From the NCBI GenBank assembly GCA_045577945.1, contig JAZNJG010000197.1, forward strand, positions 1 through 59,826: a stretch of DNA of 59,826 nt. Direction: 5' to 3'. Origin of the DNA: Bacilli bacterium (GTDB lineage: Bacteria > Bacillota_I > Bacilli_A > ML615J-28 > CAG-698). The notes under the pieces are model-generated. The model did not search any database. It worked only from the letters and a program-made list of their open reading frames with translations, and was not told where the DNA came from. Shown here piece by piece: positions 1-59,826 of the stretch. Position numbers and translations under genes: made by a program. Each line of letters begins with the position of its first letter. Within the stretch, counting starts at the first letter, position 1.

Positions 1-148
1 TATATATAATATATAAAAAATTATTAAAAATTATTTTCAAGTCGAAATTTGAAAAAATTTAAAAAAAATATAAATATAAAAATTTTATTATATATAATTT
101 TTTTAATATAAGGTATTTTTATTTTTTTAATTTTATTTAAATTTTTTA

Positions 149-200
149 AAATGTTTTTACTACGTAAAAACATTTATGCTATTAACTACGTTAATAGCAT
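149..200. repeat. two abutting perfect hairpins (stems 149-160/164-175 and 176-186/190-200) sharing an AC-TAC-GT apex
   Basis: aaatgtttttac-tac-gtaaaaacattt is directly followed by atgctattaac-tac-gttaatagcat. They sit in a ~340-bp non-coding stretch that is otherwise almost pure A/T. Confidence 0.6.
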
Positions 201-264
201 TTAATTTTTTATATATTATATATAAATATATTATTTAAATTTTAAATATATATTATATATCAAT

Positions 265-305
265 GCTTTTTATTATTATATATAATAATAAAAAGCCTTT
301 TTTTA
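265..305 (+). terminator. 32-nt perfect palindrome plus T-run (intrinsic terminator-like)
   Basis: gctttttattattata/tataataataaaaagc (265-296) followed by cttttttt. Confidence 0.5.
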
Positions 306-339
306 TATTTATTTAATTTTTTAAATAAATAAGGTTTTT

Positions 340-843
340 TTACTTCGAGTATACTTCAAGCTGAGGTACTTTAAAAGTTAAATTTGCAGTTATGAATAAA
401 TCTTCACTGACGTTAAATTCAAGACCAGATAAAGCTTGTGGTACACAGTTTTTAAAGATATAAGATTGTTTACTGTCATTTTGAGATTGATTAAAAATAA
501 GCTCTATATCAGTATAATCAAACCCAATCTTTTCTTCTCGAGTTTTATCTATAAATTTTGCTGTATCTATAAAATCTTCATCAGGTGATATCAATTTCAT
601 CCATTTTAATACTTCATTATAGTTTTTTAAGCTTTTATCAACAATAAAAGTTAAACTTAAATCACCATAACTGATGTGAGTGTCAGTTTCTACTACACTA
701 CCAACTATATACTTAATATCAGTTGAATTAATTGAAATATCTGGTGTTGAAATAGTTTGACAGTAAAAATCAACACCTGGTAATCTACTAAGATTGACTA
801 AAAATTTTCCTGATGATAAAAAATTATCTATACACTCTGACAT
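340..843 (-). CDS. gp19-fold tail-tube family protein (baseplate/tube junction, gp48/gp54-like)
   Basis: 167-aa ORF. The N-terminal pattern FLVNLSRLPGVDFYCQTISTPDISI and the C-terminal beta-rich end resemble the tube protein at 50514..51038 (YKVELTFP..FLCKGASIPQ). A minus-strand TATAAATA lies at 903..910. Confidence 0.5.
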   Translation of the reverse strand: MSECIDNFLSSGKFLVNLSRLPGVDFYCQTISTPDISINSTDIKYIVGSVVETDTHISYGDLSLTFIVDKSLKNYNEVLKWMKLISPDEDFIDTAKFIDKTREEKIGFDYTDIELIFNQSQNDSKQSYIFKNCVPQALSGLEFNVSEDLFITANLTFKVPQLEVYSK

Positions 844-876
844 ATTTTTTAGAATTCCTATTGAATTTTTTATTAA

Positions 877-884
877 TATAAATA
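877..884 (+). promoter_or_regulatory. TATAAATA box (possible T4-type late promoter)
   Basis: Exact TATAAATA 57 nt upstream of ATG 941. The 8-mer is also expected by chance in DNA this AT-rich. Confidence 0.25.
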
Positions 885-902
885 AAATTATCTTGTTAAA
901 AA

Positions 903-910
903 TATTTATA
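903..910 (-). promoter_or_regulatory. TATAAATA box on minus strand upstream of 340..843
   Basis: The plus strand reads tatttata, 60 nt upstream of the minus-strand ATG at 843. Confidence 0.35.
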
Positions 911-940
911 TCTAGAAATTATAACAGTTAGGAGTTATTA

Positions 941-1183
941 ATGAGTGATGTAGGTGGTATTGCAGCAGATAGATTGCGGTCTCTTATTGAAAGAATTGAA
1001 TATCTTGAAGAAGAAAAGAATGGAATCGGTAATGATATTAAGGATGTTTTTGCAGAAGCTAAATCAGCTGGATTTGATACTAAGATTATGAAGAGTATTC
1101 TTAAGCTACGTAAAATGAGTGCAGCTGATCGCGATGAACAAGAGCTTTTAATTGAAACTTACTGTAAAGCTTTAAATATGTAG
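941..1183 (+). CDS. GapR-like DUF2312 DNA-binding protein
   Basis: 80 aa. LRSLIERIEYLEEEKNGIGNDIKDVFAEAKSAGFDTKIMKSILKLRKM matches the conserved core of the DUF2312/GapR family. AGGAG RBS 7 nt upstream. Confidence 0.7.
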   Translation: MSDVGGIAADRLRSLIERIEYLEEEKNGIGNDIKDVFAEAKSAGFDTKIMKSILKLRKMSAADRDEQELLIETYCKALNM

Positions 1184-1195
1184 GTATTTTTAAAA

Positions 1196-1630
1196 ATGGC
1201 GAAGCTTGAAGATATTTTAAATTTATGGGAGAAAGATTGTGAAATCGATAAATCACATCTTGATACTGAGATTTTAAATATACCAAAGCTTCACCATAAA
1301 TACTTAAAACTATTAGCACAAGAGAGATTAGCGTATAAAGAATTAGAGCGAAGAAAAAAAGAGATATCACAATCTCTTTGGTTATATTTCTCAGGTAAAG
1401 CTGATTCACAGGTGTATCGTGATAATCCTTTACCAAATGATCTAATTACAAATACAAAAATCAAAGATTATATTGAGATTGATGATAGGTTTGTAAAAAT
1501 ACAACAGAAAATTGACATAGCAAATGAAAAGATTGAATTATTGGTTGAAATTATAAAAGAAATTAATTCAAGATCATATAAAATTAGAAATTATATTGAT
1601 TGGCAAAAATTTACAAGTGGTGTCAATTAA
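1196..1630 (+). CDS. uvsY: UvsY-like recombination mediator
   Basis: 144 aa. Layout is collinear with T4 UvsY: LEDI..W..D..ID..L.., KYLKLL, YFSGKA, and C-terminal IDWQKFTSG versus T4 ..MRAFEAGK. It abuts uvsW. Confidence 0.6.
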   Translation: MAKLEDILNLWEKDCEIDKSHLDTEILNIPKLHHKYLKLLAQERLAYKELERRKKEISQSLWLYFSGKADSQVYRDNPLPNDLITNTKIKDYIEIDDRFVKIQQKIDIANEKIELLVEIIKEINSRSYKIRNYIDWQKFTSGVN

Positions 1631-3205
1631 ATGAGTGATGTTTTAATTAAATATATAAGTGAATCAATATGCGAAGTTTCAACAGATAATTATACTCTAT
1701 CTGAATTAAAATATCGAATGAGATTTCATCCTAAAAACTACTACTTTACACCACTATATAAGTGCGGTAAGTGGGATGGTTGGATTTATTTGATAAAAAA
1801 TCAAGGTCGTATGGCTGTTGGTTTAATTCCGATGCTATGTTCAAAAATGAAAGAATTAAATATATCTTTTGAAATTGATAATCGCTATTTTCCAAGCTAT
1901 CAAATATTAAGAGAAGATATAGTAAGTTACTCACGTTTATTGAATATTACTTCTAAAGGTGTGAATATAACACCAAGAGATTATCAGGTTGAAGGTATAT
2001 TTCAAGCTTTATCTAATAAGCGAGCTGTTTTACTTTCCGCTACTAATTCTGGTAAATCTTTAACACTATATGTTTATGTAAGATATTTAATAGATATACT
2101 AGGTTTAAATAAAATCTTACTACTAGTACCTAATACAATGTTAGTTGAGCAGATGTATAGTGATTTTATAGATTACTCAACTAATAACAAATGGGATGTT
2201 GAATTAAACTGCCAGAAAATCTATTCTGATATTAAAAACAGGGATATGACTAAAAAAGTTCATATAAGCACTTGGCAGTCACTATATACAAAAGATCCAG
2301 AATTATTTCATCAATATGAAGCTTTTATATGTGATGAAGTTCACACCGCAAAAGGTGAATCAATACAATCGATTTCAGCAAACTGTATTAATGCATCATT
2401 TCGTTTAGGTTGTACTGGGTCTTTAACTGGAGATAATATTGATGAGTATACAATAAGAGGCTCATTTGGTAGCGTTCATAATATTATTGATAATAAAGAA
2501 ATGATAGCAAAGAAATATTCAACGCCTCTTGAGATAAAAGCTATTTTATTAAAATATAATGAGCGTTTGAGTCAATCATTTAAGTATTTAAATTATCAAG
2601 ATGAAATTAATTTTATATGTGAGTGTAAAGAGAGAAATGCTTTTATTGCTAAATTAGTTAATAGTTTTAGTGATAAAAACACTCTTATTTTATTTGATAA
2701 AATAAAACATGGCATGCTTTTATACAAAACAATTAAAAGTATATTTCCAGATAGAAAAGTATTTTTTATTTCAGGTGATATAAAAACAGAAGTTCGAAAT
2801 CGAATCAAAGAGTATATTGATAATTCAACTGAAAGAGGGTTAGTGTTAATTGCTACATATCAAACTTTTTCAACAGGTATTAATTTAAAGAATTTACATA
2901 ATCTAGTATTTGCTTCACCTTTTAAAAGTCGTGTTAGATTGTTACAGTCATTAGGTCGTATGTTGCGTAAAGCTCAAGATAAAGATGGTGCAATTACATA
3001 TGATATTGTTGATGATTTTTCTTATAAATCTTATATTAATAGCACCTTAAAACACTTTACAGAGTACAGATTACCTGAATATGATAAAAGTGGTTTTAAA
3101 TGTCAAATTATTAAGCGTGCTATTGAATCAACTATAAACGAGAATAAGTATATTGAAAAAGCAGAACAAGAAAAAGAATACAGAAAAAAGATAAAAACGT
3201 ATTGA
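1631..3205 (+). CDS. uvsW: UvsW-type SF2 DNA/RNA helicase
   Basis: Collinear with T4 UvsW: GKWDGWIYL, PRDYQ, Walker A SATNSGKS, VPNTMLVEQMYSDFIDY, STWQS, CDEVH, GCTGSL, FSTGINLKNLHNLVFA, QSLGRMLRK. Confidence 0.9.
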   Translation: MSDVLIKYISESICEVSTDNYTLSELKYRMRFHPKNYYFTPLYKCGKWDGWIYLIKNQGRMAVGLIPMLCSKMKELNISFEIDNRYFPSYQILREDIVSYSRLLNITSKGVNITPRDYQVEGIFQALSNKRAVLLSATNSGKSLTLYVYVRYLIDILGLNKILLLVPNTMLVEQMYSDFIDYSTNNKWDVELNCQKIYSDIKNRDMTKKVHISTWQSLYTKDPELFHQYEAFICDEVHTAKGESIQSISANCINASFRLGCTGSLTGDNIDEYTIRGSFGSVHNIIDNKEMIAKKYSTPLEIKAILLKYNERLSQSFKYLNYQDEINFICECKERNAFIAKLVNSFSDKNTLILFDKIKHGMLLYKTIKSIFPDRKVFFISGDIKTEVRNRIKEYIDNSTERGLVLIATYQTFSTGINLKNLHNLVFASPFKSRVRLLQSLGRMLRKAQDKDGAITYDIVDDFSYKSYINSTLKHFTEYRLPEYDKSGFKCQIIKRAIESTINENKYIEKAEQEKEYRKKIKTY

Positions 3206-3267
3206 TTTTCATAAAATTTATATCTAAAATTTTAACATAATTATAATTTATTAGGGCTTAATTAAAT

Positions 3268-4608
3268 ATGTCGCGTAAGTTAGATTTAGATTATGAAGAG
3301 GTTTTAAATATATATAATCAGTTAAATAGTTATAGAAAAACAGCTAAACATTTTAACACATCTCACACAACAATAATTAATTTATTAAATAATCATATTA
3401 AAGATAACGAGAAATTTAATCTTAATTCAATTCAGAGAAGATTAAAAACTGAATCAATTGAAAACGTATCAAATGATTTAGGTATGAGTGTAACAGCACT
3501 TGAAAAATTTATCCAGATATTAACATTAAATCAGAAACTCGCTAGAATAGAACAAAAATATCGAGATTTATCTAACGTAAAAGGTAAGCATTTTCGTGAA
3601 TATGCGCGTGTAGATAATACACTAGAAGAATTATCAAAAAGTATTCAAAAATATATTAAAGAAGATAGATTTAACTATCAAATTAAAAATAATAAAGATA
3701 CAAATATTATTCAGATTAATAAGAACATCGGAGTCATTCATCTCTCTGATTTACATTTGAATGAACAAGTAGATATTGATTCAAATCAATTTAATTGGGA
3801 TATTGCATCAAAAAGATTGAAAAAATTTATCGATCAATCATTACATATTTTTTCATTCAATAAAGTTAGAGAAGTTTTAATTGTTGGAACTGGAGATTTC
3901 TTAAATTCTGATAGACGCTTAGATGAATTAATGACAAATTCTGATAATAGAGCTCAATCTTCTGTGTTAGCGTATAAATTAATTCGATCAGTTATTTTAC
4001 AAGTAGCAGAAAAATATAAAGTAACATATACATTTGTATGTGGTAATGAATCACGAATCGATCAAGATATTCACAATTCAAAAATATTAGTATCTAATAA
4101 TTTTGATTATATGATTGGAATGCATTTATATACATTTTTTGAAGATTCTGACAGAGTTAAAATTATTTTACCAAATAATCCTGAAGAACAAATCGTTAAA
4201 ATATTTAATGAATATATTTTATTAATACATGGTCATAAAGGAATTGGCGATAATATTGAGAATTCACTATCAAAAATTATATCAAAATATTCAAGAACTA
4301 AAGGTATTAATATTTCATATGCATTATATGGTCATATACATTCCTGTTTAATTAGTGATAATTTTAGTCGCTCTGGTTCATTAGTTGGTGATAATGAATA
4401 CTCATTTAATAAATTACAATTATCAGGCAAAGCAAGTCAAAATTGTTATGTTTTCGAACCTGATGGATCTAAAAATTGCTATAGAATTGATTTGCAAAAT
4501 ATAGATAATGTAAATGGATATCCATTCAATAAAGATTTAGAATCGTATAATACAAAATCAAAATCAAAAACCTTTGATGAAACAGTAATTGTCAAAGTTG
4601 TGATTTAG
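3268..4608 (+). CDS. calcineurin-like metallophosphoesterase with N-terminal HTH-like region
   Basis: Motifs IHLSDLHLN, GTGDFLNSD, CGNESR, IHGHKG, YGHIHS. The N-terminus has RKTAKHFNTSHTTIINLL (HTH-like). No Rad50-like partner is in the window, so a gp47/Mre11 assignment stays open. Confidence 0.6.
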   Translation: MSRKLDLDYEEVLNIYNQLNSYRKTAKHFNTSHTTIINLLNNHIKDNEKFNLNSIQRRLKTESIENVSNDLGMSVTALEKFIQILTLNQKLARIEQKYRDLSNVKGKHFREYARVDNTLEELSKSIQKYIKEDRFNYQIKNNKDTNIIQINKNIGVIHLSDLHLNEQVDIDSNQFNWDIASKRLKKFIDQSLHIFSFNKVREVLIVGTGDFLNSDRRLDELMTNSDNRAQSSVLAYKLIRSVILQVAEKYKVTYTFVCGNESRIDQDIHNSKILVSNNFDYMIGMHLYTFFEDSDRVKIILPNNPEEQIVKIFNEYILLIHGHKGIGDNIENSLSKIISKYSRTKGINISYALYGHIHSCLISDNFSRSGSLVGDNEYSFNKLQLSGKASQNCYVFEPDGSKNCYRIDLQNIDNVNGYPFNKDLESYNTKSKSKTFDETVIVKVVI

Positions 4609-4619
4609 GAGTTGAAACA

Positions 4620-4811
4620 ATGTTAGATTTAAAATATAAAATTGGTGATATCTTATTAGATAGTGAAACTGATAAGTTATGGGTTGTTGTGTATTATGAT
4701 GAAGAAACGAGATTGTATAATATACAAGAAATAAGTATCAACCAAGTAACCGAATCAAAATTAGATAGTATGGTGTTATTAGATGAAGAGGATTTATTAG
4801 AAAATGATTAA
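4620..4811 (+). CDS. hypothetical protein
   Basis: 63-aa ORF in a co-directional array; its end overlaps the next start (4804). Confidence 0.4.
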   Translation: MLDLKYKIGDILLDSETDKLWVVVYYDEETRLYNIQEISINQVTESKLDSMVLLDEEDLLEND

Positions 4812-5595
4812 TATAAGCCATGAAATTCCAATCTCGCTACTCGAAGAATCAAAATATATAAATGATTATGATTATTGTTTAGTTCATTTATTAGATCAAA
4901 ACGAAGATTATAAGAATTTTTATATGAATTCAGTTAAAGAAGGTCGTAAAGTTTTATTAGATAATTCATTGTTTGAGCTTGAAACATTATTTAATGGTGA
5001 TATTTTTGCAGAAAAAATTTTAGAATTAAAACCAACTGAATATATTATACCAGATAGTTTAGAGGATATTAATGAAACTATTAATTCATATAATAATTTT
5101 ATTTCTAAATATAATGATTTACCAGGTATTAAAATAGGAGTTGTTCAAGGAAAAACATTAGACGAGTTAATTGAGTGTTATAAATTTATGTCAGCTAAAA
5201 CTGATAAAATTGCTATTTCATTTGATTATAGCTTTTATGAAAATTTTTATCTTACAAATAATAAATTAACATCTTGGTGTTTAGGTCGTCAAAAATTTAT
5301 TGATTATTTAGTTGATAATAATATATGGAATAATGATAAACCACATCATTTATTAGGTTGTAGTTTATCAAAAGAATTTCTTAATAAAACATATAATAAT
5401 ATTAGTATTGAAAGTATTGATACATCAAATCCTATCGTTGCTGCAATTAAAAATTTAAAATATAATAATATATATGGTTTAGAAGAGAAACCTTCAGTTA
5501 AACTTTGTGATTTAATTGATTATAAACTTAATAAAGAACAATTAGAATTAGTTAAATATAATACAAAAATGTTTAGAAAGGCGTGTAATGGCTAG
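4804..5595 (+). CDS. putative TGT/DpdA-like (TIM-barrel) 7-deazaguanine transglycosylase
   Basis: VLLDNSLFE resembles the TGT DSGGFQ strand, HHLLGCS resembles the TGT (L/M)FG(I/V)G strand, and SIDTSNPIV resembles FDC(V)xPTR. It is translationally coupled to the downstream genes of the queF/queC island. Assignment rests on motif resemblance only. Confidence 0.4.
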   Translation: MINISHEIPISLLEESKYINDYDYCLVHLLDQNEDYKNFYMNSVKEGRKVLLDNSLFELETLFNGDIFAEKILELKPTEYIIPDSLEDINETINSYNNFISKYNDLPGIKIGVVQGKTLDELIECYKFMSAKTDKIAISFDYSFYENFYLTNNKLTSWCLGRQKFIDYLVDNNIWNNDKPHHLLGCSLSKEFLNKTYNNISIESIDTSNPIVAAIKNLKYNNIYGLEEKPSVKLCDLIDYKLNKEQLELVKYNTKMFRKACNG

Positions 5596-6139
5596 TAAAT
5601 GGATATGTTTCTTTTCACAAACAGGTAGTGAAATTGCAAATATTGTTAATAAATTAAAAATTACACCTGATTTAATAATTACAAATAGAGAGAATTTAGA
5701 AGGTGTAAATTCTTATATTTTAAATAATTTAAAAGATAGAATTGTATATCTACCTTCTAAACCTATATTAAATGATTATGATAGATTAGTTAATCAGTAT
5801 AAGGATATATTTAATGATTCTATAATAACCTTACATGGGTTTTTAAGAATTATTCCAGGTGAGATTTGTAATAGTTATAATATATATAATTTACACCCAG
5901 GTTTGATTACAAAATATCCTGAATTAAAAGGATTTAACCCGCAAGAAAAAGCTTTTAAATTAAAATTAAAAACAAGCGGTTCAGTTATACATAAAGTTAT
6001 TGCCGAAGTTGATTCTGGAGAAATTCTTGATAGTGTTGAAATAGGTATTGATAATTTAACTTTAGATCAAGTATACCAAGAACTACACAATATATCAACT
6101 GAATTATGGGTTAAATTTCTAACTAAAGAATTCAAGTAA
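5588..6139 (+). CDS. PurN-like formyltransferase
   Basis: Collinear with GAR transformylase: FFSQTGSEIANI (ISGNGSNLQAI), LHGFLRII (LAGFMRIL), YNLHPGLITKYPELKG (LNIHPSLLPKYPGL), GSVIHKVIAEVDSGEIL (GTSVHFVTDELDGGPVI). The catalytic N-x-H and Asp are retained. Confidence 0.7.
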   Translation: MASKWICFFSQTGSEIANIVNKLKITPDLIITNRENLEGVNSYILNNLKDRIVYLPSKPILNDYDRLVNQYKDIFNDSIITLHGFLRIIPGEICNSYNIYNLHPGLITKYPELKGFNPQEKAFKLKLKTSGSVIHKVIAEVDSGEILDSVEIGIDNLTLDQVYQELHNISTELWVKFLTKEFK

Positions 6140-7359
6140 TGTCGGTTATTTTAAGAAATATTACAGATAGAAATACTATTTTAAATTTAATGAATATTAG
6201 TGATAATAACATTGATTTTAAATGTATTAGTGTTCGTGAAGATCGTAAAATAGTATCATATATAATTTATCACTATACAGATAATAAAACTATTATTGAT
6301 TACCTGTATACAGATGAACAATATCGTAACAAGGGGTATGCATTAAAATTAATCAATAGATTAGAAATTGAATCAAATAATAATATATTTATAGCATACA
6401 CAAATAAAAACACTGATCATTTCTTTGCAAAATATTTTGAAAAAGATTCAGTTAATAATTGTTTTATATTAAATAGAGTTAAAGTTGATTTACACATACA
6501 CCTTGGACAGGTTCCAAGTACAAGAAAAACCACATCAAAAGAATTTGATATACAAACTGATCAAGTTAAATCATATATACAAAATTCAAATATAACTCAT
6601 GCTTGTATACTATATACTAATTATGAACAGTTATATGAGTTAAGTCAAGATCTACCAGGTGTAAAATTATATGGGTTACAATATTATGATATAAGCTTAT
6701 GTAATTCAGTATTAAATTTTCAAAAATTCGATTGCGATAAAGATTTATGGAAAGGTATTAAAATACATTCACACCGTAATTTTAATTCAAAAAGTATTAT
6801 AAATTACTCACAGAAAGGTTTATTGCATTCATTATTTAATAGTTTACCAGATAATAGTATTATATTACCACACTTCCAAGGATCAATCGGTAGCACGCCG
6901 TTAGATATTCAAAATAATATTATTGAATTTACAAATCATAAATTTATAATAGGTCATAGTGGTAATTATGGTCATATGGCTTATAAACCTAATATTATTG
7001 AAAATCAATACGATACAAATAAAAAGAATCTAATGCATTTACACTTAATATCATTAAATAGTGTAAACACGGCAGTTAATTTAGCTAATAACTTACCAAA
7101 TGTTTATCTCGATTCATCTATATTTGTAACTCATAAAAATATTATATTTAATGATTGTGTTAATAGTGGGTTTGGTAGCGATTTTCCATTAGGTGTAATG
7201 AAGAATAAATTATTACAAAATCAAGAAATTTTGTATTGTAATTCTTTTAGTAAGAATATACATTTAAACACAATACATTTAAATACAGTTAAATTTCTAA
7301 ATTCTTCAATTGAAGAGCGAATGAAAAAATTTTTTAAGGAGAACAAAAAACAATGTTAA
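6139..7359 (+). CDS. fusion protein: N-terminal GNAT-like acyltransferase and C-terminal metal-dependent amidohydrolase-like TIM barrel
   Basis: N-terminal YTDEQYRNKGYALKLINRLE is a Q/R-x-x-G-x-A type acyl-CoA loop. The C-terminal half has VDLHIHLG (HxH), IKIHSH, IIGHSG and GSDFP. The start overlaps the previous stop. Confidence 0.45.
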   Translation: MSVILRNITDRNTILNLMNISDNNIDFKCISVREDRKIVSYIIYHYTDNKTIIDYLYTDEQYRNKGYALKLINRLEIESNNNIFIAYTNKNTDHFFAKYFEKDSVNNCFILNRVKVDLHIHLGQVPSTRKTTSKEFDIQTDQVKSYIQNSNITHACILYTNYEQLYELSQDLPGVKLYGLQYYDISLCNSVLNFQKFDCDKDLWKGIKIHSHRNFNSKSIINYSQKGLLHSLFNSLPDNSIILPHFQGSIGSTPLDIQNNIIEFTNHKFIIGHSGNYGHMAYKPNIIENQYDTNKKNLMHLHLISLNSVNTAVNLANNLPNVYLDSSIFVTHKNIIFNDCVNSGFGSDFPLGVMKNKLLQNQEILYCNSFSKNIHLNTIHLNTVKFLNSSIEERMKKFFKENKKQC

Positions 7360-7883
7360 TAAGTTTCTCAGGTGCACAATCAACAGGGAAAACTACATTG
7401 CTTAATATATTAAAGCAAGATAGTTCTTTAGAAAATTATAAATTTATTGATGAAATTACAAGAAGCATACAAAAACAAGGGTATAAAATAAATGAGTTAG
7501 GTGATAGCGAGACACAAAAATTAATAATGAAAGCACACATAGACAATTCAAATCTAACAAATGCAATATTAGATAGATGCTCGCTAGATGGTTTATGTTA
7601 TACTGAATATCTATATAATAAAGGTAATATTTCAGAAGAAGTAATGGATTTTACAAAAATAGCATTTCAAAATACAATTAATAAGTATGATTTAATATTT
7701 TATTTAAAACCAGAATTTGAAATTGTTGATGATAATGTAAGAAGTACAAATAAAGAATTTCAAAATGAAATTGTAAAACTATTTGATAAAAATATTAATC
7801 TTTATAATATAAATGTGATTCAACTAACAGGTACAATTGAAGAAAGATTAAAACAAATATATAATTATATTGAAAGGAAGTAA
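7353..7883 (+). CDS. P-loop NTPase/kinase (NadR/AAA_28-like)
   Basis: Walker A at the N-terminus, ISFSGAQSTGKTTLLN. 176 aa. Overlaps the upstream ORF by 7 nt. Confidence 0.6.
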   Translation: MLISFSGAQSTGKTTLLNILKQDSSLENYKFIDEITRSIQKQGYKINELGDSETQKLIMKAHIDNSNLTNAILDRCSLDGLCYTEYLYNKGNISEEVMDFTKIAFQNTINKYDLIFYLKPEFEIVDDNVRSTNKEFQNEIVKLFDKNINLYNINVIQLTGTIEERLKQIYNYIERK

Positions 7884-7886
7884 ATT

Positions 7887-8777
7887 ATGAGTAAAACTGA
7901 AGAAATTGCATCAACACTTTTAGGTAAGAAAGTAAGTGGTAGTGATTATTATGATCCTTCATTATTAGTCGCAGTACCTAGATATGAGAATCGTGAACAA
8001 TATAATATAGATGAAAGTAATTTACCTTTTGAAGGTTACGATATTTGGCATGCATACGAGATATCTTTTCTAACAAAAAAAGGTGTACCTGTAAACGGTG
8101 TTGCAAAGATTAAATATAATTGTAATAGTAAATATATTGTTGAATCAAAATCACTTAAACTGTATTTGAATTCGTTTAATATGACACCAATGAAAGATAC
8201 AATTGAAGAAAGTCTTAATTTCTTTCTAGAAACAGTTAGAAAAGATTTAAGTGAAAAACTTGAAACAAATGTTGAAGTTGAATTTCACGATAAACTTTCT
8301 AATGAAAAGGAATTAACATATAGTAAATATACACCGTTACAAGAATTATGTGATATGAATAGTATTACTTGTACTGAGTTTAACGAAAACCCGGATTTAT
8401 TACATGTAGTTAGAGATAAACCTTCTGAAGTACGCATAACATTTAATGGATTAAAATCAAATTGTCGCGTCACGAAACAACCGGACTTCAGTGACATAAT
8501 AATTAGATGGAAGTCAAAACACACAATTTCTTATGAAGATTTATTAAAATATATTGTATCCTTTCGCCATGAAAACCATTTCCATTGCGAAATTGTAGAA
8601 TGTATGTATAAAAGATTATGGGATAAACTAGAACAGCCTGAAGAATTATCAGTTACAGGTCTGTATACAAGAAGAGGTGGAATTTCCATCTATCCAATGA
8701 GAGCTAACAAAATTGAATTACTCGATCAAACAATGTTAGATCCAACAAAATATGTAAAAGGTACAATTAGAGATTAA
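7887..8777 (+). CDS. queF: NADPH-dependent 7-cyano-7-deazaguanine (preQ0) reductase, bimodular type
   Basis: Collinear with E. coli QueF: LLGK, PFEGYDIWHAYEISFL, ESKSLKLYLNSFN, catalytic-Cys motif LKSNCRVTKQPDFS, VSFRHENHFHCEIVE, YTRRGGISIYP. Confidence 0.88.
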   Translation: MSKTEEIASTLLGKKVSGSDYYDPSLLVAVPRYENREQYNIDESNLPFEGYDIWHAYEISFLTKKGVPVNGVAKIKYNCNSKYIVESKSLKLYLNSFNMTPMKDTIEESLNFFLETVRKDLSEKLETNVEVEFHDKLSNEKELTYSKYTPLQELCDMNSITCTEFNENPDLLHVVRDKPSEVRITFNGLKSNCRVTKQPDFSDIIIRWKSKHTISYEDLLKYIVSFRHENHFHCEIVECMYKRLWDKLEQPEELSVTGLYTRRGGISIYPMRANKIELLDQTMLDPTKYVKGTIRD

Positions 8778-8785
8778 AAGCAATA

Positions 8786-8819
8786 AAAATGGTTGAGTAT
8801 TAATACTCAACCATTTTTT
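8786..8819. terminator. hairpin between convergent queF and homing-endonuclease genes
   Basis: aaaatggttgagtat..atactcaaccatttt, flanked by an A-run and a T-run. It overlaps the last codons of the minus-strand gene. Confidence 0.5.
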
Positions 8820-9996
8820 CTCTCCAATTCTCTTGTATTATATAATTTCTAATAAAATCATGTTCCCAAATATAAATTATTTTATATCCTAAGGATTTAA
8901 TTATATCAAATCTTTTAAAGGTTTCTTCATTTAATTCGCGATATGTTTTGTAACAACTAGAATTTATCTCATCTAAATTAAAAACCTCAGGATTTCCATG
9001 CCAATAATCTCCTAAAAATTCATAAACTGTATTTGTTTCAGGATCATAGCCATCTGGTTTAAATTTTCTATTTTTATATTTTATTCTGTAATCGTATATA
9101 ATATTTGAGTTATTTAAATGATCAAAAAATATTTGCTGTGTTTTTAATATTTTATATAGATTTTGCTCTTTTATATTAAATTTTTTCTTATAAAGTAATA
9201 TACGTTCATTATGTATATTAAAATATTCTGAACATTTATCTACTAAGAATCTATTATTTTTTATGAAATTATTACGAAAGAATTGTTCATTTAAATTATT
9301 TACATGTAAAACACCTTTCATTTCAGCAAATAATAATTTATATTCTTCACTTTTCATATGGCTCGTTTCACCAAAATGTTTCAAACAAGTTTCTATTTTC
9401 TTTTTCTTTACTTCTGGATTTTGTGATGGATTTTCATAACCTGTTTTTAATTTATAGGTGTTGATTGCATTTTGTTTTAATTCTTTAACTTGCATTGGGT
9501 GTTCAACACCAAATTTTTCTATCCATTTTTCTTTAGCTAATTTCTTACCTTCTTCACCTTTGAAATAATTATCACGGCCATATTTTTCAATCATGGTTTG
9601 CTTATGTTTTCTAACCATATCTTCTTTCCAATTTGGATTATTTCTTTCTTTAGAAGATAAACATTTTTCAGACATTGTATGTTTCCAATTTGGATTTTTA
9701 TTATATTTTGTATTTAATCCTATTTTAGCGGCTAATTTTTTTGATTTAGTTATATTTAGCTTTCTAATAATATCATTAAATTTATGTAAATGTATATTTA
9801 ATATATTACTTATTTGTTGTTGAGAAAGATTTAATTCTAAATATAGATAATCAATATCCTCTTTTACTGGGTATTCAATTAATTTTAAATATTTACTACC
9901 TATATTTATTTGTTTTAATGGGAATTTTAAATAATCTCTTGATAAACGAGAAAGATCAATATTATATTTTTTATAAATATTTACAGAATCAACCAT
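8800..9996 (-). CDS. free-standing homing-endonuclease-like protein (N-terminal HTH, repeated helix modules, C-terminal Vsr/PD-(D/E)XK-like nuclease)
   Basis: The C-terminus reads FKPDGYDPETNTVYEFLGDYWHGNPEVF...YKIIYIWEHDF. The middle has repeated G..NP.Q..EVK.K modules. I prefer ATG 9996 (AAGGAG 6 nt upstream) to the ORF-track start 10038. It is the only minus-strand gene inside a + strand operon. Confidence 0.7.
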   Translation of the reverse strand: MVDSVNIYKKYNIDLSRLSRDYLKFPLKQINIGSKYLKLIEYPVKEDIDYLYLELNLSQQQISNILNIHLHKFNDIIRKLNITKSKKLAAKIGLNTKYNKNPNWKHTMSEKCLSSKERNNPNWKEDMVRKHKQTMIEKYGRDNYFKGEEGKKLAKEKWIEKFGVEHPMQVKELKQNAINTYKLKTGYENPSQNPEVKKKKIETCLKHFGETSHMKSEEYKLLFAEMKGVLHVNNLNEQFFRNNFIKNNRFLVDKCSEYFNIHNERILLYKKKFNIKEQNLYKILKTQQIFFDHLNNSNIIYDYRIKYKNRKFKPDGYDPETNTVYEFLGDYWHGNPEVFNLDEINSSCYKTYRELNEETFKRFDIIKSLGYKIIYIWEHDFIRNYIIQENWREKMVEY

Positions 9997-10025
9997 TTTG
10001 TTCTCCTTGTGAATTTGGTTGGTTT

Positions 10026-10107
10026 TAGAAAATTCCATTGATTGCCGTCTTTGGAATTTTCGTTTTATATAATTATTTATAAAAATTGTGATTCTTTATT
10101 GAAATAT
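10026..10107. repeat. intergenic repeat, copy A (10-bp inverted repeat gaaaattcca-N14-tggaattttc plus conserved AT-rich tail)
   Basis: About 80% identical over ~80 bp to 11640..11725, with identical arm sequences and loop length. Confidence 0.75.
10074..10081 (-). promoter_or_regulatory. late-promoter box (extended TATAAATAATTATATA on minus strand) facing the homing-endonuclease gene
   Basis: Plus strand 10066..10081 tatataattatttata is the reverse complement of the extended late motif found before the structural genes. Confidence 0.45.
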
Positions 10108-10160
10108 AGATATAATATTTTTATAATTAAATAAATTAAGTAAATGAAAGGTGATATAAT

Positions 10161-10883
10161 ATGAAAAGATGTATAATTAGCGCTAGCGGTGGAATGGATA
10201 GCACTGGCCTTTTGATTCATTTGTTAGCTAATGATTATAAAGTAACTATTGCTAATTTTAACTATGGTTCAGATCAAAATACAGTTGAACATCAAAGATT
10301 AAGTCAAAATCTTGAATATTTAAAATCTAAAGGTTTTGATATTGATTTGGTTGAAATGGATTTATCTCCTATTATGTCTAAATTTTACTCTTCATTAACA
10401 AGAAAAGATTTAGATACACCGGAAGGTTATTATAATGATGATAATATGAAAATTACAGTTGTCCCTAATCGTAATGCTATTTTTGCATCAATTATATATG
10501 GTTTAGCATTGTCTCAAGCAAAAGAAACAGATGATAATGTTGATATTTGTTTAGGAGTACATAGTGGTGATCATACAGTTTATCCAGACACTACTCCTGA
10601 ATTTATAAATGCAATTTATAATGCTTTTGCTGTTGGAAATTGGGATTCTGAAAAAGTAAATATCTACATGCCTTATATCAATAGTAATAAAACAGAAATA
10701 TTAAAAGATACGTATAAAAATTGTTATAATTTGAATATTGATTTTAATACTGTTATGTCCAATACATTAACTTGCTATAAACCAGATGAAAACGGACGTT
10801 CATGTGGAAGATGTGGTTCATGTACTGAAAGATTAGAAGCTTTTAATAATCTTGGTTTGAAAGATCCTGTAAAATATGAATAA
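10161..10883 (+). CDS. queC: 7-cyano-7-deazaguanine (preQ0) synthase
   Basis: PP-loop SASGGMDST, VPNRNAIF, YPDTTPEF, and C-terminal zinc cysteines TLTCYKPDENGRSCGRCGSCTERLEAF. Collinear with E. coli QueC. Confidence 0.9.
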   Translation: MKRCIISASGGMDSTGLLIHLLANDYKVTIANFNYGSDQNTVEHQRLSQNLEYLKSKGFDIDLVEMDLSPIMSKFYSSLTRKDLDTPEGYYNDDNMKITVVPNRNAIFASIIYGLALSQAKETDDNVDICLGVHSGDHTVYPDTTPEFINAIYNAFAVGNWDSEKVNIYMPYINSNKTEILKDTYKNCYNLNIDFNTVMSNTLTCYKPDENGRSCGRCGSCTERLEAFNNLGLKDPVKYE

Positions 10884-11127
10884 TAATATATTTGAAAAAT
10901 ATACGATTTTAGAGAATCTAAATTGGAAAGGAACATTTAAAGATGGTCAGATTTTTATCAAATGTTTCATTGAAGATTTGAAAGGTTATAAAGTATGTGG
11001 TTTATCAACAGATAGAAAACCAAGATTAATAACCTTATTTTTATTAAAAGAAGATATTGATAAGTGCAAAATATTAACCAAATCTGATTTATTGCAAAAT
11101 TATATAAACGAAATGAAAGGAAAGTAA
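10876..11127 (+). CDS. hypothetical protein
   Basis: 83-aa ORF that overlaps the queC stop and abuts dut. Confidence 0.4.
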   Translation: MNNNIFEKYTILENLNWKGTFKDGQIFIKCFIEDLKGYKVCGLSTDRKPRLITLFLLKEDIDKCKILTKSDLLQNYINEMKGK

Positions 11128-11128
11128 A

Positions 11129-11596
11129 ATGTCTTGTTGTGAAAATAGAGTTCAATTAAAATTTTGGAAAGAAAGAGAAGATGCACAAATTCCAGAAGTG
11201 GCTTATGGTGGTAGTTCAGCTTGTTGGGATCTAATCGCAGTTGAAGATACCGTTATTCCAGCAAGAGGATCAGCAATTGTTGAAAACGGTTTGCGTGTAA
11301 TGATTCCTGAAGGCTGGTATTTGAAAATTTCTGATAGAAGTGGCAACGGGTTTAAAAAAGGTCTGCACTGCCACCACGGAATTTTAGATAGCTTTTACTC
11401 TGGTTCAATAGGAGTGAAATTATATAATATGACAGATCAGGATCAAATTATTCAAAAAGGTAATGGAATTTGCCAAGTTGAAACATTCAAAAAACCAAAT
11501 ATTGAAATCTGTGAAGCAACACCAGAAGAATGGGAAGAATATAGTCAAAACACAATTCGTGGTGAAAATGGTTTTGGATCATCAGATAAAAAATAA
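11129..11596 (+). CDS. dut: dUTP diphosphatase (trimeric dUTPase)
   Basis: Motifs SSACWDL, ISDRSGNG, HGILDSFYSGSIGV, and C-terminal RGENGFGSSD. Confidence 0.85.
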   Translation: MSCCENRVQLKFWKEREDAQIPEVAYGGSSACWDLIAVEDTVIPARGSAIVENGLRVMIPEGWYLKISDRSGNGFKKGLHCHHGILDSFYSGSIGVKLYNMTDQDQIIQKGNGICQVETFKKPNIEICEATPEEWEEYSQNTIRGENGFGSSDKK

Positions 11597-11639
11597 TATA
11601 AAGAAAATATTTAGGTGCTAACACTTGTCTATTTCTTTC

Positions 11640-11725
11640 TAGAAAATTCCAAAAGTTGGAACCTTTGGAATTTTCGTTTTAGATAACTATTTATAAAAAT
11701 GTAATCTTTTGCTATTGAAAAATAT
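11640..11725. repeat. intergenic repeat, copy B (gaaaattcca-N14-tggaattttc plus tail)
   Basis: See copy A. It also carries a minus-strand TATAAATA (11688..11695), but no minus-strand gene follows. Confidence 0.75.
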
Positions 11726-11776
11726 TAACATACATCTTAAAATTTATAAAAGAATTAATAAACGAAAGTGATAAAA

Positions 11777-13330
11777 ATGAATGATTTTGATTTCTATATT
11801 AACGTATTTCAACACAGAGATAATATACTAGTTAGCGGGTATAAAGATAGTAAAAAAGTTTATAAATCTATTGAGTTTAAGCCTATTCTATTTAGAGAAT
11901 CGAATAAAAATACAAATATTAAAAATATTAACAATAAATTTTTAGAACCTATACAGTTTGAGAGTAATAGTCATTTTTATAACTTTGTTAGACAAAATAA
12001 AGAAATATCAAATATGAAGCTTTATGGAACTGAAAATTTAAAAATGCAATGGATCTCAGATAATTTCCCAAATAATATTAAAGCTGACTATTCAAGATTT
12101 CGTAAAATTTTTATCGATATCGAAACATGCTGTGAATTAGGATTTCCAGATCCAACTATTGCACCCGAGCCAATTAATGCTATTACATATTATGATTCAC
12201 TTCTACAAAAATATTTTGTGTTAACAAATAAAGATTTTGGTTGTGTAAATATATCTGATGAAGAGTGCGTGATTATTCAATGTGAAAATGAAAGAGAATT
12301 ATTACTAAAATTTATATCAATATGGACTTCAAACTACCCTGATGTTATCACTGGTTGGAATACTGTTCTTTTTGATACACCATATATTATAAATCGAATT
12401 AAACAAGTATTAGGCGATCACTATGTAAAAAAATTATCTCCTTTTGGTGTTGTTAATAGTAGAGATGTCAAGTTTATGAACGGTACTAAAAAACAAGCAT
12501 ATGAAATAATCGGTGTTAATGAACTTGATTATCTTGATCTCTATAAGAAATTTTCATATGGAGAAAAACCGAGCTATTCACTAAAATATATAACAACTCT
12601 TGAATTAGGTGAGACAAAACTTGATCACGAAGAATTTGCTTCTATGCACTTATTCTATAAAGAAAACTATCAAAAATTTATAGAGTATAATATTCAAGAT
12701 GTTAAGTTAATTGTAAAGCTTGATGAGAAATGTAAATTTATAAATTTAGCTGCACAAATTGCCTATTTAGCAAAAATTAATTTTAAAGAATGTTATTCAC
12801 CTGTAGTAACATGGGAATCACTTATTTATAATTATTTAAAGGAAAAAAATATATATAGTGAGATTACTAGTAAAGAAGCAATTGGTGGTGGTTATACAGG
12901 TGCATTTGTTAAACAACCAATACCAGACAGATATAAGTGGATTGTATCATTTGACCTAAATAGTTTGTATCCTTCACTAATTAGACAATTCAATATATCA
13001 CCTGAAAAAATTATTTCAGATTCAGAAAGAAATAGAATATTTATTGAACTGAAATCTCAAAATGAAGAGAATTATAAAAGGATATCAACACCAGATTCAG
13101 CTATGGAAAATATAGTAACCGGTTCATTAGATACAAATTATTTCAAAGAACATAATATTAGTTTATCTGGATCAGGTTATTTATTTAAAAGAGATAGTCA
13201 GGGATTTTTACCAGCTATTATGGAATACATATACAATCAACGAAGAGCTGTTAAGAAAGAGATGTTATGGCATGAATCAAATGTTGAGAAAATAAGAGCA
13301 GAAATTCATCGACGTGGTTTGAAAATTTAA
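11777..13330 (+). CDS. gp43: family-B DNA polymerase, N-terminal part (exonuclease domain through motif A), gp43A-like
   Basis: ExoI FIDIET, ExoII-like NTVLFDTPYI, ExoIII YNIQDV, and polymerase motif A SFDLNSLYPSLI. It ends at TAA 13328..13330. ATG 11777 is preferred over GTG 11768. Confidence 0.85.
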   Translation: MNDFDFYINVFQHRDNILVSGYKDSKKVYKSIEFKPILFRESNKNTNIKNINNKFLEPIQFESNSHFYNFVRQNKEISNMKLYGTENLKMQWISDNFPNNIKADYSRFRKIFIDIETCCELGFPDPTIAPEPINAITYYDSLLQKYFVLTNKDFGCVNISDEECVIIQCENERELLLKFISIWTSNYPDVITGWNTVLFDTPYIINRIKQVLGDHYVKKLSPFGVVNSRDVKFMNGTKKQAYEIIGVNELDYLDLYKKFSYGEKPSYSLKYITTLELGETKLDHEEFASMHLFYKENYQKFIEYNIQDVKLIVKLDEKCKFINLAAQIAYLAKINFKECYSPVVTWESLIYNYLKEKNIYSEITSKEAIGGGYTGAFVKQPIPDRYKWIVSFDLNSLYPSLIRQFNISPEKIISDSERNRIFIELKSQNEENYKRISTPDSAMENIVTGSLDTNYFKEHNISLSGSGYLFKRDSQGFLPAIMEYIYNQRRAVKKEMLWHESNVEKIRAEIHRRGLKI

Positions 13331-13345
13331 ATAAAGGAGGTATAC

Positions 13346-14467
13346 GTGGAAGTTAATTTTGATGATTTATCGAGTATTAGTGATGATAACTTGATAAAAT
13401 TGTATCATGTTGAAGAAGAGAAAGGAAATGATGGTGAAATAACACAAAAGGCTTTAAAGATTCTTTTAAATAGTGGGTATGGAGCACTTGGTAATTCTTA
13501 TTTTCAATTTTTTGATTTAAGATTAGCGGATAGTATTACACGTTCAGGACAATGTGCTGTGCGATGGATGGAGAGATGGTTAAATGGTTTCTTAAATAAA
13601 TATTTTCATACTGAAAATGAAGATTATGTAATTACCATCGATACAGATAGTTTATATTTAAATCTTGAATATCTCATTAATAAAATAAAAGAGAAGCAAA
13701 CATCATTAACAGATGAAGAATGTATTAATATCTTAGATAAATTTGCACATGAAGTAGTTGAAAAACAAATTGAAAAAGGGTATGAAGAATTTTATAAGTA
13801 TTTAAATGCTTTTGAAAATCAGATGGTTATGAAAAGAGAGTGTTTATGCTCTTCAGGTGTATTTGTTGCTAAAAAAAGATATGCATTAAATGTTTTTGAT
13901 AATGAAGGTGTTCGTTATGAAAAACCAAAATTAAAAATTAAAGGATTAGATGTAGTTCGTTCATCTACACCTGACTCAATTAAAAGTGACATGAAAGAGT
14001 GTTATAAAATTATATTAGAGAAAAATGAAAGAGATTTACAAGATTATATCATTCAGGTAAAAGATAAATATAAATCACTATCTCTTGAGGAAATTAGTAT
14101 AGTTTCATCAATTAGTGATATTGATAAATTTACAACAACTGATAATTCAATACCAAAAGGTTGTCCTATGCACGTTAGAGGTTCTATTATTTATAATAAA
14201 TTAGTTAAGGAACTTAAATTAGAGCATATATATCCATTAATTAAATCAGGTGATAAAATTAAATATATATTTCTTAAGATGCCAAATCATGCATTCTCAG
14301 ATGTTATAGCTTACCATAATCATTTTCCTGAAGAATTTGATCTAATTAATTATATTGATTATGATAGAATGTTTGAAAGATCGTTTACTGGTTCTATCGA
14401 AAATATAACAACACCGATTAAATGGTCATGGGAGAAGAAGAATAGTATTGATGAATTATTTGGTTAG
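13346..14467 (+). CDS. gp43: family-B DNA polymerase, C-terminal part (motifs B and C, thumb), gp43B-like
   Basis: Motif B KILLNSGYGALGN and motif C ITIDTDSLY. The C-terminal IDELFG resembles the T4 gp43 clamp-binding tail. GTG start with AAGGAGG 5 nt upstream, in the same frame as the upstream part. Confidence 0.85.
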   Translation: MEVNFDDLSSISDDNLIKLYHVEEEKGNDGEITQKALKILLNSGYGALGNSYFQFFDLRLADSITRSGQCAVRWMERWLNGFLNKYFHTENEDYVITIDTDSLYLNLEYLINKIKEKQTSLTDEECINILDKFAHEVVEKQIEKGYEEFYKYLNAFENQMVMKRECLCSSGVFVAKKRYALNVFDNEGVRYEKPKLKIKGLDVVRSSTPDSIKSDMKECYKIILEKNERDLQDYIIQVKDKYKSLSLEEISIVSSISDIDKFTTTDNSIPKGCPMHVRGSIIYNKLVKELKLEHIYPLIKSGDKIKYIFLKMPNHAFSDVIAYHNHFPEEFDLINYIDYDRMFERSFTGSIENITTPIKWSWEKKNSIDELFG

Positions 14468-14472
14468 ATGTA

Positions 14473-14501
14473 TTGAATAAGAGAAAAATCTTTAATAAAA
14501 T
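14473..14501 (+). promoter_or_regulatory. sigma70-like promoter candidate (TTGAAT-17-TAAAAT)
   Basis: Hexamers with 17-nt spacing upstream of uvsX. Such matches are common in AT-rich DNA. Confidence 0.2.
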
Positions 14502-14544
14502 ATATTATCAAAATATTCTATATTAAAATTTGAAAGTTGAAAAC

Positions 14545-15630
14545 ATGTCTATAGATTTTATTAAAACGATAATTAAGAGTACAAAAAATGAAGATGCTAA
14601 GTTGGCAGATGAAGGTGTATTTGGTGATGTGGCTGGTTATATTGATACTGGCTCTTATTCACTTAATGCTTTATTAAGTGGTTCAATATATGGTGGATTT
14701 CCTTCAAACAAACGGATCTGCCTTGGCGGAGAATCTGGTGTAGGGAAAACATATTACTTACTTCAAATTGCTAAATCATTTTTAGACAAAAATGAAGATA
14801 ATATTGTTGTTTATTTTGATTCAGAAGGATCAATCACAAAAGAGCAATTAGAACAATTTAATATTGATGTTAGAAGATTTGTAGTTATTCCAGTTTCAAC
14901 AATTGAAGATTTTAGAACACAAGCGGTTCGTGTTCTAGATTCATATCAAGAAAGGTATGGTAAAGGTGGTGAGACTCGAATGATGTTAGCACTCGATTCA
15001 CTTGGTAATCTTTCATCTAAAAAAGAAATTGGTGATATTGCAGATGGAAAAGAAGCGCGCGACATGACAAAAGCTCAACTTAACAGAGGGGCTTTTAGAG
15101 TGATAGGATTAAAATGCTCTGTATTAAATGTGCCGCTAGTTATAACAAATCATACATACGATGTTGTTGGTGCTTACGTTCCAACAAAAGAAATTTCAGG
15201 TGGATCTGGTCTAAAATATGTTGCTGATCAAATTGTAATGCTATCTAAATCAAAGTTAAAAGATGATAAAGATACAAAAGAAGTTGTTGGTGCTGTTATT
15301 AAAGCTAAATTGATGAAATCGCGACAAACAATTGAGCAGAAAGAAGTTGAGACGAGATTATTTTTTGATAAGGGTTTAGATAAATATTACGGTTTAATTG
15401 ATATTGCTGTTAAACATCATATTTTTGAGAAAGTATCGACAAAAATTGTTTTACCTGATGGTACTTCAACGTTTGAAACAAGAATTGTAAGAGAGCCTGA
15501 GAAATATTTTACAGAGGAAATTTTAAATAAAATTGATGAAGCTTGTAAGAAGGAATTCTTATATCAATCATCAAAATTATTTGAAGATAGTGAAGAAACA
15601 GAAATTGAAGAGGATAATATAAATGAATAA
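14545..15630 (+). CDS. uvsX: UvsX RecA-family recombinase
   Basis: Walker A GGESGVGKT. DSLGNLSSKKEIGDIADGKEARDMTKAQ...VITNHTYD is collinear with T4 UvsX DSLGNLASKKETEDAL..DMTRAK...AINHTYE. Acidic C-terminus. Confidence 0.88.
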   Translation: MSIDFIKTIIKSTKNEDAKLADEGVFGDVAGYIDTGSYSLNALLSGSIYGGFPSNKRICLGGESGVGKTYYLLQIAKSFLDKNEDNIVVYFDSEGSITKEQLEQFNIDVRRFVVIPVSTIEDFRTQAVRVLDSYQERYGKGGETRMMLALDSLGNLSSKKEIGDIADGKEARDMTKAQLNRGAFRVIGLKCSVLNVPLVITNHTYDVVGAYVPTKEISGGSGLKYVADQIVMLSKSKLKDDKDTKEVVGAVIKAKLMKSRQTIEQKEVETRLFFDKGLDKYYGLIDIAVKHHIFEKVSTKIVLPDGTSTFETRIVREPEKYFTEEILNKIDEACKKEFLYQSSKLFEDSEETEIEEDNINE

Positions 15631-15844
15631 TAGTTCACGTTATATATTTGTAGTTAATTATGAAAGAATTGATAGAAAAGGTAATAAAGTAAATCACGAA
15701 ACAGTGATTCAAAGAGGTTCAATTAATAATCAATGGTTTTTATCTGCTGATTATGTAATTGATACAAAAAATAAAACAGTATTAAAAAACAGAAAAAATA
15801 TTTTAAGTAGTGAGCAGATTTTAGCGGCATATAATAATATTTAA
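15623..15844 (+). CDS. hypothetical protein
   Basis: 73-aa ORF that overlaps the uvsX stop. Confidence 0.4.
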   Translation: MNNSSRYIFVVNYERIDRKGNKVNHETVIQRGSINNQWFLSADYVIDTKNKTVLKNRKNILSSEQILAAYNNI

Positions 15845-15851
15845 TTTTATA

Positions 15852-15902
15852 TTGATTTCTAGAATGAGTTAAATTGAAATACATACTCATTCTAGAAATC
15901 AA
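15852..15902. other. 18-bp perfect stem with 15-nt loop
   Basis: ttgatttctagaatgagt (15852-15869) pairs with actcattctagaaatcaa (15885-15902). No T-run follows. Confidence 0.7.
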
Positions 15903-16000
15903 GAAATTTATTTATGTATAAACTAAATAAATCTGTTTATACTTTTACACTAAATATTATAATTCACTTATGTAAAATATTATAAGGTTTTTTGATAGAG

Positions 16001-17362
16001 ATGATTCGAACAGAAGAAACAATTTTAAGAAATTTATTATGCGATAATACATATCCTGATCGGGTTATTCCTTATCTAAATATTGATTATTTTTCAGATA
16101 TAGCAGAGAAAATTATATTAAAGGTAATATTAAGCTATTATCAAAAATACAATACTACACCAATACTTTCAGAAATATCAACCATTATTAATTCAAAAAA
16201 AATTGATGAAAAAACGTATAAACAGATATCTGATAAACTTGAAACTATCAAAAATATAACTGCAAGTGATAATATAGACTGGCTTGTTGATGAAACTGAA
16301 AGTTTCTGTCAGGATCGTGCTTTATATAATTCTGTGACAGAAGCCATTAATATATATAGTGGCGATTCAAAAAAAGATAAAGGTTCAATTCCAGAAATTA
16401 TTCAAGAAGCATTAAGTATAAATTTTAACAAAACATTAGGTCATCATTTTATTAGTGACCGTGAAAAAAGATGGGATGAATATCACGTTAGTGATCGTAG
16501 ATATGAGTTTGATATTGATATATTGAATAAGATTACGAAAGGTGGTGTATATCCTAAAACAATTACTGTTTTTGTCGCTCAACCCGGAACCGGTAAAACA
16601 TTAATTTTATGTCATCTTGCTGCTAATTATCTTAAACAAGGATTAAATGTTCTATACATTTCAATGGAAATGTCAGAAAAAAGAATTTCTGAACGTATTG
16701 ATGAAAATATTTTAAACCTAACACAAGATGAGCTCGAAACTATAGCTAAAGAAAAATATCTAGATAAATTTAATAATATAATAAATGAAAGTACTGGTGA
16801 AATTGTTGTTAAAGAATACCCAACAGGATCTGCACATAAAGGTCATTTCATTAATTTTATAAAAGAATTAAAATTAAAACAGAAGTTTATACCAGATGTA
16901 ATAATGGTTGATTATATCAATATATGTGCATCAATGAGTAATAATAGCGCAGATAAATATGATAGAATTAAAACGATTATTGAAGAGTTAAGAAGTATTG
17001 CTGTTGAATTAAATGTTCCATTATTTACTGCAACACAGGTTAACAGAACCAACTTCAATAATATTGATTTAGACATGAGTAGTGCATCTGAATCTGGTGG
17101 TATTGCATTTACTGCAGATTTAATGATTGGTGTTGCTGCGAATGATGATTTAAAGAAAATGCATCAACTTTTATTTTCACAGCTAAAAAATCGTTATAAT
17201 GATACTAATTATTATAATAAATTTACAGTTGGTGTCGATTATTCACATATGAAATTATATGATGTTAATACAGCAGATAGTAATGAAGATGTAAATTTTA
17301 CATCAAACAAGAGTGCTAGTGATAGTAATGAAGATTTATTTGGAGGGTTTAATGTTGAGTGA
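16001..17362 (+). CDS. gp41: DnaB-family replicative helicase (gp41-like)
   Basis: Walker A AQPGTGKTLIL, ISMEMS, Walker B MVDYI, TATQVNR, and the DnaB-type N-terminal domain. Confidence 0.85.
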   Translation: MIRTEETILRNLLCDNTYPDRVIPYLNIDYFSDIAEKIILKVILSYYQKYNTTPILSEISTIINSKKIDEKTYKQISDKLETIKNITASDNIDWLVDETESFCQDRALYNSVTEAINIYSGDSKKDKGSIPEIIQEALSINFNKTLGHHFISDREKRWDEYHVSDRRYEFDIDILNKITKGGVYPKTITVFVAQPGTGKTLILCHLAANYLKQGLNVLYISMEMSEKRISERIDENILNLTQDELETIAKEKYLDKFNNIINESTGEIVVKEYPTGSAHKGHFINFIKELKLKQKFIPDVIMVDYINICASMSNNSADKYDRIKTIIEELRSIAVELNVPLFTATQVNRTNFNNIDLDMSSASESGGIAFTADLMIGVAANDDLKKMHQLLFSQLKNRYNDTNYYNKFTVGVDYSHMKLYDVNTADSNEDVNFTSNKSASDSNEDLFGGFNVE

Positions 17363-18224
17363 TTTAAATTATGATAACATACAAGAAACTAAATTAAAAC
17401 TTCAAACTTTTATTAAGAATAGTTCTGCAAAAGATAGAAAAGATTTTATAAAACATTTTATATATGATGAAGATTTTAAGAAATTTTATAAATTCATTAT
17501 TAAAACGCGTCTATCAAATTTATTTTATTGTCGAAGTTCAAACAATTTAATATCATTTAATACAAGAGGGTATTATTTAAATTATTTGTATATAATGCTC
17601 ATGTCTGATCCATATCAAGTTAATTTTGATTTATTTTATGATTATTATGATTTGAATAAAGAAGAAAGAAGATATATTACTAATTTATTTTATATAGATA
17701 CTGACTATAAGGAGAAAGAATCTGCACAACAGATTATTAAGAATATATTTTCAGACTATTATACAATTGAAGATATTAAAAACTATTTTCAATTAAAATT
17801 TAAAGATGCAAACTTAAATCGATTATATAGTATATTGAGTAAGTCTTTTGATTTTATACATCAATATAAAAATCAATTTAAAGTTAATGATAAAACGTTT
17901 GATAAAAAAATAGATTCACTAGTAAAATGTAAATTTCGTGAAAAAGATATTATACGTCTATTTGGTCAACCGACAGAGACATCATTAGAACCTATCACTG
18001 GTTTGGATGTAAATCGTTGTGAAGTGTCAACAATAACATCACCAACACGAACAACAGCTTTACCATTAGCAAAAACAGTTGTAGATCCTGTTATAGATAT
18101 AGAATCGTGTGTTTCCCCTGTTACAGGGTGTGTGTGTTTATCCCATTTATCACCAACACGAACAACAGCTTTACCGTTAACAAAAACATCATTAGAACCA
18201 GCTATTGATTTTCTTGGTGGATAG
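17352..18224 (+). CDS. hypothetical protein; the 3' ~260 nt run antisense through the PAAR gene
   Basis: GGAGGG RBS before ATG 17352. The first ~205 aa look like normal AT-rich coding sequence. The tail (SPTRTTALPLAKT repeated) mirrors the PAAR repeats on the other strand. Confidence 0.4.
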   Translation: MLSDLNYDNIQETKLKLQTFIKNSSAKDRKDFIKHFIYDEDFKKFYKFIIKTRLSNLFYCRSSNNLISFNTRGYYLNYLYIMLMSDPYQVNFDLFYDYYDLNKEERRYITNLFYIDTDYKEKESAQQIIKNIFSDYYTIEDIKNYFQLKFKDANLNRLYSILSKSFDFIHQYKNQFKVNDKTFDKKIDSLVKCKFREKDIIRLFGQPTETSLEPITGLDVNRCEVSTITSPTRTTALPLAKTVVDPVIDIESCVSPVTGCVCLSHLSPTRTTALPLTKTSLEPAIDFLGG

Positions 18225-18274
18225 GGAGGATGACTTGAACATATATCACCAACACGAACAACAGCTTTACCCAT
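17966..18274 (-). CDS. PAAR-repeat spike-tip protein (gp5.4-like)
   Basis: Three NGKAVVRVGD units, GS(N/T)xVxxNG spacing and His/Cys positions typical of PAAR cones. AGAGG RBS. Confidence 0.8.
   Translation of the reverse strand: MGKAVVRVGDICSSHPPYPPRKSIAGSNDVFVNGKAVVRVGDKWDKHTHPVTGETHDSISITGSTTVFANGKAVVRVGDVIVDTSQRFTSKPVIGSNDVSVG
18038..18271. repeat. three perfect 27-nt direct repeats inside the PAAR gene
   Basis: atcaccaacacgaacaacagctttacc occurs at 18038-18064, 18149-18175 and 18245-18271. Confidence 0.9.
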
Positions 18275-18315
18275 ATTTTTAAACCTCTTTTTTAATTATT
18301 TATTTGGAGAAAATT

Positions 18316-18567
18316 ATGAATAGTGAAGATATTAAACAAATTGAAGAGAATATTAAATTATCTGCAGAAAAAAATAATTGGGATATAACTAATAATATTC
18401 ATAATATTGCAAAAGCAAAATGTAGAATGTTTGGTTTAGAAAATTGGAGAAAATGTCCATGTTATCCTAAAGAAGATAATATTCATGGATGTGAAACTGA
18501 AGCTTGTACAGCTACAATCGAACAAGATGGTGTTTGTCACTGTAATTTATTTAAAAAGAAAGATTAA
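18316..18567 (+). CDS. ferredoxin-thioredoxin-reductase catalytic-chain-like Cys-rich protein
   Basis: WRKCPCYP...C..EAC...GVCHCNLF reproduces the CPC...CHC-x-LF signature of FTR beta chains. ATG 18316 has a GGAGA RBS. Confidence 0.5.
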   Translation: MNSEDIKQIEENIKLSAEKNNWDITNNIHNIAKAKCRMFGLENWRKCPCYPKEDNIHGCETEACTATIEQDGVCHCNLFKKKD

Positions 18568-18569
18568 TT

Positions 18570-19136
18570 ATGTCTAATCACTTAATGATTGATATTGAAA
18601 CTCTAGGTATATGCGCAACATCAGTTGTGTTATCAGTTGGTGTGGTTGTATTTGATGATGAGTATAATATTATTGATAAAAAGATGTATGTCCTTGACAA
18701 AAGAGAGCAGCTCGAAAAAGGCCGAACATATAATAAAGATACGATTGAATTTTGGAATAATCAACCTGTTGAAGCTAAAAAACAATTTCATACAGATCAC
18801 CTATACTCAATTGAAGAATTTAAAAATGATTTTAATAAATTTGTTAGAAGTTATGATATTGATTTAGTATGGTCAACTGCACCAAATTTAGATATTGCTT
18901 GTATTCAAACATTATTAGAATTAGATAAAAATGGTGATAGTGTAATTCCTTGGAAATTTAACAAAATACGAGATGTTAGAACAGTTCGTGATTATTTAAA
19001 GCAATACCCAAAACGTGAAGGTGTATATCACGATGCAATTGATGACTGCTTATATCAAATTGAATGTTTAAAATTATCAATACGTGATATGTTTATATAT
19101 GGTTATCATCAAATTAATAAACAATTGAAAGATTAG
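18570..19136 (+). CDS. DEDDh 3'-5' exonuclease (DnaQ-fold)
   Basis: ExoI MIDIETLG and C-terminal YHDAIDDCLYQ (H-x4-D). Confidence 0.7.
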   Translation: MSNHLMIDIETLGICATSVVLSVGVVVFDDEYNIIDKKMYVLDKREQLEKGRTYNKDTIEFWNNQPVEAKKQFHTDHLYSIEEFKNDFNKFVRSYDIDLVWSTAPNLDIACIQTLLELDKNGDSVIPWKFNKIRDVRTVRDYLKQYPKREGVYHDAIDDCLYQIECLKLSIRDMFIYGYHQINKQLKD

Positions 19137-19139
19137 ATA

Positions 19140-19727
19140 ATGAAAGAAATTATGGTTGATTTGGATAATACATTAGTTGATTTTACACAGATGCTTTTTA
19201 ATCATATTGAAAGAAATTATGGTTATAAATTTGATAAAGATGAAGTTATAGATTATAATTTTAGTAATTTATTTTATAGAAAAGGATGCACTAAAGAAGA
19301 AATATATAAATTTTTTAATAGTGTGTACTCTGATGAAACACTATATACTAATCAACTAATTCTAACAGAATATTTTAACAAAATTATTAGTATTATTCAG
19401 CATTATCGTAATAAAGGTTATAATATTATCTGCCATACTAAAGTATCGAGTAAGCAGATGAAAAAATCTAAAGAGAATCTATTTAATACAAAACTAAAGA
19501 GTATTTTTGACAATATTATAATTGAGTATATAGAAGGTAGTAGTATTATAACATCAACAAAAGATTATCATTATGATGTTATAATTGACGATAGTCCTTT
19601 TGTTGTTAAAGATTATCTAGAAAATAATCAAGATGGTTTAGTATTATTACCAGTTACTAAATATAATAAATTTCTACTAGAATTATATAGCGATCGAAAT
19701 ATTCAGCCTATTAATATTGATAAATAG
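19140..19727 (+). CDS. HAD-family 5'(3')-deoxyribonucleotidase-like
   Basis: DxDxT motif VDLDNTLVDF and distal IIDDSP. Confidence 0.6.
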   Translation: MKEIMVDLDNTLVDFTQMLFNHIERNYGYKFDKDEVIDYNFSNLFYRKGCTKEEIYKFFNSVYSDETLYTNQLILTEYFNKIISIIQHYRNKGYNIICHTKVSSKQMKKSKENLFNTKLKSIFDNIIIEYIEGSSIITSTKDYHYDVIIDDSPFVVKDYLENNQDGLVLLPVTKYNKFLLELYSDRNIQPINIDK

Positions 19728-19753
19728 TTTTAAATAGATGAAAGGTTTTTTAT

Positions 19754-20644
19754 ATGAAAATTGTTGAAACAAATATAGAAATATTAACACCATTAAACGG
19801 TGATAATATACTAAAACAAATAGAGATTGCTGCACGTAATTGTTACAAATCTGAAGATAAAATTACAGAAAATAGCGATTCAGCAAAAAAGATCATTAAA
19901 ATGCTATTAGATAATCATCATGAAGCTATGATTGAATTTGGTCCAGATATTACAGTTAAGTTATATTGTGATGTTGGTGTATATAAGGACTTAACCCGCC
20001 ATAGGCACTGTAGTTTTGCTATTGAATCAACGAGATATTGTAATTACTCAAAAGATAAATTTGGGGAAGAGATTGCTTTTATTAGACCTACTAATATATG
20101 TAAGGATACTGAAGAATACAATATCTGGTATAATTGTATGTGTAATATTGAAGATTCCTATAATAAAATGGCTAAGCTGGGTTGTAAACCCGATCAGTTA
20201 AGAATGTTATTACCGCACTCAACTGCAGCAAGTGTAGTTATGAAAGCTAATATACGTGAATGGAGGCATATTCTTAAATTAAGAACTTCACAAGCAGCAC
20301 ATCCATCAGTTCAACAAGTGATGAAAAAAATTCTTTATAAATTTAAAGAATCTATTCCTCTTCTATTTGATGATATTATAACAAGTGAGGAATCAAAGTA
20401 TCTTAATTTGAAAGAAGAATTACAAAATGGTATTTTAGAAGTTCGTTTTTACAAAAAAGATGGGTCTATTAGAGTAATGAAATGTACATTAAAAAGTGAT
20501 ATACTACTAAATATACAAGATAGTTCTTATAGTATATCTAAGAAAACCTATAACCCAGAAACAATATCAGTATTTGATATTGAGAAAAATGACTGGAGAT
20601 CATTTAGAATAGATTCAATAATTGATTATGAAATAATGTATTAA
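19754..20644 (+). CDS. thyX: FAD-dependent thymidylate synthase ThyX with a ~85-aa C-terminal extension
   Basis: ThyX signature TRHRHCSFAIESTRY (RHRxxSxxxxSxR) and REWRHILKLR. The core ends near aa 210. The extension reads ILEVRFYKKDGSIRVMKCTL...NDWRSFRIDSI. Confidence 0.9.
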   Translation: MKIVETNIEILTPLNGDNILKQIEIAARNCYKSEDKITENSDSAKKIIKMLLDNHHEAMIEFGPDITVKLYCDVGVYKDLTRHRHCSFAIESTRYCNYSKDKFGEEIAFIRPTNICKDTEEYNIWYNCMCNIEDSYNKMAKLGCKPDQLRMLLPHSTAASVVMKANIREWRHILKLRTSQAAHPSVQQVMKKILYKFKESIPLLFDDIITSEESKYLNLKEELQNGILEVRFYKKDGSIRVMKCTLKSDILLNIQDSSYSISKKTYNPETISVFDIEKNDWRSFRIDSIIDYEIMY

Positions 20645-20656
20645 GGATGTATAAAA

Positions 20657-21283
20657 ATGTTAAGCTTACAAGATGTTTTGGATAAAAATATAAACATACC
20701 AACACCCCGTGGTAAATTTACTGATGAAGATAAAAAACAAATATTCGCTACTAATCGCGGCTGGGTAAAAATACGTGAAGATGGTCGTAGTGAGTTATTA
20801 TTTGTTATTCGTAACCTTGATTTAAAAATTAAAGATCTTATTAAATCAAATAGAATACCGTTAAATGATGAACAAAAAATAATAACAACTAACAATATAA
20901 GCGAAGTTCAAAATACAGATAACGTGTTTTTTGATTATATTGAACTTGAAAATAGTATTGAATCAAAAACACTTAAAAAGGGTAATTTAATTCGTATAAA
21001 TTTAGTTTGGTCAGATCAAGTTAATATAAAAGCTAACGATGGCTTAAAGACGTATATCAAAGTTTATACTGATAAGGATAGATTATTAGGAAATGCATAT
21101 TATAGAGAGCGAGTGAATGAAAAAACGCTGATGTTTGTATACAAGATTGGTAAAGAGAAGATTAATGGCATTAAAATAAACCCAATTATACTTGATGGTC
21201 GTATTAAAGATCAAAACGGTAATATAATTAATAATCCAGACAAACTATATGTATTTGAAAATGTTGTTGCAAATATTTTATAA
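20657..21283 (+). CDS. hypothetical protein with N-terminal AT-x-RGWV...ELL..IR-x-LD motif
   Basis: The N-terminus FTDEDKKQIFATNRGWVKIREDGRSELLFVIRNLD is paralogous to 27995..28294. Confidence 0.45.
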   Translation: MLSLQDVLDKNINIPTPRGKFTDEDKKQIFATNRGWVKIREDGRSELLFVIRNLDLKIKDLIKSNRIPLNDEQKIITTNNISEVQNTDNVFFDYIELENSIESKTLKKGNLIRINLVWSDQVNIKANDGLKTYIKVYTDKDRLLGNAYYRERVNEKTLMFVYKIGKEKINGIKINPIILDGRIKDQNGNIINNPDKLYVFENVVANIL

Positions 21284-21314
21284 TATTTTAATATAATAAA
21301 GAGTGTGTTTAGTA

Positions 21315-21539
21315 ATGAATAATCAGAAAGGTCGTAAATTAACACAAAAAGAGCGCACTGATATGTTTCTTAGTCGTTGCTTTATATTATGCCCTCGCTG
21401 TTTAACAATACACCCTTTACATACTAAGACATGTACAACTTGTATGGAAGTATTAGATGTGAGAGAAAGAGTTTTTCAAAAAAACCTAAATAAAAGTATA
21501 CCAAATAAATATAATCTTATTAGAGTGGAGCTAGATTAA
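21315..21539 (+). CDS. small CxxC...CxxC zinc-finger protein
   Basis: CPRC...CTTC. The ATG lies inside the ORF-track entry 21303..21539. Confidence 0.4.
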   Translation: MNNQKGRKLTQKERTDMFLSRCFILCPRCLTIHPLHTKTCTTCMEVLDVRERVFQKNLNKSIPNKYNLIRVELD

Positions 21540-21853
21540 TGAAGCAGTTAAAAAGTATAAATGATATTAAAAATCAAAATTATATATTAAAGCTCGGTGC
21601 TAATTGGTGTAGTCCCTGTAAACTAGAAGATAGTATTCTTGAAAAAGAATCTATATGCACTTTATCTAAACAAAAATCTATTGATATATACAAAGTTGAT
21701 GTAGATGATGATCAATTTGAAAATTTATTAGATGAATATGAAGTATCATCTATACCCGTTTTACTATATTTTAAGAATAATGAATTTAAACACAAAACTG
21801 TCAATCTGCAAACTGAACAACAAGTATTAGATAATATTAATAGAATATATTAA
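21539..21853 (+). CDS. thioredoxin-like protein
   Basis: Active-site NWCSPC (WCxPC) and SIPVLLYF (cis-Pro loop). Confidence 0.65.
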   Translation: MKQLKSINDIKNQNYILKLGANWCSPCKLEDSILEKESICTLSKQKSIDIYKVDVDDDQFENLLDEYEVSSIPVLLYFKNNEFKHKTVNLQTEQQVLDNINRIY

Positions 21854-21871
21854 ATATACTGAGGTGATATT

Positions 21872-22720
21872 ATGAAGTTTTTGAAAAGTGATAATTATAA
21901 TGATGATTTAGTTAATACAAACAAAGATAGCTTATTTATTTTTGGTGATAATTTATTACGTTGTGGTAAAGCAGGTCAAGCTATAATCAGAGATAATAAA
22001 AATACATTTGGTATTGCTACAAAAAAAGCACCAGATATGAATGAAAATTCATTCTATAATGATAATTTAGAATGTTTTGAATATGTACTACAAGATATAT
22101 TAAAACTTATTTCTACAATAAGAAAAACTAATTATAATAATATATATTTACCATCAAATGGTATAGGAACAGGTTTAGCGCAATTAAATAAAAGAGCACC
22201 TTATATATTAAATTTTATTAACCAATCACTATATACTATTGAGCAAATAACAAAAGATACAGATACTTGTATACATAATATTGAGATATATACTGATGGT
22301 AGCTGTCAGGTTCATGATTCTGAGAAACCTGGTGCAGCTGCTGCAATTATTATACTAAATGATTCTATTATATATGAAAATTCAAAAAAATTCAAAAATA
22401 CAACTAATAATCAAATGGAATTATTATCTGCAATAATTGCTTTAAAGGAATTAGAGCGCTTAGATTTACTACAGCACTCTAAAATTACACTATACAGCGA
22501 TTCACAATACCTTATAAACGGTATGATGAAATATATAGATAACTGGAAAAGTAATAATTTTAATGGAATAAAAAATCCCGAGTATTGGAAAATATTAAAC
22601 ACTTTTCAAAAATATAATATTGATTATCAATGGATTAAAGGTCATAATAATAATTATTATAATGAAAGAGTAAATAAATTAGCACAAAACGCTATGAGGA
22701 GTTTACAATATGAATATTAA
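21872..22720 (+). CDS. rnhA: RNase HI fused to an uncharacterised ~135-aa N-terminal domain
   Basis: C-terminal half: IYTDGSC, NNQMEL, LYSDSQY, WIKGHNNNYYNERVNKLA. It is collinear with E. coli RNase HI, with Asn where D134 would be. Confidence 0.8.
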   Translation: MKFLKSDNYNDDLVNTNKDSLFIFGDNLLRCGKAGQAIIRDNKNTFGIATKKAPDMNENSFYNDNLECFEYVLQDILKLISTIRKTNYNNIYLPSNGIGTGLAQLNKRAPYILNFINQSLYTIEQITKDTDTCIHNIEIYTDGSCQVHDSEKPGAAAAIIILNDSIIYENSKKFKNTTNNQMELLSAIIALKELERLDLLQHSKITLYSDSQYLINGMMKYIDNWKSNNFNGIKNPEYWKILNTFQKYNIDYQWIKGHNNNYYNERVNKLAQNAMRSLQYEY

Positions 22721-22889
22721 CTATGAACTTTTGAAAGAAGATTATACATCAAAATCAATTACTGTTGAAGGTGAATTTATTAGAATTATTGGTTTAGATG
22801 GAACAGTAACAAAAATTAATATTAAATATGTACCTGAGAAATATATACTACCAGAAGATATAAATCAAATAGAAGGTGAGAATAAATGA
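22710..22889 (+). CDS. hypothetical small protein (59 aa, absent from the ORF track)
   Basis: The ATG overlaps the end of the RNase HI gene and the stop forms an ATGA overlap with the next ORF. It fills an otherwise empty 400-nt gap. Confidence 0.4.
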   Translation: MNINYELLKEDYTSKSITVEGEFIRIIGLDGTVTKINIKYVPEKYILPEDINQIEGENK

Positions 22890-23056
22890 TTTTATATTTT
22901 GAAATTGGTTACAAGTCATGGGTTTGTATCCATAATTGTAATGATTGGCAAGACGCGGTTAATCGACTATCATACTGGTGGGATGTGAAATCATTACGAT
23001 GTCTAAATAGTATAGATTTTGAACAATTAAAAGAAAACGTTGTTTTAACATTTTAA
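22886..23056 (+). CDS. hypothetical small protein (56 aa, absent from the ORF track)
   Basis: ATGA coupling to the upstream small ORF. Trp/Cys-containing sequence MILYFEIGYKSWVCIHNCNDWQ... Confidence 0.4.
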   Translation: MILYFEIGYKSWVCIHNCNDWQDAVNRLSYWWDVKSLRCLNSIDFEQLKENVVLTF

Positions 23057-23123
23057 TTCTTTTTTAATTATTTTATTTTAATATTATAATTGTTAATAAA
23101 ATATTTTGATAGGAGTTAAAATA

Positions 23124-23357
23124 ATGTTAGAAATGAAATATATTATAGTAGATAATCTTTTTCCAGTAATATTTCCAATATACATTAGTCATAAAGATAT
23201 TGCACAGAATCAAAACATTACATCTGCAGGTTTTATTGATTATGATGGTAAAGTATATGGATTTAGTGATACGTTAAATCTACATTCAAATGAAAAAGAT
23301 CAAAAAATAATTGATAGAGTGTTAATAAGATGTTCATATCCAAAAATACAGAAGTAA
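23124..23357 (+). CDS. hypothetical protein
   Basis: AGGAG RBS before ATG 23124. Confidence 0.45.
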   Translation: MLEMKYIIVDNLFPVIFPIYISHKDIAQNQNITSAGFIDYDGKVYGFSDTLNLHSNEKDQKIIDRVLIRCSYPKIQK

Positions 23358-23638
23358 ACAAATTAAAAGATGAAATATACAAAAGATTAAAAGAACAATT
23401 TCCAACTATCCGGTTTGGTATTAAATACTATCCAAAAACCGATAAACAAGATTGGGATTGGGTTATTATTAATATCCTTACAAAAGGAGTTAAAGAAAAT
23501 ATACTAAGAGAGATTGACAATTTATGCTTCGAAATGCAGCGTATGAGATTAAATAAACCCATAAACAAAAAAGGTTTAGCTGATTATATTGAATCGGAGT
23601 ATGATAACACACCTATAAATCAATTTACTTTTTCTTAA
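23330..23638 (+). CDS. hypothetical protein
   Basis: 102-aa ORF that overlaps the upstream gene end. Confidence 0.4.
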   Translation: MFISKNTEVNKLKDEIYKRLKEQFPTIRFGIKYYPKTDKQDWDWVIINILTKGVKENILREIDNLCFEMQRMRLNKPINKKGLADYIESEYDNTPINQFTFS

Positions 23639-23657
23639 ATAACGAAAGGAATATATA

Positions 23658-23924
23658 GTGATAGTTGAATCAAAACGATTAGTACCTTGTTGTACCTCTG
23701 AAGAAGTATGTAGTGATAGAAAGGATTTTATTGTTTATTGTAATAAACCAGCTAATTTTATTAAGATGGTTAAATGTGAAGATGATGATAAAAACGATAT
23801 TCAGTTTGAAGTTCTAGAGTTAGAAATAAAGATAATAGTAAATGAACTTAAACCAGTAACTATATACTATGAAGTAAGCGAGAATTATATACTAAACCAA
23901 TTGAAGGAAATATGTAAATGTTAG
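23658..23924 (+). CDS. hypothetical protein
   Basis: GTG start with AAAGGA RBS. Overlaps the start of the AAA gene. Confidence 0.4.
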   Translation: MIVESKRLVPCCTSEEVCSDRKDFIVYCNKPANFIKMVKCEDDDKNDIQFEVLELEIKIIVNELKPVTIYYEVSENYILNQLKEICKC

Positions 23925-25156
23925 AATATCTAAGAGAATTATTTTCACAGAATCAAGCATTAGCTGCAATATATAGTGGTGGTATTGTTGCGACTTTAGT
24001 AGTGCATTCAAAAACAATATTCTACGCACTAAAGGATTATATATTAAATTTAATATCTTTTGATCTAACTAATGTTAGCCGTGATATCGGCTATTGTGAA
24101 GATTCTGAAGATAATTTCAGTATTTTTTTACAGAATCAAAAACCAATCTTTCAAAGAAAGTATGAAATAAAATCAAGCGGTAAGATTATTTCTGGCTTTG
24201 GAACACAGTGGTATTTTATTTTTGGTAAGCTATCATCTGTTCATCGTGAAATAGAAACATCTAATGGAACAATGTTATTAAAAACATATATGAGAGTTTA
24301 TTTCGCTAATAAAGAAAAATTTATTAATCGTTTAAAATCAATTATAATTAAATCATCTAATGTATATGAAAATAAAGTTAAAATAAATTTTCAGTGGTAT
24401 ACTAATAAAAGAGATAAGCGATATTTAAATACTATATATACAAATAATAATGAACAATATAGTGTTTTAGATGATATCAAAAGTTTTATTGAATCTCGTC
24501 GATTTTATACTGAAAATAATATTCCTTATAAAAGAAATTATTTGTTTTATGGAAAACCTGGTACTGGTAAAACATCATTAATTTTTGCATTAGCTAGTGA
24601 ATTGAATTATGATATTAAAATAATTGATCTAGGCTCATTTAGCGATTTAAATTCATTATTATATCAAATATATAATTGTTCTCCTAATACATTTTTAGTA
24701 TTTGAAGATATTGATGCTATGAATACTAAATTTGAAGAGAGAAAAGAGCATTGCTTAGAACCAGTTAAACCTGATAATAAGGATAATACTTTAGTAGAAC
24801 CAACATCAAATAATACAAAAGGTATATCACTATCTATATTACTAAATTTATTAGATGGTTTATATACAAAAGAAGGTATGATTTCGTTTTTTACAACAAA
24901 TCATATTGAAAATTTAGATTCAGCGTTTCTACGTGATGGTCGAATGGATTATAAATTAGAGATGGAAGATCTAAATTATAATAGTATATTAAGTATAGTT
25001 CATAATAAAATTAGTGATGATATTAAATTAAATATAGATAAAAATAGTAAAATCAACCCAGCAACCCTTCAAGAGATTATTATTCAGCGCATGCTAAGTA
25101 ATATTAGTGATGAAGAAATAGTTAAACGTATTGAAAATAATTCCTTTATAAATTAA
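23918..25156 (+). CDS. BCS1-like AAA+ ATPase with N-terminal membrane anchor
   Basis: Hydrophobic N-terminus LAAIYSGGIVATLVV, Walker A FYGKPGTGKTSLIFALA, Walker B LVFEDIDA, sensor FFTTNH, arginine finger region LRDGRMDYKLEM. Confidence 0.8.
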   Translation: MLEYLRELFSQNQALAAIYSGGIVATLVVHSKTIFYALKDYILNLISFDLTNVSRDIGYCEDSEDNFSIFLQNQKPIFQRKYEIKSSGKIISGFGTQWYFIFGKLSSVHREIETSNGTMLLKTYMRVYFANKEKFINRLKSIIIKSSNVYENKVKINFQWYTNKRDKRYLNTIYTNNNEQYSVLDDIKSFIESRRFYTENNIPYKRNYLFYGKPGTGKTSLIFALASELNYDIKIIDLGSFSDLNSLLYQIYNCSPNTFLVFEDIDAMNTKFEERKEHCLEPVKPDNKDNTLVEPTSNNTKGISLSILLNLLDGLYTKEGMISFFTTNHIENLDSAFLRDGRMDYKLEMEDLNYNSILSIVHNKISDDIKLNIDKNSKINPATLQEIIIQRMLSNISDEEIVKRIENNSFIN

Positions 25157-25185
25157 AATTTATTTGGATAAAAGGAGATATTAAG

Positions 25186-25422
25186 ATGACTGGATGGGCT
25201 GCGTTTTGGTATTGTTTATTTGGATATACTCTTATTAGATATATAATTGATAAACTAACATATAATAGGAATAAAGCTATTAAAGAATTAGCTAAAGAAC
25301 AATATACTCAAATTATTAAACTTGAAATTAAAAAATTAAAATTTAGTATGAAATCTAAATTTGATGAAGTTTATGATAGAGTTTGTGATCTTATTGATTT
25401 AATCTGTGATGAAAAGGAATAA
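25186..25422 (+). CDS. small membrane protein (N-terminal TMD plus charged helix)
   Basis: MTGWAAFWYCLFGYTLIRYII followed by a Lys/Glu-rich helix. Confidence 0.45.
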   Translation: MTGWAAFWYCLFGYTLIRYIIDKLTYNRNKAIKELAKEQYTQIIKLEIKKLKFSMKSKFDEVYDRVCDLIDLICDEKE

Positions 25423-25425
25423 AGA

Positions 25426-25635
25426 ATGAAAAAGATATTTTTAATATTAGCCGTAACATTTCTATATGGTTGTGCTAATATGTGTGGTGAATGTGAATAT
25501 ACTTCTTCACAACCAGTTGAGGTTGTATATCGTAAGACAACATACAAAACAGTATATGCTCCAAAGACATACAAATATGTAACATATGAGAGAAAACCTT
25601 ATAATAGATGTGAACAAGAAAAACTTTGTAGATAG
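25426..25635 (+). CDS. small lipoprotein
   Basis: Signal peptide and lipobox MKKIFLILAVTFLYGC. The mature part is Cys/Tyr-rich. Confidence 0.55.
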   Translation: MKKIFLILAVTFLYGCANMCGECEYTSSQPVEVVYRKTTYKTVYAPKTYKYVTYERKPYNRCEQEKLCR

Positions 25636-25646
25636 GAATAAAATAT

Positions 25647-27062
25647 ATGAGTGATTTTATAGATATTCAACTGATGATTGAAGAAGAAAGAAAAAGACAG
25701 GAAAATGAAATCTGTTTAATTGCTTCGGAAAATTATATGTCAGAATGTGTAATGGATGCTTGTGGCACAATTTTTATCAACAAATATGCAGAAGGTTATC
25801 CTAATCGAAGATATTATGGTGGTTGCTCTGTTGTTGATAAATTAGAAGATAAAGCCAATGAATTGGCAAGAAGATTATTTAAATGTAAATGGTCAAATGT
25901 TCAACCAAATAGTGGTTGTCAAGCAAACCAAGCAGTATATATGGCATTGTTAAATCCAAATGATACAATTTTAGGTATGGGAATTAATGAAGGTGGTCAT
26001 ATTTCACACACATTACCTATTGGATTTGCAGGAACATTTTATAATAGTGTTTCATATGGTTTAGATAAAAATGGTTATTTAAACTATGATGAAATTAAAG
26101 AAAAATTATATCATTATCATCCAAGATTATTAATTGTTGGTGCAAGTGCTTATTCAAGAATTATTGATTTTGAAAGAATTAGAAGTATTGTTGATGAATA
26201 CAATAATAGAGAATCAGAAACTATTTGTGAAAAATGTAGAAATGAAAAAGATTATCCAAATGGTAAATGTGAAGATTGTGAAATAATATCAGATAGTAAT
26301 TTTGAATCAAATAGATGTTTAATTATGGTTGATATGGCTCATATTGCTGGTTTAGTTGCAACTGGATTACATCCATCACCATTACCATATGCTGATGTTG
26401 TTACTTCAACTGTTCAAAAAACATTAAGAAGTGGTAGAGGTGGTTTAATTCTTTCAAATAATGAAGAATTGGGGAAACAAATTGATAAAGCAATATTCCC
26501 AAGATTACAAGGTGGTCCATTGATGAATATGATTGCTGGTAAAGCAATTGGATTTGAAGAAGCATTACAACCATCTTTTAAACAATATCAGACACAAGTT
26601 TTAGCAAATGTTAAAGCTATGGAAAAAGTGTTTAAAGAAAGAGGTGTTAAAATGGTTTCTGGTGGTTCAGATAATCATTTAATTCTTCTTGATTTAAGAG
26701 ATAAAAACATTTCTGGCCAACAGTTAGAAAATGCTTTATCAGAAATTGGTATTGTTGTTAATAAAAATGCAGTTAAAGATGACCCAAGACCAAAATCAGA
26801 AACATCTGGCGTTAGAATTGGAACTCCTGCAATAACAACAAGAGGTGCAAGAGAAAAAGATTGTGCTTTTATTGCCCATCAAATTTGTCATATGATTGAT
26901 ATTCTAACTGGTGAATATGATTACGATGGTATTTCATTATATAAAGCAATATTCGAAAAACAATTGGAAAGAGAATTGACTGATAGAGAAGTTGCTATTG
27001 AATTGATGAAAGAAAATACAGAAAATTTCTGTCAACATCATCCAATTTATCCAAATATATAA
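25647..27062 (+). CDS. glyA: serine hydroxymethyltransferase with a ~37-aa 4-Cys insertion
   Basis: LIASENY, NKYAEGYPNRRYYGGC, MVDMAHIAGL, PLP-lysine segment TSTVQKTLRSGRGG. The insertion ICEKCRNEKDYPNGKCEDCE lies between IVDEY and CLIMVDMAH. Confidence 0.9.
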   Translation: MSDFIDIQLMIEEERKRQENEICLIASENYMSECVMDACGTIFINKYAEGYPNRRYYGGCSVVDKLEDKANELARRLFKCKWSNVQPNSGCQANQAVYMALLNPNDTILGMGINEGGHISHTLPIGFAGTFYNSVSYGLDKNGYLNYDEIKEKLYHYHPRLLIVGASAYSRIIDFERIRSIVDEYNNRESETICEKCRNEKDYPNGKCEDCEIISDSNFESNRCLIMVDMAHIAGLVATGLHPSPLPYADVVTSTVQKTLRSGRGGLILSNNEELGKQIDKAIFPRLQGGPLMNMIAGKAIGFEEALQPSFKQYQTQVLANVKAMEKVFKERGVKMVSGGSDNHLILLDLRDKNISGQQLENALSEIGIVVNKNAVKDDPRPKSETSGVRIGTPAITTRGAREKDCAFIAHQICHMIDILTGEYDYDGISLYKAIFEKQLERELTDREVAIELMKENTENFCQHHPIYPNI

Positions 27063-27087
27063 TCATACTGTAAAAATAATAATTAAG

Positions 27088-27120
27088 AAAGGCTTATATT
27101 TTTATAAGCCTTTTTGTTTT
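27088..27120 (+). terminator. intrinsic terminator after glyA
   Basis: aaaggcttata-tttt-tataagccttt followed by ttgttttt. Confidence 0.7.
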
Positions 27121-27191
27121 TGATAAATAATTATATACGATTTTTCGTATGTTTAATTGCAATTAAATATATAAAATTAGAGGAATAATAA

Positions 27192-27992
27192 ATGTATCAA
27201 GATATAGATCCTAATATTTTAGAGGCTGTAAATCTTGTCGAGAATGAATATCAAGAATTTTTTAAGAAAAAATTAGAAGAATATGGTGTTGAATCACCTA
27301 ATGAACTCGGCTATGATAAAGCTCAAGAATTTTTTAACGATATTAAAAAGAGTTGGAAAGGTACTAACGAATCAGAAGAATGTGATTGTTCTGAGAAAGA
27401 AGAGATATATGAAGGTATTGAAGATGTATATGCTGCAACATACAATCAATTAATCAATCCTAATACATTAGGTGTTGGTGATGTTGTATCTTTTCCTTAT
27501 TCTGGATATAATACTGAATTTAAAATTGAATTAATTGTTAATCCAATGTGTTTTGGTATGCCAACAATTTATCATATGAAAGCATTAAATGGTCCTTGTG
27601 AAGGTCAAGAATTATCTTTTGAAGAGGGTTATGTATTAAAATCAATGCAAGAATCTGAAGAAGAAAATGAAGATGAATTAATGAATCGTGTTGTTGAAGC
27701 TTTAGAGGATAATGAAAATTTTGAATCTGAAGAAGAAAATGATGAAGATCACGAAGATCATGATGACGAAGAAGAAATTGAGATTGATGAAGAAAATTTA
27801 CGCGAATCAACAGATTTTGATGTAACTAAAGAAGATGATAAAAAACTAGAAGACATTTTAAAAATCTTTTTAAAAGCTAAAGCTATGGATGGTGAAGATT
27901 ATGAAATTGTTTCTAAGGGTAGTAAATTAATCTTAAAAATCTATAACAAAAAGTATGTTAAAGATGTTGAGAAGCTATTAAAAGGAGAATAA
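27192..27992 (+). CDS. highly acidic protein
   Basis: Central run EEENEDELM...EEENDEDHEDHDDEEEIEIDEE. AGAGGA RBS. The near-late motif GATAAATAATTATATA lies at 27122. Confidence 0.5.
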   Translation: MYQDIDPNILEAVNLVENEYQEFFKKKLEEYGVESPNELGYDKAQEFFNDIKKSWKGTNESEECDCSEKEEIYEGIEDVYAATYNQLINPNTLGVGDVVSFPYSGYNTEFKIELIVNPMCFGMPTIYHMKALNGPCEGQELSFEEGYVLKSMQESEEENEDELMNRVVEALEDNENFESEEENDEDHEDHDDEEEIEIDEENLRESTDFDVTKEDDKKLEDILKIFLKAKAMDGEDYEIVSKGSKLILKIYNKKYVKDVEKLLKGE

Positions 27993-27994
27993 AA

Positions 27995-28294
27995 ATGGCA
28001 TTATGGAGTATTAAAGATAAACCATCATGGTTAACTGAAGAGCAAAAGAAAAATTGTATAGCTACTAGCCGTGGTTGGGTATTAAAAAATAAAAACGGAA
28101 CTGAAGAATTACTAGTAGCTATTCGTGGTTTAGATGTTGAAGTTCAAAAGGAATCTGTTAAAAAAGAACAACCTGAAATTCAAGAAGCATCGAAAAATAA
28201 ATCTAAAAATAATAAAAAGAATATAGTTGCTAAAGAAGAAGAGAAAGATGTGATTGCTGATCCTGTAATTTTAGAGGGTGAAGGTAGCAAATAA
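27995..28294 (+). CDS. hypothetical protein with the AT-x-RGWV...ELL..IR-x-LD motif
   Basis: LTEEQKKNCIATSRGWVLKNKNGTEELLVAIRGLD is paralogous to the N-terminus of 20657..21283. Confidence 0.45.
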   Translation: MALWSIKDKPSWLTEEQKKNCIATSRGWVLKNKNGTEELLVAIRGLDVEVQKESVKKEQPEIQEASKNKSKNNKKNIVAKEEEKDVIADPVILEGEGSK

Positions 28295-28313
28295 AAAATA
28301 ATACTTAATAGTT

Positions 28314-28356
28314 AAAAAAAGAATCGTTTTCTAAAATTAGAAAACGATTCTTTTTT
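28314..28356. terminator. bidirectional-looking intrinsic terminator
   Basis: A-run, gaatcgttttcta-aaat-tagaaaacgattc, T-run. Confidence 0.75.
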
Positions 28357-28359
28357 ATA

Positions 28360-28367
28360 TATAAATA
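28360..28367 (+). promoter_or_regulatory. TATAAATA late-promoter box
   Basis: Directly after the terminator and 35 nt before ATG 28402. Confidence 0.4.
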
Positions 28368-28401
28368 CTTAAAAATTGATGTTGTTTAGGTGGAGAAATA
28401 T

Positions 28402-28788
28402 ATGTTTTTAAATAACTCTAATTGGTTAGATTATGCTCTTAGCAATTATGATACAAATTTGAATTTAAAATGTGAAATATATGATGATCTAAAAATTATT
28501 AGTAATATTAAAAAATCAATTAATTTATACAATAATGGTGATATTAATCAAGTAAGAACATTTATAAATGGTATTATTATATTAGTTAACGTGTTTGGTG
28601 TTCCTTGTACTTTTAATTTATTAATGTATAAATTAGATAAAGAGTATCATAGCATAGTAAAGACATGTTTTTATTATTTACATTATATCGATTCAAAATT
28701 AAATAATATAGAAATTGTTGTAGAAGAAAATATCGAAGATGTAGAAATTAATAAAACATTATTGCAACAACTATATACTATATTATAA
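28402..28788 (+). CDS. hypothetical protein
   Basis: GGTGGAG RBS before ATG 28402 (the ORF track starts at GTG 28390). Confidence 0.45.
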   Translation: MFLNNSNWLDYALSNYDTNLNLKCEIYDDLKIISNIKKSINLYNNGDINQVRTFINGIIILVNVFGVPCTFNLLMYKLDKEYHSIVKTCFYYLHYIDSKLNNIEIVVEENIEDVEINKTLLQQLYTIL

Positions 28789-28791
28789 ATA
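28784..28791 (+). promoter_or_regulatory. late promoter, extended form TATAAATAATTATATAAT
   Basis: Extended motif shared with 48654, 54490 and 56461; 41 nt before ATG 28832. Confidence 0.55.
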
Positions 28792-28831
28792 ATTATATAA
28801 TAATTATAAAAACTATAGTTGATCTCAAAAC

Positions 28832-29449
28832 ATGTCAGTTGTAAACGATTTAATTACATTTAGAATTATAAAAATATTAACAACACCTTGGAAAAAGCAA
28901 GATGCTTTTAAGTATGGCTTAATTGATGAGAAAGGTGTTCGCACAGAAAAACAAGCAGAAAATCGTGAAGAGAAAAACTCAATAGATTCTCTTCATAAAA
29001 TGGTTTTTAATCTTAAAAGGTTAATTGATAAGGTTCCTTTTATTAATAATCAACTAGCTTCATATGCAGCTGCATCTATACTACTATTAAAAGAAGAATA
29101 TAACTTAACAGAAGAGAATATACAAATGATTAAAGAAGAAGCGGGTTTAATAGGATCAGATAACACTGGTGTTTTAGCATCTGGAGAAAATACTGTTCAA
29201 AAAATTGAACCAGATGATATATTTAACGGATATGCAGTGTTTGATGTTTCAGCTGATGTCTACCATCGCAATTTAAGTACAAAACCATTATTTAAAAGAT
29301 GGAAAAAAGTATTATCAATTGAAGAAGATGGAAGTGATTATGAAAATAATAAAAGGGTGAAAGAATATGCCTATCAAAACCCCTCAGCTGGTATTATTTT
29401 AAGAAAAGAAGGTACAACTAATATGCGTGTTGTACGTGAATGTAAATAA
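28832..29449 (+). CDS. hypothetical late protein
   Basis: 205-aa ORF behind an extended late-promoter motif. No motif recognised. Confidence 0.5.
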   Translation: MSVVNDLITFRIIKILTTPWKKQDAFKYGLIDEKGVRTEKQAENREEKNSIDSLHKMVFNLKRLIDKVPFINNQLASYAAASILLLKEEYNLTEENIQMIKEEAGLIGSDNTGVLASGENTVQKIEPDDIFNGYAVFDVSADVYHRNLSTKPLFKRWKKVLSIEEDGSDYENNKRVKEYAYQNPSAGIILRKEGTTNMRVVRECK

Positions 29450-29476
29450 AAACTATTGAAATAAATCACAACATTT

Positions 29477-29515
29477 AATAAAATTCCTTATACACTATAT
29501 ATAAGGAATTTTATT
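29477..29515 (+). terminator. 16-bp stem hairpin abutting the primase start
   Basis: aataaaattccttata-cactata-tataaggaattttatt. The 3' arm contains AAGGA (29503-29507), and the TTG start at 29516 follows the stem. Confidence 0.6.
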
Positions 29516-30529
29516 TTGTTTATTGAAGAAAATTTTATTGAACGATTTTGCTCTAAATTTGGTCAGTATAAAAAAATTAAACCAGGTTTATATAATATTC
29601 GCTGTTTTATATGCGGTGATAGTAGAAAATCTAAGCATAAAAAAAGAGGGTATATATATCAACGAAATGGTAAATATTTTTATATGTGTCATAATTGTGG
29701 TTATTCAACTACATTTGCAAATTTACTAAAAAATTCAGACGAGAAATTATATAAGGATTATATATTTGAAAAATATAAACAGGCAAATATCACTACAAAT
29801 TATACAACTGAACAAATTCATAAAAAAATATATAGAGATGATACAATTACACTTGATGATATTGCAACTAAAATAATAAATTTACCTCATAATCATATAG
29901 CTAGAAATTATTTAGAAAAGCGAATGATACCTGAAATATGGTTATATCGTATGTATTTTGTTGATGATATTAATAAAATAAAATTATTATTCACTAACTA
30001 TAAAGATACTAAATTAAATAATGAACCAAGAATTATTATACCGATGTATACTGAGAATAATAAATTATATGGTGTAATGGCACGATCACTTGATCCAAAA
30101 TGTAAATTAAGATATATAACACTAAAATGTGAAGAAAGAGAATCAATATTTAATCTTAATAATGTTAATCGCGATAAAGATATATATGTTGTAGAGGGTG
30201 CATTTGACTCAACTTTTTTACCAAATAGTGTTGCAGTAGCATCTTCAAATCTTAAATCAATTGAAAATATATTACCAAAGGAAAAGTGTATTTTAATATT
30301 TGATTCACAACCACGTAATCGTGAAATTGTGAAAACTATAGAAAATGCAATTAATTTAAATTATCGAGTTTGTTTATTACCACCTTATAAAGATGGTATT
30401 AAAGATATTAATGAATGGGTTATATCAAACCCTAATAATGATATTAAAGAGCTTATTAGCCTTATTAATAAAAATATATATCAAGGCCTTAAAGCAAAAA
30501 TAAAATTTACCGAATGGAGAAAAATATAA
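29516..30529 (+). CDS. gp61: DNA primase (gp61-like, zinc finger plus TOPRIM)
   Basis: RCFICGDSRKSKHKKRGYIY parallels T4 gp61 RCPVCGDSKTDQNKARGW. TOPRIM-like VVEGAFDS and IFDSQPRN. There is no ATG upstream of the zinc finger, so a TTG start is inferred. Confidence 0.78.
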   Translation: MFIEENFIERFCSKFGQYKKIKPGLYNIRCFICGDSRKSKHKKRGYIYQRNGKYFYMCHNCGYSTTFANLLKNSDEKLYKDYIFEKYKQANITTNYTTEQIHKKIYRDDTITLDDIATKIINLPHNHIARNYLEKRMIPEIWLYRMYFVDDINKIKLLFTNYKDTKLNNEPRIIIPMYTENNKLYGVMARSLDPKCKLRYITLKCEERESIFNLNNVNRDKDIYVVEGAFDSTFLPNSVAVASSNLKSIENILPKEKCILIFDSQPRNREIVKTIENAINLNYRVCLLPPYKDGIKDINEWVISNPNNDIKELISLINKNIYQGLKAKIKFTEWRKI

Positions 30530-30553
30530 AATACTATAAAATTTATTAACTTT

Positions 30554-30561
30554 TATAAATA
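30554..30561 (+). promoter_or_regulatory. TATAAATA late-promoter box
   Basis: TATAAATAATTTATAT, 42 nt before ATG 30603. Confidence 0.35.
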
Positions 30562-30602
30562 ATTTATATTTGGGTTAATTTTTAATTTATAGTTATAAAA
30601 AG

Positions 30603-30785
30603 ATGAAAGAACAAAATAAAATTAAATGTATTGAATGTGAAGTTGAATTTGAAGTTTTAACTGATAATAATTTAGAACCAATCTATTGCCCATTCTGTGG
30701 TGAAGAAATTTTAACAACAGATATGAATGATGATGATTTTGATAAAGAATTAGAAGATATTTTATTTGAAGAGTTAGAGTTATAG
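30603..30785 (+). CDS. small zinc-ribbon protein with acidic tail
   Basis: CIEC...CPFC, then DDDFDKELEDILFEELEL. Confidence 0.45.
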   Translation: MKEQNKIKCIECEVEFEVLTDNNLEPIYCPFCGEEILTTDMNDDDFDKELEDILFEELEL

Positions 30786-30810
30786 CTTTCATAAATACTT
30801 TTATGAAAGC
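30785..30810 (+). other. 11-bp hairpin between genes
   Basis: gctttcataaa-tact-tttatgaaagc, followed directly by the GAGG RBS of 30819. Confidence 0.5.
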
Positions 30811-30818
30811 GAGGTTTA

Positions 30819-31376
30819 ATGATTATTGCAGGTTGTGATTATAGTATGGCTTGTCCAGCTATATGTATTTTCGACACACAAAAAGAATTTAATTCAAAAA
30901 ATTGTTATTTTTTTTACCTTATAGATAAAAAAAAGTGGAATCAAGATTTTGATAATGTATTCGGTTGTCTAGTGCAACCATATAACTGCCCAGAAGAAAG
31001 ATATTATAATAATATGCAATGGGCGATGTCAATATTAAAAAGATTTAAAGTTAACGTTGTGTCCTTAGAGGCATTTTCATACGGATCAACTGGTAGTTCT
31101 GTTTTTCAAACTGCTGAAAATGCAGGTGTATTTAAAAGTCAATTATGGCTTAATAATATAGATATATTTTATTCACCACCTTCTAATAATAAAAAAATAT
31201 GGTCAGGTAAAGGTAATGCAAATAAAGAGTTAATGGTCCAAACATTTCTTGACCGTGAAGGAACTTATCTGTATGATCTTATGGGTATTAAGAAATTAGA
31301 TGAAAAACCGTTTCAAGATATGGTTGATTCATACGCTTTAGTATATACATATTTAGAAAGTATAAAAAATAGTTAG
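30819..31376 (+). CDS. RuvC-fold Holliday-junction resolvase-like protein
   Basis: Acidic residues at RuvC-like positions: IIAGCDYS, VSLEAFSY, QDMVDSYAL. Confidence 0.6.
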   Translation: MIIAGCDYSMACPAICIFDTQKEFNSKNCYFFYLIDKKKWNQDFDNVFGCLVQPYNCPEERYYNNMQWAMSILKRFKVNVVSLEAFSYGSTGSSVFQTAENAGVFKSQLWLNNIDIFYSPPSNNKKIWSGKGNANKELMVQTFLDREGTYLYDLMGIKKLDEKPFQDMVDSYALVYTYLESIKNS

Positions 31377-31438
31377 TAAACTATTTGAATATTATTTTCT
31401 AGTAATTTATATTATATGTATATTGTGAAAGGAAAGAT

Positions 31439-32317
31439 ATGATTGTAATTGACTTAAGCCAAACATTATATTCAACAATATTAGGTGTTAAATATGATGT
31501 TCAAACACCAGACCAACTAAGTATGGATATGTTTAGACATATTTGTTTATCAACTATACGTAATATTTTAACAAAATTTAAATATAAGTACGGACCTGAA
31601 GTTGTAATTGCATGTGACGGAAAGTATAACTGGAGGAAGAAAGAATTTGAACATTATAAAGCATCTCGACAAAAACAAAGAGCTGAATCAGGGTTAGATT
31701 GGTCTCTAATTTTTGATAAATTTGATACATTTAAAAAAGAATTAAAAGAAAACTTTCTACAGTATAAAGTTATTGAAGTTGAAGAAGCTGAAGCTGATGA
31801 TATTATATATGGTTGTGCAAAATATTGTGTTGAAAGAGAACAACCACTATGTATTGTATCTGGTGATAAAGATTTAGTTCAATTACAGCGATATAAAAAT
31901 ATAATTCAATATGACTCAGTTCGTAAACAGTTAAAAACTGTTGATAGCCCTGTTGATTTTCTTTATTTTCAAATATTTAAAGGTGATAACGCTGATGGTA
32001 TACCAAATGTTATGTCACCCGCAAACAGTTATGTGATTGGTAAGAGATGCACACCCTTAAGAGAAACTAAAATTAAAAGCTGGTTGGATAATATACTATT
32101 TGACAGTAATCCCAGACAAGTACTCGGTGATGAGATATATGAGAGATATCATCTCAATAAAAAACTAATTGATCTTAGTGAAATACCAACATATATTTTA
32201 GAAAAAATTAATAAACAAATAGATACACCTTTTAATGAGCGCGATAATAACATATTAATGAATTATTTTATTAATAATAGATTATCAAATTTAATTAAAA
32301 ATATACAAGACTTTTAA
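31439..32317 (+). CDS. rnh: T4-type RNase H / flap endonuclease (5'-3' exonuclease)
   Basis: Collinear with T4 rnh: VIDLSQT, IACDGK..WRK, EEAEADDII, VSGDKDLVQL, KGDNADGIPNV. Confidence 0.82.
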   Translation: MIVIDLSQTLYSTILGVKYDVQTPDQLSMDMFRHICLSTIRNILTKFKYKYGPEVVIACDGKYNWRKKEFEHYKASRQKQRAESGLDWSLIFDKFDTFKKELKENFLQYKVIEVEEAEADDIIYGCAKYCVEREQPLCIVSGDKDLVQLQRYKNIIQYDSVRKQLKTVDSPVDFLYFQIFKGDNADGIPNVMSPANSYVIGKRCTPLRETKIKSWLDNILFDSNPRQVLGDEIYERYHLNKKLIDLSEIPTYILEKINKQIDTPFNERDNNILMNYFINNRLSNLIKNIQDF

Positions 32318-32344
32318 AAATAATTATAAATGGAGAAAATATAC

Positions 32345-32554
32345 ATGAGCATAAATTTTAGTAAAAAATATGATGTTAGCAAGTCACCTGTTGATAATAA
32401 GTTTCGTATCTACGAATGGATGACATTATCTGATATTACACATGAAAATGAAAGAGATTGTTATAAAAAATGGGTGTGTATTGGAGTTGCTGACGATATT
32501 CGAGCATGTAAAGTAATTGCAGATAGCCGCGATAAATCAAATAAAAGTGAGTAA
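32345..32554 (+). CDS. hypothetical protein
   Basis: GGAG sits 8 nt before ATG 32345 (the ORF-track start 32330 lacks an RBS). Confidence 0.4.
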   Translation: MSINFSKKYDVSKSPVDNKFRIYEWMTLSDITHENERDCYKKWVCIGVADDIRACKVIADSRDKSNKSE

Positions 32555-32556
32555 AA

Positions 32557-33144
32557 ATGACAAAAACAGTTGTATTATTTAATGGTCCACCTCGTTCAGG
32601 TAAAGATACATACGCAAAAGAATTAGCTAAACTATTACCTAATTCTATACACGTGCATTTTGCAGAAATATTAAAAAAAGCTACACATAATGCATTTGGT
32701 TTATTAGATATACCTTATGATTATTTTGAAGAGAGGAAGGATATATCTTGTGAAGAGTTATATGGTGCAAAACCAAGAGACTGTTATATACATTTAAGTG
32801 AAAATGTATTTAAACCTTTATGTGGTAAAGATTACTTTGTACGTCGAATGTATAATGATATTATTAAAAATACTGACTGTGAATTTATTTTAATTTCTGA
32901 TTGTGGTTTTAATATAGAGTCAGAATATCTTTCAAAATGTGATGATATACGCTGCTTTTATTGTGTTTTAGAGAGAGATGGTCATGATTTTAGTAATGAT
33001 TCAAGAGAATATATTGATTTAAATAGTATTAATCTTGAAAGAGATGTATATATTAAATATATTAATCGTGAGAATCAAATTGATAATTTAACAAAAGAAA
33101 TATTTAACGATATAATGGAATTTACTAACAATGGTAATGTATAA
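32557..33144 (+). CDS. deoxynucleoside monophosphate kinase-like P-loop protein (gp1-like)
   Basis: The N-terminal P-loop LFNGPPRSGKDTYAKEL parallels T4 gp1 LSGVKRSGKDT. Confidence 0.55.
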   Translation: MTKTVVLFNGPPRSGKDTYAKELAKLLPNSIHVHFAEILKKATHNAFGLLDIPYDYFEERKDISCEELYGAKPRDCYIHLSENVFKPLCGKDYFVRRMYNDIIKNTDCEFILISDCGFNIESEYLSKCDDIRCFYCVLERDGHDFSNDSREYIDLNSINLERDVYIKYINRENQIDNLTKEIFNDIMEFTNNGNV

Positions 33145-33388
33145 TTATAAATGTTCAAAGTGCAATTACACCTTTAGTCAGAACTATTGCGTTAGTGATA
33201 GAAATAAACCTATAGGTAGTAAATGCCCGAATTGCGCAGATGGTGTAATTATTCGTTCTTATAATATACCAAATTTTACATTTGATATGAATTCAAAATG
33301 TCCATCTGATTTAAAATTAGTTATTAATAAATTAAAAGATAAAGCAAAATTAGATAGTATAGTTGATGAGGAAATATTAAATGAGTAA
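33131..33388 (+). CDS. FmdB-like zinc-ribbon protein
   Basis: YKCSKCNYTF...CPNC. Confidence 0.5.
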   Translation: MVMYNYKCSKCNYTFSQNYCVSDRNKPIGSKCPNCADGVIIRSYNIPNFTFDMNSKCPSDLKLVINKLKDKAKLDSIVDEEILNE

Positions 33389-33632
33389 TGAACAGGAAAT
33401 AACAAAACCTATAGAGCTAGAAAGAGATTATAGATTTTATATAGAAGAGATAGTCGAAAAGGATAGATGCAGCTTTTTAGATGCATGTGTTAAATTAATA
33501 GAAACTTATAATATTGAACCAAAAGTATTTGCATCTCGAATTCCACAATATATTAAGAGTAAAATTGAAGAAGAATGTACACAAACAAATAAGATTAAGC
33601 ATAAGAAAACCAATCAACTAACTTTTGAATGA
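33381..33632 (+). CDS. hypothetical protein at the position of T4 gene 33 / dsbA
   Basis: 83 aa, sitting between rnh and gp59 as in the T4 order rnh-dsbA-33-59-32. Assigned by position only. Confidence 0.3.
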   Translation: MSNEQEITKPIELERDYRFYIEEIVEKDRCSFLDACVKLIETYNIEPKVFASRIPQYIKSKIEEECTQTNKIKHKKTNQLTFE

Positions 33633-34260
33633 TTATAATATGGGTAATAGTGTTAATAGTGGTTTTGAAGCATATAAAATATATAGAGCTTTAAAATCAC
33701 ACTTTAATCAAAAAAAATATGATTTTAATAAATTTAAAGGTAACACAGTGCGTGTTGTTGAATCGTGGAACGCACTGCCATGTAGAAAGTTGTTTACATT
33801 TTATGGTAAAAAATTAAATAGTGTAAAATTAAAGAATTTTTTTATATCAAATTTTCTAAATGATAAAAACTATTTTCCTGTTGATTATGATAAAGAATAT
33901 GAAGTATATATTAAATGGTTAGGTCGTATTGAATCAATTCGATATGGTTTTATGCTAGATGTAAAAAAAGTTAAAAAATTTATTGATAAAAATAATCTTA
34001 CAATTGATAATGTTATCAAAGAAAGAGATGGTAAACTACCAATATTATTACATCTTGTATTTAAAGATATAATAAGTATTGAGAGTTTCATTATATTAGA
34101 TAATATATTTCATGTAATAAATAATTGTCGAAATATAAGATCTGATATTAAATTATTATATGAGCATAGAATTATTGTTATACAAAAATATAAATTGTTT
34201 TTTAATATAAAAAATATAGATGAATATAAAAAAATACTGTTACAAATTTTTAAAGGATAA
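33625..34260 (+). CDS. gp59: helicase-loading protein (gp59-like)
   Basis: AYKIYRALKSHFNQKKYDF and IISIESFIILDNIFHVINN parallel T4 gp59 VYKLYLMIKQHMNGKYDV and IISFETFILLDSFLNII. Confidence 0.7.
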   Translation: MNDYNMGNSVNSGFEAYKIYRALKSHFNQKKYDFNKFKGNTVRVVESWNALPCRKLFTFYGKKLNSVKLKNFFISNFLNDKNYFPVDYDKEYEVYIKWLGRIESIRYGFMLDVKKVKKFIDKNNLTIDNVIKERDGKLPILLHLVFKDIISIESFIILDNIFHVINNCRNIRSDIKLLYEHRIIVIQKYKLFFNIKNIDEYKKILLQIFKG

Positions 34261-34266
34261 AAGAAT

Positions 34267-35241
34267 ATGAGTGATATTTTAGATTTTAATTCATTACAAA
34301 CAAATGCTAAAGAAATTGAAGAAAAATTAATTAAGAGCTTTGCACCAAAACCAAAATTTACAAAAGATGAAAGATTTTGGCAACCAGCTGCAAATAAAGC
34401 TAACCAGATATATGCAGAAATTAGATTTTTACCACCTTTTAAAAAAGATGGTTATAATTTTATTACAAATTGTTTTCACGCTTGGAAAAATGATAATAAT
34501 AAAAAAAATTTCTACACTGAATGTCCGACACAAGTTGGTTTAAAATGTCCTATCTGCGAAGAAATTAGTGAGTTATGGAAATCAGATGAAGGTGATAATA
34601 AAGTTAGACGCACAAAGATTCGTAAACAGGTTAAATATACTTCTGTTGTTTATGTTGTTAAAGATCCAGAGAATCCAGTAAATGAAGGTAAATTTTTCTT
34701 CTATCGCTATGGAAAACAAATTTGGGATAAGATTCAAGAAAAAATTGCACCACAAAGTGAATTTGAAACACCAGTTAATGTATTTGATATTTTCACTGGT
34801 TGTAATTTTAAAATTAAAGGCTCATTAAATGAAGGTGATTATATGACATATACAAAAAGTGAATTTGCAACACCTTCACAAATTAAACCTACAATGGAAG
34901 AAATGAAATCATTTTGGAATGAATATATTGAAACAAATCTAGATGTTAGTGAATTTTTAGATCCAGCTAAAATTCGCTCATATGATGATATTAAGAATCT
35001 ATACATCAAGTATGAAAATTTCGGTCAATCTTCACCGGTTGTTCAAAGTGTACATAGTATTAATCAAGAAAATGTTAATACTTTATTTACACAACAAGAA
35101 ATTGAAGATATTAAAACTGATGAAATTATGAAGGTTGAAGAGGTTTTAGATGATTCAATTCCTGATTTTGATACAACACCACTTCAAGAAGAAGATGATG
35201 AAGATTTGAATAAGTTTTTAGCAGAATTACAAAATCAGTAA
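34267..35241 (+). CDS. gp32: single-stranded DNA-binding protein (gp32-like)
   Basis: Zinc site H..ECPTQVGLKCPICEE, OB-fold-length core, and acidic C-terminus EEDDEDLNKFLAEL. Confidence 0.8.
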   Translation: MSDILDFNSLQTNAKEIEEKLIKSFAPKPKFTKDERFWQPAANKANQIYAEIRFLPPFKKDGYNFITNCFHAWKNDNNKKNFYTECPTQVGLKCPICEEISELWKSDEGDNKVRRTKIRKQVKYTSVVYVVKDPENPVNEGKFFFYRYGKQIWDKIQEKIAPQSEFETPVNVFDIFTGCNFKIKGSLNEGDYMTYTKSEFATPSQIKPTMEEMKSFWNEYIETNLDVSEFLDPAKIRSYDDIKNLYIKYENFGQSSPVVQSVHSINQENVNTLFTQQEIEDIKTDEIMKVEEVLDDSIPDFDTTPLQEEDDEDLNKFLAELQNQ

Positions 35242-35257
35242 TTTTTATAGATATTAG

Positions 35258-35291
35258 AAAAAAGAGGAGAAATAAAAATCTCCTCTTTTTT
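35258..35291 (+). terminator. intrinsic terminator after gp32
   Basis: aaaaaagaggaga-aataaaaa-tctcctctttttt. Confidence 0.75.
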
Positions 35292-35294
35292 GTA

Positions 35295-35302
35295 TATAAA
35301 TA
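35295..35302 (+). promoter_or_regulatory. TATAAATA late-promoter box
   Basis: TATAAATATTTGTATAAT, 27 nt before ATG 35329. Confidence 0.5.
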
Positions 35303-35328
35303 TTTGTATAATAAGAGAGGTTTTATAT

Positions 35329-35910
35329 ATGCAATACTTTAAAAATTTTGCCGCAATTTATTATACGTTAAATGATGAAACTAGGCTTTTAGTTGATATC
35401 ACAAAGAGAGTTGTTATTAATAATTCAGTTATTAATAACACTGATGCTTATGTTGAATACCAAGTTAAAGATACTGATACACTTCAAAGTATTTCATATA
35501 CAATATATGATCAAACATACCCATTTTGGGTAATAATGTTAGTCAATAAAATGATTAACCCATATATTGCCTTACCTTTTATTGAAGATGATCTTATAAA
35601 ATTTATAAAAAACAAGTATGGTGAAGAACATATATATGATACTCACCATTATGAAGATGATAGTGGTAATATTATTGATTATCCATTGATTATAGAAAAC
35701 GGACAATATTTTAGATTAATTAATGGTAGTAAGGTTGCTATTAATCAGAAGCTAATATTTAACAATCAAATTGATCAAGTATGTATACCTATAACTAATT
35801 ATGATTATGAACACAGAATTAATGAAAGTAAAAGAAATATTAAATTACTAAAACCAGAATTTTTAGACACTATAGTTAGTCAATTCAATAGTGCTGTAGA
35901 GGGTGAATAA
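35329..35910 (+). CDS. LysM-like baseplate protein (gp53-like?)
   Basis: YQVKDTDTLQSISYTIYDQTYPFWVIMLVN is a LysM-type motif. AGAGAGG RBS. The ORF-track start 35290 lies inside the promoter. It sits directly upstream of the hub and spike genes. Confidence 0.4.
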   Translation: MQYFKNFAAIYYTLNDETRLLVDITKRVVINNSVINNTDAYVEYQVKDTDTLQSISYTIYDQTYPFWVIMLVNKMINPYIALPFIEDDLIKFIKNKYGEEHIYDTHHYEDDSGNIIDYPLIIENGQYFRLINGSKVAINQKLIFNNQIDQVCIPITNYDYEHRINESKRNIKLLKPEFLDTIVSQFNSAVEGE

Positions 35911-37163
35911 TGCAATCAGCTGCACAGAATGTTAAAGATATAAATCTACACAAATTACTGCTTATAAATTATATGGGTGAAGTTACTGATTTATCAGGCA
36001 TTTTTGTGCAGTTAAATATATTTGAAGACATCACTTCAAACTGTATATCTGGTTCAGTACTAATTGAAGATGGTAATAATCTTATTAGTAACTTTCCTAT
36101 AATCGGGCAAGAAAAGATTATTATCAGTTTTTCAAATCCAGGTTTAAAACCAAAAGAATATGTATTTTTTGTATATAAACCTGAAAAAATTGGTAATAAG
36201 GAAAATAACGATAAAATTCAAATATATAATTTACTTTTTACATCGATTGAACTTATTAAAGATCAAATAACATCTATTTCACGCTCATTAAAAGGTAAAA
36301 CTAGCGACATTGTATATAATATATTAACACAAGAATGGGGATTAAATTATAAAGGTTATTATAATATTGAAGATTCTGATTCTTTTGTAAATTTTGTTTC
36401 ACCAAACTGGAATCCATATAAACTTATTAATTTCTTTACACAGCGCGCTATACCTGTTAACAAAAAATGTCCAACATATCTATTTTATCAAAATTTAGAA
36501 GGGTATAATTTTGTTAGTTATGAATCTCTTATTAATCGAGGTGTAAGCGATAATTGGTATTATGCGTTAACTGAAACTCAAGATGGATATGATATTGATA
36601 CTAAAGCTAAAAATATTAATAGTTATTATATAGAAAAATGGTTAGATACAATTGATAATTGTAATAAGGGTTTATATTCTGGTAAATATGTCGAAGTTAA
36701 TATTTCAAGTAAAAAATTAACTATTAACAAATATGACTATTTAAAAGATTTTGAATTATTTCCAAGCCTTTATAAAAATAAATTACTACCTCAAAATTTA
36801 ATTAACTATAATATTAATAGTGATACGAAGAATACATCTATTGTATATAATAACGCTATTGATGCTGATATTAAAAAATTTGATCGATGGATATTATTGA
36901 GAGACGCTTGGTTATCTCAATTAAAAGCAATATCAGTGGTTGTTGAAAAGACGCTTAATTCAAACACTCATATTGGTGATATTGTAAATTTCAATATACC
37001 ATCTCGAGAACCTTCAGATAATATTAAGTATGCTGATTATATTAGTGGCAAATTTTTAGTTTGGAGTAATCGTATTACAATTGGTAATGATATGAAAGGT
37101 ATATCAACTATACGATTAGTAAAAGATTCACTTTCAAAGAGTTTACCAAATAAAAAATTATAA
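35910..37163 (+). CDS. baseplate hub protein (gp27-like)
   Basis: 417 aa. The N-terminal pattern LNIFEDITSNCISGSVLIEDGNNLISNFPIIGQEKIIISF is typical of gp27-family hubs. It is adjacent to the gp5-like gene. Confidence 0.5.
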   Translation: MQSAAQNVKDINLHKLLLINYMGEVTDLSGIFVQLNIFEDITSNCISGSVLIEDGNNLISNFPIIGQEKIIISFSNPGLKPKEYVFFVYKPEKIGNKENNDKIQIYNLLFTSIELIKDQITSISRSLKGKTSDIVYNILTQEWGLNYKGYYNIEDSDSFVNFVSPNWNPYKLINFFTQRAIPVNKKCPTYLFYQNLEGYNFVSYESLINRGVSDNWYYALTETQDGYDIDTKAKNINSYYIEKWLDTIDNCNKGLYSGKYVEVNISSKKLTINKYDYLKDFELFPSLYKNKLLPQNLINYNINSDTKNTSIVYNNAIDADIKKFDRWILLRDAWLSQLKAISVVVEKTLNSNTHIGDIVNFNIPSREPSDNIKYADYISGKFLVWSNRITIGNDMKGISTIRLVKDSLSKSLPNKKL

Positions 37164-37175
37164 AGGGATTATATA

Positions 37176-38795
37176 ATGAATCAGGTTTTTTATATAGGTG
37201 TTGTTGAAGATAATAATGATCCTCTAATGGTAGGGCGTGTTAAGGTTCGTGTTGCTGGTATTCATACCTCTGATCAAACAATACTACCAACTGAAGATTT
37301 ACCTTGGGCTATATTAAACAACCCTGTTAATTCAGCTTCAATTTCAGGTGTTGGTGATAGTCCAGTTGGAATTGTATGTGGAACCTGGTGTACTGTTATC
37401 TTTTTAGACCCTGAAACAAAACAGATACCACTCGTAATAGGTACTATAAGCGGACTACCAACTGATGTAACTGAAGAGTATGAATTTTTAGATTCTTCGC
37501 GTGGGTATGACCCTGAAACAAAAAGAGGGTATATGGACCCACAAGGTATATACCCTTTAAAGGATAATATTAATGAGAGTGATATTAATAGGTTAGCACG
37601 TGGTGATAAACTAGATTCAACTATACTTACTGATAGAGAAAACAATCGCATCAAGGAAGTTCAAGAAGCTACAAAAGCAAACGATACAGGTGATAATTCT
37701 ACTGATTCTTCCTCAGATCAAACTATTACTACTTATAATTTACGTAGTAGATCTCAAAATACGGGTGATATTACATTATCCGAGCATTTTACTTTGTATG
37801 ATTTTTTAAAATCTGATACAGCATCAGCTAATAATATAGATAATTATCCAGTCTCAAATGATATTATTAATAATTTACAATTATTAGCTGAGAATGTTCT
37901 CGAAAAAATAGTTAATCATTATAATACAAAACCAACTATTAATTCAGGTTATAGAGGACCAACATTAAATGCTCTAGTAGGTGGTGTATCAACATCTCAA
38001 CATTGTAAAGGTCAAGCAGTTGATATTGAAATAAACGGTTTAAGTAATAAAGAACTATTTCAATGGATTAATCAAAATTTAGATTTTGATCAGGTAATAT
38101 TAGAATATGCAACTAATATTGATCGAGATCCAAATAGTGGCTGGGTACACGTTTCATATAACCAAGGAAATAATAGACATCAAGTGTTAATAATTGGTGG
38201 TGAGCAAAACACCAATACAACAGGTGGGTTAAATAATAACGAACAATCAGGGGATAACAAATGCTGGTATGAACCAAAATCTCCCTATGCAGCGCAATAT
38301 CCATATAACCAAGTTAAGCAGTCAAGATCTGGTCATATATTTGAGGTCGACGATACACCAAGTCATGAAAGAATCCACGAAAGACATAGATCGGGTACGT
38401 ATTATGAAATAGGGCCTGATGGTACAAAAGTAACAAAAATTATAAAAGATAATTATAATATTATACTTGGAAATAATTATCTTTTGATCGAAGGTGATGT
38501 TAAAATCAATATAAAGGGTAATGTCAATATTTTAAATGAAGGTACTGTTGCAGTTGAAAATAAAAAAGATAGTAGTATGAAAATAAATGGTACTTCACAA
38601 ATTGAAATAGCCGGTGATTGTGAAACTAATATTCAAGGTAATTATAATACGTATGTTGGTGGTGATTATAATTTAGGTGTAAGTGGTAATGTTAATATTA
38701 CATCAGCAGGTACTAATAATATTGAAAATAGTGGTACTACAATTAAATCAGCAGGTAATGTTGATATTAAAGGGACTATAATTAATCTTAATTAG
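37176..38795 (+). CDS. gp5: baseplate central spike (gp5-like) carrying a peptidase M15 domain
   Basis: N-terminal OB domain GVVEDNNDPLMVGRVKVRVAGIHT..LPWA. The middle has FTLYDF...SGYRG...STSQHCKGQAVDIE...SGWVHVS (LAS/M15 H-D-H metal site). The C-terminus has a beta-helix with repeated GN(V/Y)N units. Confidence 0.82.
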   Translation: MNQVFYIGVVEDNNDPLMVGRVKVRVAGIHTSDQTILPTEDLPWAILNNPVNSASISGVGDSPVGIVCGTWCTVIFLDPETKQIPLVIGTISGLPTDVTEEYEFLDSSRGYDPETKRGYMDPQGIYPLKDNINESDINRLARGDKLDSTILTDRENNRIKEVQEATKANDTGDNSTDSSSDQTITTYNLRSRSQNTGDITLSEHFTLYDFLKSDTASANNIDNYPVSNDIINNLQLLAENVLEKIVNHYNTKPTINSGYRGPTLNALVGGVSTSQHCKGQAVDIEINGLSNKELFQWINQNLDFDQVILEYATNIDRDPNSGWVHVSYNQGNNRHQVLIIGGEQNTNTTGGLNNNEQSGDNKCWYEPKSPYAAQYPYNQVKQSRSGHIFEVDDTPSHERIHERHRSGTYYEIGPDGTKVTKIIKDNYNIILGNNYLLIEGDVKINIKGNVNILNEGTVAVENKKDSSMKINGTSQIEIAGDCETNIQGNYNTYVGGDYNLGVSGNVNITSAGTNNIENSGTTIKSAGNVDIKGTIINLN

Positions 38796-38805
38796 GATTA
38801 TATAA

Positions 38806-39576
38806 ATGAGTTTTGTAACAGATCAAATTAATAAAATTAAATCAAATATCACAAGTCAGTTTGAAGATATCATTAACACTAAATTAAGTGGTGAACCTTT
38901 TGGTTGTCCAACACCTAATCAAGAATCTATTATAAATTTAATTACTAATAGTGATGCATTTCAAAATAGTATGGCAGTAGTTACTGATACAGTTAAAACT
39001 GCTATTGCACCTGTTAATAATTATTTAGAACAGTTAAAAGGTAAATTACCAACTGGTTGGACTGAAGAAGATGTTAATAATCTACTATCCAGATTAAATA
39101 TATTTGAAGGTACTATGGATAAATTTCGTGGTTGGACTGATAGGCTAAGTGGTGTTGTTAAAATTGATGGTTTACCAGATGCCGATACTATATTTTCAGT
39201 CATGAACTCATATCAACATGTGTTTAGTTGTGTTGGTTTGGATGTACCATCAAGTCAAGATGAAGCAAAACAAATGATGAGTTCACTTTTAATTGATAAG
39301 GTTCAAACAGATTATACATCTTCATATATTAGTTCAATTCCTTCACTAATTCAAAACGGAGCTACACCTTCATCTATTGCTCAAGCACTTGCTGATAATC
39401 AAGCGATTTATACTGATGCAATGATTACTGATGAAAACGCTTTTACTCAAGCTATGACAAGTTTAACAAATCAAGCTACTGGATTGAATGTCGCTACAAT
39501 GGATCCATTTAATTCAGGTTATCAAATGATTGTTGATAAATGTGGTAGTGAAAATCTTAAGAATTTATTAAAATAG
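38806..39576 (+). CDS. hypothetical (probably virion-associated) protein
   Basis: 256-aa ORF immediately after the spike gene. Confidence 0.4.
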   Translation: MSFVTDQINKIKSNITSQFEDIINTKLSGEPFGCPTPNQESIINLITNSDAFQNSMAVVTDTVKTAIAPVNNYLEQLKGKLPTGWTEEDVNNLLSRLNIFEGTMDKFRGWTDRLSGVVKIDGLPDADTIFSVMNSYQHVFSCVGLDVPSSQDEAKQMMSSLLIDKVQTDYTSSYISSIPSLIQNGATPSSIAQALADNQAIYTDAMITDENAFTQAMTSLTNQATGLNVATMDPFNSGYQMIVDKCGSENLKNLLK

Positions 39577-39658
39577 TTGTTGATTTATTTTAAAATATAT
39601 ATTATATAATATAGACAATATGATAATATAATATATTAATCATAATAAATAACTGCTC

Positions 39659-39694
39659 CAAAAGCCTATCTAGTTTAGATAGGCTTTTATTTTA
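39659..39694. terminator. terminator between convergent genes
   Basis: aaaagcctatcta-gtt-tagataggctttt followed by atttt. Confidence 0.7.
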
Positions 39695-40180
39695 GTGAAA
39701 ATTGTTAAATGTATCTTCAGTTAAAATTAAAAATTCAAATCCCTTACTCTTACAAAACTCTCTTGTTGCTTTCCATTTTGCTTGATTAATTAAAAATGTT
39801 TTAACTTGGTTTTGGTATTTTTTAGTCATACGGTTTTTTGGTGTTGGTTGTGGTGGTTTAGTTTGGTTTTTTGGTTTAACCTCGATGAGAATAATTTGCT
39901 GTTTAATTTGATCTTGTATCTTTCTTTTAACACAAATTATAAAATCAATGAAATAGTTATGGTATTTTTTATCTATTGGTGAAATATATGGTATTGTAAA
40001 TCCCTCACTCGACCAGTATATAATTGATGTATTTATATCACAATATTCACAGAATCTTCTTTCCCATGAGCTTCGACAAATTATAGGTAAGGTACCTTTA
40101 TATTTTTCTTTATTCTTAGGTGTATAGTATGATTGACATACGTTACCATATCCAGCTGGGTTAAGTTTGGGTTTTAACAT
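39692..40180 (-). CDS. gp4: head completion nuclease-like protein (gp4-like)
   Basis: YYTPKNKEKYKG...CRSSWERRFCEYCD...IPYISPIDKKYHNYFIDF...IEVKPKNQT...NQAKW matches the gp4-family pattern. Confidence 0.72.
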   Translation of the reverse strand: MLKPKLNPAGYGNVCQSYYTPKNKEKYKGTLPIICRSSWERRFCEYCDINTSIIYWSSEGFTIPYISPIDKKYHNYFIDFIICVKRKIQDQIKQQIILIEVKPKNQTKPPQPTPKNRMTKKYQNQVKTFLINQAKWKATREFCKSKGFEFLILTEDTFNNFH

Positions 40181-40202
40181 TTATATACCTATCTTTCTAA
40201 AA

Positions 40203-40210
40203 TATTTATA
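40203..40210 (-). promoter_or_regulatory. minus-strand TATAAATA box for the gp4-like gene
   Basis: The plus strand reads tatttata, 23 nt upstream of the minus-strand ATG 40180. Confidence 0.45.
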
Positions 40211-40394
40211 GTTTGTATTGATTTTTTAATCATATGACAATACATTTTTATAGTATAGTTTTTTTATACTATAAATCTAGTTTTTACTTATTATACATTA
40301 AAAAACCAATAAATAATTTAGTATATTTTAATTATATCTTAAGAATTATGTAATATTATTTAGTTGATTGGATTAACAACGAGAGGAAAATCGC

Positions 40395-40970
40395 TTGAAA
40401 AAACTAACTATTTTGTTAGTTGTTATTATATCGATGCTATTTACCTGTTCTAACAAAACATTTAATTATAAAGATATTAATTCTTTAAAGGCTGAAAATG
40501 ATATAAGAACACTACTAACAGGAGAATTTAGTATAATAGAAGAGATAAATGCATTAACTGAGAGTGAAAAGAAAGATGTTTTAATATTAGCTCTAAATAT
40601 TTTTCATGAAGCTCGTGGTGAAAAATTAGAAGGCCAAATAGCTATTACAAATGTTGTTTTTAATAGGGTTAATTCTAATTTATACCCAGATAATATAACT
40701 GATGTTGTTTATCAAAATAAACAATTTAGCTGGACATTAAAGAAAGATAGAATATCTTCAATTAAGAAAGAAAAAGATTCTTGGATAAAATGTCAAAAGC
40801 TAGCATTTATAATTTATACTAATAGTAAACATTATTTGCTAAAAACAGAGTTATTTCTGCACTATGTTAATAAAGATATAGTTAATAGTGTAAAATGGGC
40901 AAAGAATTTTACAAAACGTAGAGTAATTGGGCAACATATATTCTTAATGAGAGGAGATAAAAATGCCTAA
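40395..40970 (+). CDS. SleB/CwlJ-type cell-wall hydrolase with lipoprotein signal
   Basis: TTG start with GAGAGGA RBS. Lipobox MKKLTILLVVIISMLFTC. Hydrolase_2 core LALNIFHEARGE...ITNVVFNRV...VVYQNKQFSW. Confidence 0.75.
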   Translation: MKKLTILLVVIISMLFTCSNKTFNYKDINSLKAENDIRTLLTGEFSIIEEINALTESEKKDVLILALNIFHEARGEKLEGQIAITNVVFNRVNSNLYPDNITDVVYQNKQFSWTLKKDRISSIKKEKDSWIKCQKLAFIIYTNSKHYLLKTELFLHYVNKDIVNSVKWAKNFTKRRVIGQHIFLMRGDKNA

Positions 40971-41241
40971 TAATTATATTAATAGTTTATCTACTAAATA
41001 TGGGATTAGTAAAGAAGAATTAGAAGATGATTGGAATAATGCAGAGAAAGCAGTAGATAAAGTAAAGTACGGAGATGATTACTATGCAGTAGTTACATCA
41101 ATATTTAAAAAGATAATTAATAATCACTACAATTTAAATGAAAATATATTTAGTGATATGAAGTTTAAACAATTTTATCTTTATGAAGAATTAATTAACC
41201 AAATAACACCAGAAGAAATATCTTCTAAAGATACAAAATAA
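40963..41241 (+). CDS. hypothetical protein
   Basis: 92-aa ORF overlapping the upstream stop. Confidence 0.4.
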   Translation: MPNNYINSLSTKYGISKEELEDDWNNAEKAVDKVKYGDDYYAVVTSIFKKIINNHYNLNENIFSDMKFKQFYLYEELINQITPEEISSKDTK

Positions 41242-41268
41242 AATATTATATAGTAAAATCAATCAATT

Positions 41269-41309
41269 AATAAGAGGTCAAAAAGTTATCACGACCTCTT
41301 ATTTTTTTG
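41269..41309 (+). terminator. intrinsic terminator
   Basis: aataagaggtc-13 nt loop-gacctcttatt followed by tttttt. Confidence 0.7.
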
Positions 41310-41338
41310 TTGAATATATTAAAAATTTAATATATAAT
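41310..41338 (+). promoter_or_regulatory. sigma70-type promoter candidate TTGAAT-17-TATAAT
   Basis: Consensus -10 box, near-consensus -35 box, 17-nt spacer. It sits after a terminator and before the 41367-45485 gene block. Confidence 0.45.
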
Positions 41339-41366
41339 ATTGACATAATTATAAAAGGAGTTAGTT

Positions 41367-41561
41367 ATGCAAAAGATTAAAATTATATTACGCGGCGATC
41401 TTAATGAAGAAGAAAAAGATTGTATTCGAAATAGGATTCAGTCATTTAATGTATCATTAAGCGAAACAATTAAAAATGGTTTTGATATATACTATTATAG
41501 TCTATCTGGTGTAAAATCATATTGGTCAAAGTATGCAAAAGAATTTATTGAAATTAAATAG
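41367..41561 (+). CDS. hypothetical protein
   Basis: AAGGAG RBS; 64 aa. Confidence 0.45.
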   Translation: MQKIKIILRGDLNEEEKDCIRNRIQSFNVSLSETIKNGFDIYYYSLSGVKSYWSKYAKEFIEIK

Positions 41562-41577
41562 TGAAAGGTATGTAGAA

Positions 41578-41808
41578 ATGGAAAAATTTAAATCACACCA
41601 ACAAGTTCATGAAAGATGTAAAGAGTTAATAGCTGATAAACAAATTGTATGCCAAACAATTCAAGATATGGCTACTTTAAGTTTTGAATATTTAAGTTTA
41701 TTTAATTTAGAATACGATTATATTTTTCAAGATTTAGATGAGACTAGTGATACATATGGTATGTGGAAAGTAGGTCGTGGTCGAAATATAGATAATTATT
41801 TAAATTAA
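41578..41808 (+). CDS. hypothetical protein
   Basis: ATG 41578 with AAAGG RBS is preferred to the overlapping ORF-track start 41533. Confidence 0.4.
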   Translation: MEKFKSHQQVHERCKELIADKQIVCQTIQDMATLSFEYLSLFNLEYDYIFQDLDETSDTYGMWKVGRGRNIDNYLN

Positions 41809-41877
41809 ATTATTGAAATTGTATAATCTCTAAAATATATTAAATTTATATTTAATATAAAGGGTTTATTCAAATAC

Positions 41878-42072
41878 ATGACAACAAAACACTATATATC
41901 TTTAGAAGACGCAGATAAATATTATAATTACGGTTTTGATATATATGTCGAAACAACAACAGTAATAAAAGTCGATCATAAATTTAGTGATAATATTGAT
42001 GATAACGATAATATATCTAGCGTTAGTCAGAATAATAAGTATTATATCGAAATTGAAAGTTTAATACAGTGA
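41878..42072 (+). CDS. hypothetical protein
   Basis: 64-aa ORF. An extended -10 (TGTATAAT) lies at 41820-41827. Confidence 0.4.
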   Translation: MTTKHYISLEDADKYYNYGFDIYVETTTVIKVDHKFSDNIDDNDNISSVSQNNKYYIEIESLIQ

Positions 42073-42500
42073 AAATATTTACACACGTTGAAGAAGAGAA
42101 AGATAAAAGCTTAGTTGGGTTAGTATTAGTTGGTGATCATAATAAAATATATCAACAAGTACAATTTGATATAAATGCGAATAAATTTGAAGCTAGTATG
42201 ATTGGAATAAAGAGGGCATTATTATTTGTTGATAATAACAAACCATTATATTGTAATGATAATATAATGATTTATTCTAATTTAAATAACTATAATGATA
42301 ATTTAAATTTAGAAAATCGTGTTTTAAGGGATGAATATATTAATAAATTTAAGTGTAAACATAACCAAGGTATTGAATTAAATTATAAACCAGTTAAAGA
42401 TGAAAATAAAGAGTTTATGAATATAGCTCAAATATTAGTAAATGTTCATAAAAGACAACAATATGCATTGAGTTTATCAAACAAAGGAAATTCTAAATGA
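42069..42500 (+). CDS. hypothetical protein
   Basis: GTG start overlapping the upstream stop; its own stop overlaps the cca start (ATGA). Confidence 0.4.
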   Translation: MKIFTHVEEEKDKSLVGLVLVGDHNKIYQQVQFDINANKFEASMIGIKRALLFVDNNKPLYCNDNIMIYSNLNNYNDNLNLENRVLRDEYINKFKCKHNQGIELNYKPVKDENKEFMNIAQILVNVHKRQQYALSLSNKGNSK

Positions 42501-43759
42501 GAATATATTTAGTTGGTGGTGCTGTTAGAGATTCATTATTAAAAATTCAATCACATGATAAAGACTGGGTAGTTGAAGGTGCTACTATACAAGAGATGTT
42601 AGATGCTGGTTTTAAACAAGTAGGTAAAGAATTTCCAGTATTTCTACACCCAGAAACAAATGAAGAATATGCTTTAGCAAGAAAAGAAAAGAAAACAGGA
42701 GATAAGCATACTGATTTTGAATTTGATTTTTCTCCAAACGTTACATTAGAAGAAGACCTAGCTAGAAGAGATTTCACAATAAACGCATTTGTATTAGATA
42801 GTGGAGATTATATTCGAGATTATTTTCATGGTTTTGATGACTTAAAAAATAAATTAATAAGAGCAATCAGACCAGAAACATTTATTGAAGACCCACTAAG
42901 AGTGTTGAGAGGTTGTCGTTTTGCTGCTCAATTAGATTTTAATATTGAACCAAACACTATGGATTTATTTAAAAAAATGGTTAGAGATGGAATGTTATCT
43001 CATCTCACACCAGAAAGAGTATGGAAAGAAACAGAAAAAGCACTAACTAGTGGATATTCATCAGAAAAATATTTTGAATTATTAAATGAATGCGGTGCAT
43101 TAGAAACGTTGTTTCCTGAAATTTATAAATTAGTAAATACACCAGAACAAATTAAATATCACCCGTCAGGAAATACATTTAAACATACAATGATTGCATT
43201 ATCGAGAGTTAAAAATGAATCATCTTTAACTAAATTCATAGTATTATGTCATGATTTAGGTAAAGGAACGACACCTGAAAATATTTTACCACAACATATT
43301 AAACATGATGAAAGAGGAATTGAGCAAATAGATTTGTTATGTGATCGATTAAAAGTACCAAATATATTTAGAGGGTGTGCTAAAACTTTTTGTAAACACC
43401 ATATGAGAATGGCTAAATTCGATATATTGTCGATTAAAAAACAATATGATTTAGTGCAAGAACTATCATCAAACTTTAAAAATCAACAATTATTACAAAT
43501 ATATAATAAATGTTTTTATGCTGATTATAATGGGGAGGAAAAGCTAACTAAATATAATGATCCATTGATTGCAAAGAATATTATACATCAAATTAATAAT
43601 GTATTTGATATAATGGAAGGTATTACATTAAAAGACTTACCAGAAAAAATACAGAAAAATTTAATGAAGCAAAAATATGAAAAAATTGGTATTCTATATC
43701 GTGAAAATATGATAAAATATCTTAAAGAAAAATTAAAAGAAAGAGAAACTTATGAGTGA
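42497..43759 (+). CDS. cca: CCA-adding tRNA nucleotidyltransferase with HD phosphohydrolase domain
   Basis: Nearly collinear with E. coli Cca: MRIYLVGGAVRDSLL, DKDWVV, FPVFLHPETNEEYALAR, RRDFTINA, EDPLRVLR, LTPERVWKETEKAL, HPSGNTFKHT, LCHDLGKG. Confidence 0.92.
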   Translation: MRIYLVGGAVRDSLLKIQSHDKDWVVEGATIQEMLDAGFKQVGKEFPVFLHPETNEEYALARKEKKTGDKHTDFEFDFSPNVTLEEDLARRDFTINAFVLDSGDYIRDYFHGFDDLKNKLIRAIRPETFIEDPLRVLRGCRFAAQLDFNIEPNTMDLFKKMVRDGMLSHLTPERVWKETEKALTSGYSSEKYFELLNECGALETLFPEIYKLVNTPEQIKYHPSGNTFKHTMIALSRVKNESSLTKFIVLCHDLGKGTTPENILPQHIKHDERGIEQIDLLCDRLKVPNIFRGCAKTFCKHHMRMAKFDILSIKKQYDLVQELSSNFKNQQLLQIYNKCFYADYNGEEKLTKYNDPLIAKNIIHQINNVFDIMEGITLKDLPEKIQKNLMKQKYEKIGILYRENMIKYLKEKLKERETYE

Positions 43760-44372
43760 AGAAAAAGATTACTATTTAGAGCAAGTATTAGAATTTGCTT
43801 ATGAAAAACATAAAGATCAAAAAAGAAAATATACAAACGAGCCATATATTAATCACCCAATTAATGTAGCTATGATCATTGAGGAAGCGTTTTCCCATAC
43901 ACCAGAACTTTATATGTATTCTGATAAACTACCTATAAGAATCAATACTGTAATTGGTGCTTGGTTACATGATGTAGTTGAAGACACTAATACATCTTTT
44001 GTAGAAATTGAAGAAAAATTTGGTATTCATATTCGAAATATTTTATATTATGTAACTAATATTTCAAAACCAACAGATGGAAATAGAAAAATTCGTAAAA
44101 AAATTGATATGGCTCATAATCTTAAAGGTCCTGTTGAATCCATAATGATCAAATTAGCAGATATTATTGATAACTGTAATGGTATAATGAAAAGAGACTC
44201 TTCGTTCGGTAAAAAATATTTAATAGAAAAACAACAATTCTTATTGAATTTAGTTGGCCAGGGATATTATAATAATTTTAAAGAAATAGTTGATAAGCCT
44301 CTATTTGAAGTTTTAGAATATTTGTATACTAAAGCTTGGACTACTATTAAAACTGAGATTGGAGTTAATTAA
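43752..44372 (+). CDS. SpoT/Mesh1-type HD-domain small alarmone hydrolase
   Basis: FAYEKHKDQKRKYTNEPYINHPINVA, AWLHDVVEDT, FG..IRNILYYVT, and KLADIIDNCN match the (p)ppGpp-hydrolase HD domain (HP..VA, LHDvvEDT, KLADRlhN). Overlaps the cca stop by 8 nt. Confidence 0.78.
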   Translation: MSEEKDYYLEQVLEFAYEKHKDQKRKYTNEPYINHPINVAMIIEEAFSHTPELYMYSDKLPIRINTVIGAWLHDVVEDTNTSFVEIEEKFGIHIRNILYYVTNISKPTDGNRKIRKKIDMAHNLKGPVESIMIKLADIIDNCNGIMKRDSSFGKKYLIEKQQFLLNLVGQGYYNNFKEIVDKPLFEVLEYLYTKAWTTIKTEIGVN

Positions 44373-44374
44373 AA

Positions 44375-44593
44375 ATGAAACTTACACCGAGATTTAATTT
44401 TAATCAAAAAGTATTTAGTCAGATATATCAACGATATGTTATTATTTCTAATGTTAAAATAGAAACATATGGTAATATTATAACTAAGAATGGTGAATCA
44501 TTTAAACGCTGTTCTGAAGTATATGAAATTAAATTCCGTGATCCATCAATTATGAGATATGAATGGGTTGATGTTGATGATTTAATTCCGTGA
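44375..44593 (+). CDS. hypothetical protein
   Basis: 72-aa ORF beginning 2 nt after the upstream stop. Confidence 0.4.
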   Translation: MKLTPRFNFNQKVFSQIYQRYVIISNVKIETYGNIITKNGESFKRCSEVYEIKFRDPSIMRYEWVDVDDLIP

Positions 44594-44603
44594 GTAGTAT
44601 AAA

Positions 44604-45485
44604 ATGCCTAGATCATATTCTAAATTTTTTTACAAAGAAAAAATTGGTGAGCGTGAAGTTACTAATAAATTTAATACAACTGAAAAATGGAAAGAACCAA
44701 TTTATAAAGATAAAAAGATGAAAATTCGAATAATGTCGGATCTTCATTTAGATTATAATAATCGATATCCACTAGAATTAAAAGATAAGGATATATTTAC
44801 TATTATTGCTGGAGATTTATCTGGTTATTCTGAATATAGAGATGAATGGTTAAAAGAAAACATACATAATGGTTTATTTGTTGAAGGTAATCATATATTT
44901 TATAATAATGAGAATAAAACACTTCAACAATACTATAAAGAATTACAAAATAAATATCCACTAGATTCAAATTTATCATTCTTACAAAATCAGTATAAAA
45001 TTATAAATGATGTTGTTTTTGTTGGCTGTACATTATGGACTGATTGTAGATTATATGGTAAAAAATATATAGCAGATTTACCTAAGCGAATGAATGATTA
45101 TAGATATGGTAAATATAAAGCAGGTAATAAAAAAAGAACCTTTACACCTCAAGATTCAATAAACGAATTTAATGAATCGTTAAAGTATATTGAAGAAGTG
45201 AGTGACTTATATCCTTCTCATAAAATTGTTGTTATTACCCATCATTGCCCTTCAATAAAATGTATATCTAAGCATTATAGATTAGGGGACTGCAATCATG
45301 CATATGCATCGAATTTAGAAGGGTTTATACAAAATCACAATAATATTGTTTGCTGGATATGTGGACATAGTCATAATTCATGTGATTTTAAAATTGATGG
45401 TTGTAGAGTGATTATGAATTGTCGTGGGTATGTTCCATACGGTGAAGATATAAAATTTAATAAAAATAAGGTAATTTATATTTAG
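44604..45485 (+). CDS. calcineurin-like metallophosphoesterase
   Basis: IMSDLHLDYN, IAGDLSG, EGNHIFY, ITHHCP, CGHSHN. An internal ATG at 44715 (MKIRIM) is an alternative start. Confidence 0.72.
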   Translation: MPRSYSKFFYKEKIGEREVTNKFNTTEKWKEPIYKDKKMKIRIMSDLHLDYNNRYPLELKDKDIFTIIAGDLSGYSEYRDEWLKENIHNGLFVEGNHIFYNNENKTLQQYYKELQNKYPLDSNLSFLQNQYKIINDVVFVGCTLWTDCRLYGKKYIADLPKRMNDYRYGKYKAGNKKRTFTPQDSINEFNESLKYIEEVSDLYPSHKIVVITHHCPSIKCISKHYRLGDCNHAYASNLEGFIQNHNNIVCWICGHSHNSCDFKIDGCRVIMNCRGYVPYGEDIKFNKNKVIYI

Positions 45486-45497
45486 GAAATTAATAAT

Positions 45498-45626
45498 ATG
45501 ATTTTTATACACTATATTATAATAATTTTAGTTTTTATATGGATGTTATATGATTTATTAAATGATAACCAGGTAAAAAGAATATTGAGAAATATAAAAA
45601 ATAAGTTGAATAAAGATAAGAAATAA
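45498..45626 (+). CDS. possible 42-aa single-pass membrane peptide (absent from the ORF track)
   Basis: AGGAAA RBS. MIFIHYIIIILVFIWMLY followed by a Lys-rich tail. Confidence 0.3.
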   Translation: MIFIHYIIIILVFIWMLYDLLNDNQVKRILRNIKNKLNKDKK

Positions 45627-45802
45627 TTATATTGATATAGTTGTCTAATTAAAAAGAAAGAGTGAATATGAAAAGATACTTAACAAATATTAAAATGCTA
45701 TATAAATTACTAACACTAAAATTAAAAGGTATTAATGTATTTCCAATTTATGTACAGGGTTATATTTTAATTATTGAAAAAATATAATAATATGAGGTTA
45801 TA

Positions 45803-46345
45803 ATGAAACGCTGCTGCTTAACAATTGTTGAAGATAAAATTAATAATAAAATATTAATGGTTCAAAACATGAGAGGTGTTAACAAAGGTTTTTATAACTT
45901 TCCAGGTGGAAAAATAGAACCTTTTGAAACTATTGAAGAGGGTAGTATACGTGAAAATATTGAAGAAACTGGTATTATCCCTATCGATCTAAAAACTTTA
46001 GGTAAAGTTGAATTTCATCCAATTAATATGGTTGTTCATGTATTTTATACAAATCAATTTAAGGGTGAATTAACCCCGTCAAATAATAATGAAAATAGAG
46101 CGTTTTGGGTTGATAGAGATAATATACCGTTTGATAAAATGAGAAAAACAGATCAAGCTTGGGTTAAAGATGTAATTGAGGGAAAACATATCAATAAAAG
46201 AATATATTTTAATGATGATTTTAGCTTAAATCGTATAGAAGATGTATATGAGAATATTGAAAAATATAAACAGCGATATAATAAATTTATTCAACTACGT
46301 AAACATAAATATTTACAAATAAAAGCAAGTAATATAAAAAGGTAA
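45803..46345 (+). CDS. NUDIX hydrolase
   Basis: Nudix box GGKIEPFETIEEGSIRENIEETGI. Confidence 0.85.
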   Translation: MKRCCLTIVEDKINNKILMVQNMRGVNKGFYNFPGGKIEPFETIEEGSIRENIEETGIIPIDLKTLGKVEFHPINMVVHVFYTNQFKGELTPSNNNENRAFWVDRDNIPFDKMRKTDQAWVKDVIEGKHINKRIYFNDDFSLNRIEDVYENIEKYKQRYNKFIQLRKHKYLQIKASNIKR

Positions 46346-46350
46346 AATGT

Positions 46351-46827
46351 ATGTCTGATAATATTAGCGAGATTGATAAAAAATTAAACGCTATATTAGG
46401 TGTTGATTATGTAGAGGAAGAGCAATTAACATCTAGCGAAATTGCAAATATTGAACCTGCTGATATTGAAGTAATTGAACCGATACAATCAGATTTAGTA
46501 TTACCAGAGCAAATAGATCAATCAGATATTGATTTTGAATTTGCTAGGCAGAATATTAAAAGGTTATCTGATATAGGTATGGAGAATATAGAAAAATTAT
46601 CATACGTCGCTAGAGATTCTCAAACACCTAGAATGTATGAAGTATTGTCGGGTATGATTAAAAATATAAGTGATATTAATTCGAATTTAGTTGATATGCA
46701 TAATAAAAAAATATCATCAACGTCATCTCATGCAGAAGAACCAGCACCTATAAATGTTAATCAAGCTATTATTTGCACTAGCACTGATGCGCTAAAGCGA
46801 ATTAAAGAACGTAAGAATAATAACTGA
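46351..46827 (+). CDS. gp16: terminase small subunit (gp16-like)
   Basis: DSQTPRMYEVLSGMIKNISDINSNLVDMH parallels T4 gp16 [28 protein letters not shown]. It sits directly upstream of terL. Confidence 0.62.
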   Translation: MSDNISEIDKKLNAILGVDYVEEEQLTSSEIANIEPADIEVIEPIQSDLVLPEQIDQSDIDFEFARQNIKRLSDIGMENIEKLSYVARDSQTPRMYEVLSGMIKNISDINSNLVDMHNKKISSTSSHAEEPAPINVNQAIICTSTDALKRIKERKNNN

Positions 46828-46870
46828 TTACATTTAATATAAAAATAAATATATAAAATACACGGCACCC

Positions 46871-46912
46871 AATCTCCTCAATAAATAGTTATATAAATTG
46901 AGGAGATTTTTT
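46871..46912 (+). terminator. 12-bp hairpin plus T-run whose 3' arm contains the terL Shine-Dalgarno
   Basis: aatctcctcaat-14 nt loop-attgaggagatt then tttt. GAGGAG at 46900-46905 lies 7 nt before ATG 46913. Confidence 0.6.
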
Positions 46913-48646
46913 ATGCACATAATTGATGAAGAGCAGTTAAAAATTGATTCTGAAAGAGCAAATTCATACTTAAAATCAATTTCATTTATGAATAACTTTC
47001 TATTGAAACCAGAAGGAACTCAATGTGAACTCACAGAGGTTATGTTAGATGAGTATGAAAATTGTATGGATGATTATATGTATTTTATTGAACGCTATAT
47101 GAAAATTGTGAGTGTAGATAAAGGTATCATACCATTCAATCCATATGACTACCAACGTAAAATGATTAAAAATTTTTATGAAAACAGATTTTCAATTAAT
47201 TTATGCCCACGTCAATGTGGTAAAACTACAATTGTAACTGGGTTTGGTCTACATTTTACGATGTTTAATGAAAATAAATCTATAGCAATTTTAGCAAATA
47301 AACAAGCAACAGCTGTTGAAATACTTGATCGAATTAAATTAGCATATGAAAATTTACCAAAATGGATGCAGCACGGTGTAAGAACATGGAATAAAACTGA
47401 GGTTGTTTTTGAGAATGGATGTAAAATTGGCGCTTATAGTTCATCAAGTTCAGCAATAAGGGGAATGTCTTTAAGTTGCGTTATTATTGATGAGTGTGCG
47501 TTTATTAATAATAACATTTGGGAAGAATTCTATATGTCTGTTTACCCAGTTATTTCATCTGGTAAAGAAACTCGAATCATAATGGTCTCAACACCTAAAG
47601 GGTTAAACCACTATTATAAATTATGGAGAGATGCTGAAGCTGGTCGTAATTCATATATACCTTTTAAGATTACTTGGAGAGATGTACCTGGTCGTGATGA
47701 AAAGTGGAAAGAAGAGACAATTCAAAATAATGGTGAAAGAGCATTTATGCAAGAACATGAAGTTAATTTTCTCGGCTCTTCAAATACTCTTTTTGATATG
47801 AACAAAGTTCAAGAAATTGTACCACAAACACCAATTATTGATGATATTGATAACTTTACAAAAATTTATGAAGAACCAATTGAAGGTCATAATTATATTG
47901 CTTTTGTTGATGTATCTGAGGGTAAAGAACAAGATAGTTCTGTTATACAGGTATTTGATATATCATCAGAACCATATAAGCAAGTTGCTGTATTTTGTTC
48001 GAGTACTATTTCATTAATGCTATTTCCTTTCTATATTAATCAATTAGGTAAAAAATATAATGATGCCTATCTATTAATTGAAAATAATTCAATAGGAACA
48101 TCTGTTACGAATGATTTATTTAATGATTTTGAGTATGAAAATATTTTATATTCATATAAAGATGATGGAAAAATTTATATTGATGATGGTCAAGATGATA
48201 AAGGTGAAATGGGAATTAGAATGACCAAATCATCTAAAAAAATTGGATGTAATAATATTAAAGAAATATTTGAAAATGGAAAATTAGAAATTTGTGATAT
48301 GGATACTATTTCACAAATGTCAACTTTCATTAGAATAGGTACTAGTTATGCAGCAGACCCTTCTGCAAAAGCTCATGATGACTTAATCACACCATTAATT
48401 CATATGGGATTTTTAATTAAGCAGAGATGGTTTAAAGAACTATTAAAAGAAGATATAAGAGCTAATATTGCTAATAATAAGATTAAAAATGATAAAATGT
48501 TTATCGGTTTTCGAAAAATAGGAGATGAGCAAGAAAACCTGACAATAGATTCTGATGATATATTTGCAGGGTGGGATAATGTTAGTTCAACTAACTATGA
48601 AAGAAAGAAAAAGCAATTTAACAATCATTTATTTTACTCTAAATAA
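46913..48646 (+). CDS. gp17: terminase large subunit (gp17-like)
   Basis: Walker A LCPRQCGKTT, Walker B VIIDECAF, coupling VSTPKG, and C-terminal nuclease HDDLITP. ATG 46913 is preferred to the TTG at 46898. Confidence 0.9.
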   Translation: MHIIDEEQLKIDSERANSYLKSISFMNNFLLKPEGTQCELTEVMLDEYENCMDDYMYFIERYMKIVSVDKGIIPFNPYDYQRKMIKNFYENRFSINLCPRQCGKTTIVTGFGLHFTMFNENKSIAILANKQATAVEILDRIKLAYENLPKWMQHGVRTWNKTEVVFENGCKIGAYSSSSSAIRGMSLSCVIIDECAFINNNIWEEFYMSVYPVISSGKETRIIMVSTPKGLNHYYKLWRDAEAGRNSYIPFKITWRDVPGRDEKWKEETIQNNGERAFMQEHEVNFLGSSNTLFDMNKVQEIVPQTPIIDDIDNFTKIYEEPIEGHNYIAFVDVSEGKEQDSSVIQVFDISSEPYKQVAVFCSSTISLMLFPFYINQLGKKYNDAYLLIENNSIGTSVTNDLFNDFEYENILYSYKDDGKIYIDDGQDDKGEMGIRMTKSSKKIGCNNIKEIFENGKLEICDMDTISQMSTFIRIGTSYAADPSAKAHDDLITPLIHMGFLIKQRWFKELLKEDIRANIANNKIKNDKMFIGFRKIGDEQENLTIDSDDIFAGWDNVSSTNYERKKKQFNNHLFYSK

Positions 48647-48653
48647 AAATAGT

Positions 48654-48661
48654 TATAAATA
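48654..48661 (+). promoter_or_regulatory. late promoter, extended TATAAATAATTATATAAT
   Basis: Upstream of the sheath gene. Confidence 0.55.
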
Positions 48662-48737
48662 ATTATATAATGATGAACTATACCGTTCAAATTATAAAAA
48701 TTTATAATAAACTCAGATCTGTGGAGAAATAAAAACA

Positions 48738-50501
48738 ATGGCATTTTCAATTAGTCCAGCAGTTACAGTAACTGAGCAGGATTTTAATGCAACCTTTGCT
48801 AATATCGCCGCTACTGGTGGTGCTATGATTGGTGCATTTCAATGGGGCCCTGTTGATGAAATAGTTACTATATCTGACGAAGCAAGATTGATTAATAAGT
48901 TTTATAAACCAAATGACGAAGTTGCAAATTCGTGGTTTACTGCTTATAATTTCTTGCAATTCGGAAGCGATTTAAAAGTTATTCGTGTAGTTGGTCAAAA
49001 TGCATTAAACGCTACTGATGACACAACTATTGATGTTGAGACTTTTACAGCTGACGGTTCACAAGTATTATTTACAACCACTAAAAGTTTTGAAGTAATC
49101 CCATCTTCAATTACTGTTGTTGTTGATAATGAAATTAAAATCGTAAATACTGATTATTCAGTGCAATTAGGTTCAGATGGAAAAATTCAAGTTACATTCT
49201 TAAAAGCACCAGTTGATAAAAGTGTAGTTCAAATTAATATTAATGCATTTCAGATTAAGAATGAAGTTGATTTTGAAAATACAGTTGGTTTTGTAGGCAA
49301 AATATATGCAAAGTACCCAGGTTCAGTTGCAAATGGTTTAAAAATTTGGGTTGCTACAAAAGAAAACTGGAATACATTAGGTGATAAACAAGAAGTATTT
49401 GCTTATGAGCCCGCTGAAAATGAAATTTCTATAGCAATTATAGATGCAGGTAAATTTGACGAAGCAGGTAAAGTTCTATATAAGCAAGAAGTAATGTCGC
49501 TTGATCCGGAAGCTAAAAATAGTGATGGAACATCAAATTACTACATGACAGTTGTTAATAGAAATTGTGAATATATCTACATAGCAAATGATATTTCTAA
49601 AGACACTGAAATTGTTTTATCAAATGGTATAGATGACAACAACATATCTGATGCTGATAAAATGTTAAGTTTATCATTGTTGAGAAATACAGAACAAGTT
49701 GATTTTAGAGTATTACTTGCAGCTGATGCTAGTGTAGTTGTTGCAAACGATATGATTGCAAATATCGCTGAATATAGAAAAGATTGTATTGTATTCATTT
49801 CACCTGAAATCAATTCTATGAGAAGTGTTGATGATATTGTTGAATTTAGAAACAAATTACCATCAAGCTCATACTTCTTCTTAGATAATAACTGGTTTTA
49901 TATGTATGATAAATACAATGATAAGTATCGCTGGGTTCCGGCTAACGGACAAACAGCAGGTTTATATGTAAGAATGGCTACAAATAGTGAAGCTTGGTTC
50001 TCACCTGCAGGTTATAATCGCGGTATTTATAAAAATATAGTTAAGCTCATGATTAACTGTGATAAAACCGACAGAGATACATTATATAAAAATAACGTTA
50101 ATCCAATTATCACTGAAAATGGTACAGGCACATTATTGCTTGGTGATAAAACTGGTTTAACCAGACCATCTTCATTTGATAGAATTAATGTTAGAATGTT
50201 ATTCATTATTCTTGAAAAAACAATTGCAACTTTTGCAAAATATTCATTATTTGAAATGAATGATGAATATACTCGTTCTGCATTCAGAAATCGTGTAAGT
50301 CAATATTTACGTGACGTAAAAGGAAGAAGAGGTTGTGATGATTTCTTAGTGAAGTGTGATGAAGATAATAATACCGCTAATGTTATTAATAGTAATGGCT
50401 TTGTTGCTGCAATCAAAGTTCGTCCATTGAAATCTATCAACTTTATTGAACTTCAATTTGCTTCAGTTGATTATGGTATTGATTTTGAAGAAGTTGCATA
50501 A
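48738..50501 (+). CDS. gp18: contractile tail sheath protein (gp18-like)
   Basis: 587 aa. The N-terminal SPAVTVTEQDFN and the C-terminal conserved block ...NVNPII...GDKT...RINVRMLF... are typical of sheath proteins. It is followed by the tube gene. Confidence 0.85.
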   Translation: MAFSISPAVTVTEQDFNATFANIAATGGAMIGAFQWGPVDEIVTISDEARLINKFYKPNDEVANSWFTAYNFLQFGSDLKVIRVVGQNALNATDDTTIDVETFTADGSQVLFTTTKSFEVIPSSITVVVDNEIKIVNTDYSVQLGSDGKIQVTFLKAPVDKSVVQININAFQIKNEVDFENTVGFVGKIYAKYPGSVANGLKIWVATKENWNTLGDKQEVFAYEPAENEISIAIIDAGKFDEAGKVLYKQEVMSLDPEAKNSDGTSNYYMTVVNRNCEYIYIANDISKDTEIVLSNGIDDNNISDADKMLSLSLLRNTEQVDFRVLLAADASVVVANDMIANIAEYRKDCIVFISPEINSMRSVDDIVEFRNKLPSSSYFFLDNNWFYMYDKYNDKYRWVPANGQTAGLYVRMATNSEAWFSPAGYNRGIYKNIVKLMINCDKTDRDTLYKNNVNPIITENGTGTLLLGDKTGLTRPSSFDRINVRMLFIILEKTIATFAKYSLFEMNDEYTRSAFRNRVSQYLRDVKGRRGCDDFLVKCDEDNNTANVINSNGFVAAIKVRPLKSINFIELQFASVDYGIDFEEVA

Positions 50502-50513
50502 GGAGATTGAGAT

Positions 50514-51038
50514 ATGGATATTAATAAATTTAAGAAAACACTTAATGGTGGTATTAAATCAAATCTATATAAGGTTGAATTAACATTTCCTTCAATTTCA
50601 GGTATGCCAGCAGGATTAGAGGAGAAACTTGAATTCTTATGTAAAGGTGCAAGTATCCCACAATCTACATTAACTGTAATTGAAGTTCCATACGCAGGTA
50701 GAATTATACCACTTCCAAACGATAGAACATTTGATGAATGGTCTATTACAGTTTATAACGATCCAAAAATGGATTTAAGAACTGCGTTTGAAATGTGGAG
50801 TGCTGCTTTTAACGGACACGAGAGTAATATGAATTCAATGGAGGTAGCTGATCTGATGGTTACTTCTAAAGTTCATCAATTAAATCGCGCTGGTGATATT
50901 ATTAAATCGTGGGAATTCCAAGATGTATGGCCTGTAACAGTTTCTAATATTGATTTATCATATGATTCATCAGATTCTTTAGAAGAATTTACTGTTAATT
51001 TAAGATATACATTATGGAAATCAAATAACACTAATTAA
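50514..51038 (+). CDS. gp19: tail tube protein (gp19-like)
   Basis: Collinear with T4 gp19: NLYKVELTFP, FLCKGASIPQ, NDRTFDEWSITVYND, VWPVTVSNIDLSYDS. Confidence 0.85.
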   Translation: MDINKFKKTLNGGIKSNLYKVELTFPSISGMPAGLEEKLEFLCKGASIPQSTLTVIEVPYAGRIIPLPNDRTFDEWSITVYNDPKMDLRTAFEMWSAAFNGHESNMNSMEVADLMVTSKVHQLNRAGDIIKSWEFQDVWPVTVSNIDLSYDSSDSLEEFTVNLRYTLWKSNNTN

Positions 51039-51058
51039 TAAACGTATATTATAATATT

Positions 51059-51092
51059 AAAGAGCTTTCAAATATTTTGAAAGCTCTTTTTT
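51059..51092 (+). terminator. intrinsic terminator after the tube gene
   Basis: aaagagctttcaaa-tatt-tttgaaagctcttt followed by tt. Confidence 0.75.
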
Positions 51093-51094
51093 AA

Positions 51095-51102
51095 TATAAA
51101 TA
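51095..51102 (+). promoter_or_regulatory. late promoter TATAAATAATTGTATAAT
   Basis: Directly after the terminator and 37 nt before the portal ATG. Confidence 0.55.
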
Positions 51103-51138
51103 ATTGTATAATAAGTTTTATATACTGGATAAATCAAT

Positions 51139-52632
51139 ATGCTTTTAGGTAGTGTTTTTGGATTTAAATTTCGAAAAAATAAAAATACAGAAAACGAAAG
51201 AGTAATAACCCCTGTTACAACTGAAAACGATGGTGGTATTACTCTAGACTCATCAAGCTATTTTTATTATAGTCGTGATGGTTATAATAGTGTTGATATT
51301 ATATCGAATGAAGTTGATTTAATTAACCGATATCGCAGCATGGTTAATAACCCTGATGTATCTAATGCAATAGATGATATATGTGATGAAGCTATCGTAG
51401 TAGATAATGGTGTAGTAAGTATCAATCTTGATGCAATATCTGATGATATTTTACCTGATAATTCAAAAGATATTATCATAGAAGAATTTGGTAAGGTTTT
51501 AACTGCAATGGATTTTAATATTAATGCATATAATTTATTTCGTCAATTCTATATTGATGGTCGTATATATATGCATGCATTAGTTGATATTAATAATCCA
51601 TCTCAAGGTGTTAAGAAATTCAAAATAATTGATCCGCGTCAAATTGTTAAAGTACGTGAGGTCAATGAAGCACTTAGTGATAATGGTATAATGATTGAGC
51701 AGGAGGGTGAAGAATATTTTATCTATAATAAAGATGGTATAGATAGTGGAACCCTATCCGGAGTTAAAATTTCAAAAGATTCGATAGCATATGCATTTTC
51801 TGGTATTGTTGATAATAATGGCTGTGTACTAAGTGATTTACATAGAGCAATAAAACCACTAAATCAATTAACATTAGTTGAAGATAGTTCTGTTGTCTAT
51901 AGATTAGCTCGCTCGTCAGAAAAAAGAGTATTTTATGTAGATTGTGGAAGAATGAATCCAAAACAATCTGAAGAATATGTTCAAAGATTAATGGCAAGCC
52001 ATAACAATAAACTTCAATATAATAGTGAAACTGGTGAAATTGATAGTGATAAAAAATTCCTATCCATGCTAGATGATTTTTGGATGCCGCGTATCAATGG
52101 TAAATCAACTGAAATTCAATCACTTGATGGTGGTGCATCACTAGGTGAAATAGAAGATATCTTGTACTTTCAAAAGAAATTTCTAAAATCATTAAAAGTA
52201 CCAACTTCTAGATTAGATGGTGATAATAGTATCGGTTTAGGTCGTACAAATGAAATAAATCGTGATGAATTAAAATTTAACAAATTTGTTCAACGCAAGC
52301 TTGTTAAATTTAGCGATTTACTCAGAGGCTCACTTCGCATTCAATTGCTTAGCACTAATACAATTTCAGTTGAAGATTGGGATCGTATTGAAAATTTAAT
52401 TGAATTTGATTGGAAGAAAGATTCATATTTTACTGAATTGAAGAACATGGAAATTCTTAGAGAAAAAATAAGCGCTATAAATGATATTAATGATTATATA
52501 GGCACATATTTTAGCAAAGAATATGTACAAAAGAATATTCTTAATATGTCAGATGATGAAATATTCAATATGAATCAACAAATTAAAAAAGAAAAGTCTA
52601 ACCAGCCTCAAGATGAGGAAGAAATATATTAA
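51139..52632 (+). CDS. gp20: portal vertex protein (gp20-like)
   Basis: 497 aa at the gp20 position (tube, portal, core/protease, scaffold, capsid). Conserved portal block DDFWMPR...GKSTEIQSL. Confidence 0.8.
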   Translation: MLLGSVFGFKFRKNKNTENERVITPVTTENDGGITLDSSSYFYYSRDGYNSVDIISNEVDLINRYRSMVNNPDVSNAIDDICDEAIVVDNGVVSINLDAISDDILPDNSKDIIIEEFGKVLTAMDFNINAYNLFRQFYIDGRIYMHALVDINNPSQGVKKFKIIDPRQIVKVREVNEALSDNGIMIEQEGEEYFIYNKDGIDSGTLSGVKISKDSIAYAFSGIVDNNGCVLSDLHRAIKPLNQLTLVEDSSVVYRLARSSEKRVFYVDCGRMNPKQSEEYVQRLMASHNNKLQYNSETGEIDSDKKFLSMLDDFWMPRINGKSTEIQSLDGGASLGEIEDILYFQKKFLKSLKVPTSRLDGDNSIGLGRTNEINRDELKFNKFVQRKLVKFSDLLRGSLRIQLLSTNTISVEDWDRIENLIEFDWKKDSYFTELKNMEILREKISAINDINDYIGTYFSKEYVQKNILNMSDDEIFNMNQQIKKEKSNQPQDEEEIY

Positions 52633-52651
52633 TTTTTTTAAGGAGAGTATA

Positions 52652-52834
52652 ATGAGAAAGTTATTTGAATCTGCTAATAGTGATTTTTTAGATGTTGAGA
52701 CAAAAATCAAAGAAGAATTAAACTGTAAAGCTATTGAAGAAATCGAAAAACTTGAAGAACAAACAACTAAAGATATGATGGAAAATGATGAAGAAGTTGC
52801 TGAAGTTGATATGGAAGTTGCTGAAGAAGAGTAA
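52652..52834 (+). CDS. small acidic protein (prohead core gp67/68-like position)
   Basis: AAGGAGAG RBS before ATG 52652. The C-terminus reads DEEVAEVDMEVAEEE. Confidence 0.45.
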   Translation: MRKLFESANSDFLDVETKIKEELNCKAIEEIEKLEEQTTKDMMENDEEVAEVDMEVAEEE

Positions 52835-52838
52835 TTCA

Positions 52839-53309
52839 ATGAATAATCAAATTTCTAAAAACTTTACGTTAGATGAGTTGATTTATTCAGATACTGCCAA
52901 TAAACTAGGTATAGATAATAAACCATCAGAAGAAGAATATAATAGAATGTGTCATCTTTGTAATAAATTGTTACAACCACTTCGTGATGATTTAGATAAA
53001 CCTATTAGAATTAATTCTTGTTATAGAGGTGAAGAATTAAATAAAGCGGTAAATGGCTCTAAAACATCTCAACACTGTAAAGGTGAAGCTGCTGATATTG
53101 AAATAGATGGAATGTCAAATTATGATCTAGCTTGTTATATTAGAGATAATTATGAATTTGATCAGTTAATTTTAGAATTTGCTAATAACTTAAATACTGA
53201 TAAAAATAGTGGATGGGTTCATGTTTCTTTAAAGGATAACAACAATAGAAAAGAGTGTCTAACAATTAAATCTTCAAAAACAGGCTATCAAAAAGGATTA
53301 ATAAAATGA
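52839..53309 (+). CDS. peptidase M15 (LAS-family) peptidoglycan peptidase, likely endolysin
   Basis: FTLDELIYS...SCYRG...KTSQHCKGEAADIE...SGWVHVS. It is paralogous to the central domain of the gp5-like spike. ATG 52839 follows the upstream stop. Confidence 0.8.
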   Translation: MNNQISKNFTLDELIYSDTANKLGIDNKPSEEEYNRMCHLCNKLLQPLRDDLDKPIRINSCYRGEELNKAVNGSKTSQHCKGEAADIEIDGMSNYDLACYIRDNYEFDQLILEFANNLNTDKNSGWVHVSLKDNNNRKECLTIKSSKTGYQKGLIK

Positions 53310-53551
53310 AAACATTTAAAGAGTATCTAAAAGAAAACACTGATCAAGAAAAATTAGATAAGATTATTCGTGAAAATGAAAAAATTATCGAAGATATATC
53401 TTCGTTACTTGATGATATTAAAGATGATATATACAAATTAAAAAATGGTATTGCATATTCTAGTCAACCTATAAGAAAGAATGCATCTTCTTTAGAGTCA
53501 CATTGCAAAGAAATGATATCTTTAAGTAAAAAATTAAAAGAACAACGATAG
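53306..53551 (+). CDS. hypothetical helical protein
   Basis: The N-terminus MKTFKEYLKE is shared with the next ORF. Confidence 0.4.
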   Translation: MKTFKEYLKENTDQEKLDKIIRENEKIIEDISSLLDDIKDDIYKLKNGIAYSSQPIRKNASSLESHCKEMISLSKKLKEQR

Positions 53552-53565
53552 AGAGGTTAAATATT

Positions 53566-53832
53566 ATGAAAAGCTTTAAGGAGTTTTTAGCAGAAAGTAT
53601 CGATAAACAAGATATTAAATGGTATGAATCACAAATAAAAGCATTTACAAAAGCATACTTAGATACAACAGAACAAATGGAAGAATTACTACGAGATATA
53701 GTTGTATCGTCTGACTATGATCTTGAAATAGAGAAAAATAAGGTTTATAAAGCTATTGATTCTTATAGTGCTAGCTTTGGAAAAGTTCAAAAAGCTTTTG
53801 ATAATTTAATGAAAAGAGCTCAAGGAAAATAA
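53566..53832 (+). CDS. hypothetical helical protein
   Basis: N-terminus MKSFKEFLAE; GAGAGG RBS. Confidence 0.4.
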   Translation: MKSFKEFLAESIDKQDIKWYESQIKAFTKAYLDTTEQMEELLRDIVVSSDYDLEIEKNKVYKAIDSYSASFGKVQKAFDNLMKRAQGK

Positions 53833-53834
53833 AA

Positions 53835-54197
53835 ATGTCTAAACTAAATCTAGTTTGTTATATAGCTTTATTATCTATAATTTCATATCTATCTATATCT
53901 ACACATAGGTATAAAATACAATCAATTGAAAAAAGTAATATAATTAATAGCCTAACACTAGATTTGGAAAATACTAAATTAAATTTGGATGAAGCAAATA
54001 AAAATATTGAAATTGCTAATCAAAATTTAGAAAATTATATACAATTAAATAATAATCTCAATAAACAATTAAAAGAGATTACATCTATTATAGTTAATCC
54101 AGATAATATTAACGAAGAAGTTAAACAAATTAATTGTATGTTTAATAATATCACTAAGAAAGGGAATTGTATTAATGGTCAATTTATTGAAGATTAG
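53835..54197 (+). CDS. i-spanin candidate
   Basis: N-terminal TMD LVCYIALLSIISYLSI followed by a long coiled-coil-like segment (LDLENTKLNLDEANKNIEIANQNLENY). Overlapped by the next gene. Confidence 0.55.
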   Translation: MSKLNLVCYIALLSIISYLSISTHRYKIQSIEKSNIINSLTLDLENTKLNLDEANKNIEIANQNLENYIQLNNNLNKQLKEITSIIVNPDNINEEVKQINCMFNNITKKGNCINGQFIED

Positions 54198-54429
54198 TTT
54201 TATATTCCTTTTCTTATGTGCTTGTTCTACGACTGAGCATCATATTTCACCAAATATTCAAGTTAATGATGTTAAATATCAGTATGAAGAGTTATATCTA
54301 AATGAAATTAATTTTAATTTAGATGAAAATAAAGATATTTATATTGATCAAGAAAATTGGAAAATTATAAAAACCAATTTAATTAAAATCCATTATCATA
54401 TTCTTAAACTACAAGAGCAGATAAAATAA
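54175..54429 (+). CDS. o-spanin candidate (lipoprotein)
   Basis: Signal and lipobox MVNLLKISFIFLFLCAC. It starts 23 nt inside the i-spanin candidate in another frame. Confidence 0.55.
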   Translation: MVNLLKISFIFLFLCACSTTEHHISPNIQVNDVKYQYEELYLNEINFNLDENKDIYIDQENWKIIKTNLIKIHYHILKLQEQIK

Positions 54430-54489
54430 TTATTTAATTATAATAAATCTAGTATATGTATAGAAAATCTATATGTGGTTAGATTTTAT

Positions 54490-54497
54490 TATAAATA
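54490..54497 (+). promoter_or_regulatory. late promoter TATAAATAATTATATAAA
   Basis: 38 nt before the prohead protease ATG. Confidence 0.55.
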
Positions 54498-54534
54498 ATT
54501 ATATAAATTAACTTTTATATAAGAGTACAATAAA

Positions 54535-55197
54535 ATGAAATTAATTACAGAGTATAATAATAGTAATATTAAATCTAGTTGTGTAATTAATGAATCTACT
54601 AAAGAAAAGAACTGGTTTATTGAGGGTGTATACGCGCAGGCAGAAGTTGAAAATCGTAATGGTCGTATATATCCAAAAGATGTTTTAAATGAAGCTGTTG
54701 ATACATATATCAATGAATATGTAAACACACATCGTGCTCTTTCTGAATTAAATCACCCTGAACATCCACAAGTAAACCCTGAACGTGCTTGTGCTTTAAT
54801 CAAAGAACTCCGTTGTGAGGGAAATGATTATTACGGTAAAGCAATCGTTTTAGATACACCATTAGGAAATATTGTTAAAGGTATTTTAGCTGGTGGTGGA
54901 CAATTAGGTGTTTCTACTAGAGCATTAGGAGATATTGATACTAGAAATGGTATTGATTATGTTAAACCTGGTTTAGTTATATCTGCTATTGATGTGGTTG
55001 CTGACCCTTCAGCTCCAAAAGCTTTTGTTAATGGTATTATGGAATCATGTGAATGGTTTAAACAAGGCGATAGATTCGTTAAGCAAACAAGGCAATCACA
55101 AAAAGAAATTAATGAAGCTATTAGAATGACTAAGATTAAAGAAGAGCGTGAAAGGCTTTTTATTGAATCTTTCAAAAATTTTATTAAATCAATTTAA
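54535..55197 (+). CDS. gp21: prohead core protease (gp21-like)
   Basis: FIEGVYAQAEVENRNGRIYPKDVLNEAVDTYINEYV..ALSELNHP parallels T4 gp21 YIEGIFLQAEVVNRNKRLYPKRILEKAVKDYINEQV..ALGELNHP. GVSTRALG. Confidence 0.92.
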   Translation: MKLITEYNNSNIKSSCVINESTKEKNWFIEGVYAQAEVENRNGRIYPKDVLNEAVDTYINEYVNTHRALSELNHPEHPQVNPERACALIKELRCEGNDYYGKAIVLDTPLGNIVKGILAGGGQLGVSTRALGDIDTRNGIDYVKPGLVISAIDVVADPSAPKAFVNGIMESCEWFKQGDRFVKQTRQSQKEINEAIRMTKIKEERERLFIESFKNFIKSI

Positions 55198-55199
55198 TA

Positions 55200-55207
55200 T
55201 ATAAATA
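55200..55207 (+). promoter_or_regulatory. TATAAATA late-promoter box
   Basis: 40 nt before the scaffold ATG. Confidence 0.45.
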
Positions 55208-55246
55208 TTTAGGTAAAAATGTTTAATTAACACCTAGGAGTTATAA

Positions 55247-56452
55247 ATGGTTAAACGTAAATTAAAAGAAGCTGAAGAAGAGAAGATTTCAGTTATGGAG
55301 AGCGAAGAAATTATGACCGCTCTTGATGATTTGAAAGAAACTCTTACTAATGCTGAAAAGCTGGAAATCACAGAGGAAGAGATTGATTTTTCTGGTGCTG
55401 TTGATAAAGTGATTGAAGCATTAGAAGACCTCGATATCGAGCACAAAGATAAGGTAATTGAATCTTTAGAGTGTATGAAAGAAGAAGATCATATGATGAC
55501 TCAAGAAGAAATCAAAGACTTTGTTGCTGAATGCGATATGGTTAAAGAGGAAATTGAAAACTTAGATAAAGAAGAAATCAAAGAAGAAGCTGAAGCTGAA
55601 GCTGAAGAAGTTAAAGAGGAAGAAGAGGAAACTCTTGAAGAATCTGAAGAAGCTCTAGTTGAAGCTGAAGAAATCAAAGAAGAAGCTGAAGCTGAAGCTG
55701 AAGAAGTTAAAGAGGAAGAAGAGGAAACTCTTGAAGAATCTGTAAATCGTATTTTTGGTAAATTAGAATTAGCTGAAGATACAAAATTTGCTATCAGAAC
55801 ATTAATTGAAGCAAAAATCAAAGAAGAAGAAGAAAAAGTAATCGATGATTTGCAAGTTAAGTGTGAAGAGTACGCTGAAGAATTAAGAAAAGAAGCTGAA
55901 GCTGAATTGGCTGAAGAGGTTGAAGAATTAAACAAGAAGGCTGATTCCTACCTATCACATGTTGCTGAAGAATGGGCTGAAGAAAATAAATTAGCAATCA
56001 AAGAAGGATTAAAAGTTCAGATTGCTGAAAACTTCATCAATGGATTGAAAAAATTGTTAGAAGAAAACGATATTGAAATTGATGATGAAAAAGAAGATCT
56101 TGTTCAAGAAACTGTTGAGAAATGCGAGAAACTTCAAGATAAGTTAGATGAAGTATTAGCCGATAAAGCAGAATTACAAGAACAAGTAAAAGTATTGAAT
56201 CGTTATAAAATGATTCAAGAAAGCACACGCGAATTAACTCAGGTTCAGCGTGATCGTTTAAGCAAACTTTTAGAAGGCTTTTCATATACAGATGAAGCTG
56301 AATTAGCTAGCAGAATTAAAGTTTTAAAAGAAAACTATATTGCTGTTGCTAAACCAGAAGTTCTGAATGAACAAGTTTCTAAAAAGGTAGCTAAGGTATC
56401 TGCTGTAGATAATGATATCGAAGCTTATGCTAGTTTTATTAACCGTGGGTAA
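55247..56452 (+). CDS. gp22: prohead scaffold protein (gp22-like)
   Basis: Very acidic, helical, 401 aa, lying between the protease and the capsid gene. Confidence 0.72.
   Translation: MVKRKLKEAEEEKISVMESEEIMTALDDLKETLTNAEKLEITEEEIDFSGAVDKVIEALEDLDIEHKDKVIESLECMKEEDHMMTQEEIKDFVAECDMVKEEIENLDKEEIKEEAEAEAEEVKEEEEETLEESEEALVEAEEIKEEAEAEAEEVKEEEEETLEESVNRIFGKLELAEDTKFAIRTLIEAKIKEEEEKVIDDLQVKCEEYAEELRKEAEAELAEEVEELNKKADSYLSHVAEEWAEENKLAIKEGLKVQIAENFINGLKKLLEENDIEIDDEKEDLVQETVEKCEKLQDKLDEVLADKAELQEQVKVLNRYKMIQESTRELTQVQRDRLSKLLEGFSYTDEAELASRIKVLKENYIAVAKPEVLNEQVSKKVAKVSAVDNDIEAYASFINRG
55571..55742 (+). repeat. 96-bp-period tandem duplication inside the scaffold gene (76-bp perfect repeat)
   Basis: gaagaaatcaaagaagaagctgaagctgaagctgaagaagttaaagaggaagaagaggaaactcttgaagaatctg occurs at 55571-55646 and again at 55667-55742. 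Confidence 0.9.
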
Positions 56453-56460
56453 CTAACTTG

Positions 56461-56468
56461 TATAAATA
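56461..56468 (+). promoter_or_regulatory. late promoter, distal copy (ACTTGTATAAATAATTATATAAT)
   Basis: First of two copies of cttgtataaataattat upstream of the capsid gene. Confidence 0.55.
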
Positions 56469-56513
56469 ATTATATAATAATTCATTTATATAAGAGTTAT
56501 TTTTTAGAACTTG

Positions 56514-56521
56514 TATAAATA
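56514..56521 (+). promoter_or_regulatory. late promoter, proximal copy (ACTTGTATAAATAATTATGTAT)
   Basis: Second copy, 50 nt before ATG 56571. Confidence 0.6.
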
Positions 56522-56570
56522 ATTATGTATAGTTATATTATATAATATAAACAATGGAGAAAATAAATAA

Positions 56571-57833
56571 ATGTCAATTCTTACAGAAGAAGTTAAGAAG
56601 AAATGGGAAAAGGTTATTAATGCTGGTGAAGCTATTAATGAATCTTACAAAAAGAATGTAACTACCATTCTTCTCGAAAATACTCAGAGAGCTTTGAAAG
56701 AAGCTGTTATGAATACAACTTCAGCAGTTGCTAATTACGATCCTGTATTGATTTCTATGGTTCGTCGTGCAGCTCCTAAATTGATCCCTTATGATATTGC
56801 TGGTGTTCAACCAATGACTGGTCCTACTGGATTGGTATTCGCTATGCGCTCTCGTTATGTTTCTGGTACTGAAGGTGCAATGGCTAATGAAGCAGAAGCT
56901 TTATTTGATGAAGCTAATACTGCTTGGTCTGGTAAGAGAGGTGGTGATTACGATACAGCTGCTAACCCTGCAGTAATGAATGTTACTGATACAGCTGCTA
57001 ATTATACAACTGGTACAGGTATGTTGACAGCAGAAGCTGAAGTACTCGGTATTGCTACTGGTACAAAAATTGCTGATATGGGATTCTCAATTGAGAAAGT
57101 TTCTGTTGAAGCTAAATCACGCGCTTTGAAAGCTACATTCTCTACTGAATTGCAGCAAGATTTGAAAGCTATTCATGGATTGGATGCTGATACTGAATTA
57201 GCTAATATCTTGTCTACTGAATTGTTGGCTGAAATCAATCGTCAATTTGTTCGTACAGTTTATATTGTAGCTAAAGTCGGTTCTCAACAAGCTAAATTGG
57301 CTGAAAAAGGAACATTCGATATGTCAGTTGATTCTGATGGTCGTTGGTCTGCTGAACAATATAAAGGCTTGAAGATGCAAGTTGAAAAAGAAGCTAACGT
57401 ATTGTCAAAAGAAACTCGCCGTGGTCGTGGTAACATTGTTATCGCTTCTCCAGATGTTGTATCTGCTTTAGCTGAAAGCGGTCGTTTAGATTATGCTCCA
57501 GCTTTAAATACAAATATTGAAGTTGATACAGCTACTACAACTTTCATGGGTGTATTGGATGGTCGTTTTAAAGTTTACGCTGATCCATATTTGGCTGGTT
57601 TAGAGTCTGATTTCATGGTAGTAGGTTATAAAGGTTCTAACGCTTATGACGCTGGTATCTTCTATTGCCCATATGTTCCATTAGAGATGTATAAAACTGT
57701 TGGTCAGGATGATTTCCAACCAAGAATCGGCTTCAAAACAAGAGCTGGTATTGTTGAAAATCCATTCGCTGGTAAAGATTTAGCACGCGCTGCTAACGCT
57801 TACTATCGCAAGACTAGAATTGTTAACCTCTAA
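56571..57833 (+). CDS. gp23: major capsid protein (gp23-like)
   Basis: MVRRAAPKLIPYDIAGVQPMTGPTGLVFAMRSRY parallels T4 gp23 MVRRAIPNLIAFDICGVQPMNSPTGQVFALRAVY. GGAGA RBS. Codon usage is biased to GCT/GGT/CGT/ACT. Confidence 0.95.
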   Translation: MSILTEEVKKKWEKVINAGEAINESYKKNVTTILLENTQRALKEAVMNTTSAVANYDPVLISMVRRAAPKLIPYDIAGVQPMTGPTGLVFAMRSRYVSGTEGAMANEAEALFDEANTAWSGKRGGDYDTAANPAVMNVTDTAANYTTGTGMLTAEAEVLGIATGTKIADMGFSIEKVSVEAKSRALKATFSTELQQDLKAIHGLDADTELANILSTELLAEINRQFVRTVYIVAKVGSQQAKLAEKGTFDMSVDSDGRWSAEQYKGLKMQVEKEANVLSKETRRGRGNIVIASPDVVSALAESGRLDYAPALNTNIEVDTATTTFMGVLDGRFKVYADPYLAGLESDFMVVGYKGSNAYDAGIFYCPYVPLEMYKTVGQDDFQPRIGFKTRAGIVENPFAGKDLARAANAYYRKTRIVNL

Positions 57834-57848
57834 TAGAGTCTAAACAAT

Positions 57849-57883
57849 AAAAAAAGAGTGCTAAATTTTAGCACTCTTTTTTT
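57849..57883. terminator. bidirectional terminator between the capsid gene and a convergent homing-endonuclease gene
   Basis: aaaaaaagagtgctaaa-t-tttagcactcttttttt. Confidence 0.75.
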
Positions 57884-58935
57884 ATACTTTCAAACCATTT
57901 ATTAAATTCATCTATATTAAAAAATTCAATCCAATTTAAATTATTTTCTTTAGCTGTTTTTCTTTTTAAAGGATCTAGTTTAGTCCAAACATATATTGCA
58001 TTTTGATAAAATTTAGATTTAGCTGATTTCTCTACCCATTTATTTAATGTTTTTATACACCTATTATTATTTTCATTAAATTGTTTTAAACCATGAGTCC
58101 AATGAAAGTTTACTTCTATATATAAATCTAATTCAGGAATATAAAAATCACACATAAAGGGGTATTCATCTGTTTTATACTGTCTTATAGTATTTGGAAA
58201 TTTAGATATTAATTTTTCAAATACTCTGTTTTCTGGTCTAGATATATTAAACGAATTATTTTCTTTTTTTGTGTTATATTGTTTTTCTATAATTCTATCC
58301 CATTCTTGAGAACTTTTTATATTCATTGTATCTTTGACGCTTTTAGATATTCTATTATAAATATCATTAAGCTCATCTATTGATTTGAGATTAAATGTTT
58401 CTCTTCTTTTTTCAATGGATTCTCTCCATTTACTTGCTGATCTATTAACTCTTTCTAATTTACTACTATATGATATTTTACTAGATCTTATATTCTTTTC
58501 GACAACACTCATATTTTTATGTGATAATTTAATTTTTTCTGAGATTTCTTTCTTTTTATTATCGCTATAGCTACTAATTGTATTTTTTATTGATATAGAT
58601 ATCTTCTCTGAGATTTCTTTCTTTTTATCATTTGTTATACTTTGAAGCTGAAGTGATCGAGAACATTTCTTAGAACATGTTTTTTGGTACCCTGTATATG
58701 AATCTTTATATTTTAACCTATTTCCACATATAGGGCAGTATAAGAATTTATCAATTCGATTTATATAGCAATATTTTCTTTCAGAAAATGAAGGATTGAT
58801 TTGATTTAGAAACGAAGTATATTCCAATATTTCATTATATAATTGAGGATATAATGATGAAAATCTAAATTCACTTAAAAATTTATTATCTTCTATTATA
58901 TTATTTTTCATTTTTAAATATTTGTATACTTTCAC
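57868..58935 (-). CDS. free-standing homing-endonuclease-like protein (zinc finger, NUMOD3-like repeats, C-terminal PD-(D/E)XK-like nuclease)
   Basis: CPICGNRL...CSKKCS; KKKEISEKI repeated 23 aa apart (22-nt DNA repeats at 58538 and 58607); C-terminal FMCDFYIPELDLYIEVNFHWTHG. GTG start at 58935 or ATG at 58911. Confidence 0.68.
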   Translation of the reverse strand: MKVYKYLKMKNNIIEDNKFLSEFRFSSLYPQLYNEILEYTSFLNQINPSFSERKYCYINRIDKFLYCPICGNRLKYKDSYTGYQKTCSKKCSRSLQLQSITNDKKKEISEKISISIKNTISSYSDNKKKEISEKIKLSHKNMSVVEKNIRSSKISYSSKLERVNRSASKWRESIEKRRETFNLKSIDELNDIYNRISKSVKDTMNIKSSQEWDRIIEKQYNTKKENNSFNISRPENRVFEKLISKFPNTIRQYKTDEYPFMCDFYIPELDLYIEVNFHWTHGLKQFNENNNRCIKTLNKWVEKSAKSKFYQNAIYVWTKLDPLKRKTAKENNLNWIEFFNIDEFNKWFESIKKEC

Positions 58936-59758
58936 CTTTTTTAATATTAGTAGATTTTCTCTGAAAATGATTATAATTATTACTTAAAGTCTTTTCTTCT
59001 ATAAACTGCAATTTATTTTGCATGCATACTTTATTCATATCTTCTTTTAAATCGTTACTGATAATATAGACAAAATATTTAACATTATCTTTTAATGAAT
59101 GTTTAATAGTTTGATTCCACCATTCTAAAAAATCATTATAATTTAAATTTTCAGCACCTTGATCTGAATATTTTTCTTTATTCCAATATGGAGGGCATGT
59201 AAATACACACTCATAATCTTCATTTGGTGTAAACTTAGAGCTATCATTATTATATAGGATTACATTTGGTATATTTAACTCATTTACCATTTTAATACAA
59301 TTATTATATGTAGCTGTATTAATATCATTATAAATATAATTAATATTATAAGAACCTAATATACGGTGTCCCCACCCACCTGTAGGATCATATATAGACT
59401 TAATGTTATATTCTTCAATAAATTTTTTAACCCAAAATGGTGAAAATTGAGAATTACCTATATATATTCCTGAGATTTTAAACGCTCTTAGTATTTCTAT
59501 ATTGCTTAGATTAGTTGCATCCTTATTAATATATTTTTTACGGTTTAAATAAATCCATGATTGTAGTGGTAGTCTATGGTAAAATTCATTTTCATTCCAT
59601 AATTGTAGTTCTTTTTTATAATATTCTTTCCATTGATAATGAAGAATAATTTTATTTTTATTTGGTTGAGAATTATACCCACTATCATTATCTAATATAA
59701 AAGAGAGTAGTTCTTTTTTTAATTCTTTTTCATTATAGCTGATATTTAATTCTCTCAT
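58901..59758 (-). CDS. putative SAM-dependent DNA methyltransferase
   Basis: Motif I-like IYDPTGGWGHRILG followed by motif IV-like FTCPPYWN (a variant of (D/N/S)PPY). ATG 59758 is preferred to the ORF-track TTG 59773. Confidence 0.5.
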   Translation of the reverse strand: MRELNISYNEKELKKELLSFILDNDSGYNSQPNKNKIILHYQWKEYYKKELQLWNENEFYHRLPLQSWIYLNRKKYINKDATNLSNIEILRAFKISGIYIGNSQFSPFWVKKFIEEYNIKSIYDPTGGWGHRILGSYNINYIYNDINTATYNNCIKMVNELNIPNVILYNNDSSKFTPNEDYECVFTCPPYWNKEKYSDQGAENLNYNDFLEWWNQTIKHSLKDNVKYFVYIISNDLKEDMNKVCMQNKLQFIEEKTLSNNYNHFQRKSTNIKKGESIQIFKNEK

Positions 59759-59759
59759 A

Positions 59760-59826
59760 TCATATACTTTCAAACCATTTATTAAATTCTTCTATATTAA
59801 AAAATTCAATCCAATTTAAATTATTT
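59760..59826 (-). CDS. 3' end of a second homing-endonuclease paralog (truncated by the window edge)
   Basis: Encodes ..NNLNWIEFFNIEEFNKWFESI*. The DNA at 59763-59826 is 63/64 identical to 57883-57946, the 3' end of 57868..58935. Confidence 0.6.
   Translation of the reverse strand, partial: NNLNWIEFFNIEEFNKWFESI

Follow-up and report, generated by a model that had tools for sequence, protein, structure and literature searches.

The window, the whole 59,826-nt stretch of DNA analysed here, is that of an uncultured T4-like phage carrying a DpdA3-type 7-deazaguanine island (Table 1). Five of its genes form one coupled operon encoding, in this order, DpdA3, DpdN, a fusion of a GNAT domain to an amidohydrolase-like domain (GNAT–AH), an AAA_28 kinase and a bimodular QueF, while QueC lies past an opposite-strand homing endonuclease gene. 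All six island ORFs were found at the coordinates given in an earlier note on this DNA, and the four overlapping junctions that it described are present at the sequence level (ATGATTAA at 4804/4811, ATGGCTAG at 5588/5595, TAATG at 6139 and ATGTTAA at 7353/7359). The minus-strand homing-endonuclease-like gene does not appear in that note; it is an insertion between QueF and QueC, outside the pathway, and other DUF7487, HNH or GIY-YIG genes occur near this position in relatives. The small ORF overlapping the DpdA3 start has counterparts of 61-67 aa in the same slot in two relatives (L004 and L008) and in Flavobacterium phage immuto_2-6A (immuto26A_64), where the ORF again overlaps the DpdA3 start, with no sequence similarity detected between the window ORF and immuto26A_64; L004 also has an 83-aa ORF in the position of the one that overlaps the QueC end. 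The dUTPase gene is possibly associated with the island, because its counterparts lie inside or beside the DpdA3 cluster in two relatives, in the orders QueF–dUTPase–kinase (L003) and NUDIX–dUTPase–DpdA3 (L028).

Table 1. Genes of the 7-deazaguanine island and its flanks, with positions in the window
Feature	Position	Strand	Length (aa)	Basis or remark
ORF, no Pfam match	4620..4811	+	63	overlaps DpdA3 start by 8 nt
DpdA3-subfamily guanine/7-deazaguanine transglycosylase, TGT/DpdA superfamily	4804..5595	+	263	homology and fold
DpdN-like PurN-family formyltransferase	5588..6139	+	183	Formyl_trans_N, PF00551, 48.5 bits
GNAT (residues ~1-110) + Amidohydro_2-like metal-hydrolase (residues ~110-406)	6139..7359	+	406	Pfam, Foldseek, profile
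AAA_28 (NadR-RNK/dNK-like) P-loop nucleoside/nucleotide kinase	7353..7883	+	176	PF13521, 68.7 bits; phrog_2107, E 8e-33
Bimodular QueF, NADPH-dependent preQ0 to preQ1 reductase	7887..8777	+	296	QueF_N, 119 bits; QueF, 71 bits
Homing-endonuclease-like gene, DUF7487 and REase-like C-terminus	8800..10038	-		phrog_3339, E 1.4e-14
QueC, 7-cyano-7-deazaguanine (preQ0) synthase	10161..10883	+	240	PF06508, 141 bits
ORF, no Pfam match	10876..11127	+	83	overlaps QueC end
Trimeric dUTPase-fold dNTP pyrophosphatase	11129..11596	+		PF00692, 61.7 bits; phrog_135, E 1e-36

The transglycosylase has no Pfam or PDB match by sequence, and its assignment comes from homology to DpdA3 proteins, including a match to phrog_19058 (E 1.6e-59), and from its fold. 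The best Foldseek matches of its AF2 model (pLDDT 94, pTM 0.91) are the DNA preQ0 insertase DpdA (7UI4, E 6e-7), ranked first in the structural check that had been proposed, TGT (1Q65) and ArcTGT (1IQ8); homology and fold thus bear out the TGT-like reading of this gene. Bacterial DpdA and the TGTs share with DpdA3 the TIM-barrel and a presumed Asp-mediated base exchange, whereas identity to them is ~15% or less and they span 369-577 aa. Invariant in the DpdA3 family are D53 (LLDN), D84, HLLG at 182-185 and D206 (DTSNP), and these invariant residues show no sign of a CxCxxC…H zinc motif, unlike in the bacterial DpdA/TGT comparison set. The remaining gene calls of the earlier note held up as well. 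QueF (CRVTKQPD, with the catalytic Cys, at residue 193 and RRGG at 262) and QueC (a PP-loop, SGGMDS, at residue 9, with CYKPDENGRSCGRCGSC as a Zn-type Cys cluster at 205) show both Pfam domains and motifs, with scores under the cut-offs of TIGR03138 (244.8 against 293 bits) and TIGR00364 (112.6 against 150 bits), respectively. The PurN-like formyltransferase combines its PF00551 match with a conserved triad, N106/H108/D144, kept in 37/37 homologues, and is predicted to formylate the aminomethyl nitrogen of preQ1 or dPreQ1. Natural DpdA3–formyltransferase fusions exist (for example P0021, P0052 and P0115).

The order DpdA3, DpdN, AAA_28 kinase, bimodular QueF is shared with immuto_2-6A, at identities of 44% (full length, E 3e-61), 46% (to immuto26A_67, the DpdN prototype), 36% (to immuto26A_68) and 44%, and a QueC is present in both phages. 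In immuto_2-6A, 100% of DNA G is replaced by fdPreQ1 (Cui et al. 2023, PMC10516641), and N-formyl-dPreQ1 in place of G is also the product class predicted for the window. The two differ in that immuto lacks the GNAT–AH that stands between DpdN and the kinase in the window; in that the window encodes T4-like split PolB, UvsX, gp41 and gp32, where immuto has a polymerase of family A; and in that the immuto cluster is flanked by FolE, QueD, QueE, MazG and PRT, none of which was found in the window, in line with the earlier note as regards the first three. Campylobacter phage CP220 (Firehammervirus) is T4-like and AT-rich, as is the window phage, and its DpdA3 (gp056, 50% identity, the closest DpdA3 among isolates) is followed directly by a kinase of the same family (gp057, 38%); however, neither DpdN nor QueF lies beside DpdA3 in the CP220 region, and an HD–P-loop fusion is found upstream of it. 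Synthesis in the Campylobacter phages ends at CDG, and the CP220 base is 7-amido-7-deazaguanine (dADG) (PMC10516641).

Synteny with the fdPreQ1 cluster of immuto shows the core of the island to be of a known kind. From homology, fold and gene order, we consider it highly probable that the island is a DpdA3-type DNA-modification module, orthologous to that of immuto with one extra rare enzyme, and that it follows the pathway proposed here. CDG would be made by FolE, QueD and QueE encoded outside the window or be supplied by the host; QueC and QueF, by family assignment, would carry it to preQ0 and then to preQ1; DpdN, as the immuto precedent suggests, would add a formyl group from 10-formyl-THF to the aminomethyl nitrogen; and DpdA3 would swap guanine for the 7-deazaguanine. 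Most or all G in virion DNA would probably be replaced, because three DpdA3 phages show 100% replacement, compared with 30% or less for other DpdA subfamilies and <0.1% of G for the bacterial enzyme, bDpdA (PMC10516641). The activities of DpdA3 and DpdN have never been reconstituted (PMC10516641). The formylated preQ1-type DNA base put forward in the earlier note is strongly supported by homology and synteny to immuto; the system is one described in 2023 (DpdA3/DpdN) and no new pathway. The likely product is fdPreQ1, which may then be edited into an N-acetyl derivative.

The kinase carries Walker A and a DRC motif, and Walker A, D74-R75, R130 and R165 are conserved across its family. It lies beside DpdA3 or DpdN in ~76/78 informative viral loci; across 90 loci the core triad comprises DpdA3 (90), the kinase (~85) and QueF (77), and among phage isolates strong homologues are confined to DpdA3-encoding genomes. 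By gene context, then, the kinase belongs to the core, is inherited together with DpdA3 and has as its most likely substrate a nucleoside or nucleotide of the same pathway. The earlier note, right in calling a P-loop kinase, had also taken it as a hint of an undescribed base; this does not hold, since a near-universal neighbour of DpdA3, present with fdPreQ1 in immuto and with dADG in CP220, predicts no new base by itself.

The GNAT–AH fusion is the sole unusual gene of the island. Its recognition as such a fusion is upheld by a match of residues 28-98 to Acetyltransf_1 (27.9 bits, RNKGYA at 63), by Foldseek matches of the GNAT domain to GCN5/PCAF and by a match of the AH-family profile to amidohydrolase 3CJP (E 1.8e-5). 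For the AH domain in the window itself, Pfam gives no significant match, homologues of the domain match Amidohydro_2 marginally under threshold, and the metal ligands of the amidohydrolase superfamily are present (HxH at 119-121, H245, H273 and GSDFP at 346); the model of the fusion has an overall pLDDT of 60, with the C-terminal half of AH poorly modelled. Only three homologues were found among 5.8 billion (5.8e9) proteins; searches of 50,697 phage genomes, IMG/VR and JGI contigs gave none. The fusion directly follows DpdN in 4/4 lineages. More broadly, AH-family contexts lie within 7-deazaguanine clusters in 10/10 cases, with AH fused to GNAT, to DpdN (P0128) or to the kinase (P0138), or adjoining a separate GNAT. 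L008, the closest of the long relatives, shares the backbone but has no GNAT–AH, so that the fusion is dispensable and could be peripheral. It is an accessory confined to DpdN-containing clusters. Between DpdA3 and the kinase of L028, the place of DpdN is taken by a standalone GNAT related to the GNAT domain of the fusion, which argues that GNAT targets the same amine.

We predict that GNAT–AH edits the N-acylation of the preQ1 side chain. In the specific form that we propose tentatively, and would on balance sooner doubt than expect, the AH metal hydrolase would strip the formyl group off f(d)PreQ1 and GNAT would re-acylate the freed amine using acyl-CoA, giving 7-(acetylamino)methyl-7-deazaguanine, with fdPreQ1 perhaps present beside it; failing this, fdPreQ1 would be the final base. 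That the fusion alters the final base is plausible from its gene context, and it may yield a DNA base so far undescribed. Both this very rare fusion and the kinase as a core DpdA3 partner go beyond the literature. In lipid A Ara4N synthesis, the PurN-type formyltransferase of ArnA makes a transient N-formyl group that the metal-dependent hydrolase ArnD removes. This mirrors the proposed pairing of DpdN and AH as an analogy and a mechanistic precedent only, for AH is not homologous to ArnD and the substrates are unrelated. Against acyl editing, most Amidohydro_2 members that have been characterised act as decarboxylases, lactonases or hydratases, not as deformylases, and a pure deformylase would look futile in the three loci where AH accompanies DpdN without a GNAT (L090, L091 and L092).

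The base may instead be plain fdPreQ1, as in immuto, with GNAT–AH leaving it unaltered and serving formyl-donor supply or regeneration, by-product detoxification or salvage, or acting on the exchanged-out guanine. We place this reading not far below an even chance, as the relative without GNAT–AH retains every other component, DpdN has an intact catalytic triad in every AH-bearing cluster, the AH–DpdN fusion is also compatible with donor supply, and SHMT and ThyX are encoded in the window, so that folate one-carbon flux is already manipulated. However, donor supply leaves unexplained the recurrent pairing of AH with GNAT, fused or adjacent, and likewise the exchange of DpdN for a GNAT in L028, and the same slot elsewhere holds other candidate side-chain enzymes (OCD/mu-crystallin in L076 and a weak amidoligase match in L096). 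It is unlikely that GNAT–AH is a moron with no link to the pathway, for instance an anti-defence enzyme or a toxin-like acetyltransferase, which came into the operon by chance: it is accessory and the region is an insertion hot-spot, for homing endonucleases among others, but the confinement of AH to 7-deazaguanine clusters, the fact that it was fused independently with DpdN and with the kinase, and the translational coupling of GNAT–AH at both ends speak against this. Least probable of all is a role in tRNA queuosine metabolism, in which the genes would boost or hijack host Q-tRNA and leave DNA unmodified. In its favour, QueC and QueF are queuosine-pathway enzymes; yet the transglycosylase belongs to a subfamily known from phages whose DNA is fully modified, its fold is matched best by the DNA insertase, a formyltransferase and a kinase are coupled to it, and no tRNA genes were found in the window.

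A further alternative differs in mechanism and fits the gene roles given above. Complete base replacement by pre-replicative routes is known from T4 (gp56/gp42/gp1) and S-2L (MazZ/PurZ/DatZ), which, like DpdA3 clusters, bring together a base-modifying enzyme, a dNTP pyrophosphatase and a dedicated nucleotide kinase, although the base changer in the window is TGT-folded and for now taken to act on DNA. The same genes could make the same base at the nucleotide level: a phage pyrophosphatase would convert dGTP to dGMP, DpdA3 would put preQ1 or fpreQ1 in place of guanine in a deoxynucleotide, the AAA_28 kinase would phosphorylate the product, and the phage polymerase would incorporate the triphosphate. 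We give this route a real but clearly less than even chance. In the interpretation of Cui et al., DpdA3 works after replication (PMC10516641); every TGT/DpdA enzyme characterised has polynucleotides as its substrates, the top structural match of DpdA3 is a DNA-acting insertase, and kinase and PRT could instead return the released guanine to the GTP that FolE uses. For the nucleotide-level route speak the complete replacement in DpdA3 phages, the failure to achieve DNA modification by DpdA3 in E. coli and the reported presence of ADG nucleoside in the cytoplasm of CP220-infected cells (PMC10516641), as well as the minimal size of the DpdA3 barrel and the identity of its most conserved partner, a nucleoside/nucleotide-type kinase found even in CP220, which has dADG and no QueF. 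Enzymes of the dNTP and nucleotide pool are also embedded in DpdA3 clusters: MazG (immuto_63, L092), HD (CP220 gp055, L092), a PF18909 dATP/dGTP diphosphohydrolase (L089), NUDIX with dUTPase (L028), GMP reductase (L063, L003), PRT (immuto_60 and ~10 loci) and TK (L003). The pyrophosphatases among them are candidates for the dGTP-hydrolysing step; against the route, the window offers only the nearby dUTPase and a distant HD protein.

The island lies in an AT-rich window (GC ~25%) that also carries T4-like replication genes, namely a UvsW-like helicase, a split family-B polymerase, a UvsX-type recombinase and a gp41-like helicase, as well as gp59, gp32, RNase H and baseplate proteins. A tight plus-strand gene string spans 4620-11596, and the four overlapping junctions described in the earlier note were confirmed at the sequence level (ATGATTAA, ATGGCTAG, TAATG and ATGTTAA). 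ORFs of 176-406 aa at 25% GC, with E values as low as 1e-60, cannot reasonably be put down to chance. FolE, QueD and QueE were, as had been stated, not found in the window, and neither were homologues of MazG, PRT, Vut_1 or HD–AAA (homologue searches, and Pfam scans of 20 further ORFs).

Features of the gene string in the window, and genes placed in or beside the corresponding clusters of other viral and metagenomic loci (L-numbers); AH, Amidohydro_2-like domain
Locus	Feature	Position	Strand	Family or placement
Window	63-aa ORF	from 4620	+	first of string
Window	DpdA3, 263 aa	4804-5595	+	
Window	PurN-type formyltransferase (DpdN), 183 aa	5588-6139	+	PF00551
Window	GNAT–AH, 406 aa	6139-7359	+	
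Window	AAA_28/NadR-RNK-like kinase, 176 aa	7353-7883	+	PF13521
Window	bimodular QueF, 296 aa	7887-8777	+	
Window	homing-endonuclease-like gene, DUF7487 with REase-like C-terminus	8800-10038	-	between QueF and QueC
Window	QueC, 240 aa	10161-10883	+	PF06508
Window	83-aa ORF, then dUTPase	after QueC, to string end 11596	+	
L089	PF18909 dATP/dGTP diphosphohydrolase	9580-9945		slot between DpdA3/DpdN and kinase
L063	GMP reductase/IMPDH-like enzyme	9375-10340		slot between DpdA3/DpdN and kinase
L003	GMP reductase/IMPDH-like enzyme	5551-6615		slot between DpdA3/DpdN and kinase
L076	ornithine cyclodeaminase/mu-crystallin enzyme	9395-10321		slot between DpdA3/DpdN and kinase
L090	kinase–AH fusion			between DpdN and QueF
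L091	AH–formyltransferase fusion			between DpdA3 and kinase
L092	standalone AH			adjoins MazG–kinase–DpdA3–DpdN
L094	GNAT–AH fusion			adjoins Vut_1 fragment
L095	AH			adjoins separate GNAT gene
L096	AH			after DpdA3–DpdN–kinase and a weakly amidoligase-like ORF
L097	AH			after QueF

The gene order matches that of Flavobacterium phage immuto_2-6A (immuto), in which a small ORF is followed by DpdA3 (then a 50-aa ORF), a formyltransferase that is the DpdN prototype, a 'thymidylate kinase' and QueF, and the window proteins are 36-46% identical to their immuto counterparts. In immuto DNA, dG was undetectable and N-formyl-dPreQ1 (fdPreQ1) was present, as determined by LC-MS/MS with a synthetic standard (Cui et al. 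2023, PMC10516641), and the same paper reports phages CP220, phiST and immuto as completely modified. Because of this synteny and homology, we consider the core of the island a new example of the 2023 system; judged by its sequence, the island appears to be a DpdA3/DpdN-class system with an added acetyltransferase–amidohydrolase (GNAT–AH) module. The formylated preQ1-type base proposed in the earlier note is thus supported in its core by homology, while the pathway is not new, its class having been described in 2023. DNA containing 7-deazaguanines is one of a small number of known systems in which a canonical base is wholly replaced. It defeats restriction enzymes, and it bears on phage therapy, synthetic biology and sequencing artefacts.

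The first large ORF of the string had been read as TGT/DpdA-like. It has no match in Pfam or NCBIfam; tblastn relates it to the immuto protein (E 3e-61, 100% coverage, 44% identity), CP220 gp056 (E 2e-54, 50% identity) and the phiST protein (E 5e-8, 29% identity), and it matches phrog_19058 (E 1.6e-59). Both CP220 gp056 and the immuto protein are members of the DpdA3 subfamily, which was defined in Cui et al. 2023 (PMC10516641). Since PDB sequence-profile searches gave nothing meaningful, the fold was tested by structure prediction. With the AlphaFold2 model (pLDDT 94, pTM 0.91, 50-sequence alignment), Foldseek ranked the DNA preQ0 insertase DpdA first (7UI4, E 6e-7), followed by TGT (1Q65, E 1.9e-6) and ArcTGT (1IQ8, E 2e-6, TMq 0.71), with generic TIM barrels below these at E 1e-5 or weaker. 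The earlier note had held that the lack of a TGT/DpdA fold here, with no other transglycosylase in the genome, would point to tRNA queuosine rather than DNA modification; homology and the Foldseek ranking instead assign the protein to the DpdA3 subfamily, with a predicted TGT-like (beta/alpha)8 barrel. D53 (in LLDNS), D84 and D206 (in DTSNP), invariant among 50 DpdA3 homologues, are plausible catalytic residues on this conservation, and candidates for the equivalents of TGT Asp102 and Asp280. DpdA3 is co-encoded with 7-deazaguanine synthesis genes (QueF and QueC, inside the island), and metagenomes hold many members of its family (4,443 matches), natural DpdA3–formyltransferase fusions among them.

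The next ORF is PurN-like, as had been proposed: it scores 48.5 bits on PF00551 (Formyl_trans_N, cut-off 26.1), and the catalytic Asn/His/Asp (NHD), placed by comparison with the E. coli PurN sequence, is kept in 37 of 37 DpdN homologues, the window protein included. It is a short form, 46% identical to the immuto prototype, and its start overlaps the DpdA3 stop. Its co-occurrence with DpdA3 agrees with the description of DpdN as a short formyltransferase encoded together with DpdA and the pathway from FolE to QueF (PMC10516641), FolE, QueD and QueE being the genes not in the window. The activities of DpdN and DpdA3 were predicted, not reconstituted, by Cui et al. (PMC10516641), and by analogy the window protein is a putative preQ1/dPreQ1 formyltransferase. 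QueC and the bimodular QueF are as unambiguous as first claimed. QueF (QueF_N 119.1 bits, QueF 71 bits) has its catalytic Cys in CRVTKQPD at residue 193, in the C-terminal module, and reaches 244.8 bits on TIGR03138, under the equivalog cut-off of 293.45; QueC (PF06508, 141.2 bits) has the PP-loop SGGMDS at residue 9 and a C-terminal, Zn-type Cys cluster at 205, and reaches 112.6 bits on TIGR00364, under the cut-off of 150.3. By homology, QueC would make preQ0 and QueF would reduce it to preQ1, and on the immuto precedent, G in the virion DNA would be replaced by an N-acylated preQ1.

That the ORF preceding QueF encodes a P-loop kinase was also confirmed (PF13521, AAA_28, 68.7 bits, cut-off 27; dNK, 23.9 bits, sub-threshold). 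At least 90% of 76 homologues keep its Walker A (GAQSTGKT, residue 7), DRC (residue 74) and LID arginines (R130 and R165). A canonical dTMP kinase is rejected by the TIGR00041 score (16.6 bits, cut-off 83), and a polynucleotide kinase for nick repair is less likely, given the AAA_28 and dNK matches and no match to the PNK-type family AAA_33. Proteins of the window, immuto and CP220 were used to map homologues on 80 viral DpdA3 loci: of the 78 that extend far enough downstream, ~76 have the AAA_28 kinase followed by QueF, the kinase standing directly after DpdA3 in ~48 loci (without DpdN) and after DpdN in ~28. When flanking ORFs from 90 loci were clustered, DpdA3 was present in 90, the kinase in ~85 and QueF in 77, with nothing else close. 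A search of 50,697 phage isolate genomes found strong homologues of the kinase in Campylobacter firehammerviruses and immuto phages alone, all of which carry DpdA3. The kinase is a core component of DpdA3 systems, tied to DpdA3 as tightly as QueF; being a near-universal neighbour, it is no sign of a new base, and the suggestion in the earlier note to that effect is abandoned. The word 'kinase' is absent from the text of Cui et al. 2023 (PMC10516641), and our literature search found no paper on a DpdA3-linked kinase or on a pre-replicative route. This linkage and the AH family described below are the two points that go beyond the literature searched. The only informative loci without a nearby kinase or QueF (within 8 kb downstream), L068 and L070, could reveal substitutes for both. 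In CP220, an HD-domain and P-loop fusion (gp055, 7862-8893 of L002) lies immediately upstream of DpdA3, and it may be the second of the two places that the window kinase matches by tblastn in most CP220-group genomes.

The reading of the protein between DpdN and the kinase as a fusion stands for its GNAT part and is probable, at the superfamily level, for its amidohydrolase part. Its N-terminal part matches Acetyltransf_1 (27.9 bits, cut-off 20.7), has the acyl-CoA motif RNKGYA at residue 63 (R63, G66 and Y67 invariant in four sequences) and resembles GCN5/PCAF (Foldseek, E 1e-5) and PDB 3BLN (E 1.9e-4). The AH domain of the window protein has no significant match in Pfam or PHROGs; its homologues reach 19-24 bits on PF04909 (cut-off 26.4), and the family profile matches the 'predicted amidohydrolase' 3CJP (E 1.8e-5) and, weakly, 2F6K and 2GWG. 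Among 35 members, the metal-ligand pattern HxH/His/His/Asp is preserved, with D117, H119, H245, H273 and D348 invariant or at least 90% conserved and H121 the consensus residue; all are invariant in the four fusions. The strand order of these ligands (1, 1, 5, 6, 8) is only partly backed by the AlphaFold2 model of the whole protein, which is poor (pLDDT 60 with four sequences) and of which Foldseek recognised the GNAT half only. The label 'GNAT–amidohydrolase' is retained because of the sub-threshold Amidohydro_2 matches, the 3CJP match and the conserved ligands. The fusion is rare: three homologues (58-64% identity) were found among 5.8 billion proteins, and none among 50,697 phage isolate genomes, in 80 IMG/VR DpdA3 loci, or in fusion-alignment scans of IMG/VR and JGI metagenome contigs. 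Its place is the same in all lineages, inside the cluster and immediately after DpdN. A close relative (L008) with the same flanking backbone (DpdA3 80% and QueF 89% identical) has its kinase 53 bp after DpdN and no GNAT–AH between them, and the module is thus accessory; the window and L008 provide a natural with/without pair for comparison.

Relatives of the AH domain, 60 representatives among 1.84 billion sequences in an exhaustive HMMER search, form a small, previously unannotated family, often with GNAT and specific to DpdN-type clusters (see table). GNAT as a stand-in for an inactive DpdN is rejected, as the DpdN triad is intact: DpdN is present and catalytically intact in all eight AH contexts long enough to judge. 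Another locus, L028, has a complete island without DpdN, whose DpdA3 and kinase genes flank a standalone, translationally coupled GNAT. This GNAT is akin to the GNAT domain of the window (E 3e-4, same top PHROGs), and its occurrence in the place of DpdN suggests that GNAT and DpdN target one and the same amine; this would predict an acetylated rather than formylated preQ1 base in L028. No further relatives of the L028 GNAT were found in IMG/VR.

Judging from this context, AH and GNAT may edit the side-chain amide, and the DpdA3/DpdN–kinase slot may be a hot-spot of side-chain chemistry (formyltransferase, GNAT, AH, amidoligase-like and OCD-like proteins). We speculate that AH would deformylate the side chain and GNAT would then acetylate the freed amine, which would resemble ArnA/ArnD in logic; the most likely candidate base, formed if f(d)PreQ1 were deformylated and then re-acylated, would be 7-(acetylamino)methyl-7-deazaguanine (nucleoside [M+H]+ ~338.15). 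Against this guess, however, several clusters have AH without GNAT, L008 does without the module, and most of the Amidohydro_2 enzymes that have been characterised act as decarboxylases, lactonases or hydratases. That phages with GNAT–AH carry a 7-deazaguanine base without prior description, the sole ground for which is GNAT–AH itself, seems to us rather unlikely. The AH family, often paired with GNAT, offers a specific lead to preQ1 side-chain chemistry of a new kind.

A different question is whether, in DpdA3 systems, the modified nucleotide is already made before the DNA is replicated. The kinase is universally linked to DpdA3, and enzymes of the dGTP and other nucleotide pools are embedded in DpdA3 clusters, with MazG, HD, PF18909 dATP/dGTP diphosphohydrolase, NUDIX and dUTPase recurring along with GMP reductase, phosphoribosyltransferase and thymidine kinase. 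Replacement of G is 100% in DpdA3 phages, and DpdA3 reportedly could not be got working on DNA in E. coli; the kinase linkage bears on both the completeness of replacement and the failed reconstitution. The pool enzymes, the complete replacement and the E. coli failure make the pre-replicative route a serious rival, which we hold to be possible if still somewhat doubtful, and which, if true, would overthrow the present view that 7-deazaguanines enter DNA after replication. The joint reading, in which an undescribed base, a slot that is a diversification hot-spot and a pre-replicative route all apply, is offered as a tentative and rather unlikely proposal.

Several further observations concern the clusters and the window. 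An ORF of ~115 aa recurs between DpdN and the kinase in L063 (10340-10684), L065 (9345-9701), L069, L076, L077, L081 and L083; it has the motif KKQFDYGPGNISLGS…RLNDKLQRL, is without a Pfam match, matches phrog_1485 (unknown function) and may be an all-alpha NTP pyrophosphatase. The island of L028 (4777-14930) has the order QueC, GATase-like, NUDIX, dUTPase, DpdA3, GNAT, kinase, HNH, QueF, FolE2, QueD, PRT and QueE. In L096, the QueC gene (9421-11553) is split by an intein (PF14890), and the DpdA3/DpdN/kinase/AH cluster is flanked by ribonucleotide reductase genes. Near the site of the homing-endonuclease-like gene, relatives (L008, L028 and L073-75) carry differing DUF7487, HNH or GIY-YIG genes, and the island is thus a hot-spot for selfish endonucleases. 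Elsewhere in the window, a 471-aa serine hydroxymethyltransferase (25647-27062; PF00464, E 2e-133, matched in two stretches) could supply one-carbon units for ThyX and, through FolD of the host, for the DpdN formyl donor. ThyX, a flavin-dependent thymidylate synthase (19754-20644), has a C-terminal WYL_2 Sm-like domain, an unusual combination. An HD-domain phosphohydrolase among the late genes (43752-44372; HD_4/HD; phrog_990, E 4e-30) could be a dNTPase with a part in excluding dGTP. Finally, the family-B polymerase consists of two same-frame genes (11768-13330 and 13346-14467) parted by a TAA stop, after which the second has a strong AAGGAGG ribosome-binding site and a GTG start; in L008, the polymerase is a single unbroken gene of at least 933 aa.

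Follow-up and report, generated by a model that had tools for sequence, protein, structure and literature searches.

An uncultured T4-like phage carries a clade-specific string of Cca, SAH and metallophosphoesterase genes, a possible tRNA 3′-end maintenance set

The multifunctional Cca of E. coli joins head, neck and body domains to a C-terminal HD domain with 2′,3′-cyclic phosphodiesterase, 2′-nucleotidase and phosphatase activities. Single-domain RelA/SpoT-homologue (RSH) hydrolases (SAHs) of phages are a known counter-measure to toxSAS enzymes, a concept published in 2020; PaSpo, from Salmonella phage SSU5, neutralises every toxSAS tested (CapRel, FaRel2, PhRel, PhRel2 and FaRel) and strips the 3′-pyrophosphate from tRNA (PMC7229694, PMC11245113). 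SAHs also hydrolyse (p)ppApp, and aminoacylation of pyrophosphorylated tRNA is restored by SAH alone (Kurata 2021), so that Cca is not needed against toxSAS. Phage heal-and-seal systems, among them T4 Pnkp and Rnl1 acting against PrrC, split sets of kinase, metallophosphoesterase (MPE) and Rnl1, and CthPnkp, restore tRNA ends that host defence has damaged; calcineurin-type phosphoesterases are documented RNA 3′-end healers in the cases of CthPnkp and lambda phosphatase (PMC2190708).

The locus described here comes from an uncultured, 26% GC, T4-like myovirus, in which the enzymes form a clade-specific accessory string upstream of the terminase genes; each enzyme type of the block is already known in phages. 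The window, that is, the whole 59,826-nt stretch of DNA analysed, amounts to about one third of the genome, whose size is put at roughly 180 kb from the contig sizes of relatives. A preliminary description of this DNA had stated that it holds no tRNA genes, which is true of these 60 kb (ARAGORN), although they cover only part of the ~180-kb genome. The features are:

41269..41308, + strand: intrinsic terminator closing the endolysin unit (11-bp stem, 13-nt loop, U7; direct reading)
41310..41338, + strand: sigma-70-like promoter match TTGAAT-17-TATAAT (10/12 matches), candidate start of the block's unit
41367..42072, + strand: three small ORFs (64, 91 and 64 aa) at the head of the unit (ORF listing)
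42069..42500, + strand: ORF143, 143 aa, clade-restricted, with a degenerate RNase H1-like fold
42497..43759, + strand: Cca, class II CCA-adding tRNA nucleotidyltransferase; HD phosphohydrolase domain at the C terminus
43752..44372, + strand: SAH, single-domain RelA/SpoT-homologue hydrolase, PaSpo-like (HD_4 at 6e-9)
44375..44593, + strand: ORF72, small conserved protein encoded between the SAH and MPE genes
44604..45485, + strand: calcineurin-like MPE, phosphodiesterase type (Metallophos 1e-8, phrog_1649 4e-47)
45498..45626, + strand: conserved 42-aa hydrophobic ORF between MPE and NUDIX
45803..46345, + strand: NUDIX hydrolase, MTH1/MutT-like (NUDIX 1.2e-14; Nudix box GGKIEPFETIEEGSIRENIEETGI intact)
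46351..46827, + strand: small terminase subunit TerS (phrog_445 at 9.5e-20), the block boundary, where packaging/structural genes begin
46898-48646: TerL, after TerS

The ORFs, overlaps, domain calls and terminator of the preliminary description were all found as described, and its coordinates for ORF143, Cca, the HD protein, MPE and NUDIX match the ORF listing. The order Cca-SAH-72aa-MPE-NUDIX-TerS is retained in relatives at 65-79% identity.

The assignment of the HD protein as a single domain of the (p)ppGpp-hydrolase type was borne out. The protein matches the hydrolase portion at the N terminus of TIGR00691 spoT_relA (4.6e-20), its best PDB match is Mesh1 (3nqw, 2.6e-13), with MESH1, RelSeq and SAH structures also matched, and it is 37% identical to PaSpo over 164 aa (E 3e-29). 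R25, H35, H73-D74, E77-D78, D137 and N141 are invariant in the alignment and every catalytic and metal-binding residue is present; by these sequence comparisons, it is a complete, bona fide SAH of the Mesh1/SpoT type. Cca is of the full-length type with an HD domain, as had been proposed: PolyA_pol (1e-21), PolyA_pol_RNAbd (9e-13) and HD (4e-4) domains are recognised, the clade shows no variation in the head-domain motifs GGxVRD, DxD, RRDFT and EDPLR or in the HD residues H222/H230/H252-D253/H270-D271/H302, and the protein matches phrog_2244 at 2e-113 and NCBIfam NF008137 ('multifunctional CCA addition/repair protein') at 1.2e-121 (406 bits, below the equivalog cutoff of 451). Invariant residues in the MPE are D46-H48, G70-D71, G95-N96-H97, H213 and G254-H255-H257. 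Its AF2 model (pLDDT 94.3) has PptH as best Foldseek match (TM ~0.65, 16% identity), with further matches to Dbr1, MPPED2, GpdQ and Rv0805, and as modelled it is a predicted PptH/Dbr1/GpdQ-like phosphodiesterase; with a best match this distant, no substrate is readable from the fold. The fold differs from that of the lambda-phosphatase/CthPnkp end-healing type. The NUDIX hydrolase, whose best PDB matches are MTH1/NUDT1 (~1e-14), is of the MTH1/MutT-like kind; no link between it and the rest of the block was detectable, and its proposed place in a repair module was not supported.

Among the smaller genes, ORF143 has no Pfam, PHROG or NCBIfam match and only four close homologues among 5.8 billion proteins. 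Its AF2 model (pLDDT 82.5) best matches RNase H1 structures (TM 0.55-0.60), with the catalytic Asp positions replaced in the alignment by H/Y/F and S/N, and it is a neighbour without demonstrable functional tie to the repair set. ORF72 is constant in position, with 71-78% identity in the close relatives L008 and L010, and gave no significant family match in a Pfam-type domain search; the same two relatives carry ORFs of 42 and 40 aa at the position of the window's 42-aa ORF. The three head ORFs are weakly conserved (36-54% identity in close relatives), and the one searched against Pfam and PHROG had no match.

The block had been called tightly coupled. Its overlaps are real (ATGA between ORF143 and cca; 8 nt, ATGAGTGA, between cca and the SAH gene), but of the window's 76 junctions between same-strand genes 43 are overlaps or gaps of ≤15 nt, 8-nt overlaps occur eight times among these junctions, and the 5-nt gap from NUDIX to the small terminase subunit is equally tight. 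Tight spacing is the genome-wide default and therefore no sign of a module, and the block's overlaps are not kept in relatives, which have 16-nt and larger gaps there. The terminator stem (~41269-41301; dG -13.7 kcal/mol, z = -4.58) is one that none of 200 shuffles folds as well as, and it was missed by the consensus scan only because of the 13-nt loop. The promoter reported at 41310-41338 exists as a site, but at 26% GC such sites are not above chance (53 observed in the window vs 62.9 ± 8.3 in shuffles). From 35.3 to 48.65 kb the + strand contains no T4 late-promoter motif TATAAATA, and so neither does the block, whose transcription unit is probably early or middle. No Rfam family reached its gathering score in the window.

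The best explanation, to which we assign a probability of about one half, is that Cca, SAH, ORF72 and MPE constitute a ligase-free tRNA 3′-end maintenance ('heal and rebuild') set, whose enzymes would act in parallel on one substrate class and not as an obligate pathway. SAH would hydrolyse the 3′-pyrophosphate placed on the CCA end by toxSAS/CapRel-type enzymes, as well as (p)ppGpp and (p)ppApp, as its homologues do. Cca, if it behaves as the E. coli type does, would clear 2′,3′-cyclic or 3′-phosphates through its HD domain and restore to trimmed tRNAs whichever of C, C and A they lack. MPE may mend further kinds of blocked end, a role suggested by analogy to the SAH-MPE pairing within the heal-and-seal clusters of other phages. 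tRNA 3′ ends would in this way be kept usable during infection. The intact catalytic residues in SAH, in both domains of Cca and in MPE and the gene order retained in relatives support this reading, and the lack of a late-promoter motif inside the block was counted in its favour. The anti-toxSAS role suggested earlier agrees with the activity of PaSpo, but a joint need for Cca is unsupported, as SAH suffices. The wider suggestion of a tRNA-end repair or counter-defence block is supported for SAH, Cca and the repair theme, but is weakened by the unlinked NUDIX gene and by Cca-SAH adjacency in a single clade.

Independent comparative support for a tRNA/RNA-end-repair theme comes from the neighbourhoods of phage SAHs. 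At 80 viral SAH loci, a Pnk-type kinase and/or small MPE was present in 46 (median 838 nt from SAH), Rnl1 in 26, a Ro/TROVE-like protein in 17 and tRNAs in 30 (23.4 per 100 kb). In contrast, control PhoH loci had 0.5 tRNA per 100 kb and lacked repair genes, which were likewise missing from 84 control T4-like TerL loci, and 80 control bacterial SAH loci had 1.8 tRNA per 100 kb and lacked kinase, ligase and MPE altogether (SAH loci vs controls, Fisher p = 3e-7 and 1e-11, the loci counted being phylogenetically non-independent). Cultured phages with SAH amid tRNA or RNA-repair genes are ACP17 (Rnl1-kinase...SAH-MPE), PPSC2 (SAH-MPE-x-Rnl1), phiN3 (SAH-like...kinase-x-MPE), BL64 (RtcB...SAH...PTH2) and XacN1 (tRNA array 0.7 kb from SAH); L012 has RtcB-x-SHMT-SAH, and the L001 clade PTH2...SAH...Cca. 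Judged by gene content, the association of phage SAHs of the PaSpo-like family with tRNA arrays or RNA-repair genes spans many unrelated phages and no fewer than eight independent contexts. Against this, many SAH contexts lack an RNA theme, namely those of lineage B with PhoH, SSU5, JA29, Bas82 and BcepSauron.

The exact side-by-side arrangement of Cca and SAH is, by these genome comparisons, confined to one small phage clade. The synteny anticipated in the preliminary description is kept in close relatives, but beyond the clade direct adjacency was found in 0 of 50,697 phage records and 0 of the 80 viral SAH loci, and there was none at the 84 T4-like terminase loci. SAH was absent from 37 of the 39 viral Cca loci. 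The other two, where it lay near Cca, both belong to the low-GC L001 clade, the only other lineage with the two genes nearby, where they are ~3.5 kb apart in reversed order with unrelated genes between, and which shares no other gene with the window. Conservation within one clade can be simple inheritance, and a tentative alternative is that unrelated auxiliary genes share a hyperplastic region, their adjacency inherited and not selected. SAH would then lower host (p)ppGpp, which would block the stringent response so that a slow-growing host stays productive, a role that has been suggested for phage MazG/Atd1, with Cca as a housekeeping helper in phage or host tRNA maturation and MPE and NUDIX tuning nucleotide pools. 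Plasticity is evident in a TnsA-like gene upstream of the block, an additional gene inserted ahead of cca in L009 and TnpB inserted in the region in L010. Cca identity among relatives is discordant with that of neighbour genes, which suggests allele exchange, and there are signs of recombination between its N- and C-terminal halves among relatives. The homologues of MPE elsewhere have unrelated neighbours; this, the default tight junctions and the MTH1-like NUDIX favour the auxiliary-gene alternative, as do the lineage B SAHs without RNA context, the documented (p)ppGpp depletion by phage Atd1 and the classing of phage 'HD-alarmone PDEase' under counter-nucleotide systems (Iyer et al.). It leaves unexplained, however, the SAHs beside tRNA arrays, Pnk-type kinases, Rnl1, RtcB and PTH2, which controls and bacterial SAH loci lack, and the second, unrelated lineage with Cca and SAH within 3.5 kb.

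It is unlikely that SAH, MPE and NUDIX form a nucleotide-signal-degrading anti-defence cluster, with Cca incidental and immune second messengers or toxic nucleotides ((p)ppApp, cyclic nucleotides, ADP-ribose derivatives) as targets. Rv0805/CpdA and GpdQ are among the phosphodiesterases that the MPE resembles in fold, and it has a weak NCBIfam match to cAMP phosphodiesterase; SAHs, which act on (p)ppApp, neutralise FaRel; and calcineurin-like and Nudix enzymes are predicted counter-nucleotide factors in jumbo phages (Iyer et al.). However, the distant match to PptH leaves the MPE substrate unreadable, NUDIX is nearest to MTH1, a (d)NTP sanitiser, and not to ADP-ribose or cyclic-nucleotide enzymes, known anti-CBASS, anti-Pycsar and anti-Thoeris families gave no match, and at viral SAH loci outside the window's clade neither this MPE nor NUDIX co-occurs with SAH. 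That Cca chiefly adds CCA to phage tRNAs whose genes omit it, encoded in an array outside the window, with SAH merely in the same tRNA-associated region, is very improbable: phage Cca is common (498 records), tRNAs, up to 20, lie near it at 9 of 39 viral Cca loci, and about two thirds of the genome lie beyond the window, but the other 30 loci are free of tRNAs within 10 kb, and neither the 59.8-kb window nor ~180 kb of flanking DNA from relatives contains any.

Compared with described systems, the window SAH is the same kind of single-domain RSH hydrolase as PaSpo of SSU5, PbcSpo of phage PVP-SE1, ATfaRel and Mesh1/MESH1; it has the motifs RKYTxEPY-x-HP, LHDVVEDT and KLADxxDN in common with the PaSpo group and, like PaSpo, is a phage-encoded stand-alone gene. 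Unlike PaSpo, it has a ~20-residue insertion after the first HD helix pair, confined to its low-GC relatives, and it lies between Cca and MPE, whereas the SSU5 gene has hypothetical neighbours only. The window Cca shares the architecture of the E. coli-type enzyme and is ~50% identical to enterobacterial Cca over 335 aa, but is phage-encoded and scores under the NF008137 equivalog cutoff. MazG-like Atd1 and the jumbo-phage 'HD-alarmone PDEase' (Iyer et al. 2021) represent phage-encoded alarmone removal against stringent-response or Abi-type restriction, and by analogy the window SAH should hydrolyse (p)ppGpp too. Atd1 has a MazG fold, whereas SAH has an HD fold, and the HD enzymes of jumbo phages were placed among counter-nucleotide factors (Iyer et al. 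2021), with no tRNA/RNA-repair neighbourhood of the kind seen here for phage SAHs. The proposed tRNA 3′-end maintenance set would follow the same logic as heal-and-seal, and the heal-and-seal clusters of ACP17, PPSC2, phiN3 and metagenomic lineage A contain SAH beside a small MPE. This recurring MPE belongs to phrog_547, whereas that of the window is phrog_1649 with a PptH/Dbr1-like fold, which weighs against the maintenance-set reading. Homologues of polynucleotide kinase, RNA ligase, RtcB and PTH2 are absent from the window, and unlike in heal-and-seal, repair there would proceed by re-synthesis of the CCA end and not by ligation.

Comparison with other phage genomes gives real support to a tRNA-end-repair theme, in which the small alarmone hydrolase (SAH) is associated with tRNA-end repair and the CCA-adding enzyme (Cca) is a meaningful partner, but not to the strict four-gene module of Cca, SAH, calcineurin-like metallophosphoesterase (MPE) and NUDIX hydrolase that the preliminary description had proposed. 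The ORF coordinates of that description are exact, the ATGA and 8-nt overlaps that it reported are present, and a convincing intrinsic terminator was found where it had placed one upstream:

41269-41308: intrinsic terminator, an 11-bp stem followed by U7 (dG -13.7 kcal/mol, z = -4.6)
41310-41338: sigma-70-like promoter match downstream of the terminator; matches of this kind show no enrichment in DNA so rich in AT
42069-42500: ORF143
42497-43759: Cca
43752-44372: SAH, followed by a 72-aa ORF
44604-45485: MPE
45498-45626: 42-aa, strongly hydrophobic ORF (MIFIHYIIIILVFIWMLYDLL...) within the 317 nt that separate MPE from NUDIX, also found in two close relatives (L008, L010)
45803-46345: NUDIX hydrolase

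The conserved 42-aa ORF may encode a small membrane protein. Motifs of the T4 late-promoter type immediately precede the sheath, portal and capsid-region genes, and none occurs on the plus strand between 35.3 and 48.65 kb, so that the block is probably transcribed outside the late class; neither sigma-70-like nor T4-late motifs show overall enrichment, and their positions alone are informative.

The window is phage DNA with a GC content of 24-30% throughout, and it carries T4-type replication genes (UvsW, a split family-B polymerase, UvsX/RecA-like, DnaB-like helicase, gp59, gp32 and T4 RNase H) as well as structural and lysis genes (baseplate gp53/gp5, endolysin, small and large terminase, tail sheath, tube and portal). 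Its large terminase (TerL) is at most 47% identical to that of any cultured phage or IMG/VR contig, and the source, judged on this protein, is therefore an uncultured, distant T4-like myovirus. An IMG/VR search with TerL as a single protein gave relatives at 34-41% identity only, and an alignment-based TerL search of IMG/VR gave nothing above 47%, which indicates that the window's clade is absent from IMG/VR and that the L001 clade, a second low-GC group, is a different lineage. As had been noted earlier, the 59.8 kb hold no tRNA genes, and among structured RNAs (tRNA-like elements and the ppGpp riboswitch included) no Rfam family reached its gathering score in the window. Several other arrangements were observed. 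ThyX (19754-20644) carries a WYL_2 (Sm-like SH3) domain fused to its C-terminus, and the 471-aa SHMT (25647-27062) has two separate stretches of Pfam match, which suggests an insertion; a 67% identical SHMT adjoins the SAH of the metagenomic locus L012. A 7-deazaguanine (queuosine-precursor) gene cluster at 5588-11596, which also includes two small ORFs, precedes the split polymerase:

5588-6139: formyltransferase, 7-deazaguanine cluster
6139-7359: GNAT-containing 406-aa protein, 7-deazaguanine cluster
7353-7883: AAA_28/dNK-like protein, 7-deazaguanine cluster
7887-8777: QueF-like nitrile reductase, 7-deazaguanine cluster
8800-10038, minus strand: DUF7487, 7-deazaguanine cluster
10161-10883: QueC, 7-deazaguanine cluster
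11768-13330: split family-B DNA polymerase, first ORF, with the exonuclease and the start of the polymerase domain
13346-14467: split family-B DNA polymerase, second ORF, adjoining the first, with the remainder of the polymerase domain

No DpdA/TGT was seen in the 7-deazaguanine cluster, whose genes suggest a preQ1-type DNA modification, possibly formylated. The same QueC-DUF7487 pair lies near an MPE homologue in another retrieved locus (L098).

The Cca had been described as the full bacterial type with an HD domain, and its head motifs and HD ligands are indeed intact, though it falls below the equivalog cutoff of NF008137, the 'multifunctional' Cca family (406.3 bits versus 451). NF008137 is still the best family by far (best NCBIfam match, 1.2e-121, with an alignment covering Cca residues 1-395), and the 420-aa protein belongs with the class II CCA-adding enzymes of enterobacterial 'multifunctional' type, as a diverged phage version. 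The marks of class II, a pol-beta head with GGxVRD, the DxD carboxylates, RRD and the nucleotide-selection motif EDxxR, are present, and the clade alignment shows no variation in the head motifs (G7-G8-V10-R11-D12, D21/D23, R90-R91-D92 and D132-P133-L134-R135). Profile matches were obtained to PolyA_pol (1e-21), PolyA_pol_RNAbd (9e-13) and phrog_2244 (2e-113). The Pfam HD match is weak (4.4e-4, just under the cutoff), and the ligands of the C-terminal HD phosphohydrolase (H222, H230, H252-D253, H270-D271 and H302) do not vary within the clade. Identity to the window's Cca ranges from 48 to 70% among L001, L002, L008 and L009 and is discordant with the flanking genes, being 55% in one relative whose remaining proteins are ~76% identical and 70% in the otherwise unrelated second low-GC lineage. 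The Cca proteins of L008 and L009 have identical C-terminal halves and divergent N-terminal halves, that of L009 lacks the E of EDxxR, and those of L001 and L002 likewise have their C-terminal half in common. This mosaic suggests recombination or exchange of cca alleles among low-GC phages, the discordant identities and recombining halves pointing to such exchange within a pool of phages that have a GC of 24-27% in common.

The HD protein proved to be, as proposed, of the (p)ppGpp-hydrolase type without a synthetase. It is a single-domain RelA/SpoT-homologue hydrolase of 206 aa, in which only HD_4 and HD were detected (TIGR00691 was matched over model positions 2-122 of 687) and in which no synthetase, TGS or ACT domain was found. 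Among solved structures it comes closest to Drosophila and human Mesh1, and next to Rel hydrolase halves and bacterial SAHs. Residues R25, H35, H73-D74, E77-D78, D137 and N141 are invariant in 22 family sequences; they align to Mesh1, MESH1 and RelSeq, and correspond to the Mn2+ ligands and the catalytic ED pair. In a pairwise comparison made with PaSpo only, the published SAH of Salmonella phage SSU5, identity was 37% (E 3e-29). An insertion of ~20 residues (AFSHTPELYMYSDKLPIRINT..., residues ~46-68) separates the first HP motif from the HD motif; it is common to the window, the low-GC relatives P0006-P0012 and the L001 clade, and other SAHs, including PaSpo, are without it.

The MPE has the motifs of its superfamily (DxH, GD, GNH(D/E), H and GHxH), and the corresponding dinuclear-site residues (D46-x-H48, G70-D71, G95-N96-H97, H213 and G254-H255-x-H257) are invariant in 40 sequences. 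A confident structure model (pLDDT 94.3) has the MPE fold, with M. tuberculosis PptH as best Foldseek match (TM ~0.65) and further matches to Dbr1, MPPED2, GpdQ and Rv0805, so that the modelled protein resembles phosphodiesterases. Assignment to the lambda-phosphatase/CthPnkp type of RNA 3′-end healers was rejected, neither being among the 50 best Foldseek matches; on the model, this lowers membership of that family, not a possible role in RNA-end healing. The NCBIfam match to CpdA was likewise too weak and partial. The MPE could not be upheld as a module member, since it is not orthologous to the MPE that recurs beside SAH genes, and three homologues at 41-50% identity lie among unrelated neighbours, without a conserved context. 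Nor could the NUDIX protein or ORF143, neither of which showed a link to the other genes. The NUDIX box GGKIEPFETIEEGSIRENIEETGI is intact (pattern GX5EX7REUXEEXGU; NUDIX profile 1.2e-14), with MTH1/MutT as closest relatives. The substrate-recognition residues of MTH1 are Asn33, Trp117, Asp119 and Asp120; the alignment keeps the Asn (YNFPGG) and one Asp, and substrate specificity is uncertain because the Trp117 and Asp119 positions read R and T. ORF143 overlaps cca; it is an ORFan for which four close homologues were found and which has, from structure model and fold search, an RNase H1-like fold. It was rejected as an active RNase H, its catalytic aspartates being replaced, and as a relative of the L001 RNase H, to which it has no sequence similarity. 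A full RNase H fused to DUF7831 (21872-22720) and an Rv2179c-like 3′-5′ exoribonuclease (18570-19136) are encoded elsewhere in the window; the former would be an active RNase H of the phage, consistent with ORF143 having a degenerate, paralogue-like fold.

The four genes had been described as tightly coupled, which does not support a module: tight spacing is the genomic default, with 43 of the 76 same-strand junctions of the window overlapping or separated by ≤15 nt, and adjacency is inherited within one clade. The close relatives, which are metagenomic contigs whose structural proteins share 73-86% identity with those of the window, keep the order endolysin ... ORF146 - Cca - SAH - 72 aa - MPE - 42 aa - NUDIX - TerS - TerL, and the gene overlaps are not retained in them. 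The region is plastic, as seen from an extra 305-aa minus-strand ORF between ORF147 and cca (L009, 2485-3402) and from a TnpB (Cas12f1-like_TNB) between the two terminase genes (in the region 13788-17521 of L010). The TerL of L010 is also enlarged to 727 aa, possibly by an intein or insertion. A TnsA-like endonuclease gene on the minus strand between the baseplate genes and endolysin (39692-40180) is the most conserved of the neighbourhood (85-86% identity in L008 and L010), a pattern suggestive of a homing or selfish element.

Independent phage lineages were checked for synteny of cca with SAH, and none was found, the two being adjacent in the window's clade only. A tblastn query of Cca joined to SAH against 50,697 phage records found no single place covering both proteins and at most ~12 records with two separate places; with 0 adjacent pairs, general Cca-SAH synteny is ruled out. 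No Cca was present in the flanks of 80 viral SAH loci, and no Cca-SAH pairing in 84 T4-like TerL loci (877 kb) or 80 bacterial SAH loci (1.3 Mb). Among 39 viral Cca loci (Cca identity 27-70%), an SAH was nearby in two and missing from the other 37. Both positive loci belong, with L001-L006, to the second low-GC lineage, which has no other gene in common with the window in the compared regions; its order is RNase H - PTH2 - ... - YopX - SAH - (GIY-YIG) - ~3.5 kb of small ORFs - Cca - Hsp20, so that Cca and SAH are ~3.5 kb apart and reversed relative to the window.

A recurrent RNA theme emerged from the 80 viral SAH loci, all ORFs of which were clustered. Grouping by common gene families chained into one large group, and a marker-based partition (lineage A, lineage B and other) was used instead. 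In 46 loci a conserved string was found, DSP/PTP-type phosphatase - AAA_33 P-loop kinase - 182-aa MPE - small ORF - SAH, in which the kinase is the phrog_505 polynucleotide kinase and the MPE (phrog_547, median 838 nt from the SAH) is related to Aquifex aq_1665 (PDB 1xm7). This group includes an Rnl1-type RNA ligase (phrog_562, 7e-49) in 26 loci, a Ro/TROVE-like 'RNA-binding protein' (phrog_850) in 17 and tRNAs in 25 (208 in total). Five of a further 17 loci have tRNAs, in two of them ~100 nt from the SAH, and the 17 loci of lineage B lack tRNAs and lie beside PhoH and PD-(D/E)XK genes. The split Pnkp-like cassette was observed in a widespread viral lineage of GC ~40-42% (among L013-L092; e.g., L046 6000-10700, L033 2000-7300), which also has Rnl1, a Ro/TROVE-like vWA protein (DUF2828/DUF7788) and large tRNA arrays within a few kb. 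Per 100 kb, tRNA density is 23.4 at viral SAHs versus 0.5 at PhoH, 0 at T4-like TerL and 1.8 at bacterial SAHs (Fisher tests, p = 3e-7 and 1e-11, for loci that are not phylogenetically independent). The PhoH loci are a lineage control rather than a random one, being mostly of one lineage with the SAH itself in 26 of 71, and TerL and bacterial SAH loci were added as controls; repair genes were absent from all three control sets except for one RtcB near a bacterial SAH. The pattern was also seen in cultured phages and in one further metagenomic locus, with these neighbourhoods:

Acidovorax ACP17: Rnl1 - x - ATPase/kinase ... SAH - phosphoesterase
Pseudomonas PPSC2: SAH - MPE - x - Rnl1
Sinorhizobium phiN3: SAH-like gp398 ... 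Pnk-type kinase gp391 - gp390 - MPE gp389 ... Band-7
Caulobacter BL64 (66% GC): RtcB - 2.5 kb - SAH - 1.5 kb - PTH2
Xanthomonas XacN1: SAH 0.7 kb from a tRNA array, near a Band-7 protein
Stenotrophomonas DLP_6: SAH 2.4 kb from a tRNA, near a TROVE-like gene
Metagenomic locus L012: RtcB - x - SHMT - SAH

Public records of phiN3 (L296, 2485-3075) and BL64 (L297, 22083-24283) probably contain mistaken annotations. In phiN3 the gp391 recorded as 'putative polyA polymerase' shares 41% identity with the kinase family and is a P-loop kinase of the Pnk type; in BL64 the 'peptidyl-tRNA transferase' is a PTH2 hydrolase, and the 'cytidyltransferase' was rejected as a Cca, being an NMNAT-NUDIX protein beside NAMPT, i.e., NAD salvage. 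In the literature library searched, no paper was found that ties phage SAHs to RNA-repair cassettes or tRNA arrays.

Bacterial immune systems have a major target in tRNA (PrrC, PARIS, retrons, Cas13, Cas12a3 and toxSAS/CapRel), and the responses known from phages are spare tRNAs and repair by Pnkp/Rnl1. A looser claim than the four-gene module is supported because the SAH recurs in tRNA and RNA-repair neighbourhoods of many independent phages, because the SAH-MPE pairing recurs (in the window with a different MPE family), because PTH2, RtcB and Cca all act on tRNA, PTH2 and Cca at its 3′ end, and because SAH and Cca stay within 3.5 kb of each other in a second lineage that is unrelated. The favoured reading, to which we give a probability of about 0.5, is a ligase-free 'heal and rebuild' set for tRNA 3′ ends: the SAH, the HD domain of Cca and perhaps the MPE would unblock the ends, and the Cca polymerase would afterwards rebuild clipped CCA tails. 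The main rival, possible though rather doubtful, takes the genes as independent accessory ones, with the SAH serving to lower (p)ppGpp; SAH contexts without any RNA theme occur in SSU5, Dickeya JA29, E. coli Bas82 and BcepSauron, and the tRNA-rich neighbourhoods of other viral SAHs stand on the opposite side. If the genes are independent, the block is an ordinary accessory-gene island that adds a new member to two phage enzyme families already known.

Each half of the repair idea has been published, and their coupling would be new. PaSpo of SSU5 and PbcSpo of PVP-SE1 neutralise CapRel, PhRel, PhRel2, FaRel2 and FaRel (Jimmy et al., 2020; PMC7229694), the CCA end of tRNA is where four of these enzymes attach pyrophosphate (Kurata et al., bioRxiv 10.1101/2021.04.30.441581), and PaSpo takes the tRNA modification off again (PMC11245113). 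Mechanistically, Cca is not required for this reversal. A CCA-adding enzyme was counted among the RNA-repair enzymes of jumbo phages, and an 'HD-alarmone PDEase' was placed under counter-nucleotide systems (Iyer et al., 2021; PMC7824862). A broader and rather unlikely extension is that PaSpo-like phage SAHs are primarily RNA 3′-end healers and not alarmone hydrolases, an unrecognised tRNA-repair component often found with a small MPE, a Pnk-type kinase and Rnl1 or RtcB by tRNA arrays, the window having a ligase-free SAH, MPE and Cca version directed against blocking or clipping of the CCA tail (toxSAS/CapRel, or nucleases such as Cas12a3). Were phage SAHs dedicated tRNA 3′-end healers, working here with Cca, the result would be a counter-defence with the CCA tail as its specific target; the hundreds of 'ppGpp hydrolase' annotations in phages would acquire a natural role, and it could be predicted which phages escape CapRel-type systems.

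Nothing here is categorically new; known phage enzyme families are newly arranged, and a comparative observation on phage SAHs is added. Heal-and-seal systems of the Pnkp/Rnl or RtcB kind have a 5′-kinase and an RNA ligase, whereas the window is without both, no homologue of the Pnk-type kinase, Rnl1, RtcB, PTH2 or TROVE protein being found in its 59.8 kb at E ≤ 0.01. For PaSpo, PbcSpo, ATfaRel and MESH1, hydrolysis of alarmones or of pyrophosphorylated tRNA, or neutralisation of toxSAS, has been demonstrated, and the window SAH, as their homologue, may by analogy share such activity.
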